Shown: positions 1 to 38,534 of the stretch, piece after piece
Layout of the letters: every line of letters begins with the position of its first letter
Numbering within the stretch: position 1 is the first letter of the stretch
IMG/VR virus record: IMGVR_UViG_3300020156_000059
Location: 1-38,534 of that record
Direction: 5' to 3' (one strand)
Length of the DNA stretch: 38,534 nucleotides
Source of the DNA: a virus
Lineage: Duplodnaviria; Caudoviricetes
The notes under the pieces: generated by a model
Seen by the model: the letters and a program-made list of their open reading frames with translations, nothing else
What the model was told of the DNA's origin: nothing
Database searches by the model: none
Translations under genes and position numbers: made by a program

Positions 1-534
1 AACGCTGAGAAGCCCACGCCCGGAGAGAAGGCGGCCCCAGGCCGCCCGACGCTCTACACCGAGCCCGTTGTGCGCGAGATCCTTGAGCGCCTGATGGATG
101 GCCAGAGCATGCGCCGCATCTGCGCGGATGATCACATGCCGTCGCGGTCCACGGTGCTCGATTGGCTGGAGGAGCATGAGGATTTCCGGGCCAAGTGCGC
201 GCGTGCGCGAGAGGTCCAGGCCCACGACTACGCCGCTGAGACCATCGAGATTGCCGACGATGACCGCCACGATTGGGCGCCGGTGCACAATGCCGACGGC
301 GAGCTGGTCGGCGTGAAGGTCGATGGCGACCACATCAAGCGCTCGGCCCTCCGGGTGTCGAGCCGACAGTGGTATGCCGCCAAGCTCGCGCCCAAGAAGT
401 ATGGCGACAGCGTCCAGCTCAAGCACGCGGACGCCGACGGCAACAACCCGCCGGCCCACGATGACACCGCGGCAGCCGCACGTCTTGCGGCCATCCTGGC
501 TGACGTTCAGCGCCGCGTCGGTGGGGAAGGCTGA
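1..534 (+). CDS. terS: Terminase small subunit (5'-truncated; frame open from base 1)
   Basis: Frame 1 reads NAEKPTPGEKAAPGRPTLYTEPVVREILERLMDGQSMRRIC..MPSRSTVLDWL and later RQWYAAKLAPKKYGD, typical of Sf6 gp1-like TerS; lies upstream of terL. Confidence 0.88.
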   Translation, partial: NAEKPTPGEKAAPGRPTLYTEPVVREILERLMDGQSMRRICADDHMPSRSTVLDWLEEHEDFRAKCARAREVQAHDYAAETIEIADDDRHDWAPVHNADGELVGVKVDGDHIKRSALRVSSRQWYAAKLAPKKYGDSVQLKHADADGNNPPAHDDTAAAARLAAILADVQRRVGGEG

Positions 535-833
535 TGTGGCCCGCCTACCGCACACCGCATGAGACTGAGCTGCTCGGCGCGGCCCTGGCCCGCGGCGAGC
601 TGGCGAGGACTGGCGGCGTGCCCGCTTGCGGCGCGCTCCACGCGGTAGCCTCCAGGCTGCGGGCATTCGAGACCCTGTGCCCGAACCTGCCGCTGTCCCG
701 CATCATCACGATCGCTGAAGCCGACAGGCGGTCTGACATCCGCGTCGTCCTCGATGACCTGGGCGCGCCTCTGCTGATCCTTGCCGCCGCGACGGCCGCC
801 TTGGGCTTGCTCGCCCACCAACTAGCCAACTGA
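534..833 (+). CDS. Hypothetical protein with C-terminal hydrophobic anchor (99 aa)
   Basis: TGATG coupling to terS; C-terminal PLLILAAATAALGLLA segment. Confidence 0.6.
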   Translation: MWPAYRTPHETELLGAALARGELARTGGVPACGALHAVASRLRAFETLCPNLPLSRIITIAEADRRSDIRVVLDDLGAPLLILAAATAALGLLAHQLAN

Positions 834-848
834 CTGAAGGAGGCCGCT

Positions 849-1325
849 ATGGAACTACACCCCGACATCGCCGCGCAGCTGCACAAGATGCCAGAGCCGG
901 AGCGGACCCGCGTTTGCGACTTCATCCGCATCCTCAAGGCCAGCGATCCTGCGTCCGCCTCCAACTCGAGGCCGGGAGCGCTGACGATCGCCCCAAGATG
1001 CCGCACCGTCATTCTGCGCCCGGAGCCGTGCACCGCCCTGCATTACGTCGCCACCTACGTCAACGATCTGGGCGAAGAGCACTACCTGGCGCTCGGCCGA
1101 AGCGAGGAGAATGATCTGAGCATCGCAGGAGCCGCGAACACGGTCGTTGCGATGGATCATCCGATCGCCCGCTCCTACCGGTTCTACAGGGAGGAACCCG
1201 ACTCGGGGCGCTTCGGCTTCATCGGGGAGAGCGAGCAGCCGGTGTTCGTGGATCGCAACTACATCCCCGACCTCTCCCGCGAGCCGCCGCTCAGCGGGCT
1301 CCTCTCGAAGAGGGCGGCGGCGTGA
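849..1325 (+). CDS. Stand-alone paralogue of a tail-nozzle domain (158 aa)
   Basis: AAGGAGG RBS; C-terminal half aligns with the 14024..15826 product (YVxTxVN, ENDL, YR, FGFIG, DRNYIPDLS..PP). Confidence 0.8.
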   Translation: MELHPDIAAQLHKMPEPERTRVCDFIRILKASDPASASNSRPGALTIAPRCRTVILRPEPCTALHYVATYVNDLGEEHYLALGRSEENDLSIAGAANTVVAMDHPIARSYRFYREEPDSGRFGFIGESEQPVFVDRNYIPDLSREPPLSGLLSKRAAA

Positions 1326-1630
1326 GCGAGCCCAAGGTTTACCTGGTGGCGGGGGGGAGCTTCGGCCCCTTCTACATCGCCACGGCGGTCGTGGGCGGGG
1401 TCGAACAGTATCTCGCCCGCGGGCACGCACCATCAGCCTACACGGGCGCGGACAAGGCCATCGTCGCGCCTGAGCGCGCCGATGCCACGGCCTACCGCTT
1501 CTATCGGCTGCAAGGCGGCCGTCTGGGGCTGATCGGCGAGAGCGAGACGCCCGCCTTCATCGACAACGTCCCCGCGGCGGACACGGACACACCGCCGCCG
1601 CTTGAGCTGTTGGAGGCGATAGACGCATGA
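1322..1630 (+). CDS. Second stand-alone paralogue of the same nozzle domain (102 aa)
   Basis: GTGA overlap; FYIATAV..YRFYR..LGLIGESE..FIDN..TPPP matches both the 849 ORF and the nozzle domain. Confidence 0.75.
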   Translation: MSEPKVYLVAGGSFGPFYIATAVVGGVEQYLARGHAPSAYTGADKAIVAPERADATAYRFYRLQGGRLGLIGESETPAFIDNVPAADTDTPPPLELLEAIDA

Positions 1631-1797
1631 GCGGTCGCGCCTTCATGCGGTGGCTGGTGAGCCCCCTGATCGCTAGCGCAATGGTTCGGCTGGGCGTTGA
1701 CGTGACTACAGCAGTTCTCATCGGGATGGCCTGCTGGTGTGCGCTGGAAGGGCTTGCTCCGACTGTCCAGGCCACCGAGCGCAAGGCTAACGCCTGA
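1627..1797 (+). CDS. Small hydrophobic protein (56 aa, MSGRAFMRWLVSPLIASAMVRLGVDVTTAVLIGMACWCALEG...)
   Basis: ATGA overlap with the upstream ORF and TGATG overlap with terL; fills the gap exactly. Confidence 0.6.
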   Translation: MSGRAFMRWLVSPLIASAMVRLGVDVTTAVLIGMACWCALEGLAPTVQATERKANA

Positions 1798-3374
1798 TGC
1801 TTACCCAGGACGTTGCCCGGCTCTTGCCGCACATGACGCCGGAGGAGCGCGCTGAAGTGAACGCCCTGCTCGCGGTCGACAAGGCTGCGCGGGTATGGCG
1901 TCCGCTGCCTGGGCCCCAGACCGACGCCTACGCGTCCGAGGCGGACATCATCGGCTATGGCGGCGCGGCCGGCGGCGGCAAGACGGACCTGATGTGCGGT
2001 TCCGCGCTCACGAAGCACAAACGGGCGATCATCTTCCGGCGGGAGGCTCCGCAGCTGCTCGGCATCACTGACCGGCTCGGCGAGCTTCTCGGGTCGAAGG
2101 ATGGCTTCAACAGTCAGGAGAAGGTTTGGCGTCTGCCCGATCGGCAACTCGAGTTCGGATCTGTGCCGCACGCGGGCGACGAGAAGCGCTATCAGGGCAG
2201 GCCGCACGACTTCATCGGCTTCGACGAGGCGACGAACCTGTTGGAGTCGCAGGTGCGCTTCCTCCTGGGCTGGCTGCGGACCACGGAGCCCGGCCAGCGG
2301 TGTCAGGCCCTGCTCACCTTCAACCCGCCTACGGACGCTGAAGGCCGATGGGTCATCAGCTTCTTCGCGCCGTGGCTCGACGACAAGCACCCGAACCCCG
2401 CCAGGCCGGGTGAGCTGCGTTGGTTCGCCACCGTGAAGGGGAAGGACTTGGAAGTGCCTGACGGCTCGCCCTTCGTGCTGATCGGCGGCAGGCGCGTCAC
2501 GATGTTCGATCCTGACGAGCACCTCCCGGAAGAGATCATCACGCCGTTGAGCAGGACGTTCATCCCGTCGCGCGTCAACGACAACCCCTTCCTCACGTCC
2601 ACCGGCTACATGGCCCAGCTCCAGAGCCTGCCGGAGCCCCTGCGCTCACAGATGCTGAAGGGCGACTTCATGGCCGGGGCGGAGGATGACCCGTGGCAGG
2701 TGATCCCGACCCTCTGGATAGACCAGGCGATGGCCCGCTGGCAGGAGAAGGACGCCAAGGGTCCAATGGACAGCCTGGGCGTGGACGTCGCGGCCGGCGG
2801 CGCGGACAAGTTCACGATGTGCCCGCGACACGGCACATGGTTCGACCGGGTCATCGCTATCGAGGGCAAGGAGATCACGGAGCCCGCCGTGGGCTTTGGC
2901 CGGATCATGACCGTCCTGCGCGATCGGGCGCCCATTCACATCGACGTCGTCGGCTGGGGAGCCGGCCCCTACGCCCTGCTCCGGGATAATCAGCTGCAGG
3001 TGATCGCGGTCAACGGCGCGAGCAAGGCCGTGACCGGCAAGTCGCTCGAAGGCGAGCTGCCGTTCTTCAACCGCCGTGCGGAGACGTGGTGGCGACTGCG
3101 CGAGGCGCTTGGCCCCATGAACCCGCATCCGATGGCGCTACCCCCTGATCCGGAGTTGCGGGCGGATCTGGCCGCGCCTCGCTGGAAGATGGCGCCCGGC
3201 GGTGGCGGCATCCAGGTCGAGAGCAAGGACGACATCAGGAAGCGCATCGGCCGCTCACCGGACAAGGGCGACGCCGTCGTCCTGGCCAACATGAGCACGC
3301 CCAAGCGCGCTCTCCGGAGCCCAACGCAGATGGCCGTCGGAGCCGCCTACGACCCCTTCAAGGACATCATGTAG
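1797..3374 (+). CDS. terL: Terminase large subunit
   Basis: Walker A GYGGAAGGGKT, Walker B FIGFDEA, TFNP coupling motif, nuclease motifs LGVDVA and SPDKGDA. Confidence 0.96.
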   Translation: MLTQDVARLLPHMTPEERAEVNALLAVDKAARVWRPLPGPQTDAYASEADIIGYGGAAGGGKTDLMCGSALTKHKRAIIFRREAPQLLGITDRLGELLGSKDGFNSQEKVWRLPDRQLEFGSVPHAGDEKRYQGRPHDFIGFDEATNLLESQVRFLLGWLRTTEPGQRCQALLTFNPPTDAEGRWVISFFAPWLDDKHPNPARPGELRWFATVKGKDLEVPDGSPFVLIGGRRVTMFDPDEHLPEEIITPLSRTFIPSRVNDNPFLTSTGYMAQLQSLPEPLRSQMLKGDFMAGAEDDPWQVIPTLWIDQAMARWQEKDAKGPMDSLGVDVAAGGADKFTMCPRHGTWFDRVIAIEGKEITEPAVGFGRIMTVLRDRAPIHIDVVGWGAGPYALLRDNQLQVIAVNGASKAVTGKSLEGELPFFNRRAETWWRLREALGPMNPHPMALPPDPELRADLAAPRWKMAPGGGGIQVESKDDIRKRIGRSPDKGDAVVLANMSTPKRALRSPTQMAVGAAYDPFKDIM

Positions 3375-3377
3375 CCG

Positions 3378-3779
3378 ATGCTAGACAAGCTCTTCAGGTC
3401 ATCTCCGCCGCCCGATTTGCTCGGTGCATATGCGAGCCGCACGGCCATGACGAACAGCTTCGCGGAACAGCAGCGGCAAGCGATTGAGCCAGAGCACGCC
3501 CGCCGTGTAGCGGAGTGGGAGGCGAACGACGCCGAGTTCCGCCCGGTCTGGGACGATAGCCAGCTGCGCTGGCGCATCCAGCGTCGCGGCTCGCGCCCCG
3601 ATCTGATCCGCTTCGGACCCGGATGGATGCCGACAGGCGGTCCCGCACTCTTGGACCGCGCGGGCTTTGACACGCGGGAGCAGGCCCAGGCATGGATAGA
3701 TCGGCAACTCGAGGAGCGTGAACGGGCGCGCGCCTCGGGCGACGTCCTGCCCGTGTTCGTGATGACCTGGAGGATGTGA
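3378..3779 (+). CDS. Hypothetical protein (133 aa)
   Basis: Starts 4 nt after terL; normal composition; no recognisable motif. Confidence 0.6.
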   Translation: MLDKLFRSSPPPDLLGAYASRTAMTNSFAEQQRQAIEPEHARRVAEWEANDAEFRPVWDDSQLRWRIQRRGSRPDLIRFGPGWMPTGGPALLDRAGFDTREQAQAWIDRQLEERERARASGDVLPVFVMTWRM

Positions 3780-3887
3780 TGACCGCGCGAGAGATTGATA
3801 CTGGCTGGGTGAGCAGATGCCCGGATCGAATAAACGCTATCGTTTATCGGGAGACCTTCAACGGCATCGTTCGGCCCTGATCGTTCA

Positions 3888-3916
3888 TTGACGCGTCGCG
3901 CGAAGGGGCTGACACT
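3888..3916 (+). promoter_or_regulatory. Putative sigma70-type promoter
   Basis: TTGACG (3888-3893), 17-nt spacer, GACACT (3911-3916). Confidence 0.45.
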
Positions 3917-3922
3917 AGCCTA

Positions 3923-4020
3923 TCTACCGGGCTTGCCAGCCCGGCGGCTTGGCAGAGCCGAAAGTTCACGGGTCTCCTTTCCCTTTCCGGGTTCAGGTTT
4001 AGCGACCTGAACCCGGTTCC
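3923..4020 (+). ncRNA. Candidate structured small RNA
   Basis: Hairpins at 3927-3944 and 3945-3960 with complementary loops, CU-rich tract, and a perfect 12-bp stem at 3987-4016, downstream of a putative promoter. Confidence 0.4.
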
Positions 4021-4038
4021 GTGTGAGGCTTCCATCGC

Positions 4039-4058
4039 GAGCGAAGTATCGGATCATC
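4039..4058 (+). promoter_or_regulatory. Conserved 20-bp late-gene element, copy 1 (GAGCGAAGTATCGGATCATC)
   Basis: Identical copies at 12667-12686 and 28072-28091, all intergenic and in the same orientation before gene blocks. Confidence 0.8.
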
Positions 4059-4093
4059 CTTCGGCAACGCAGCCGAACCGGACCTCGCCGCCC

Positions 4094-4288
4094 ATGTGCA
4101 TCAGCACTCCCAAGGTTCCCCCACCGCTCCCGCCTCGCCAAGCCCCGAAGATGGCTGACCCCAACTCGGTGCGCGAGAACGCGGAGGCGATGCAGCGTCG
4201 GCGCTTCGGCATGGCCGCCACGGTGCTCACCGGGCCCGGCGGGCTGGCTCCCGCCGCCACGACCGGCAAGAGCCTCCTGGGGCAGTAA
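4094..4288 (+). CDS. Small pre-portal protein (64 aa)
   Basis: MC..PKVPPP...ATVLTGPGG...KSLLGQ pattern is typical of the small gene before the portal in this phage group; TAATG coupling. Confidence 0.75.
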   Translation: MCISTPKVPPPLPPRQAPKMADPNSVRENAEAMQRRRFGMAATVLTGPGGLAPAATTGKSLLGQ

Positions 4289-6012
4289 TGGCCTTCGACC
4301 GCGCCGAGTATGAGAAGGGCGGCCACCGCGACCTCAAGCTCCGTGAGCGCTTGGATCGGACGCTCGCGGGAATGCGAGCCGACCGCGGCGACTATGAACC
4401 GCACTGGCAGGAGCTCGAGCGGTTCTGTCTGTCACGCAGCTCGGGCTACCTGACCGGCTCATCCTCGGGGCGGACGCCGGGCGGCCGCAACCGGAGTCGT
4501 CTGAACCCGAAGCTTCTGGACGGCGAGGCGGTGCGCTCTGCCGAGATCCTGTCGAGCGGCATGGCGTCGGGCCTGACCTCGCCCTCTACGCCCTGGTTCA
4601 CCCTGACCACGGAAGACCCTGACCTTAAGGAGTTCCAGACGGTCAAGGAGTGGTTGGACGACACGAAAAACCGCATCTACAGCTTCCTAGCCCGCACGGC
4701 GTTCTATCCCTCCGTGAAGTCGGGCTATCGCGAGCTTGGCGTCTTCGGGACGGAAGCTTGCGTCATGACCAGCCACTGGCGGCATGGCGGGGCGACCTAT
4801 CCCCTGACAGCCGGCGAGTATTGGATCGCCCTGGACGACGCCCTCGTCGCCGACACGCTCTATCGGCGCGTGGATATGACCGTGAAGCAGGCCGTCGAGA
4901 AGTTCGGCGACAACGTCTCCACGAAGGTCATGGAGGACTACGACAAGGGCAACTATGCCAACGCCGTCCGGATCATGCACGCGATCGAGCCGAACATGGA
5001 TCGCGTGCCCGGCCGCCGTGACGCCCGCAACAAGGCGTTCCGCTCGATCTATTGGGAAGAGACCGACGAGAAGGACCGCATCCTCGCGATCGAGGGCTTC
5101 GACGAGCGGCCGTTCTGGGCCCCACGATGGGACACGGTAGGGACTGAGACCTACGGCTCAAGCTCGCCCGGCATGAACGCCCTGTCCGATGTGAAGGGGC
5201 TGCAGGCGGAGAAGCTCCGGAAGCACCAGGCGATGGACTACCTGGTGCGGCCCGCTCTGGCGGGCCCGACGGCGCTGACCCACACGCACGCGAACCTGAT
5301 GCCGGGGACCATCACGACGCTGACCGCGGACGTCGACAAGTTCCGCGCCATCTGGGACGTGAACCCGGCCGCCATTCCGAACATCAGCGCCTCCATCCAG
5401 GAGACGAAGCAGGACGTCCGCTCGGCGTTCTTCGTCGAGCTCTTCTTGGCGATCACGATGATGCCCGGCGTGCAGCCCCGGAACATCGAGGAGATCGCGC
5501 GACGGAACGAGGAGAAGCTCACCCAGCTCGGCCCCGTCGTCGACCGCGTGCAGAACGAGAAGCTCCGCGTCGCCGTCGAGCGGGCGTTCAACATTCTCGC
5601 CAGCACCCGCCAGCTCGCGCCGCCTCCGCCGGAGCTGCAGGGCGTGGACATCAAGATCGAGTTCGTCTCGGTGCTTGCCCAGGCGCAACGCATGATCGGC
5701 GTGGGCGCCATCGAGCGCGCCCTCTCCTTCACCGGCAACCTGCTCGCCGCCTTCCCTGAGCTGAAAGACAAGGTCGACGCCGACCAAGCCGCCGACGAAT
5801 ACTATGAGCGTCTCGGCGTGCCGGCGCGCATGACGCGCTCCGATGAAGCCGTTGCAGAGATCCGGGCCGCGCGCGCTGCCCAGCAACAGGCTCAACAGAT
5901 GGCGCAGATGGCCCAGCCGATGCGGGACGTGGCGACCGCCGGGAAGCTGCTGGCTGAGACGGACGCTGGCAACGGCGAGAGCATGTTGCAGCGCCTCGGG
6001 GTTGGCGGCTGA
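4288..6012 (+). CDS. Portal (head-tail connector) protein, Bbp21-like
   Basis: 574 aa; SGMASGLTSPSTPWF, APRW..YG.SPG, RNEEKLTQLGPV motifs; follows terminase. Confidence 0.93.
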   Translation: MAFDRAEYEKGGHRDLKLRERLDRTLAGMRADRGDYEPHWQELERFCLSRSSGYLTGSSSGRTPGGRNRSRLNPKLLDGEAVRSAEILSSGMASGLTSPSTPWFTLTTEDPDLKEFQTVKEWLDDTKNRIYSFLARTAFYPSVKSGYRELGVFGTEACVMTSHWRHGGATYPLTAGEYWIALDDALVADTLYRRVDMTVKQAVEKFGDNVSTKVMEDYDKGNYANAVRIMHAIEPNMDRVPGRRDARNKAFRSIYWEETDEKDRILAIEGFDERPFWAPRWDTVGTETYGSSSPGMNALSDVKGLQAEKLRKHQAMDYLVRPALAGPTALTHTHANLMPGTITTLTADVDKFRAIWDVNPAAIPNISASIQETKQDVRSAFFVELFLAITMMPGVQPRNIEEIARRNEEKLTQLGPVVDRVQNEKLRVAVERAFNILASTRQLAPPPPELQGVDIKIEFVSVLAQAQRMIGVGAIERALSFTGNLLAAFPELKDKVDADQAADEYYERLGVPARMTRSDEAVAEIRAARAAQQQAQQMAQMAQPMRDVATAGKLLAETDAGNGESMLQRLGVGG

Positions 6013-6356
6013 TGAGCGACCGCCCCAAGATCACCATGCACGAGCTTCGCCAGCGCACCTTCCGCGCTGACCTGAAGAACCTGCTGCAGACCAGCGCAGC
6101 CTTCCGCCGTTTCGTGTGGACTATCCTGAGCGAAGCCCGCATCTTTTACCCTGCGACTGCCGGGACGTCGCACGAGACCACGATCAACGTGGGTCGTCAG
6201 TCCCTGGGGTTGGAAGTGCTGCACATGCTCAAGCACGCTGAGCCTAGCGTCCTCGCGATCCTGGAACAGGAAGGGGATTTGCTGGCGGAAGACGTCAAGC
6301 GAGCGGCTGTGGCCCCACATCCAGGAGAAACTGATGACGACCGTGAACACCCGTAA
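6012..6356 (+). CDS. Bbp19-like protein
   Basis: DLKNLL..FRRFVW.IL..GRQSLGL pattern; conserved position between portal and scaffold. Confidence 0.75.
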   Translation: MSDRPKITMHELRQRTFRADLKNLLQTSAAFRRFVWTILSEARIFYPATAGTSHETTINVGRQSLGLEVLHMLKHAEPSVLAILEQEGDLLAEDVKRAAVAPHPGETDDDREHP

Positions 6357-7233
6357 AGCCCCCTCTCTGCTCGACTCCGCCAGCGCGACCGCGCTGCTCG
6401 GCCGCATGACCCCTGCCGAACGTGCGGCGGGCCGCTTCATGCGCGCCCCCGATGGCCACGAAGGCGGTGATGGTGCCGGTGCTGGCGGTGCGGGTGAAGG
6501 CGCTGCGGACGGTGGTGCGCAAGGCGCGGCCGGCGGTGCTGAAGGCGGCGACAAGGGAGCAGGCGGAGACGCCGGCGCCCAAGGCGAAGGACAAGGCGAT
6601 GGCGCGAGCGGGCAGGATGATCCGCTCGCCAAGGCTTCCCTCCTGGGCGAAGGCGGCAAGGCCGCTGACGCTGGGGGCGAAGGGGGCGCTGAAGGCGAGG
6701 GCGAGGCTGCGGCTGTCGAGGTCAAGTTCGACGTGGCCAGCCTCGCCCCGCCTGAAGGCTTCGAGGCGCTCGATCAGGCCGCTCTGAAGGATGCCGCGCC
6801 GATCCTGGCGGCCCTCGGCGTGGACACGACCGAGAAGGCGCAGGACACCATCAACAAGTTCGCTCCGGTCATCGCCGGCATGGTGGAGCGCGCCACGGCC
6901 GCCCGGCAGGCGGAGTTCACGCAGCAAATCGTCGAGACGCGCGGCCGTTGGGCTGATGAAGCCCGCGCGGACCCGGAGCTTGGCGGCACGCAAGACAAGT
7001 TCGCTGAGAACATGACGCACGCGGCTCGCTTCCGCGACGAGTTCGGCACGCCCGAGCTCACGGCTGTTCTCGACGAAACGGGCCTCGGCAATCACCCCGA
7101 GTTCATCCGCCTCTTCGTGAGGGGCGGTCGGGCGATCGGCGAAGGCACGTTCCACCGCTCCACCACCGCTGCGGTGGAGAAGAAGACCCCCGGTCAACGG
7201 GCCTACGACCCCGCGTTTTCCCCCAAGGAGTAG
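6334..7233 (+). CDS. Capsid scaffolding protein
   Basis: Gly/Ala/acidic N-terminal region, C-terminal DPELGG and TGLGNHPEFIR motifs; directly before the capsid gene. Confidence 0.82.
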   Translation: MTTVNTRKAPSLLDSASATALLGRMTPAERAAGRFMRAPDGHEGGDGAGAGGAGEGAADGGAQGAAGGAEGGDKGAGGDAGAQGEGQGDGASGQDDPLAKASLLGEGGKAADAGGEGGAEGEGEAAAVEVKFDVASLAPPEGFEALDQAALKDAAPILAALGVDTTEKAQDTINKFAPVIAGMVERATAARQAEFTQQIVETRGRWADEARADPELGGTQDKFAENMTHAARFRDEFGTPELTAVLDETGLGNHPEFIRLFVRGGRAIGEGTFHRSTTAAVEKKTPGQRAYDPAFSPKE

Positions 7234-7297
7234 CGCTTAGACTTCCCCCTACGAGCGTCGCGATGACGCCCGAGCCCTTAGATGGAGCCTTTTTCAG

Positions 7298-8314
7298 ATG
7301 GCCGTTCGCAACGCCACTATCCCCACGCTGACTGACGTGGTCACCGGCCTGAACCCCAACGGGACGCAGGCGGACATCGCGGAGATCCTGACCCAGGACA
7401 ACCCGATGCTCGAAGACGCCGCGGTGAAGGAGGGCAACCTCGTCACCGGCAACCGCATCACGGTTCGCACCAGCAAGCCGACCGTCGGCTGGCGCCGCCT
7501 GAACCAAGGCGTCCCGAGCAGCAAGGGCACGTCTTCGCAAGTCGACGAAGCCTCGGCGCTGCTGGAGGGCCGCCACCAGGTGGACCGTGAGCTGGCGATC
7601 CTGTCGGGCAACCCGGCGGAGTATCGCTGGGCGCAAGGCCGTCCCTTCATCGAGTCGATGAACGACGAGGCCGCGGAAACGATCTTCTACGGCAACAGCA
7701 ATTTCAACGACACGGAGTTCACCGGGTTGGCGCCGCGCTTCAACGAGCTGGCCAATTCCCAGGTGATCGACGGCGGCGGCACGGGCACGGACAACCGCTC
7801 CATCTGGCTCATCGGCTGGCACCCGGAGAAGGTCTCGCTGATCTACCCGAAGGGCACGACCGGCGGCCTGAACCACTTCGACGCGACCGCCAACAAGGCG
7901 ATCGGCGAAGACGGCTTCCCCATCGGCGACGAGGTCGCTGACGAGGACGGCAACACCTACATGGCCTACAAGGACCGCTGGATTTGGCGGCTGGGCCTGT
8001 CGGTCGAAGACCCGCGCTTCGTCGTCCGCATCGCCAACATCGACGTGTCTCTCCTGTCGAAGGACGCATCCACCGGCGCCGACATCCAGGATCTGATGAT
8101 CCAGGCGGAAGACAAGATCAAAAGCCTCCAGGGCGTGAACGCCGCCTTCTACGTCCCCGGTCAGGTCAGCTCGATGCTGCGCCGCCAGCTGGTGACCCAG
8201 AAGTCGGCCTACATGAACTGGGGCCAGATCGGCGGCAAGCAGGTCACGATGTTCGGCGAGACGCCGGTGCGCCGCGCCGATGCTCTGAACGTCGACGAAG
8301 ATCGCGTCGTCTAA
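7298..8314 (+). CDS. Major capsid protein (Bbp17-like)
   Basis: 338 aa; WRRLNQGV, IFYGN..FTGLAPRF, IDGGGTG.DN.SIWL, VVRIANID motifs; strongly biased codons. Confidence 0.94.
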   Translation: MAVRNATIPTLTDVVTGLNPNGTQADIAEILTQDNPMLEDAAVKEGNLVTGNRITVRTSKPTVGWRRLNQGVPSSKGTSSQVDEASALLEGRHQVDRELAILSGNPAEYRWAQGRPFIESMNDEAAETIFYGNSNFNDTEFTGLAPRFNELANSQVIDGGGTGTDNRSIWLIGWHPEKVSLIYPKGTTGGLNHFDATANKAIGEDGFPIGDEVADEDGNTYMAYKDRWIWRLGLSVEDPRFVVRIANIDVSLLSKDASTGADIQDLMIQAEDKIKSLQGVNAAFYVPGQVSSMLRRQLVTQKSAYMNWGQIGGKQVTMFGETPVRRADALNVDEDRVV

Positions 8315-8349
8315 TCGACCGGCCATGAACCCCTGAAGGGACAAGCGAA

Positions 8350-8781
8350 ATGTATACCGACCGCGAAAACCTCGCCTCTCTGGAACAGGCCGTCACCGCC
8401 ACGGCCGTCTCCACCGACTCCCTCCTGATCGGCGCCCGAGACCTCGGCCGCGGGCGAGCCCTGCGCGCCTTCGCCCAGGTCACGGAGACCGTTGCTGCAG
8501 CCGGCGCCGCCACCGTCAACATCGAGCTGATCGAGGCTGACGACGGCGCCCTGACCTCCAACGTCCGCGTGCTCGCCTCCACCGGCGCGCTGGGCAAGGC
8601 GGCCCTTCCCGACGGGACCCGCGTGCTCGACGTCTCGGTCCCGACGACCACGAAGCCCTACCTGGGCTTCCGCTACACGGTAGCCACGGGGCCGCTGACG
8701 GCGGGCAAGTTCACCGCCGGCCTGGTCTCCGACACGGAGTCGGCGCTCGACAACCGCCCCGCCTACCACACCCACTTCTAA
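8350..8781 (+). CDS. Capsid cement/decoration protein (Bbp16-like)
   Basis: 143 aa after MCP; QAVTATAVST, YLGFRYTV, TAGKFTAGLV motifs. Confidence 0.85.
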   Translation: MYTDRENLASLEQAVTATAVSTDSLLIGARDLGRGRALRAFAQVTETVAAAGAATVNIELIEADDGALTSNVRVLASTGALGKAALPDGTRVLDVSVPTTTKPYLGFRYTVATGPLTAGKFTAGLVSDTESALDNRPAYHTHF

Positions 8782-8788
8782 GGCAGAG

Positions 8789-8806
8789 GCCGCCCTTCGG
8801 GGCGGC
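8789..8806 (+). terminator. GC hairpin with UUCG loop after the capsid genes (attenuator or mRNA stabiliser)
   Basis: GCCGCCC-TTCG-GGGCGGC; no U tract. Confidence 0.5.
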
Positions 8807-8844
8807 TGACGCCTGCGTCCTGACACCCCATCAAGGAGGGTCTC

Positions 8845-9447
8845 GTGACCCAGAAAGTCCTCACCAAAAAGACCTTCATCGGCGGCGCTCTCCGCTACCC
8901 CGGCGAGCTGGTCGACGTCGATGCCAAGGGCAACATCAGCGTGGCCCCCGCTCCTTCCACGCCCATCGGCAACATGACCGTCGAGCAACTCGAGGCCGCG
9001 CTCGCCGCGCGCCGCGAGAAGGAAGGCAAGGCGGCTGTCGTGTTCGGCTCCAACGTCGCTGACCCGACCCCGAACAACACCGGCGCCATCCCCGTCGAGA
9101 TCGCCGACACGACCGTTCGCTCGCCCGGCACGACCCGCCCGCAAGGCGCCCCGCCTGGCGGCGAGCAAGCCTCTGGTGGCGCGTTCGTTCTGCCGGCCTC
9201 TGCCGATCAGCCGGGCGGCGTTCAGCGCGCCGTGGCCCCCGGCGCTGCGGATCAGGCGGGCTTCGGCAACGCCCCTGTGGCGGACGGCGGCCCGCTCGAC
9301 CTGGACAAGAGCGGCGATGCCGGAGGCTCCATGACGAAGGCCGAGATCGCGGCCGAGCTGGACCGTCGCGGCGTCGAGTATCCGTCGGGCGCCACCAAGG
9401 GCGAGCTGCAGACCCTGCTTTCGCAGGCCGAGCGCGACCAAGCCTAA
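8845..9447 (+). CDS. Protein with C-terminal HeH/LEM-like motif (200 aa)
   Basis: AAGGAGG RBS with GTG start; C-terminal MTKAEIAAELDRRGVEYPSGATKGELQTLL. Confidence 0.75.
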   Translation: MTQKVLTKKTFIGGALRYPGELVDVDAKGNISVAPAPSTPIGNMTVEQLEAALAARREKEGKAAVVFGSNVADPTPNNTGAIPVEIADTTVRSPGTTRPQGAPPGGEQASGGAFVLPASADQPGGVQRAVAPGAADQAGFGNAPVADGGPLDLDKSGDAGGSMTKAEIAAELDRRGVEYPSGATKGELQTLLSQAERDQA

Positions 9448-9452
9448 GACTG

Positions 9453-9478
9453 CGGCGGGGGTCTCCGGGCCCCCGCCG
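9453..9478 (+). terminator. Strong GC hairpin after the HeH gene
   Basis: CGGCGGGGGTC-TCCG-GGCCCCCGCCG; no clear U tract. Confidence 0.5.
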
Positions 9479-9526
9479 ATCGACTGAACAGGGAACGTCG
9501 GGAGACGTGCTCAAGAGGAGGCGCTC

Positions 9527-9931
9527 GTGGTAGCCCGCGCTCTATCGGCCAACAGCCCCCTTGCGGGCTTCGACATCGAAACTCGCGACCCTGACGGGAA
9601 CGCTCGCCAGAACCCCGCCCTGGCTACCATCCAGACCGGCACGAACGGCACGCCCGTCAACGCCAACCAGCCTGCGGGCTTCCAGCGCATCACGGACCTG
9701 TCGGCGGCGGTGGGCCTCACCGTCCCGGAGGGCGCGCGCCGCGCCATGATCCAGCCGGAGAACGGCGGCTTCCGCTGGCGCGATGACGGTGCGGCCGATC
9801 CGACCGAGGACGTCGGCCTGCTCGTCGAGTTGGGCATGGGCCTCGACTACGACGCGGACCTGACCGCCATCCGCCTGATCGAAACCCCGGCCGGCGTCGG
9901 CACGGTGGTCAGCGTGGCCTACTATGCCTAA
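9527..9931 (+). CDS. Small beta-rich virion protein, possible spike base (134 aa)
   Basis: GAGGAGG RBS; GFQRIT.LSAA.GLTVP..FRWRDDG..PT pattern; overlaps the start of the spike gene. Confidence 0.7.
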   Translation: MVARALSANSPLAGFDIETRDPDGNARQNPALATIQTGTNGTPVNANQPAGFQRITDLSAAVGLTVPEGARRAMIQPENGGFRWRDDGAADPTEDVGLLVELGMGLDYDADLTAIRLIETPAGVGTVVSVAYYA

Positions 9932-12638
9932 GCTGTTCCAAGCGAGCCTGAAGCAAGGCGTTTATCCGATCGAGCTGTTCGGTGGCGGTCCCAACCGGAC
10001 CCGCGAACAGAACGAGGCGGCCTTGGAGCGCGCCCGCCGTGAGGGCAAGCCGATCCGCTATGACGGGCTCTCGAAGGGCCTGACCCTGGCCGATGCGGCA
10101 AGCTGGCCGCGTCCTGATAAGACTGACCTCCGGCTCTTCGTCGACGTCGATCCGAACGCCACGGCGGAAGAGCGGTGGGCCGCCTTCCGTGGGGCTTGGG
10201 ACTTCATCGGCGAGTGCCGGGCGGACAACCGCATCAAGGTCGTGCCGCGGCTTCCGGAGGGCGCGTCCAAGCTCATCACCATCCAGCCGCCGCTCATGCG
10301 TAACCCCTCGGTGGTCGGTGATCGCGAGCCCTACATCCGCTACGGCGGCAAGGATGCGCTCTTCATCTCGGGCGGCGACTCTCCGACCTTCCTCCAGGCC
10401 GTGCAGGTGCGGTGCGCCAAGGCCAACCCGGCGGCGACCTCAAGCGACCCGGATTTCGGGCTGTGGAACATCGAGTGCGACCTCGATCCGGCGGGGGACC
10501 CGCTCGATGCTGGCGTCGTCGTCGGCTGCAGCGTCGGCCTGCAGAATTTCCAGGGCGATGGCGTCGACAACATCGACGCCGAAGCATTCAACGGCATCGT
10601 CCGCATCGAGAGCATCTCGCCCGGCCGCCGCACCTTCGGCTTCAAGATCTGGATGAAGCGTCTCGATCCGACGGCTGTGTCGTCGGATGATGAAACGCCT
10701 CTCTATCAACTCCCGGCCGTCATCAACCTCATCGCTGACGAAGCGGCCGGCGAGAACGATGACGACCGCAACGCCAACAAGGTCGTGGTCTATCCGTTCA
10801 GCATCGTCCATCTGGGCGGTATGAACGGCCTCACGACGGAGTGCGCGTTCGGCGCCTGGTATGGTGGCCGCGTCATCCTCGAAAACATCGGCCTCGAGCT
10901 TTACAACCCTGGCCAGGAGCTGGGCTGCCTCCTCGGCATCAAGAAGGGCGGCGAGATCGAGCTTCGAGACTATGCGGGCGTCCTTGGCTCATCCGGCGAG
11001 CGGGCCATCCGCGGCGACGACAGGTCCAAGCTCCGCTCGAACCGCGCCAACATCTCGCCTGGGGTCTATGGCGCCGTCGAGGCGGTCGTCATGCAGTATG
11101 GCGCCCACTGGCAGTCGACGCGGGACTGCGTCGGCCTGGCCAAGAAGATCCTCTGCTATGCCGGGCCCGGCTGTGAGTGGACGCTCGATCAGGGCTTCTT
11201 CTCGGTGGGCACGGAAGGCGTGCGCGTGGATGGCGCGGAAGTCTCCACCCTGAACAGCCGCTTCTCCCACTTCACCCGCGGCGAGTTCGTTGTTCAAGGC
11301 CGGCTCACCAACGCCGGCCGCCGCGACGACGCGCGGCCTGGGACGGTCATCAGCACCTGCTACAACGCCATCGACTGGCGGTCGGGCGGCTTTGTCTGGA
11401 ATGAACCGACGTTCCGGAACAACACGGTCACGCCACTGGTGGACACCCGCGTCAACGGAGGCGGCCTCTACTCGTCGAGCACGTCCGATCTGCGCGATCC
11501 TGGCCGCACCTTCAGCGTTGGTCAGTATGGCGGCCGCATCGAGCTTCCCCTCCTGGTCGGCGCCGGCCTGCTGACCATCCAGGGGCGAACGATTCACGAG
11601 GCGAACATCGAGCTCGATGTCGACCCGTTCTCTCCGCTGGACTATCCGGTCAGGCCCCGCGTCGCGACGATGGGGCCGCTGGCCCGCTTCGAGCACAACA
11701 CCACGCTCGCCCGGAAGACCGGAGACGCTGTCGGCTTCATCACCTACGCAAGCCATCAGCGGTCGGTGAACGTCATCGGCGCGCACATCACGCGCAAGAA
11801 CGGCGTGACGACCATTCAGGGCGGCGCGATGGTCGGCCATCCGTTTGTGAGGGGCGAGGCTGTCACGGTGGCCGGCAGCACGGTCGAGTCGAGCGCGCGC
11901 GGCGGCTTCCGCCTCATCTCCGTCACCGCGGACAGCATCAGCTATGAGCAGCCCGGCGAGGCGGACATCCCTGCGCCGGTGGGCACCAATTTCACGGTCA
12001 GCTCCTGGCGGCTTCAGGTGCAGTCGGATCGCGAGTTCACCCACGCCTTCCGGGCGGTCCCCCGCGGCGACCTCGATGTCGGCGCTCCTGTTCAGGTGAC
12101 GGCTGCGGGCTCGCACGCCAGCGAGCCCGTGCCCAGCCGGTCGCCCAGGCAGTCGGGCCGTTACCTCGATGGTGAGATCCTTGTCACCAAGGACTTCGCT
12201 GCAGATGGCGCGGCAGCGAGCTACGCCGTGACCGACCTGGGGCAGTTCCGCGAGCTGATCGTCGAGTTCGAGGGCATCACCCATGATGACGCCGTCACGA
12301 GCCGGCTCATCAAGATCGAGCTGGGCGCCGGGGGCGTTTATCGGACGTCCGGCTATGTCATGGCTGGTTCAGCGCTCACGGACGCGTTCAACCTGAGCGG
12401 CACGCACGCCAGCACGAACAAGCTCTGGGGCACGGCGTTCATCACCGATTTCAACCAGGCCGACAAGAAGACCCGTATGCGGGCTTCAGCGGGCTTGGAG
12501 GCGTCGTCCACGACCTACTTCCGGCAGGGCCGTTACGACACGGCTGCGGAGGCGCACGACTGCATCAGGTTCACGCCCTCGGCTGGCAACATCGCCGCCT
12601 CGGGCCGCATCCTGATCCGGGGCAAGCGCCACTTCTAA
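9924..12638 (+). CDS. Spike/fibre, putative receptor- or polysaccharide-binding protein (904 aa)
   Basis: Central beta-helix-like repeats, FCCH-like segment (GHPFVRGEAVTVAG), C-terminal beta-sandwich ending GRILIRG. Confidence 0.7.
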   Translation: MPKLFQASLKQGVYPIELFGGGPNRTREQNEAALERARREGKPIRYDGLSKGLTLADAASWPRPDKTDLRLFVDVDPNATAEERWAAFRGAWDFIGECRADNRIKVVPRLPEGASKLITIQPPLMRNPSVVGDREPYIRYGGKDALFISGGDSPTFLQAVQVRCAKANPAATSSDPDFGLWNIECDLDPAGDPLDAGVVVGCSVGLQNFQGDGVDNIDAEAFNGIVRIESISPGRRTFGFKIWMKRLDPTAVSSDDETPLYQLPAVINLIADEAAGENDDDRNANKVVVYPFSIVHLGGMNGLTTECAFGAWYGGRVILENIGLELYNPGQELGCLLGIKKGGEIELRDYAGVLGSSGERAIRGDDRSKLRSNRANISPGVYGAVEAVVMQYGAHWQSTRDCVGLAKKILCYAGPGCEWTLDQGFFSVGTEGVRVDGAEVSTLNSRFSHFTRGEFVVQGRLTNAGRRDDARPGTVISTCYNAIDWRSGGFVWNEPTFRNNTVTPLVDTRVNGGGLYSSSTSDLRDPGRTFSVGQYGGRIELPLLVGAGLLTIQGRTIHEANIELDVDPFSPLDYPVRPRVATMGPLARFEHNTTLARKTGDAVGFITYASHQRSVNVIGAHITRKNGVTTIQGGAMVGHPFVRGEAVTVAGSTVESSARGGFRLISVTADSISYEQPGEADIPAPVGTNFTVSSWRLQVQSDREFTHAFRAVPRGDLDVGAPVQVTAAGSHASEPVPSRSPRQSGRYLDGEILVTKDFAADGAAASYAVTDLGQFRELIVEFEGITHDDAVTSRLIKIELGAGGVYRTSGYVMAGSALTDAFNLSGTHASTNKLWGTAFITDFNQADKKTRMRASAGLEASSTTYFRQGRYDTAAEAHDCIRFTPSAGNIAASGRILIRGKRHF

Positions 12639-12666
12639 GCCAAGCGCTGCAAGGCGCTGGCGTCGC

Positions 12667-12686
12667 GAGCGAAGTATCGGATCATC
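12667..12686 (+). promoter_or_regulatory. Conserved 20-bp late-gene element, copy 2
   Basis: Identical to 4039-4058 (identity extends to 24 bp, TCGCGAGCGAAGTATCGGATCATC). Confidence 0.8.
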
Positions 12687-12714
12687 TCGGGGGTCAAGCT
12701 CGGGATGATCCACC

Positions 12715-13365
12715 TTGCCTTACACCACGCTCCAAATCTGCAACATGGCGCTCGACGAGATCCGGGCGGGCACGATCTCGTCCCTCGTTGAGAATAGCGA
12801 GCAAGCGGACGCGTGCAGTCGCCACCATGCGGCGGTCTTGGGCGAGCTGCTCGAGCGCCATCAGTGGGGCTTTGCTCGCAAGCGCGCCGAGCTGGTCCCG
12901 GCATCCTCGAACGATCGGCAGGAGACCTGGGCGGGAGCCTTCACCCTCCCTGCCGACCTGGCGCTCCCTATCAAGGTGCTCCGCGGCCCTGAGAGCCCCG
13001 CTGGGAGCTATGTGCCGCTTGCCGGTCAGACGCTCGTGGGCAACTCGGCGGTAGGAGCGTGGGACGGTGGTTGGGCCTACGACTACGCCGGGAGCACACT
13101 CTACACGTCTGCGCCGGGCGCTGTGCTGGAGTATGTCGAGAACGACGCCTCCGCGAACGTCTTCTCCGCACTATTCACGCGCGCCTTCGTGCTGACCCTG
13201 GCCGCTCGGATTGTCATGCCCATCAAGGATGACGTGCGGCTGAAGCAGTTTCTGATGCAGCAAGCGGAGATGGAGACGCAGCGCTCCATCGCCGCGGACG
13301 CCAACCGCCGGCCGCAGACCTACGGCGACTTCATCCCGGATGTCGTGAGGGCGCGCGGGCTGTGA
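12715..13365 (+). CDS. Tail adaptor (tail tubular protein A-like)
   Basis: LQICNMAL..I, LLERHQWGFARKR..L, F..AFVLTLAARI motifs; TTG start. Confidence 0.85.
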   Translation: MPYTTLQICNMALDEIRAGTISSLVENSEQADACSRHHAAVLGELLERHQWGFARKRAELVPASSNDRQETWAGAFTLPADLALPIKVLRGPESPAGSYVPLAGQTLVGNSAVGAWDGGWAYDYAGSTLYTSAPGAVLEYVENDASANVFSALFTRAFVLTLAARIVMPIKDDVRLKQFLMQQAEMETQRSIAADANRRPQTYGDFIPDVVRARGL

Positions 13366-14024
13366 GGATCGACGCACCCACGTTCGCAGGCGGTGAGATC
13401 GGCGAAGCTCTCGTCGCCCGCATGGACACGGCCAAGTATGGCACGGCGCTCCGTCGGGCTCGCAACGTGCTGAGCATGGTCACGGGCGGCGTGTATGCGC
13501 GGCCCGGCTTCCGCTTCGTCGGCAGGGCGAGAGACAGCAGCAAGCGCGTTCGTGCGCTGCCGTTCCAGTTCTCGATAAGCCAGTCCTACGTCCTGGAGTT
13601 TGGCCACCAAAGCCTCCGCTTCATCGTGGATGGCGGCTATGTCACCGAGCGCCAGCAGACCATCGCGGGCATCACGAAGGCGGCGCAGGCCGTCGTTGAG
13701 GTTCCCTGCCACGCCTACGCAGTCGGAGATGACATCTACTTCTCTGGCGTGACAGGGATGACCCAGATTAACGGGCGCATCGGCCGTGTGCTCGAAGTGG
13801 TCGACGCCGATCGCGTCAAGGTCGACATCAACACCACGACATTCAGCACCTTCACCGGTGACGTCGGTGGTGTGAACGCCTGCGATGTCGCGCCACCGCC
13901 TCCACCGGACCCGGAAGACCCGCCGCCGCCGCCGCCCTACGAGGACAACGACCCCGACACGGGCGAGGTCATCACCGGCGGCCCGCTGATCCCAGGCGGC
14001 AACGACGATGGGCAGGTGAACTGA
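13362..14024 (+). CDS. Tail nozzle (tubular protein B-like), N-terminal part, with FCCH-like domain and Pro-rich tail
   Basis: FAGGEI..L.ARMD..KY, GG..ARPG.RFV, PFQFS..QSYVLEFG, ITKA..AVV..HAY..GD.IY; ends in a poly-Pro/acidic extension. Confidence 0.85.
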   Translation: MRIDAPTFAGGEIGEALVARMDTAKYGTALRRARNVLSMVTGGVYARPGFRFVGRARDSSKRVRALPFQFSISQSYVLEFGHQSLRFIVDGGYVTERQQTIAGITKAAQAVVEVPCHAYAVGDDIYFSGVTGMTQINGRIGRVLEVVDADRVKVDINTTTFSTFTGDVGGVNACDVAPPPPPDPEDPPPPPPYEDNDPDTGEVITGGPLIPGGNDDGQVN

Positions 14025-15826
14025 TGCCTGCCGCCCGCATCTACACCCTGCCGACGCCCTACACAGAGGATCAGCTGTTCGACCTCGGGTTCGAGCAGAG
14101 CGCCGACGTCATGTATCTGACGCATGTGGATCACCCGCCCCGCAAGCTCTCGCGGTATGATCACGCGTCCTGGATACTGTCCGTCATCGACTTCGGGGCT
14201 ACGACCGCCATTCCGCAAGGCGTCTCGATCAGCCGCGAGGCGACGAACACCGGCGAGAACTACCGCGGCCGGCCGTTCACCTATGTCGTCACCGCCGTTA
14301 ACGGCGACACGGGGCAGGAGTCGCTGCAGTCGGCCTCGGTCACGATCGAGAACGACCTGGAGCTCAGCGCCGGGAACATCAACATCGTCGAGTGGGACGC
14401 GGTCACGGGCGCCTCCCGCTACAACATCTATCGGAGCGAGAACGGCGTCTTCGGCTTCATCGGAGCCGCGACCGACACGACGTTCACGGATCGCAACTAC
14501 ATCCCCGACCTGAGCCTCTCGCCTCCCGAAAACCGAGAGCCGTTCAACGGGGCGTATGACAAGCCGGCCCGCGTCTCTTTCTTTCAGCAGCGCACCGTCT
14601 GGGCGCGGACGAAGAACAAGCCGAACGGGATGTATTTCTCGCAGTCGGGCGATTTCGAGAACCTGAACGTCTCACAGCCGCTGCGCGCGACCGACGCCGT
14701 CACGATGAACCTCGTGGCGAGGCAGGTGAACGCCATTCAGCATCTCGTTCCGCTGAGCAAGCTCATCGTGCTCACGTCGGACAACATCTTCGCCATCTCC
14801 GGCGAACCGTTCACCGCGACAAACGTCGAGATCGAGCCGAGCGGGATGCGCGGCTCGTCGCGTGTGCGCCCGGCCATCGTCGACAACATGGCCTTCTTCA
14901 ACACGGCGCTCGGGGGTGCGATCCGGACGCTGAACTACTCCTTCCAGGATGACGGCTACACGGGCAACGACATCACCGTCTTCGCCCCGCACCTGTTCCG
15001 CGGCCTCACCGTCAACGCCCTTTCGTGGGCGGATTATCCGACGCAGACGCTCTGGGTGGTCCGCTCGGACGGCAAGGTGCCGGCGCTCACCTGGCAACGT
15101 GAGCAGGACGTCTGGGGCTGGAGCCTGTGCCAGACCGACGGGGTTGTAGAGGACGCCTGCACCGTCACCGAGAACGGCGAGAGCGTGACCTACTTCGTCG
15201 TCCGCCGCACGGTTCAGGCGCAGCAGGTTCGCTTCATTGAGCGGATCGCCTCGCCCACCTGGGCGAGCGTGGCTGACGCGGTGCATCTGGACTGCTCGCG
15301 TAGCTACTCGGGCACGCCGGCCACTGTCATCCGCGGCATGGAGCACCTTGAGGGCCGCACTGTAAACGCGCTCGCCGACGGCATCCCCCGGCTCGGTCTC
15401 GTGGTGAGCGGTGGGAAGATCACCCTGCCCCAAGCGGCCTCCAAGGTTCACGTCGGCCTGCCCTATGAGGCGTGGATCCGGACCTTGCCGCCGCCGATCC
15501 AAGGGCGGGACGGGTCACAGAAGGGGAAGTCCCAGCAGGTGACGAAGGCGGTGCTCTCCGTGATCGACACATGGGGGCTCGAGGTCGGCCCCGGCCGCAA
15601 CCCCGCGCCCGGCGCCCAGGAGACGAGCGACGGGGAGTGCCACGGCTTCCGGCCGCCGAAGCTGGACACGAACATCGGCAACGGAGCGGTGACGGGCCCC
15701 GTCACCGGCGACCTCCATGTAACGCTTGGTGGGACCGACTGGCGCTCTGCGTCTGTCGTCGTGCGGCAGAAGATGCCCCTGCCGATGATCCTGACCGGGA
15801 TCTCCTACGATCTGACGGCGCCATGA
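14024..15826 (+). CDS. Tail nozzle (tubular protein B-like), C-terminal part
   Basis: TPYTEDQL..QSADVMYLTH, P..VSFFQQR, LDC, HLEGRTV..LADG, VHVGLPY, PLPMILTGI motifs. Confidence 0.9.
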   Translation: MPAARIYTLPTPYTEDQLFDLGFEQSADVMYLTHVDHPPRKLSRYDHASWILSVIDFGATTAIPQGVSISREATNTGENYRGRPFTYVVTAVNGDTGQESLQSASVTIENDLELSAGNINIVEWDAVTGASRYNIYRSENGVFGFIGAATDTTFTDRNYIPDLSLSPPENREPFNGAYDKPARVSFFQQRTVWARTKNKPNGMYFSQSGDFENLNVSQPLRATDAVTMNLVARQVNAIQHLVPLSKLIVLTSDNIFAISGEPFTATNVEIEPSGMRGSSRVRPAIVDNMAFFNTALGGAIRTLNYSFQDDGYTGNDITVFAPHLFRGLTVNALSWADYPTQTLWVVRSDGKVPALTWQREQDVWGWSLCQTDGVVEDACTVTENGESVTYFVVRRTVQAQQVRFIERIASPTWASVADAVHLDCSRSYSGTPATVIRGMEHLEGRTVNALADGIPRLGLVVSGGKITLPQAASKVHVGLPYEAWIRTLPPPIQGRDGSQKGKSQQVTKAVLSVIDTWGLEVGPGRNPAPGAQETSDGECHGFRPPKLDTNIGNGAVTGPVTGDLHVTLGGTDWRSASVVVRQKMPLPMILTGISYDLTAP

Positions 15827-16275
15827 TCGAAGTGCGCCCGGCTCAGCCTGAAGACATCCCCGCGCTGGCGCCCCGGTTGCGCGCTGTCGATTGCCGCGAG
15901 TGCGCTGCTTGGGGGCGGACGCCGCAAGAGGCCCTTGAGCTAGCGCTGCTCTCCGGGGGCGACGCGTGGACCGGCCTCGTCGACGGCTCTGTCGAGGCGA
16001 TGTTCGGCGTGACGCCGAAGAGCCTGATGGATCGCCTGGGCGTGCCGTGGATGCTGCAGACGGACGCCGTGCCTTACCGCGCCATCGTGCAGCACGCCCC
16101 GGAATGGCTGGCCCGTATCGAGCGCATGTTCCCCAAGCTGGAGAACTGGATCTCCGCCGACAACCACGAGTCCGGCCGCTGGCTGCGCCGCCTGGGCTTC
16201 ACCATCGACGCTGAGCAAACCGTCATCGGCGGCGAGCCGATGCACCGCTTCCATAAGGGCTTCCAACATGTGTGA
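15823..16275 (+). CDS. Internal virion protein A-like / GNAT-fold (DUF2833-like) protein (150 aa)
   Basis: True start at ATGA overlap 15823; LRAVDCREC, AMFGV, PWML, LENWISADN..RWLRRLGF. Confidence 0.8.
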   Translation: MIEVRPAQPEDIPALAPRLRAVDCRECAAWGRTPQEALELALLSGGDAWTGLVDGSVEAMFGVTPKSLMDRLGVPWMLQTDAVPYRAIVQHAPEWLARIERMFPKLENWISADNHESGRWLRRLGFTIDAEQTVIGGEPMHRFHKGFQHV

Positions 16276-16864
16276 GCCGACAACCCTGATGATCGCGGCC
16301 GCAGCCGTGTCGACTATCTCGACCGTCTTCTCCGGCATCCAGCAATCGCAGATGCACAAGTATGAGGCCGGCGTCGCGAAGAACAACGCGCTCTATGCCG
16401 ACAGGCAGGCGGAAGATGCGATCGAGCGCGGCAAGCAGGAGCAGCTCAACCACGCCCGGAAGGTCGCCGCTCTTCGCTCCGAGCAGCAGGCCGCCTTCGC
16501 GGCCGAAGGGCTGGACCTGGGCTTCGGCTCCGCTCTGGATGTCGCCGGGGACACGACGGTCATGGGGCTCGCCGATCAGGCAACCATCCGCGAGAACCAC
16601 GAGCGGGAAGCGCAGGGCTATCGCATCTCGGCGCAGAACTACCGCGCCAAGGCGGCCGCCTCCAAGGCGGCGAGCAGGAACGCACTGATCTCGACCGCTC
16701 TGGACACGGCGGCGACGGTGCTGAGCAGCGCCTCCCAGGTGGGCTCCACGATGAGCACCTACGGCAAACCGACGTGGATGGGCGGGTCGGGCGCGAGTTG
16801 GACCCCAAAGACATCCTCGCCGTCGACCGTGGGCGGGTTCTCCTTCGGCACTCCGGGGGTCTGA
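16268..16864 (+). CDS. Internal virion/ejection protein (T7 gp14-like position)
   Basis: MCEP start, hydrophobic N-terminus, Ala/Gln-rich helices, AA.GLDL..GSALDV. Confidence 0.8.
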   Translation: MCEPTTLMIAAAAVSTISTVFSGIQQSQMHKYEAGVAKNNALYADRQAEDAIERGKQEQLNHARKVAALRSEQQAAFAAEGLDLGFGSALDVAGDTTVMGLADQATIRENHEREAQGYRISAQNYRAKAAASKAASRNALISTALDTAATVLSSASQVGSTMSTYGKPTWMGGSGASWTPKTSSPSTVGGFSFGTPGV

Positions 16865-16865
16865 G

Positions 16866-19046
16866 ATGCGCGTTCCTGAATACGGTGGCCAGCAGGTTCA
16901 GCTTCGGCCCATCGCTGACGTGAAGCAGGCGGACGTGGCCACGCCCGAAGCGTTCGGCCTTGGCATCGCGCGCTCTGGCCAGCGGCTGGCGCAAGGCTTC
17001 CAGGATGCCGCGGCAGCTGCAGCCAAGCGTCAAGACGAGCTCGACGAGGCCGCCACGCGGCAGGCTGAGATCGAAGCGGCGAACGCCTCTCGCGAAGTCC
17101 TGAAGGGCGAGAAGGGGCTTCTCCGTCTTCAGGGGCTGGACGCGGTCACAGCGGCCGAGGCGACACGGAAGCAGCTGGAGGACATCTACAAGAAGGCGCT
17201 CGACGGCGACATGACGCCTCAGCGCCGGCAGATGATCTCACAGGTTCTGCAGGCTCGTCGGCAACGAGAGTTCGAGCTGATCGACGCGCACGTCGTTCAG
17301 GAGGAAGACCGCTACAAGGACACGATGTCCAACGAGCGGATGACCCTGCTCACCCGCGAAGCGCAGGAGGCGGTGGACGACGACGAGCGCGAAGTGAAGA
17401 TGCTGGCGCTTCGGGGCGAGCTGGAGGACTTCGCTGACCGGAAGGGCCTGGGCGTCGAGTTCGTCACCGCTCGTTTCCAGACGGCCGAAGCGAACGTCTA
17501 TAAGGGCATCATCCAGAACATCCTTGCGGACGACACCCGCGCCGGCGACGCAGAGGCGGCGCTCGATCGCTGGGGCGGGAAGCTGCAGCCGGGCGACCGC
17601 GCAGTGCTCGGCGCCCAGGTGAAGGACGCCAAGCTAAAGCTGGACACCGCGACCTTCGCGATGAGCCTCACGTCTGGAGTGTTCGAGGATCCGGATATGC
17701 CGGAGCCGACGGGGCGGGGCGAAAGCGACACAACAACGCCGGCCTTCAGGCCGCCTGTCGAGGCCAGCCGCATTTCCTCCAGGTTTGGGTTGCGAGACCA
17801 TCCCATCGACGGCACCCGGAAAATGCACTGGGGGACCGACTACGTTGCTGAGAGGGGAGCGCCAGTCGTGGCGTCCGCGGACGGCGAAGTCATCTTCGCA
17901 GGTAGGGCGGGCGGCTATGGCAATCAGGTCCGCGTGCGCCACGCCAACGGCTGGGAAACGACCTACAGCCATCTCGACGCGATCAACGTGAAGGTGGGAG
18001 ACCGTGTCACCGGCGACCGCCCCCTCGGCGCTGTTGGCTCGACCGGCAAGTCGACGGGCCCTCACCTGCACTACGAAGTCTTCTTCAACGGCAAGCGCCT
18101 CGATCCGGAGAAGGCCCGTGTGCCTGGCGCTCCAGCGACCGATGACGCCGTGCGCACCGCCCGCGCTCCGGGTGAGCTGACGTTCGAGTCCGTCGACCGG
18201 GCGGCCCGCGTGGCGGCCGCTGGCGATCCCATCCGCTATCAGGCGTTCTTGTCCCAAGGGCTGGCCGTGCTTGGCCGCCAAGAGGCGGTGAAGACTGAGC
18301 GCGAGCGCAAAGCCTGGGACGACGTGCAGCCGTTCCTTCTCGAAGGCTCGACCGCGCGCTCCATTAACGAAATCCCCGCGTCTATCCGTCGGGGCCTCTC
18401 GCCCACGCAGCTCACCCAGCTCGACCGCTTCTTCGTCAGCCGGGCGAAGGAAGACGCTGCTGGCAAGGCTCGCGTCACCGATCCGGCGAAATTGCTCTAC
18501 CTATCGGACCTCTTCGCCTCGTCTCCGGCGGCGTTCGCGAAGCTTGATCCGTCCACCTACGTCAACAGCCTCACGCCGGGGGACTTTGAGCAGGTGCTGG
18601 GCTGGCGCCGCGAAGCGATCAGCGGTGCCGGAACATCAAAGGAGCGCTCCGACTCCCAGCTGAGCATCGAGGCGGCGAACCGGGCGGCGAGCAGGGTGCT
18701 CCCGAAGGACGTAAAAGGCGACGCCAAGGCGCTGTTCTTCCGCCAGCTGATGGCTACCGGAGCGGAACACCGCCGCCTCAGTGGCAAACCTCCGTCGGAC
18801 GAAGACTGGCTGCGCTTCGCCGATACCCTGCTCCTCGATGTGAAAATTCGCGACGCTGGCTTCCTCGGTGGCGACAAGCCCGCCCGCCGCTTCGAGGTGC
18901 CGACCGGCGCGCGCTTCAACTACGACGTGCCTGACAAGGCGGAGAAGGAGCTGCGCGACAGCTTCCGCCGGCGTGAGGGCCGCGACCCCAATCCTCGCGA
19001 ACTTGGTGAACTCTGGAGGCGGGCACGCGCCCGCGGGATCTACTGA
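16866..19046 (+). CDS. Ejection protein with embedded M23 peptidase (726 aa)
   Basis: ISSRFG.R.HP, HWGTD, GGYGN.V, YSHL, STGPHLHYEV; helical flanks; gp15-like position. Confidence 0.87.
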   Translation: MRVPEYGGQQVQLRPIADVKQADVATPEAFGLGIARSGQRLAQGFQDAAAAAAKRQDELDEAATRQAEIEAANASREVLKGEKGLLRLQGLDAVTAAEATRKQLEDIYKKALDGDMTPQRRQMISQVLQARRQREFELIDAHVVQEEDRYKDTMSNERMTLLTREAQEAVDDDEREVKMLALRGELEDFADRKGLGVEFVTARFQTAEANVYKGIIQNILADDTRAGDAEAALDRWGGKLQPGDRAVLGAQVKDAKLKLDTATFAMSLTSGVFEDPDMPEPTGRGESDTTTPAFRPPVEASRISSRFGLRDHPIDGTRKMHWGTDYVAERGAPVVASADGEVIFAGRAGGYGNQVRVRHANGWETTYSHLDAINVKVGDRVTGDRPLGAVGSTGKSTGPHLHYEVFFNGKRLDPEKARVPGAPATDDAVRTARAPGELTFESVDRAARVAAAGDPIRYQAFLSQGLAVLGRQEAVKTERERKAWDDVQPFLLEGSTARSINEIPASIRRGLSPTQLTQLDRFFVSRAKEDAAGKARVTDPAKLLYLSDLFASSPAAFAKLDPSTYVNSLTPGDFEQVLGWRREAISGAGTSKERSDSQLSIEAANRAASRVLPKDVKGDAKALFFRQLMATGAEHRRLSGKPPSDEDWLRFADTLLLDVKIRDAGFLGGDKPARRFEVPTGARFNYDVPDKAEKELRDSFRRREGRDPNPRELGELWRRARARGIY

Positions 19047-22000
19047 TGCCGCAATTTGACCCTCTGGACGAACTCGACCGCATCGAGACGCAAGAAGCCG
19101 CCCTGAACCTCGGTAATGCCCGGAGTCTGACCGATCCGGAGAAAGCGGCGTTCGCAATCCGGGCTGGCCATCAGCTCGGCTTGCCGATGGAAACGGTGCT
19201 GCGCGAGACGCCGGCCGTTCAGCGCATCCTTGCGCAAGAGGAGGCGGCCGCGGCGCTTTCCAGCGCTCCGCGCACCCGCTCATGGCTGGGCGATCCGGAC
19301 AACGCCGCGGTGGCGCAAGATCAGGTTACGCCGCTCACGCAGCTTGAGCGCGGTATCCGCGACATCTTCAAGGCTCCTGCGGATCGCGCGTTCATCTCCG
19401 GCGCCGTGGGTTCGGTGGGTCAGGGCGTCGGCGGTATTGGCGAGCTGGGGCAGGCGCTCGACCGGACGCAGCGCCGGGCGCGTGGGCTGAACCCCATCCG
19501 CCCCGGTAGCGACTTCGGCATCCGCTCTATCGGCCCGTGGCAGGGCAATCAGCCGGAGGCGGAGCACGACTTTTTCGGCATCAGGATCAAGAAGGGCGAT
19601 CAGGTATTCGATGCGCTCTGGAACGCGGTGGCCAATCTGCCGACTCTGTTCCGGGCCGCGGACGAAGCGGGCGAGGCGGTCGAAGCCTCGGCCCAACGCA
19701 TCGGGCCCTCTCCTGAAGAGCGCAACCTCTGGACCGACATCAACAGCGCCTTGGGTCAGGTGCTCGTGCAGGTCGCCATGACAAAGGGCATGGGGGCTCC
19801 AACCGCCGGAGCCATGATGGCCGGGCAGGGTGCGGAAGATATGGCTGACCGCGCCGAAGCGGTCGGGATGGGCAACACGGCGGAAGCCGACGCGGCGATG
19901 GTGGTGAACGCCACGTCAAACGCCATCCTGGAGCGGCTCGGCATCGGCCGCCTCCTTGATCGCGTCCCTCCGGCTGGCCGCCGTCAACTGCTCCGGGCCG
20001 TGCAGGATGTCGCCATTGCCGCGACCGTGGAGGGCACGACGGAGGCAACCCAGGCCGTCGCCTCCAATCTGATTGAGCGCGCCCTGCTCAATCCTGATGC
20101 TCCGATCCTGCAGGGCGTGGTGGATGAGGGCCTCGCCGGTGGTGGTGCTGGCGGCATCCTTCGCGCGGTGATCCTGGCTGCGGTTCCGGGGCGCACCTTC
20201 GCGGCGCGGTCTGCGATGGCTGGCGAGGCCCAGGCCAAGGCCGATGCGCTCCGCGACGTCGCTGAGCAGGTGTCGAGCTCCCCCTTGGTCAAGCGCGCGC
20301 CGGAGCGGCTCGAACAGCTGATGAACACGATTGCTGATGGGGGCGAGGTGTTCGTCCCGGCATCGGCGGTGCGCACGTTCCTCCAGGATCTTCCGGAGGA
20401 CCGGCAACAGGAGCTTATCGAGTTCTGGGGCATCGAAGATCAGCTTGAGCCTGCCCTGACCGCGGACGCTGACGTAGTCATGCCAGCGGGCACATACCTG
20501 GCGCGGGTAGCCACGAGCGAAGCGCATGAAGCCTTCGCCGATCATGTGCGGTTCGGCATCGACGATATGAGCGTCGCCGAAGCACGCGCGTTCGAGGAGG
20601 AGAAGAGCGCGCTGATCGCGGAAGAGGGCGAGCGGCTGCTTCGGCAGGCCCAGGACGAGGAGGCGGCGGAGGGCCCCTCCACTCGGGTTTATCGCGACCT
20701 GTTCCGCCAAGCCCGCGAAGCGGGGTTCACCATCGACGTCGCCAAGCGCTATGCCGCTGTCCTGGCGGCGCGCTACGAGACCCGCGGCGCCCGGTTGGGT
20801 GTGGATGCATGGGACGCCTATCAGCGCACCGGCCTCGTCATCAAACAGGCCGTTCCTGAGCAGCTGCGTCGCCGCGTCGACCGGCTCGACGTGATCGTCG
20901 ATGCGCTCCGCGCCGGTCGCCGGCCGGATCAGAAGCGCGGCCCGTCGCTTCTCGAGTTCATTGCGCGGCAAGGGGGCATCAACGACGAGGGCGGTGAGCT
21001 GGCCGCGCGGGACGCTGACAAGTGGCACAAGGGCAAGCCCGGCCGTCGCAAGATCGTTCGGCAGGACGGCCGAACGATGGGCGATATGGCGGTGGCCGCG
21101 TGGGAGGCCGGCTACTTCCCCGAGGCCGTTGAAAACCCGTCGGGCCCTGAGCTGCTTGAAGCGATCGAGGGCGAGCTGCGCGGATCGGCGCGGTTCGCCG
21201 TGCCGACGGATGAGCGCCGGGCGGAAGTGGCGCAAGCCGTGGATCAGCTCGACGAGCTGCTCGCCACGCTGGGCATCGACCCTGACCGCGCCTCTAACGA
21301 GGAGATCAAGCAGGCGATCCAGGCATACAGCGATCAGCCGGAGGGCCGGTCGTTTGAGCAGTTCGCCGGCCGTCGCTCGTTCACCGCCGATCGGGCGAAG
21401 CTGGCGCGCGCGGAGGAGATGGAAGCGGCCGGGGAGCTACCCGGCATCATCGAAGACTTCACCGGCTGGCGCCGGGGCGACGACGGCCAATGGCGCTATG
21501 AGATCACGGACGAAGATGCCGCGCTGCGGGAAGACGGCTGGGCGGAGCTGGAGAGGCGAGCCGGCGATGACGGGCCCAAGGGGACGGTCCATCTCGGCGA
21601 AGTCATCTCGCATGACCGCCTGTTCGCCGCCTATCCCAAGCTCCGGGCCTACCCGATCCGGGTGATGGCCTTTAAGTCGCGCGGGACGCACGCCGCTTGG
21701 GGTGATGGTGAGATCGCCCTGGCCAAGCGCCTCGTCGAGAGCGGCGACCGCGAGAAGGCGCTGTCTTCGCTCCTCCACGAGATCCAGCACGTCATTCAGT
21801 CGGACGAGGGCTTTGCGCTCGGCGCTCCGTCGAGCGTCTCAGCAATGCGCGAGTCGACCTATGCGGACGCGCTGCAGGAGGAAATCGCCCGCCTGGAAGA
21901 CCTGGGCTTCGACGGCGAGCGCGAGATGGTCGAGATGACCGCGGCGCGGAACGTCTATCATCGCTCCGCTGGGGAGATCGAGGCGCGCAACACGCAGGCT

Positions 22001-25000
22001 CGTCGCAAGATGACGGAAGCCCAGCGCGGCGACCTTCCCGGCGACTACACCCGCGACGTGCCGCGGGCGGAGGCGGTGGTGCGCCTCCGGCTGCAGCGCG
22101 ACCGCGTCGGCGAGCTGCTCACCATCCCCGCGGAGCACACGGCGCTCGGCCCGGATGAGCCCTCTCCGGAGCAGATTGAGGCCGTGCTAGAGGCGGCAGA
22201 CCAGCCGGGGCACAGCTACGCCAAGGCCACCCTTGGGCCCGTTCCCGGCTGGCTAGTCGAGGCAGCGCGTGAAGCCGGTGTCGAGCTGGAGGGCTATCAC
22301 GCCTCTATCGACACCCCGGCTGTCCGCCACATCAAGGCGGGCCACGGCAATGCGAAGAGCGAGGAGAAGCGTGGTCAGGAGGCCGTGACGCCTGCAGACT
22401 TCCACGCCATCCCTGACATCGTCGCCGCGCCTGACCGGGTCGTCCTCGGCGCGAAAACGAAGCGCAATCAAGACATCGTCGTCTTCGGGAAGGACATCGG
22501 CAACGGCACGACAGTCTTCTTGGCGGAGGTCCGCACGGGCCGTCGGGAGCTTGCGTCGCTGTCGATGTGGAAGAGTCGCACCCCGACTAATGCCATTCGC
22601 CTTGCAGCGACCATCCGCCGATACGTCAGAGACGCGGGTGCGACCGACCTGAAGATAGTGGAAGCGCCGCCCCATGCCAAGGCGCAAGCCTTCGAGCGGT
22701 GGTTCGCGGGTAGCAAGGTCGTCGATGCGCGTGGTCGGCCGCTCGTGATGTATCACGGCACGAGCCGCGACTTTGACGCTTTCAGCATCGCGGAAGGTGA
22801 CGGCGCATACTTCACGTCGGCCGCCGATTACGCAGAGGAATACGCGAACGTCCGAGCGGCGGCGGCTGTGCCGCAGTCGATGGACGAGACCCAGCCCGTC
22901 GGCGCCCGGCTCATGCCGGTGCACCTGGCCCTGAAGAACCCGCTCGAAGTCGATCCTGCCGACCGCGAGGCGCTTGAGCGCTACACTGACCGGGGCTTCG
23001 ACCGTCGCGAGCTGATCGCGAAGGGCTATGACGGCATCGTCGTCCGCTACCCTGATGGCGAGGTCGAGGCGCAAGCCTTCTTCCCCGAACAGGTGAAGTC
23101 GACGTTCAACCGTGGAACCTACGACGGGAGCGATCCGCGCATCCTCTACCAAGCGGCGGCCAACGGTTCGCCCGGCCTGCTTGATGAGTTCTCGGGCGAG
23201 GCTACGGTCATGCGCCCTGACGTGCGCCTCGATGACCGCTCTGCCGCGGACGTGAGCGCGGCCACCGATGCTGAGCAACAGGCGCTCGCTGTCTCGCTGG
23301 CCCCCAACCTGGGCGAGCTGGCGCATCTCGCGGCGGACATCGGCGGCATTGACCCTGATGAGGCGGTGCGCGTCGGCGAGGCGAACGCTGGCCCTGCCCT
23401 GGCCTCTGCCCTGCGCGCGATCAGTGAGCGGGTCGGCAACGGTCAATCGCTCAACGAAGCCGTCGAGGGCTACGCTGCGGCGGCGCGCGCGCTCTCGGAG
23501 CGCAAGCAAGATCCGATCACTCTGCGGCTGGAGCACCTGACGCGAGCGGCGCTCGCTGAAGCGGTGGGTCCGCGCCTCCGCCAAGTCGACGCCCCTGCCC
23601 TGCGTTTCGATCAGTCGAGCCTTCGGCCGGCTGGCGAGTTCTCGCAACGCCTGTCCGCCGCGGTGACGGCCAAGTATCCGGATGTCCAACTGACCCTCAC
23701 GGACAACGGCCGGATCGCCACCCTTTCCCGCATCGAGGTTCCTGACGCTGCTCGAGGCGAAGGCATGGGCTCGGACATCATGGCGATGCTCACCCAGGCA
23801 GCGGACGACGCGGGCGTCGCGCTGGCGCTCACGCCTTCGGGCGCGTTCGGCGGCAACGTCCGTCGGCTGCGGGCCTTCTACAAGAGGTTCGGGTTCGTCG
23901 AGAACAAGGGGCGCAATCGCGCCTTCACCATCAGCGAAGCGATGTATCGCCCGGCGCCGGGAACGGTCTATCAACAGAGTGCGCGAGGCGATGTCACCTT
24001 CACGGCGGGGCGGGCCGTCATCCAGCTCTTCCAAGGCCGCGATCTGTCCACGCTTCTGCACGAGGCAAGCCACGTCTGGCTCGAAGAGTTGGCGTTCGAC
24101 GCGGCCGATCCGGCGGCCAGCATCCAGGTGCGCCGTGACTTCCAGGCCGTGCTCAACTGGTTCGGGGTCAGCTCCTGGTCGGAAGTCACGACAGAGCATC
24201 ACGAGCGCTGGGCGCGGGCCGGGGAAGCCTACTTCATGGAAGGGCGCGCTCCCCGCGCCGATCTGCAAGAGCACTTCCAGCGCTTCAAGGCGTGGCTGGT
24301 CCGCATCTATCGCACCGTCCTGAACCTCAACGTCGAGCTGAATGACGACGTGCGGGGCATCTTTGACCGGCTCCTCGCTTCGGAGACGGAGATTGCGGCC
24401 GCGAAGGAAGCCCAGGCCCTGCGCCCCTTCTTCGCCAGCGCGCAAGACGCCGGAATGACGGATGCCGAATACGCTGCTTATCAGCGGGCGGTGGAAGACG
24501 CTGACCGCCGCGCGACCGAGCGGCTCGCCGCGAAGGCAATGAACGATGTGCGGCGCCGACGCACGAAGGAATGGCGCGTCGAGTGGGAGGCGCTGCGCGA
24601 GGAGGTCGCGTCGGAGTTGGAGTCGACGCCGGAGCATCGCGCCTGGGCGATGCTGGAGACGCGCGCGATCTCGGTCTCGCGCAAGGATGTCGTCGACCTG
24701 TTCGGAACGGAGGCGGTGGTCGAGCGCCTCCCCCGTGGCGTGCCGCCCTATTTCGTGAACAGCGGCGGCGCTCACCCCGATTACTTGGCTGACGCTGCGG
24801 GCTTCCCCAGCGCGACCGCGGCCATTGAGGCGGTGATGTCGATGGAGCAGGAGCGTCGCGAGATGCGGGCCAGCGGCGACAACCGGAACATCCGGGCCGC
24901 CCGCATCGACGCTGAAACCGACCGGCGCATGGTCGATCGACACGGCGAGATGCTGAGCGATGGCTCGATCGAGGAGGAGGCGCTTGCCGAGGTCAACGAC

Positions 25001-27712
25001 GTGCGCCGGGCGGACATCCTCAACAATGAGGTGCGCGCCCTCGCGCGGCAGGCGGGGCGCGAAGACGGAACTTGGACCCGTGCCGCCCTGGAGATGTGGG
25101 CTCAGCATCAGGTCGCGGGCACGGCCGTCGAGGACGTCCGGTCGTCCGTATACCTGCGCACCGAGCGCAGGGCTGGCTTGGATGCCCAGCGGGCGCTCCT
25201 CAAGGGGGACAAGACGAAGGCGCTGGAGCACAAGTTCAAGCAGCTCCTGAACCTTCATCTCTACCGCGCGGCCAAGGCTGCGGAGGGCGACGTTGCCACC
25301 GCGTTCAAGCTGATGAGCCGACTGGCTTCCAAGCAGACCCTGGCGACGATGGAGCAATCCTATCTAGATCAGATCCACGGTCTGCTCGAACGCCTGGACT
25401 TCCGCACTCGCACTAAGAAGGCGCTTGCCGAACGGGAGGCGCTCGCGAAGTGGGTTGCCGATCAGCAGGCGGCCGGAAACACGGTGGTCGTGGCGCCGGA
25501 ACTGCTCGCCGATGCCCAGCTGAAGCACTACACCAAGCTCACGGTGGAAGAGGTTCGCGGGCTCTACGACACCATCCGGAGCATCGCGCACCTGGGCCGC
25601 GAACAGAAACGGCTCCTAGTCGCCGGCGAGCAGGCCGCGCTTGATGCGGTCCTGACGGAAATGGAGAACCGTGCCGACGCGCTGCCCAGCCGGCCGCTGA
25701 CGAACAAGGTGATCCTGGAGAAGCGCGGCCTCGCTGAGGCCGACGCCATGCTCCTCAAGATGGAAGAGATGGCGGACTGGCTGGATGCTGAAGACCCGAA
25801 CGGCGTCTTCAACAAGGTCCTGGTCCGTGGCGCGACCGACGCCGCCAATCGGTTCGACGTTCTACGGAACAAGGTCGTCGAAGAGCTGCGCAAGCAATAC
25901 GACGGCATCTCGAAAGAGGACCGCAAGCGCTGGCGTCAGAAGGTCGTCGTGCCCGAGCTCATCAACGTCCACACCGGCGAGCCAATGGACTTCACGCGCG
26001 CGGACCTGGTCGCGGTGGCCCTGAACGCCGGCAACGAGGGCAACCTCGACAAGCTGGCGCGCGGCTACAACTGGCTCCCTGACGCGGTGCTGAAGGTGCT
26101 GAACCGTGAGCTGACCGCCAGCGACTGGCAGTTCGTTCAGGGGGTTTGGGACACCCTGGAAACGCTCTGGCCCGAGATCGCTGAGACCGAACGCCGGCTG
26201 AGCGGCGTTGCGCCCGAGCGCGTCGAACCGATGGAGCTGGACACGCCGCACGGCAAGTTCCGGGGCGGCTACTACCCCGTCGTCTATGACCCTCTCCGCT
26301 CCCAGAAGGCGAACGAGAACGCCGCCAAGGAAGCCGAGAGCATGTTCGGCTACATCACGCACGTCGCCACGCCCAAGGGCCACACGAAGGAGCGGACGGA
26401 CTTCGCGGCTCCGATCCTGCTAGACCTGGAGGCGGTGCTCTCCGGGCACATCAACAAGGTCATCAAGCGGATCGCCTACGGCGAGTTCGCGCTCTCGGCC
26501 ATGCGCTTTATCCGCAACAAGCGGGTGCGCGACGTCATCGTCTCGAAGCTGGGTCCGGAATACTACGATCAGTTCCCCAAGTGGCTTACCCGGCAAGTCA
26601 ACGACTCCCTGGTCGATCTGCGCGGAGCCGCCTGGTTCTCGCGCTTCATCCGGAAGGCGCGCACGAACGCGACCATCGTGGCGATGGGCTTCCGGGTCAC
26701 GACTGGTCTGGCTCAGACTGCGGGCCTCGCCTCGTCGGCGGGCGTCATCGGCGCCAAATGGGTCGGGGTCGGCTCTGCCGAGCTGGCCCGTTTGCGGGGC
26801 GATGCGGATGGGTTTGTCTTCTCGCGCTCGCAGGAGCTGGCCAACCGCCGCGAGCAGCTGAACGTGGACGTTCGCGATGCGCTCCGCTCGCTGCAGGGCC
26901 GCGACGATCCGTTTGCGAAGATGCAGCGGGCCGCGTTCTGGCACATCGGCTGGATTGATATGTATGCGGTGGCCATGCCCACCTGGCTCGGGGGCTATCG
27001 CAAGGCGCTGTCGCAGGGAATGGAAGAGCGGGACGCCGTAGCCTTCGCCGACAAGGCGGTGCGGGCCTCGCAGGGCTCCGGTCGCGCCAAGGATCTCGCG
27101 GCCTTCCAGGATCAGAGCAACGAGCTGACGAAGCTCTATGCGATGTTCTACAGCTACTTCAACGTCCAGTATCAGCGGCAGCGCACCGTCGCTCGAAGCG
27201 TCGTCCGGATTGGCCGTGGCCAAGGCAAGCGGCCTGATTTCGAGCGGGTGTTCGCTCAGACGTTCTGGGTGCTCATGGTCGGGCCAGTGTTGGGCGCCGC
27301 TCTCACTGGCGACTGGCCGGAGGAGGACGAGAGCATCATCGAATGGATGTTCCGGAAGATGTTCTGGAACCTGTTTGCCGGTGTCCCGATCATTCGGGAC
27401 GCAGCTGGGTTCACTGAGCGCCAGCTCGTCGGCAAGTTCGCCACCTTCGGGCAGACGCCCATCAACCGTGCCTTCGAGGCCGGTGAGGCGGTGGTGCGCG
27501 ACGTCTTGAAGCTGGTGGAGGGCGAAGAGGCTGACAAAGCCCCGAAGCACACCATCGAGGCCGGCGGCTATGTGCTGGGCTATCCTGGCGGTCAACTAGG
27601 CGTGACAACCCAATACCTCTGGGACATCATGGACGGGGACCAACAGCCGGAGACGCCGCTCGAGTTCCTGCACGGCGTCATCAAGGGCCCGCAGGACTAT
27701 CAGGAGGGCTAG
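19046..27712 (+). CDS. Giant polyvalent ejection protein (2888 aa): LPD23-like, zincin, PBECR-like, ART-like, GNAT, second zincin
   Basis: TGWRRGDDGQWRYEI; LLHEIQH; AVRHIKAGHG..EEKRGQ; WFAGSKVVD..YHGT..YFT; SRIEVP..RGEGMG..FYKRFGF; STLLHEASH. Confidence 0.87.
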   Translation: MPQFDPLDELDRIETQEAALNLGNARSLTDPEKAAFAIRAGHQLGLPMETVLRETPAVQRILAQEEAAAALSSAPRTRSWLGDPDNAAVAQDQVTPLTQLERGIRDIFKAPADRAFISGAVGSVGQGVGGIGELGQALDRTQRRARGLNPIRPGSDFGIRSIGPWQGNQPEAEHDFFGIRIKKGDQVFDALWNAVANLPTLFRAADEAGEAVEASAQRIGPSPEERNLWTDINSALGQVLVQVAMTKGMGAPTAGAMMAGQGAEDMADRAEAVGMGNTAEADAAMVVNATSNAILERLGIGRLLDRVPPAGRRQLLRAVQDVAIAATVEGTTEATQAVASNLIERALLNPDAPILQGVVDEGLAGGGAGGILRAVILAAVPGRTFAARSAMAGEAQAKADALRDVAEQVSSSPLVKRAPERLEQLMNTIADGGEVFVPASAVRTFLQDLPEDRQQELIEFWGIEDQLEPALTADADVVMPAGTYLARVATSEAHEAFADHVRFGIDDMSVAEARAFEEEKSALIAEEGERLLRQAQDEEAAEGPSTRVYRDLFRQAREAGFTIDVAKRYAAVLAARYETRGARLGVDAWDAYQRTGLVIKQAVPEQLRRRVDRLDVIVDALRAGRRPDQKRGPSLLEFIARQGGINDEGGELAARDADKWHKGKPGRRKIVRQDGRTMGDMAVAAWEAGYFPEAVENPSGPELLEAIEGELRGSARFAVPTDERRAEVAQAVDQLDELLATLGIDPDRASNEEIKQAIQAYSDQPEGRSFEQFAGRRSFTADRAKLARAEEMEAAGELPGIIEDFTGWRRGDDGQWRYEITDEDAALREDGWAELERRAGDDGPKGTVHLGEVISHDRLFAAYPKLRAYPIRVMAFKSRGTHAAWGDGEIALAKRLVESGDREKALSSLLHEIQHVIQSDEGFALGAPSSVSAMRESTYADALQEEIARLEDLGFDGEREMVEMTAARNVYHRSAGEIEARNTQARRKMTEAQRGDLPGDYTRDVPRAEAVVRLRLQRDRVGELLTIPAEHTALGPDEPSPEQIEAVLEAADQPGHSYAKATLGPVPGWLVEAAREAGVELEGYHASIDTPAVRHIKAGHGNAKSEEKRGQEAVTPADFHAIPDIVAAPDRVVLGAKTKRNQDIVVFGKDIGNGTTVFLAEVRTGRRELASLSMWKSRTPTNAIRLAATIRRYVRDAGATDLKIVEAPPHAKAQAFERWFAGSKVVDARGRPLVMYHGTSRDFDAFSIAEGDGAYFTSAADYAEEYANVRAAAAVPQSMDETQPVGARLMPVHLALKNPLEVDPADREALERYTDRGFDRRELIAKGYDGIVVRYPDGEVEAQAFFPEQVKSTFNRGTYDGSDPRILYQAAANGSPGLLDEFSGEATVMRPDVRLDDRSAADVSAATDAEQQALAVSLAPNLGELAHLAADIGGIDPDEAVRVGEANAGPALASALRAISERVGNGQSLNEAVEGYAAAARALSERKQDPITLRLEHLTRAALAEAVGPRLRQVDAPALRFDQSSLRPAGEFSQRLSAAVTAKYPDVQLTLTDNGRIATLSRIEVPDAARGEGMGSDIMAMLTQAADDAGVALALTPSGAFGGNVRRLRAFYKRFGFVENKGRNRAFTISEAMYRPAPGTVYQQSARGDVTFTAGRAVIQLFQGRDLSTLLHEASHVWLEELAFDAADPAASIQVRRDFQAVLNWFGVSSWSEVTTEHHERWARAGEAYFMEGRAPRADLQEHFQRFKAWLVRIYRTVLNLNVELNDDVRGIFDRLLASETEIAAAKEAQALRPFFASAQDAGMTDAEYAAYQRAVEDADRRATERLAAKAMNDVRRRRTKEWRVEWEALREEVASELESTPEHRAWAMLETRAISVSRKDVVDLFGTEAVVERLPRGVPPYFVNSGGAHPDYLADAAGFPSATAAIEAVMSMEQERREMRASGDNRNIRAARIDAETDRRMVDRHGEMLSDGSIEEEALAEVNDVRRADILNNEVRALARQAGREDGTWTRAALEMWAQHQVAGTAVEDVRSSVYLRTERRAGLDAQRALLKGDKTKALEHKFKQLLNLHLYRAAKAAEGDVATAFKLMSRLASKQTLATMEQSYLDQIHGLLERLDFRTRTKKALAEREALAKWVADQQAAGNTVVVAPELLADAQLKHYTKLTVEEVRGLYDTIRSIAHLGREQKRLLVAGEQAALDAVLTEMENRADALPSRPLTNKVILEKRGLAEADAMLLKMEEMADWLDAEDPNGVFNKVLVRGATDAANRFDVLRNKVVEELRKQYDGISKEDRKRWRQKVVVPELINVHTGEPMDFTRADLVAVALNAGNEGNLDKLARGYNWLPDAVLKVLNRELTASDWQFVQGVWDTLETLWPEIAETERRLSGVAPERVEPMELDTPHGKFRGGYYPVVYDPLRSQKANENAAKEAESMFGYITHVATPKGHTKERTDFAAPILLDLEAVLSGHINKVIKRIAYGEFALSAMRFIRNKRVRDVIVSKLGPEYYDQFPKWLTRQVNDSLVDLRGAAWFSRFIRKARTNATIVAMGFRVTTGLAQTAGLASSAGVIGAKWVGVGSAELARLRGDADGFVFSRSQELANRREQLNVDVRDALRSLQGRDDPFAKMQRAAFWHIGWIDMYAVAMPTWLGGYRKALSQGMEERDAVAFADKAVRASQGSGRAKDLAAFQDQSNELTKLYAMFYSYFNVQYQRQRTVARSVVRIGRGQGKRPDFERVFAQTFWVLMVGPVLGAALTGDWPEEDESIIEWMFRKMFWNLFAGVPIIRDAAGFTERQLVGKFATFGQTPINRAFEAGEAVVRDVLKLVEGEEADKAPKHTIEAGGYVLGYPGGQLGVTTQYLWDIMDGDQQPETPLEFLHGVIKGPQDYQEG

Positions 27713-28014
27713 CGGCCGGGCTCCAGCTGTAGCTGGGGCTCGCCTTGGTAGCGGGGACGGGAGCCGTCACGGTTCATTCGGTCCCACTCCAGCTCCTTCA
27801 CCCTGCTTTCCAGGGCATCCAGCCGGGCGTCGTTCTCCTGCGCGGTCTTGTTGGCGCGCGCGGCAGTCTCGAAGGCTGTCTGCGCGCGGCGGTCGACCAC
27901 ATCGACGGCATCGGCCGCCACCTCCGCCTTCATGGCGGCCTCATGGTCGACGGTCGCCGGCCGATCGCAGGCGGTCAGGGCGGCAAAGGCCGCGAGGACG
28001 AGAAGTGCGCGCAT
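27709..28014 (-). CDS. Antisense lipoprotein (101 aa), possible superinfection-exclusion moron
   Basis: GGAGG RBS before ATG 28014; MRALLVLAAFAALTA-C lipobox; coiled-coil body. Confidence 0.8.
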   Translation of the reverse strand: MRALLVLAAFAALTACDRPATVDHEAAMKAEVAADAVDVVDRRAQTAFETAARANKTAQENDARLDALESRVKELEWDRMNRDGSRPRYQGEPQLQLEPGR

Positions 28015-28071
28015 CGGTTCCTCCGGGCGCATGGGTAGCACAGCCTGAGCGGGTGGAAACACTGGCACGCT

Positions 28072-28091
28072 GAGCGAAGTATCGGATCATC
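28072..28091 (+). promoter_or_regulatory. Conserved 20-bp late-gene element, copy 3
   Basis: Identical 20-mer upstream of the lysis cassette. Confidence 0.8.
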
Positions 28092-28118
28092 TGGCCACGT
28101 CCGTCGGAGTGGCCCTTG

Positions 28119-28550
28119 ATGCCTGACAGTCAGGAAGCCCTGCTGCGACAACTGCTCGCCGGTCAGGCAGCAACGCAGGAGCGCCTCGATCACCTGGCCC
28201 GCCAGACCGAGGCCGCGCAAACGGACGCCCGTGAAGCGCGTGATCTTGGCCAGCGTATAACGACCATCTTGGAAGAGCAGAACATCAAAGCTCGGCTCGA
28301 AGAGATGCGGACGGAGCAGCGCCAAGGGCTCGCAGAGCTGAGGCAAGACGTGGTCGCTGCGAACACCAACCTCAAACGCGAAATCGCTGATCTGGATGGC
28401 CGCGTGCGTAAGCTGGAGGATGTTCAACAACAGCACGTCGGCGTCAAAGCCGTAGCTGGTTGGCTGGCGAAGCACGCACCCTGGATCTTCACCGCCTTCG
28501 TTTCGTTCGCCGCCGGCATCGGCCTCAAGAATGGCGGAGCCGCCGGATGA
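28119..28550 (+). CDS. Coiled-coil protein with C-terminal TM segment (holin/antiholin-like)
   Basis: GGAG 9 nt before ATG; Q/E/R-rich heptads, then WIFTAFVSFAAGIGL; first lysis-block gene. Confidence 0.7.
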   Translation: MPDSQEALLRQLLAGQAATQERLDHLARQTEAAQTDAREARDLGQRITTILEEQNIKARLEEMRTEQRQGLAELRQDVVAANTNLKREIADLDGRVRKLEDVQQQHVGVKAVAGWLAKHAPWIFTAFVSFAAGIGLKNGGAAG

Positions 28551-29053
28551 TGTGGCTTTGGTTCATCGTGCCGGCTGTCGCCGTGCTGGCGCTGCTGATC
28601 GGCGGTGCGCTGCTCTGGCGCCTAAAGCTCGGGACGGCGGCGCAATGGAAGTCGGCGGCCGATGCCGCACGCGATTGGGCGGCGGTCCTCTATACGCCCA
28701 TCCTGACGGTCTATGCGGTCTGGGTGACGGCTGTGGTCGTGTGGTTCCCTTGGACCGAGGCCACGGAAGAGCAGCGCATTACCATCCTGGGCGCGGCTCT
28801 TATCGGCTCTCTGGTGCTGATCGGTCTCGGCACGCTCTTCTATCAGCGCCGCTCCGCCACCGTTCGCGGGAAGACCGCGGCCGGCGAGTTCGAGGTCACG
28901 AGCAGCGACGGGCAACTGGCCGGGAACATCAATCCCGCCACCGGCGCCGTAGCGGCGGCGGCTGGCTCTGCCGCTGCTGGCCCGACAGTGACGGCCAGCA
29001 CGACCCCGCCAGCGACTGCCATCCCTGAAGCCCCGCCTTGGGAGCGCAAATAA
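28547..29053 (+). CDS. Three-TM membrane protein, probable holin (168 aa)
   Basis: ATGA overlap at 28547; three hydrophobic segments; TAATG coupling to the endolysin. Confidence 0.7.
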   Translation: MMWLWFIVPAVAVLALLIGGALLWRLKLGTAAQWKSAADAARDWAAVLYTPILTVYAVWVTAVVVWFPWTEATEEQRITILGAALIGSLVLIGLGTLFYQRRSATVRGKTAAGEFEVTSSDGQLAGNINPATGAVAAAAGSAAAGPTVTASTTPPATAIPEAPPWERK

Positions 29054-29685
29054 TGACTGTCCCCCTCCTCCGTGAGAAGCTGCGGGAGGCCCTCGCCCTG
29101 GCCGACGCTCTGCCGTCCGCGCCGGTCGCTGCGGTGGTCATCCCGCCGGTCGAGAAGCAGCCCACCGCCGCCGCACCACTGGCGTGGGGCGCGAAGGTCT
29201 CGCCGCTGTTCCGTGAGCGGGTCCGGCTGACCGGTGCGGACTTCGGCTTCGATCCCAACTGGCTGATGGCCTGCATGGCGTTCGAGACCGGCCGCACGTT
29301 CTCGCCGTCGAAGAAAAACCCCAGGTCGACCGCCACCGGCCTCATCCAGTTCATGGCCGCGACGGCGAAGGGCCTGGGGACGACGACGGCGAAGCTTGCC
29401 GCCATGACGGCCGAGAAGCAGCTGGACTACGTGTGGCTCTACTTCCGGGACCGGATCAAGGAGCGCGGGCCCATCACGCGCCTGTCCGACTGCTACATGG
29501 CCATCCTCAACCCGGTGGCGATGGGGAAGCCGGACAGCTTCGTCATGTGGGTGAAGGGCTCTGCGGCCTACGCCGTCAACGCGGGCCTGGACAGCGACAA
29601 GGATCACCAGATTACCAAGGCGGAAGCGGCGGCGAAGGTCCACGCCCTGCTCGCTGAAGGTCTCCTTCCGGAGAATGTCGCGTGA
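29053..29685 (+). CDS. Endolysin, lytic-transglycosylase/lysozyme-like fold
   Basis: LMACMAFET, ATGLIQFM..TA, QLDYV..YF, N.GLD.DKD..IT motifs. Confidence 0.88.
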   Translation: MTVPLLREKLREALALADALPSAPVAAVVIPPVEKQPTAAAPLAWGAKVSPLFRERVRLTGADFGFDPNWLMACMAFETGRTFSPSKKNPRSTATGLIQFMAATAKGLGTTTAKLAAMTAEKQLDYVWLYFRDRIKERGPITRLSDCYMAILNPVAMGKPDSFVMWVKGSAAYAVNAGLDSDKDHQITKAEAAAKVHALLAEGLLPENVA

Positions 29686-30101
29686 GCCTCCTGACCCTGC
29701 CGGCGGTCGCGGCCGCCAAGTCGTTCGTGGGCGCCTGGTGGAAGGCCGCTCTCGGGGCGCTGGTCGTCTTCCCCTTCGCCTTCCTGCTCGGACAGTGCAG
29801 CGGCGCCGAAAGGCAGCGCGAGCACGAGAAGGCCGATCGCGCCATCGCACTTGCCGAAGCTGTGAAGCAGGGCGCGGCGGCCTCCAACACCTCTGCGGAG
29901 CGATCCGTGGTGGACGCGGCCGAAGTGGCCGATCTCAAGAAGGAGCTGACTGATGCGGTCGCTGATCTCCCGGACTCTGTGCCTGATGCTCACGGCGTCG
30001 CTCTTGGCTGCGCAAGGCTGCGGAACGCCGGGGAGGACGTTTCAAAACTTCCCGCGTGCGGAGGACGTGAAGCGGGAGGACAAGCCCAAGCCGAGCCCTG
30101 A
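29682..30101 (+). CDS. Rz: Inner-membrane spanin
   Basis: N-terminal TM followed by Ala-rich coiled coil with C-terminal Cys residues; follows the endolysin. Confidence 0.75.
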   Translation: MSLLTLPAVAAAKSFVGAWWKAALGALVVFPFAFLLGQCSGAERQREHEKADRAIALAEAVKQGAAASNTSAERSVVDAAEVADLKKELTDAVADLPDSVPDAHGVALGCARLRNAGEDVSKLPACGGREAGGQAQAEP

Positions 30102-30258
30102 CATCGTCACCTCGGCCGAAGCACGGGCGAACTACGAGATCGAGCTCGAGGCTTGGGCCGAGCGCCGCGACCGCGCGCTCGGGCGGGTGTGCCGGTGGGC
30201 GTTGGATCTTGGCGCTCCATACCCGAAGGATTGGTGTCGTCCCCCTGATCCTGGCTGA
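29953..30258 (+). CDS. Rz1: Outer-membrane lipoprotein spanin (overlapped type)
   Basis: AAGGAG RBS; LLAAQG-C lipobox; Pro-rich mature part; overlaps the Rz 3' end in another frame. Confidence 0.75.
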   Translation: MRSLISRTLCLMLTASLLAAQGCGTPGRTFQNFPRAEDVKREDKPKPSPDIVTSAEARANYEIELEAWAERRDRALGRVCRWALDLGAPYPKDWCRPPDPG

Positions 30259-30367
30259 CGTTTCGGCGCCATCCCCAAGCCCTTGCCAGACAAGGCGCTG
30301 CGCCCGTAGCAGGCCGAAAATCGGCCCATTGGGCGCCAACGACCATTAGGCTTCATTGCCGTCCATT

Positions 30368-30394
30368 AGCGCCCTCGGTTCCACCGGGGGCGCT
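30368..30394. terminator. Hairpin between convergent transcription units
   Basis: AGCGCCCTCGGT-TCC-ACCGGGGGCGCT between the spanin and minus-strand genes. Confidence 0.6.
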
Positions 30395-30405
30395 CTGCTG
30401 TCCGC

Positions 30406-30591
30406 TTACTCGAAGGGCTCGCCTCGCGTATGGGTCGCGGCGACCGCTCGCGTCTCCAGGGCGTCCGCTATGGCCCGAAGCAGGTAAGCTTCTTCGAGCA
30501 CAGCTTCAGGGCTGCTGCAGCCGGCTGCAATCTCCGCCGCCTTCATCTCGACGGCCTGGTCGAAGGCATCCTGTTCCTCGGGCGTGCGCAT
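30406..30591 (-). CDS. Hypothetical protein (61 aa)
   Basis: Acidic helical ORF just downstream of the 88-aa gene. Confidence 0.6.
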   Translation of the reverse strand: MRTPEEQDAFDQAVEMKAAEIAAGCSSPEAVLEEAYLLRAIADALETRAVAATHTRGEPFE

Positions 30592-30605
30592 GGTTGCAAG
30601 CCTGC

Positions 30606-30872
30606 CTAGTTGATAGCCGGACGTCCAGCTTGCATCGCCGCCATGACTTCGCGCGCACCCTTGATCCCTTGCGCTTCGAGCAGCTCGGCGCTGTGCGCCT
30701 CAATCTCAACAAGCGCGGCGGGTCCATCCGTTTCGATGCAGGCGGACGCAATGACGTTGTAGAGGTCGCGCCATGCCTCTTGCTGGCTGAACCCTTTGGC
30801 CGTGAGGACCGAGAACAGCTCCTCCAGGTCTTCCATCAGGCCGATCATCTCCGGGTTGGTCACGTCACTCAT
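30606..30872 (-). CDS. Hypothetical protein (88 aa)
   Basis: AGGAGG RBS; acidic helical composition. Confidence 0.7.
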   Translation of the reverse strand: MSDVTNPEMIGLMEDLEELFSVLTAKGFSQQEAWRDLYNVIASACIETDGPAALVEIEAHSAELLEAQGIKGAREVMAAMQAGRPAIN

Positions 30873-30942
30873 GGCTTCCTCCTGGCCGCAGCTTCTCAGG
30901 AAACGCGGGTCTCCGCGGCGCGTCGTTTCGTCGCCGCCTCTT

Positions 30943-30957
30943 GTTCACGCCCTGTTC
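30943..30957 (+). promoter_or_regulatory. Alphaproteobacterial LexA (SOS) box
   Basis: (T)GTTC-ACGCCCT-GTTC(T) matches GTTC-N7-GTTC, in a divergent intergenic region. Confidence 0.75.
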
Positions 30958-30990
30958 TCGCCCGCGGGTGAACGGTGGTATGGTGAAGGC

Positions 30991-31476
30991 ATGAGCGATT
31001 CACGACCGCTGGTCCTTCGGGACATCCCCGCGATCCAAGAACTCGAAGCGCTGGCGCGCAAAATCCACGAGCACCCCTATCCAGATTGGTCGCCACACCG
31101 TGACGGGTGGCCGGCGCTCGTCGAGAAGACCACGAGAGCAGTCTTCGGCGTGACCGTCTCCGATCTCGACGACCTAGTCGACGAGGCGGAAGAGGGTGAA
31201 GATGTCGAGACGTTCAGCGATGGAGAGTGGGACGCCTTGAGGGGCTATGTCGAGCTTCCTCTCGCGGCCTGGGCGCTCTTCTCGGTCGATGTGCTCGATG
31301 CTGACGGGAAGCCGCTGCTGTGCCTGCCTGCGCTGCAGGGCCCTCTTCTGGCCAGCTTGGAGGGCATCGGCGGGCAGGCGCCCGAAGTCGACGCCCGGCC
31401 AGCCGGCGAGCTGGAGTCGTGGGAGGCGGCGCTCGCGAACGCGGCGGCTCAATTCAAGGCGCGGAAGGCGGCTTAG
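30991..31476 (+). CDS. Hypothetical acidic protein (161 aa), probably leaderless
   Basis: ATG 6 nt after an extended -10 (TGGTATGGT); MSDSRPLVLRD start. Confidence 0.7.
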   Translation: MSDSRPLVLRDIPAIQELEALARKIHEHPYPDWSPHRDGWPALVEKTTRAVFGVTVSDLDDLVDEAEEGEDVETFSDGEWDALRGYVELPLAAWALFSVDVLDADGKPLLCLPALQGPLLASLEGIGGQAPEVDARPAGELESWEAALANAAAQFKARKAA

Positions 31477-31757
31477 ATCTCCGGGTTCTCAAACTCCCGC
31501 ACCGTCTCCGGGTCGCGGAACTCTCGAACGACCGCCTCAAGCCAGCCGGCGATCTGCGTGGGGTGGACGCCCATGAGCTTGAACTCGGTCGCGATGTCTC
31601 GGAAGAGCGCATACATCATCACCTCGCGCGCTTCGCCGCTGGCGTTCGACAGCCTGCCCACCGTCTGGACCAGGTCGACGGCTGGTTCCCAGACCTCCTT
31701 CTCATAACGCGGCGTCGCGCTGCGGCCCCACGGACCGATGATGACGTCGCCGCTCAT
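31473..31757 (-). CDS. Hypothetical protein (94 aa)
   Basis: ATGA coupling to the upstream gene; normal composition. Confidence 0.7.
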   Translation of the reverse strand: MSGDVIIGPWGRSATPRYEKEVWEPAVDLVQTVGRLSNASGEAREVMMYALFRDIATEFKLMGVHPTQIAGWLEAVVREFRDPETVREFENPEI

Positions 31758-32131
31758 TCGCTGGCCGCCTTAAGCGCTTCAGCCAGGTCGGCCGCGGCAA
31801 CCATACGGAAGCCGACCGGTGTCTCCGGATACCACTGGACGAGCCAAAGGGTGTCCGTTGCGATGGCCTTGTCCCGCTGCTCCGGCGACGGCCAGTCGTC
31901 ATCATCCACTTCGCGCCGCGCGACCCACTCTGCCACCGTCTCGTAGTTGCCCAGGTGCGGGTTGTGCTCGATCATCAAGCCGGCCTTGTGGGCGGGGAAG
32001 CCCGCCTGGGCCGATCTGATCGCCGCGGCAGCGAGGGCAACCTCGGGCGCCGCCCCTGCGGGAAGGGCGCTCAAGCACTCGCTCAGACCCTCGGCGACCC
32101 GCGACTCCCAAGTCGATTTGTCAGGCTGCAC
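31754..32131 (-). CDS. Hypothetical protein (125 aa)
   Basis: AAGGAGG 5 nt before GTG 32131; LMIEHNPH..YETV..W.VQWYPETPVGF. Confidence 0.7.
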   Translation of the reverse strand: MQPDKSTWESRVAEGLSECLSALPAGAAPEVALAAAAIRSAQAGFPAHKAGLMIEHNPHLGNYETVAEWVARREVDDDDWPSPEQRDKAIATDTLWLVQWYPETPVGFRMVAAADLAEALKAASE

Positions 32132-32186
32132 GGTCGCCTCCTTGGTGTTCGCTGACGATAGCATTGGTCCGCGCCGGGCGTAGGTG

Positions 32187-32403
32187 CGGTTGGGGATTTC
32201 GGCCTAACCGATTGATGCATATAGGGGCACTTTCGCGCCAGTTGGGAGCGAGGCGCTTGATTTCATTGGAATTGAGGCAGCTTCCCAAGCTGAATGTCGC
32301 GGGTTCGATTCCCGCCGGCCGCTCCATCTTCTTCCCTTGCTGCATACGCGGTTCCTTCATATCGGCCCGGCCCTGCGCCGGGCCGGTTGGGAAAACGGTT
32401 GGG
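32187..32403. repeat. Putative integrase arm-type sites (CGGTTGGG family) flanking the att core
   Basis: CGGTTGGG at 32187, 32384 and 32396; inverted variant CCTAACCG at 32203; CAGTTGGG at 32239. Confidence 0.6.
32277..32326 (+). other. attP: attP core: 3' half of tRNA-Gly(CCC)
   Basis: CAGC-TTCCCAA-GCTG anticodon arm, GGTTCGATTCC T arm, GCCGCTCCA end; the 5' half of the tRNA is absent; adjacent to the integrase 3' end. Confidence 0.88.
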
Positions 32404-32411
32404 CGTTTCGA

Positions 32412-33497
32412 TCACGCTTCGTTCAGTTTGCGGGCGATCTCCAGGATGAGCGGATCGTCGTCGACATAGGTGTTGAGCAGGCGTTCGACGCGGTCTTCCT
32501 CCCACGCAAGCACCATCGCAATCTGCGTTTTGTCGAGCCCTGCCTTCCTGAGCCGGGTAGCAAACGTGCCGCGAGCGTCGTGCAGGTGCTTGTCGATCTG
32601 CGCGGCCTTCTTGGTCTTGATGACCTGAGCCTCCAGCCCGTCGGGCGTCCAGGGCTTTCCCCGCGTGTTCGACAGCACCGTGACGGGCATCGGCGGATGC
32701 GATCGCCCCTTCCTCTCGGCGAGCGCGCACAGCTCGCGATGCCTAGCCAGCTGCTGCTTCCGGATCTGGGCGAGAAGCTCGCGCGTCTCGGGTAGCAGGG
32801 GGACCGTCTGCACAGCGCGTCCGCGGCTCTTGGATGTCGGCTTCTTGATGGCGATGTCGCCAACGTGCGGCCATGCCAGCTGCGTTAGGTCTGTCCGCCG
32901 GAAGCCGGTGAGGCACGCCAACGGCGCGATGAACCCGACTTCGGGCGACGGCGCGGCGGCGCGGTAGCGCGCCAGCTCGCCCGCATCCCACATCTGATCT
33001 GCCCGGTTGGAGCTATACAGCTCGGCGACACCGGCCGCGGCGTTCCGCTCCAGCAACCCGCGGTCGACGCCCCAGGACAGAACGCGCCGCAGGACTTGGA
33101 TGGCGTAGTCGGCCGCGCGCGGGCGGTCCTGCCATTGATCTCGCCACTCCAGAAGGTCGGCGCGAACGCGGCGGTCGTCGAGGGCCTTGAACGACAACTC
33201 CCCTATGTCGTCGGACTCGATCTTCGCCAGCCACCGCCCCCACTCCGCCTGCACGGCGGCGCTGTTCCCGGTGAACTCGGGCGACTGCCGGTAGCGTGAG
33301 ACGAGTAGGGCGAGGGTCTCCTTCGGCCGCTGGCGCCGGTCCTTCACGGCGTCGTTGTATGCGGCGACGAACTCGGGCGAGCCGGGCTTTCCCGGCAAGC
33401 GCGGGCCGCCCTTCCAGGCGTAGAAGTAGGTGACGCGGGTTCCGTCGGCGAGCGTCTTGGTGAGCCGGTTGAGCCCCTTAAGCCGCACGATCGCCAC
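32412..33497 (-). CDS. int: Tyrosine integrase
   Basis: TYFYAWKGGPRL.G.PGSPEF arm domain; catalytic R (TGFRRTD), HxxR (HDAR), LAW, Y; likely GTG start at 33497. Confidence 0.95.
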   Translation of the reverse strand: MAIVRLKGLNRLTKTLADGTRVTYFYAWKGGPRLPGKPGSPEFVAAYNDAVKDRRQRPKETLALLVSRYRQSPEFTGNSAAVQAEWGRWLAKIESDDIGELSFKALDDRRVRADLLEWRDQWQDRPRAADYAIQVLRRVLSWGVDRGLLERNAAAGVAELYSSNRADQMWDAGELARYRAAAPSPEVGFIAPLACLTGFRRTDLTQLAWPHVGDIAIKKPTSKSRGRAVQTVPLLPETRELLAQIRKQQLARHRELCALAERKGRSHPPMPVTVLSNTRGKPWTPDGLEAQVIKTKKAAQIDKHLHDARGTFATRLRKAGLDKTQIAMVLAWEEDRVERLLNTYVDDDPLILEIARKLNEA

Positions 33498-33681
33498 GCT
33501 TCTTGCTCCGCCAGACGTCCAGGTCGTCGGCAACCTGTTCAGCGGCGGCGTCGGTGGTCAAGTCGATATAGACCTCGCCGCCTGGGCGAACCACGACGCC
33601 GCGCATCGGCACGGCGTTCTTCGCCAGCGCCTTCAGCACGCGGTCTAGGTCAGTCGAGCGGATCGCAGGCGAGCGGGACAT
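33478..33681 (-). CDS. xis: Excisionase-like protein (67 aa)
   Basis: Small ORF overlapping the int start; DLDRVLKA..VVVRPGGEV..DDLDVW pattern. Confidence 0.65.
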   Translation of the reverse strand: MSRSPAIRSTDLDRVLKALAKNAVPMRGVVVRPGGEVYIDLTTDAAAEQVADDLDVWRSKKRGDRAA

Positions 33682-33956
33682 CAGGCGGAGCCTATGAGCG
33701 GGCTGACGTCCTGGCCGGTCTCGCGAAGCGCAGCGGCAATCTCCGTGAGAAGCCGGCGCCGGTCAGCGGTGTCGAGGCTGGGGTCGTCAAGGTCGATGAG
33801 GGAAAGTCGGTTCGGGCCCGCGAACAGGCCGGGCGAGTGCGAGCGCAGCTCGGCCACCTGTTCCGGGTGAAGCAAGGCGAAGTGGGCCGTCGGCGTCTCC
33901 ACGCGGACAACCGTGTCGTGAGGGAAGATCGCGGCGACGACGTAGAGCGGGGTCAC
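33681..33956 (-). CDS. Hypothetical protein (91 aa, MTPLYVVAAIF...)
   Basis: GTGA and TGATG couplings at both ends. Confidence 0.6.
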   Translation of the reverse strand: MTPLYVVAAIFPHDTVVRVETPTAHFALLHPEQVAELRSHSPGLFAGPNRLSLIDLDDPSLDTADRRRLLTEIAAALRETGQDVSPLIGSA

Positions 33957-34243
33957 ACTCGGCCTTTCCCGCGGGGCTTCCTGCGGCTCTTCATGGACGC
34001 CTCCACGGTGTCGCCCTGGAGGCGGCGCAGGTGGTAGGTGATCGCTTCGGCGTCCTCGTCGAACACGCCCATCCGTCGCTGGTTGTATTCGCGGGCGGTG
34101 CGCCCCGCGCACGCCGCAACGGTCATAGCGGTCTCGAGGTCGCCCTTCTCGTAGCTCTCGAGCGCGAGCCGGAGAAACGAGACGGTCGACTCCTCCAGAA
34201 CGCACATGCGCTCCTGGTCCCGGCTCTCCTTCGCGGCGCTCAT
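33953..34243 (-). CDS. Hypothetical protein (96 aa)
   Basis: GAGGGG RBS; coupled within the early-left operon. Confidence 0.65.
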   Translation of the reverse strand: MSAAKESRDQERMCVLEESTVSFLRLALESYEKGDLETAMTVAACAGRTAREYNQRRMGVFDEDAEAITYHLRRLQGDTVEASMKSRRKPRGKGRV

Positions 34244-34353
34244 TCGCCCCTCGTGTCGTTCTGGCCAAGCGGCGGGTCGAACTCCTCGGACGGGTCGAAG
34301 GCGTCCTCCGGAAGCCGTTCGTCCTCGCGCTCCGTATCAGCGGGCCCGGTCAT
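34240..34353 (-). CDS. Small acidic peptide (37 aa, MTGPADTEREDERLPEDAFDPSEEFDPPLGQNDTRGE)
   Basis: ATGA overlaps at both ends. Confidence 0.5.
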   Translation of the reverse strand: MTGPADTEREDERLPEDAFDPSEEFDPPLGQNDTRGE

Positions 34354-34454
34354 GAGGCGACCGCCGGGATAAGGATGAACAGCAGGACCATGAGGGCGGC
34401 CCAGCCGGTGAGGGAGGGCACGATGGCGGTTGCCCAGGCGATGGCGGTGCGCAT
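34350..34454 (-). CDS. Small membrane peptide (34 aa, MRTAIAWATAIVPSLTGWAALMVLLFILIPAVAS)
   Basis: GGAGG RBS; TGATG and ATGA overlaps; hydrophobic. Confidence 0.55.
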   Translation of the reverse strand: MRTAIAWATAIVPSLTGWAALMVLLFILIPAVAS

Positions 34455-34729
34455 CAAGCCACCTCCGCTTCGTCGGTCAGGTAGTAGGCCGCGAGAGCCG
34501 CACGGTAAGCCGGCGTCGGGCGCTCGCCCTGCCAGACGGTGCGGGGCATCATCGCTTCGCAGACTACGCAGTTGATGAACTCGACCTCGTCGGCGCAGAC
34601 CAGGCCCTTGCCGTCCGGATCCAGGCGGACCTCTCCATCAACGAGGCGTGTGACCTCGCCGCTGCAGCCGTTGTTCAGCATTTCGCGCTCGCCGCAGATG
34701 GGGCACGGGTTCAGGGTCTCAGGCTGCAT
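34454..34729 (-). CDS. Lar-like zinc-finger protein (91 aa)
   Basis: LNPCPICG...INCVVC.A; GGAGGG RBS. Confidence 0.6.
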   Translation of the reverse strand: MQPETLNPCPICGEREMLNNGCSGEVTRLVDGEVRLDPDGKGLVCADEVEFINCVVCEAMMPRTVWQGERPTPAYRAALAAYYLTDEAEVA

Positions 34730-35042
34730 CGTGCGGGCCCTCCCCTTCCAACTCGTCGGCGAGGTTGCGCAGGTTCTTGACGGTCTCGGCCGCGCCTGCG
34801 TCATGCAACCGGCACACTGCGGCGGCGCGGAGCAAGAGATAGCTTCCCGTCCCCGTCAGCGCGTCGCCTCGGTCGAGCGCCGCGCTCAGGCCGGTCGTTG
34901 CTACGGTGGCGACAAGGTATCGGCTGGCCGTCCCCGTCGCCGCCTCCGCTACCTCGACGAGCGGCTTCATGGCCTCGGTTACAGGAGCGGTGCGCTCCTG
35001 TGCCTTGGCGACCGGGTCGAGCTTCACCACGTCGCCCATCAC
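34719..35042 (-). CDS. Hypothetical protein (107 aa)
   Basis: GGAGG RBS; GTGA coupling. Confidence 0.65.
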   Translation of the reverse strand: MMGDVVKLDPVAKAQERTAPVTEAMKPLVEVAEAATGTASRYLVATVATTGLSAALDRGDALTGTGSYLLLRAAAVCRLHDAGAAETVKNLRNLADELEGEGPHDAA

Positions 35043-36316
35043 GCGGCCTCCATCTCGGCGCGGGTCATTTCGCGCGCCACCTTGAAGGGGGTCGGCGATA
35101 TCGCGCGGCGAGCCTTGTGCATGGCATCGGCATCCGCCGCAGCCGTCGGGCTGTTCCTCCGCTCCTCGTCGCGTTCCTCGGCTGCGAGCAGGACAAGCTT
35201 GCGTTGCCAGCGCAGGAGGGCGCGCTGGCGGGCGAACGGCTCTTTGTTCACCTTGCCGTCATGGTCCTCCATGACGCCCACGCCGCAGCGATCCACCACG
35301 GCGCCGGGCAGGCGCTCGACGTCCTCGATCCACGCGCGCGCGTCGAAGCGCTCGGCGTCGAGAACGGCGCTCGACGCTCCGGTGAGCCGCAGGACGTCTT
35401 GATACAGGCGGGCGAGGCCCGCTTCGTCGCTGGGCCCCGAGAGCATCCGGCTGAACATCTCCGGCGCGTCGGGTGTCTCGCCCTGGTAGTCCGCTGCGAA
35501 GAGATCCAGATAGATCCAGAACTTCTGCTGCAGCTCCTCCAGCGTCGCGACAGGGACGTCGAGTGCGTCATACATGGCGCTGCGCATGGCATCACAGGTG
35601 TCGTCGTCGGCGGCGCTGGCAGCGTCGTAGTTGTGGCGCTGCCGGGCGGCGTCACGGGCCGGAAGGTAGGCCCGGAGAGCGGCGAGCTTCTGCGCCTTCT
35701 CGTCGATGGAGAGCCCGGCCTCGCGGTTGATCGCCTCCTCGGTGAAGAACCACTGATGCTCGCTGATCCGGAGGATTTCGGGAATGGGGGCCTCGGCGTC
35801 CACCGCCGCGTCCGCGGCTTGGTAGGCTTCGGTCGCGGCCACGTTCGCTGCCGTGGCTTCCTGCACGCGCGCGAAGGCTGCAGCGAAGGGTGTCTGCGGG
35901 GGCGGGGGTGGGTTGCTGATCGCGGCGATGGCGGCGAGCGTGGAATTGAGCAGCCGGCGGCGCTCCTCGTCATGGAGGAAGCGCTGCAGGTCGCCGTCGT
36001 AGCGGGTCTCGCGTTCGGACTTCGGCGCTAGAAGGTCGGCACAGCGGCGGAGGTAGGTGTCAGAGCGGGTCGCCAGTTGCGCGAGGCTCGCGACGGGGAC
36101 GTCCAGAATGGCGGTGACGGCGGTGTCGGCGGCGTTGAGCGCGGACTGCCATTCGTCGTCCGCCTCGTCGAGCGCCTCTTGGGTGGCGGTCGTGCTCCCC
36201 GCGAGATCGGCCAGCTCGGCGTCGTTGTGGATGCGGCCCAGCTGGCGGGCGAGTTCGATAGCGGCGACGGCTACGGCGTCGGCATCGGCGAGGGCGGTCT
36301 CGAAGGGGCGTTGCAT
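35039..36316 (-). CDS. Helical early protein with internal repeat (425 aa)
   Basis: GGGAG RBS; first gene after PL; repeated LDVPVA(S/T)L motif. Confidence 0.8.
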   Translation of the reverse strand: MQRPFETALADADAVAVAAIELARQLGRIHNDAELADLAGSTTATQEALDEADDEWQSALNAADTAVTAILDVPVASLAQLATRSDTYLRRCADLLAPKSERETRYDGDLQRFLHDEERRRLLNSTLAAIAAISNPPPPPQTPFAAAFARVQEATAANVAATEAYQAADAAVDAEAPIPEILRISEHQWFFTEEAINREAGLSIDEKAQKLAALRAYLPARDAARQRHNYDAASAADDDTCDAMRSAMYDALDVPVATLEELQQKFWIYLDLFAADYQGETPDAPEMFSRMLSGPSDEAGLARLYQDVLRLTGASSAVLDAERFDARAWIEDVERLPGAVVDRCGVGVMEDHDGKVNKEPFARQRALLRWQRKLVLLAAEERDEERRNSPTAAADADAMHKARRAISPTPFKVAREMTRAEMEAA

Positions 36317-36350
36317 GGCGTGGTCTCCCGTTGGCAGGGACAACCTACGT

Positions 36351-36394
36351 CGGGGAAATGTCCCCGGTCAACACCTTTCGGGGAAGTTTCCCCG
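36351..36394 (-). promoter_or_regulatory. Left operator pair and PL
   Basis: CGGGGAAATGTCCCCG (36351-36366) and CGGGGAAGTTTCCCCG (36379-36394); minus-strand TTGACC..N18..TAGGTT spans the first. Confidence 0.85.
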
Positions 36395-36400
36395 ATTAGA

Positions 36401-37114
36401 TCACCGAAACTGCCGGATCGCTTGCCGCACAAGGCCGGTGATGCACACCTCATAGTCCCGCGAGAAACCGTCTTCCTCGGGGTTCTGGGGCAACGAGAGT
36501 TGCAGCGGGCTCTGGTGCGCGGGGTTTGTTGACCTGGGGTGCAGGGTCACGACGCCGCCGCGGCCCACCTGAACCTGCTTGACGCTGCGCTCGACCATTG
36601 AGCCGTCTGCGCTGGTGCGCTCGACGACGACGATGTCGCCAGGGCGCGGGGCATAGCCGATGTCGGCGGCATCCACGACCCGGATGAGGTCGCCGTCGAA
36701 GATCCGCGCCTTGTCCATCGAGTCACCGACGACGATGTCCAGCCACTGCCTGGCGTGCGGGAACTGTGGATCGGTTGGGAGAACCTCGACGCCGTAGGGC
36801 TCTTGCACGCCGTGATCTACGCTCGTCCAGGTGCCGGCCTGCACACGGCCGCGTATCGTCAACTCTTGGAGGCGGCGGGGCGGCAACTCGGTGGGCTCGC
36901 CCGGCGCGTCGCTGGTTCCCGTGAGGTAAGGAAGGTCGACGCCCAACGTGCTCGCCAGCTTCTGCAGCCTATCCACCCGCGGGCTCTTGCTGCGGCCATC
37001 CAGCACATCGCGCACGAACGACTCGCCGAGGCCGGCGTCAAGTGACGCCTTCCGGGGGCTTAAGCCCTTGCGCGCCAAGGCAGCGAGCAGTCGTTCTCGA
37101 TCAATCCCCGACAT
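36401..37114 (-). CDS. cI: CI-type repressor (HTH plus S24 peptidase, 237 aa)
   Basis: N-terminal HTH, VQAG cleavage site, VVGDSM catalytic Ser, SVKQ catalytic Lys; flanked by operators. Confidence 0.93.
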   Translation of the reverse strand: MSGIDRERLLAALARKGLSPRKASLDAGLGESFVRDVLDGRSKSPRVDRLQKLASTLGVDLPYLTGTSDAPGEPTELPPRRLQELTIRGRVQAGTWTSVDHGVQEPYGVEVLPTDPQFPHARQWLDIVVGDSMDKARIFDGDLIRVVDAADIGYAPRPGDIVVVERTSADGSMVERSVKQVQVGRGGVVTLHPRSTNPAHQSPLQLSLPQNPEEDGFSRDYEVCITGLVRQAIRQFR

Positions 37115-37202
37115 CGGCGCGGTATAGCGCAAGGGCTGTGGATGTTTCAGCGGGAAGTTTCCCCGGTTGACTGTCGGGGACAAATCCCCGATGCTGCGCC
37201 GC
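37115..37202. promoter_or_regulatory. Right operator pair with divergent PRM/PR
   Basis: GCGGGAAGTTTCCCCG (37150-37165) and CGGGGACAAATCCCCG (37175-37190); PR TTGACT-N17-GATGCT; PRM on the minus strand CTGAAA..GCTATACC. Confidence 0.85.
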
Positions 37203-37439
37203 ATGACCGACTTGAACTCGTTCCTTGAGCGGTGCCAGCGCCATTGCGACGCCTCCGGGCAGTCGTGGGGCGGCCTGAGCCGCGAGCTATTCGGTAAGAG
37301 CAACCGCCTCGATCAGCTGAAGGGCGGCAGCGACATCGGCGTTCTGCGCCTCGCTCGTGCGAGCAAGGATCTGGATACGCTGATGCTCAGCGCCCGGAGC
37401 CGCGCGGCGGTCCCGCTCGACGCCGAACAGGCGGCCTGA
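37203..37439 (+). CDS. cro: Cro-like repressor (78 aa)
   Basis: Divergent from cI; LSRELFG.SNRLDQLKGGSDIGV.RL HTH pattern. Confidence 0.8.
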   Translation: MTDLNSFLERCQRHCDASGQSWGGLSRELFGKSNRLDQLKGGSDIGVLRLARASKDLDTLMLSARSRAAVPLDAEQAA

Positions 37440-37463
37440 GCCATGCCTGGGGCGTCGGTCACA

Positions 37464-37712
37464 TCAATCTTCGGATCGCGCGGAAGGAGCGGACGCCCCT
37501 CCTACCGACCGCGCGTTCGGGGGGCGGCTGGAAACAGTCGCCCCCTTGAGGAAGTCTGCCAGAAGCGCGCCTGTCCGCGCGCTCCGGCGGTCTGCGAGCT
37601 GGCTGTAGAGCCGCGCTCGATCGCCCTTCTCGCGCCGTGCAGCATCGCGCCAACGAGCCGCTGCAACGGCGCTGTCTATCGCCTGAACAATCCTCTGATC
37701 CACCTCCGCCAT
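37464..37712 (-). CDS. Antisense hypothetical protein (82 aa)
   Basis: GAGGAG RBS; fills the gap between cro and the CII-like gene. Confidence 0.5.
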   Translation of the reverse strand: MAEVDQRIVQAIDSAVAAARWRDAARREKGDRARLYSQLADRRSARTGALLADFLKGATVSSRPPNARSVGGASAPSARSED

Positions 37713-37744
37713 GCGGCCACCGCTCCTCTTCGTCGGAGACATTC

Positions 37745-38191
37745 ATGTCACTGACTGGAGAGACGTTCATGGGGTCGGTCCCGCACAATCGTCGAACCGC
37801 TGACTGCTTTGGTCTGGCGGTCGGAGCCCTGCTCCGGAAGCGGCATCCCTATCACACGGCCAAGAGCGTCGCTGCGGACCTGTCCGCGGTCGGCATGGGC
37901 GAGTGCACGGTGCGCACGGCGGAGAACCTGCTGGCAGGCCACCTGTCGGCGAAATCTGTCACCCGCCTGACGCTCGCTTACGGGCTCGGGTTCCTGATCG
38001 AAGCTGGCGCCGCCGTGTCGGGCGAGACGCTGGAGAGCTTCATCGAGACGCAAGCCGATAGGGCAAGGAATGAGCAATCACGATGGGACGTCCTCTCGGC
38101 CCAGCTGGAAGAGGAACGCGCAGCTCGTGGCGCTCGCCGCACAGGCCGCGTGGGGCGGGCTGCTGAGCAGCCTGGGCTTCCCGGCTTCTGA
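37745..38191 (+). CDS. CII-like HTH regulator (148 aa)
   Basis: GGAG RBS; TAKSVAADL..TVRTAENLLAG HTH; position after cro. Confidence 0.65.
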   Translation: MSLTGETFMGSVPHNRRTADCFGLAVGALLRKRHPYHTAKSVAADLSAVGMGECTVRTAENLLAGHLSAKSVTRLTLAYGLGFLIEAGAAVSGETLESFIETQADRARNEQSRWDVLSAQLEEERAARGARRTGRVGRAAEQPGLPGF

Positions 38192-38276
38192 GACCTTCCT
38201 CGCCTGGGCGAAGGCCGGCCGCGAGATGCGGGAGCAGGCGCAACGTGAATTGGCTCTGCTGCAGCGGGGTCGCTGA
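38070..38276 (+). CDS. Possible small overlapping protein (68 aa)
   Basis: Ends in TGATG coupling to the next gene but overlaps the CII-like gene by 122 nt; start uncertain. Confidence 0.3.
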   Translation: MSNHDGTSSRPSWKRNAQLVALAAQAAWGGLLSSLGFPASETFLAWAKAGREMREQAQRELALLQRGR

Positions 38277-38534
38277 TGCCCGATGGCCCCCTCATCTCGC
38301 AATCCGAGCGCCCTGGCTACGTCCGGCGCGATAACTGGACGCCCGACGGAGGGCACACGGTGTGGGTTCGGCCGGACGAGGCGGCGAGGGAGCAAGCCCG
38401 CGCCGGTGGCTCCGTGACGTCGTTGAACAGCACCTTCGCCTCCGACAACGGCCCTCTGGCGTGTGAGCAGCGGCTTCTCGGCACGCTCCTGATGGCTGAA
38501 GACTTGGCCGGGGACATCCTCAAGGAAGTGTCGC
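38276..38534 (+). CDS. Replication protein with DnaB-like N-terminal domain (3'-truncated)
   Basis: Frame open to the window end; ACEQRLLGTLLM resembles the DnaB-N AEQ.LLG.LL motif. Confidence 0.55.
   Translation, partial: MPDGPLISQSERPGYVRRDNWTPDGGHTVWVRPDEAAREQARAGGSVTSLNSTFASDNGPLACEQRLLGTLLMAEDLAGDILKEVS

Follow-up and report, generated by a model that had tools for sequence, protein, structure and literature searches.

Two stand-alone genes for a nozzle-type Ig-like domain between terS and terL of a soil podophage genome

The gap between the genes for the small and the large terminase subunit (terS and terL) of a viral contig from a soil metagenome contains two short genes, ORF849 and ORF1322, each encoding a free-standing domain related to the Ig-like insertion of the nozzle of the same phage. 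Both genes appear, from the pattern of their codons and substitutions, to be intact and under purifying selection. The contig is linear, 38,534 bp long and 87% complete, and the window, that is the whole stretch of DNA that was analysed, is the entire record. Its late genes are in the same order as in Bordetella phage BPP-1 (terS, terL, portal, Bbp19-like, scaffold/protease, major capsid, Bbp16, adaptor, nozzle, internal virion proteins). Since integrase and repressor genes are also present (Pfam/PHROG matches), we considered the phage as a temperate podophage. The features on which the analysis relies are the following.

1..534, + strand: terS, terminase small subunit (PF20901, E 2e-38; phrog_1482), whose 5′ end probably coincides with or precedes the first base of the window (earliest GTG at 70)
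534..833, + strand: ORF534, a 99-aa orphan with a C-terminal hydrophobic segment and a 1-bp overlap with the terS stop
849..1325, + strand: ORF849, 158 aa, with an N-terminal helix pair, a linker and then a free nozzle-type permuted Ig domain (RBS AAGGAGG; CAI 0.66)
1032..1292, + strand: Ig-like copy 1 (ORF849 residues 62-148), without the first strand, the conserved Trp and the E-S motif
1322..1630, + strand: ORF1322, 102 aa, Ig-like copy 2, sister paralogue of ORF849, with an acidic C-terminal helix
1627..1797, + strand: ORF1627, a moderately hydrophobic 56-aa orphan (CAI 0.54, GC3 0.72)
1797..3374, + strand: terL, terminase large subunit, BPP-1-like (phrog_979, phrog_2)
13362..14024, + strand: N-terminal piece of the split nozzle gene (first ~100 aa of phrog_376; E1_FCCH-like domain; poly-Pro acidic tail)
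14024..15826, + strand: main nozzle subunit, BPP-1 Bbp13/Carin-1 nozzle family (phrog_376, E 7e-138; 8CK1, E 3e-73)
14213..14536, + strand: Ig-like insertion of the nozzle, related to both free copies by pairwise and profile matches

The region 534-1797 is tiled by four plus-strand ORFs, and the junctions across the gap read, from 5′ to 3′, TGATG, AAGGAGG ribosome-binding site plus ATG, GTGA, ATGA and TGATG. These stop/start overlaps and the one strong RBS bear out an earlier sequence-only reading, according to which the block is tightly coupled into the packaging operon. The same reading had described the two outer ORFs as hydrophobic. This holds for ORF534, whose best 19-residue Kyte-Doolittle mean is 2.14 and whose hydrophobic segment is a possible membrane anchor (CAI 0.63, against 0.45-0.48 off-frame), whereas ORF1627 is borderline at 1.80 and has the weakest coding signal of the four gap ORFs. 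The proteins of ORF849 and ORF1322 are small and acidic (-4 and -6, respectively). A separately assembled Logan contig from the likely source run covers positions 4-3800 with zero differences, which argues against misassembly, although it probably derives from the same sample and is not independent biology. Rfam gave no match and the repeat search nothing informative. The frame of ORF1322 is open for 69 codons further upstream, beneath the end of ORF849 (window 1115-1630), and a -1 frameshift could fuse the two domains; no classic slippery heptamer was seen by eye.

Elsewhere in the window we noted an orphan 133-aa ORF after terL (3378-3779), followed, before the portal gene, by about 500 bp without a clear gene and with several short inverted repeats (3780-4287); a 904-aa ORF without any Pfam or PHROG match, which we read as tail spike- or fibre-like (9924-12638); an internal virion protein with an M23 peptidase domain (16866-19046); and a 2888-aa multi-domain protein without a convincing NCBIfam match (19046-27712). 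TerL is 54% identical to the BPP-1 Bbp25 region. Several relatives have their nozzle gene divided at the position seen here, among them L003 (4075-4731/4731-6509) and L044 (611-1288/1288-3072), and the proteins P0067, P0119 and P0162 start at that point as well; a poly-proline, acidic tail closes the N-terminal piece of the window and that of L044. The A1002 nozzle is also split, differently from that of the window lineage as far as the available text describes it (PMC13730344).

Both ORFs had been proposed to align with a segment of the nozzle, and this observation is real and beyond chance. For ORF849 the relation is direct, its residues 66-147 aligning with residues 87-168 of the nozzle (14024-15826) at 37/84 identical positions (44%, E 1e-15), with a z of 25 over 1000 shuffles. 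ORF1322 matches the nozzle weakly (13/39 identical, E 3e-4, z 5.8) and ORF849 well, sharing 35 of 83 positions with the latter (42%, E 2e-14). A profile search of the phage's own genome returned exactly three copies of the domain. We also built a profile from 101 other nozzle domains, leaving out ORF849, ORF1322 and the own nozzle. It recovered ORF849 with E 2e-21 and ORF1322 with E 1e-11, the latter in its C-terminal half only; most members of this profile were collected via the ORF849 and ORF1322 profile, hence it is not fully independent of them.

The domain is a regular insertion of Bbp13-type nozzles, with sequence matches to the Bbp13 and Jess A nozzles, and it coincides with a break (query 57-179) in the alignment to the Carin-1 nozzle. 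It consists of two FN3-like half-motifs in swapped order, that is, it is permuted. In Bbp13-type nozzles the insertion lies within the chain of the beta-propeller nozzle, whereas here two ORFs of their own (158 and 102 aa), 13 kb away from the nozzle gene, encode it without the first strand, the Trp and the E-S motif. In the nozzles of L001, L002 and L035 an E1_FCCH-like domain sits inside the Ig domain and splits it in two.

The AF2 model of ORF1322 is a beta-sandwich (pTM 0.76, 7 sequences), the top BFVD match of which is a stabilization protein, i.e. a phage nozzle (E 5e-5); ESM Atlas comparisons gave TM 0.86-0.88 to nozzle-type clusters. The model of ORF849 (pTM 0.55) comprises two N-terminal helices, a low-confidence or disordered linker (35-61) and the Ig domain. 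Foldseek found no PDB match at E ≤ 0.001 for either model, and the best VIA Z values for ORF1322 and ORF849 were 4.7 and 5.2, respectively. The permuted beta-sandwich predicted in both models agrees with the earlier description of the two proteins as Ig/FN3-like domains. We rejected the idea that the N-terminal helices of ORF849 mimic the TerL N-terminus, as they gave no score against a 13-sequence TerL profile.

Codon adaptation of ORF849 and ORF1322 is 0.66-0.67, compared with 0.31-0.43 off-frame. Synonymous sites are at chance both between ORF849 and the nozzle (23/38 identical codons, 21.0 expected) and between ORF849 and ORF1322 (15/37, 17.9 expected); they are saturated, so both splits must be old, and the frames are nevertheless open. 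ORF849 is identical to the own nozzle at 22 of 26 family-conserved columns against 18 of 76 variable ones (p about 5e-8) and ORF1322 at 16/24 against 5/69 (p about 2e-8), where the reference set for column conservation is biased toward the query motifs. A null model of neutral decay left stop-free frames in 261 of 1000 runs and predicted more shared codons and a smaller bias between codon positions than observed (same-codon share 0.77 +/- 0.08 against 0.44 observed; GC3-GC2 0.26 +/- 0.06 against 0.34 observed).

In ORF849 and ORF1322 the first strand is gone, and so are the core Trp and the E-S motif, and the strand that follows bears a Phe. The E-S motif, conserved at 99% and 91% in nozzles, is lost, like the Trp, from all free copies. 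At a position that is usually aliphatic, this Phe is found in all free copies, in 3 of the 14 nozzles without the Trp and in none of the 88 nozzles with it (p 0.002 for the nozzles); being confined to Trp-less nozzles and free copies, it reads as core compensation for the lost Trp. ORF849 moreover agrees with the consensus at 20 of 26 positions and has the D-x-N-x-x-P-D-x-x-x-x-P-P return segment in full.

The marks of a decaying pseudogene are missing, as there are no stops or frameshifts and the changes track conservation. We weighed as a rival explanation that the two ORFs are degenerate nozzle remnants without present function, which their occurrence in a single genome, the truncated first strand, the lost motifs and the hot-spot location could suggest. 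The open frames, the RBS and coupling, the adapted codons, the retention of conserved columns, the saturated synonymous sites and the compensated core make us consider it very unlikely.

In a 30-row tree drawn from 129 domains, ORF849 and ORF1322 are sisters (support 96/86), both on long branches, which points to one release followed by tandem duplication. The earlier claim that they are copies of the phage's own nozzle is not established. It is favoured by the top whole-domain local score of ORF849, which is with the own nozzle (148, the next of 128 others scoring 146), and by the motif D-x-N-Y-x-P-D, which among the 129 domains is common to the own nozzle, ORF849, P0068 and P0169 only. On the other side, the own nozzle ranks 10/102 for ORF849 and 102/102 for ORF1322 in variable columns, and in the trees both copies fall with nozzles that lack the Trp and belong to other phages (P0064, P0089, P0160), a placement that may be due to long-branch attraction. 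AU tests did not reject an own-nozzle origin (p 0.142 and 0.066). A recent duplication from the own nozzle was rejected because of the saturated synonymous sites; its sole hint is a stretch of 24 bases identical between ORF849 (1250-1273) and the nozzle (about 14488-14511), which is possibly a gene conversion patch, overall codon identity being at chance level.

The grouping with foreign nozzles would also suit a role in interference, in which the copies resemble the nozzles of competitor podophages and poison their tail assembly in co-infection, as Tab and Tai do with tails. The phage is temperate, and Tab occupies the same gap in the available account of its system (PMC10884400). We consider this role unlikely: a sigma-70 scan of the terS-terL gap found no promoter-like site that could serve separate, lysogenic expression, coupling to the late operon sets the genes apart from Tab and Tai, which the available texts describe as made from the prophage, and the tree placement on which the resemblance depends may be an artefact of the kind just mentioned.

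Free-standing copies are rare. With ORF849 and ORF1322 as queries, word-index protein searches recovered nothing beyond the window's own proteins; the two are near singletons and the pair was found in one genome only. A profile search among proteins of 54-205 aa gave 11 matches, namely ORF1322, 8 nozzle fragments and 2 canonical FN3 pieces; its sensitivity is limited, as it missed ORF849, itself in the query alignment. We examined the best 150 of 212 representative profile matches. Of these, 95 of the 148 non-self matches also match nozzle body or N-terminal parts, and most of the remaining ones look like tandem FN3-type proteins, judging from their multiple matched stretches.

The sole other free-standing form among the best 150 of 212 matches is represented by P0068 (177 aa), which joins a Lar-like zinc finger (PF14354 E 8e-4 and TIGR03655 E 6e-6, both under cut-off) to an N-terminal domain of the RFYR type that lacks the Trp. 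P0169 is a second member, and the two are on short Logan contigs (1.6 and 5.5 kb). To judge from their sequences, they represent an independent free-standing form.

Scans of viral sequences for free copies returned nozzles or nothing, with one match (L007, E 3e-4) assigned neither to a nozzle nor to a free form; the metagenome scan returned this contig alone and the genome scans, of limited reach, nothing. The 52 phage records have one domain place each, as counted over the set and not record by record, and 11 of 23 records searched, many of them fragments, matched, with all 13 places in frames of at least 595 aa. A Paracoccus match considered as a free copy was a nozzle. By ESM Atlas features, some unnamed clusters of short proteins (96-171 aa) also match, with scores of 0.88-0.94; they could be additional free forms and are a lead only. 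The records and scans searched, whose reach is limited, contained no second phage in which a free copy adjoins terL, and the literature searched, with partial coverage, held no description of stand-alone nozzle-domain genes or decoys.

Two further explanations were weighed. The free domain could be a co-opted fold, that is a scaffold that binds a host protein unrelated to the tail, its nozzle ancestry being only historical. The loss of the E-S motif and the Trp in all free copies, the long branches, the Lar-like fusion of P0068 and P0169 and a gap that collects unrelated accessory genes would all be expected; ORF849, however, retains the return segment and its consensus positions as if a nozzle-like surface mattered, and we regard this explanation as somewhat doubtful. 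Alternatively, the two proteins could be accessory virion or assembly proteins, which dock on tail or head as surface-binding modules or chaperone the split nozzle. The family is mainly a virion part (the 95 of 148 non-self matches among the best 150 of 212, and the BFVD stabilization protein), ORF849 has an anchor-linker-domain layout in which the helix pair could dock, the genes belong to the late operon and the nozzle is split in the window lineage. Yet the other relatives with a split nozzle that were searched (G003, G010, G017) have one domain match each, within the nozzle, the genes are remote from the tail cluster, no anchor is apparent in ORF1322 and the P0068 form bears a non-structural zinc finger; we therefore judge a virion role to be rather improbable.

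To place the gap itself, we compared 16 terS-terL junctions (14 of 18 terL loci plus Jess A and BPP-1, with terS assigned partly by eye). Ten of these junctions are tight, one measures 188 bp and five measure 460-3090 bp. Four of the five long gaps hold unrelated ORFs, and that of L021 one ORF; the unrelated genes in the gaps of relatives indicate an accessory hot spot. Structural-looking genes lie in the gap of L017 (6901-9989) and about seven small ORFs in that of L025 (2428-4592); the gap of L024 (8411-9797) holds an ORF that we take to be HNH-like by its motif.

The nearest terL relatives are only 47-55% identical, and none was found with any of the four ORFs. Homology searches and the fetched loci gave no relatives of ORF534, and no frame matching ORF1627 was present among the fetched loci. 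The proposal of a dedicated four-gene module accordingly lacks support: its flanks have no homologues found, the gaps of relatives hold unrelated genes, and co-occurrence of the four ORFs cannot be shown because no relatives of the flanking ORFs were found. In the following, the flanking hydrophobic ORFs are treated as presumably independent accessory genes.

Proteins that are selected, folded, small, acidic and coupled to the late operon must bind something. Our tentative reading is that ORF849 and ORF1322 may be late-made soluble decoys against a host or prophage factor that binds the nozzle or tail assembly. A nozzle segment would have been copied into the terS-terL accessory hot spot and then duplicated in tandem; the free copy would have lost the first strand, the Trp and the E-S motif, with the Phe compensating; and the two proteins, presumably expressed with the late operon, would tie up through their free Ig domains a protein aimed at the nozzle or at tail assembly. 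The small, acidic proteins and the selected frames fit such decoys, and the Lar-like fusion of P0068 suggests a non-virion, cytoplasmic use of the free domain. A decoy should nonetheless track the surface that it protects, yet the own nozzle ranks last for ORF1322 and tenth for ORF849 in variable columns; a mimic that binds a sensor could activate it instead of blocking it; PADLOC gave no match for either ORF; and the pair is in one genome only. A broader version, in which phages excise one exposed virion domain and make it as a small free decoy shortly before the tail is assembled, the two diverged copies would neutralise nozzle-directed sensors or blockers of tail assembly, and P0068 would be an independent case, appears to us improbable on present evidence.

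Among known folds, the closest architectural parallel is IG1 of the crAss001 muzzle gp44 (7QOK), which spans residues 163-292, has permuted strands and is placed between propeller blades 2 and 3 in the available text of PMC10172136. The ORF1322 model aligns to 7QOK 171-292 with a VIA Z of 4.3 and an rmsd of 3.8 over 89, while Foldseek gave TMq 0.54 and E 0.65; the structural score is weak taken alone. The position of the domain seems to us to resemble that of the 'nozzle-tip' domain of A1002 gp42, as far as PMC13730344 could be consulted. With canonical FN3 (PF00041) there is a weak strand match in the C-terminal half (7JGU, E 0.12; 3MPC, E 0.17), and many tandem FN3-like proteins are among the profile matches of the free copies. 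The two differ in that the half-motif order is swapped and the conserved Trp is absent in ORF849 and ORF1322, neither of which has a Pfam match to PF00041.

Among known systems, Tab/anti-Tab of Pseudomonas phage JBD26 is likewise encoded by small accessory genes in the terS-terL gap, and it shares a plus-strand gene with the same 1-bp terS overlap (here ORF534); anti-Tab, a late counter-defence on the plus strand of this gap, is a precedent for our decoy reading. Late expression, which for the window genes would follow from the operon coupling, and a conflict over tail assembly are further points of likeness (all from the available text of PMC10884400). In that account anti-Tab binds Tab, and the words 'decoy' and 'mimic' are absent from the main text as available. 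Against the parallel, the locus has no similarity to JBD26 gp30/gp31 (anti-Tab/Tab) in pairwise comparisons with shuffles (z at most 2.4), nor did tblastn of the whole window find any, and the gap contains no Tab-like minus-strand gene, its minus-strand ORFs having CAI 0.42-0.54 compared with 0.62-0.73 for five minus-strand ORFs taken as real. Tai/Ati (PMC11364771) similarly comprises phage-borne genes of tail-assembly conflict near the packaging module, with a counter-defence in the lytic cycle; its target is the central tail fibre of long-tailed phages, and we liken it by the description given in the part of the paper available.

Avs13 makes a nozzle decoy conceivable, because podophage nozzles trigger this immunity directly (PMC13581612; review PMC13728456). 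The text available from PMC13581612 describes no phage decoy of such kind, and it reports that Avs sensors contact conserved core folds and that variable extensions stay outside the contact, which weighs against a decoy made of an inserted domain. The weight of the case is limited by its occurrence in one uncultured genome. A selected free nozzle domain in the terS-terL gap is nevertheless a candidate for a cheap and direct counter-defence by structural mimicry, and, whatever the role, a virion domain has been turned into stand-alone genes at least twice. Compared with these systems, accessory late genes in the terminase gap and the virion domain itself are the known part, and stand-alone genes for a nozzle domain are the new one.
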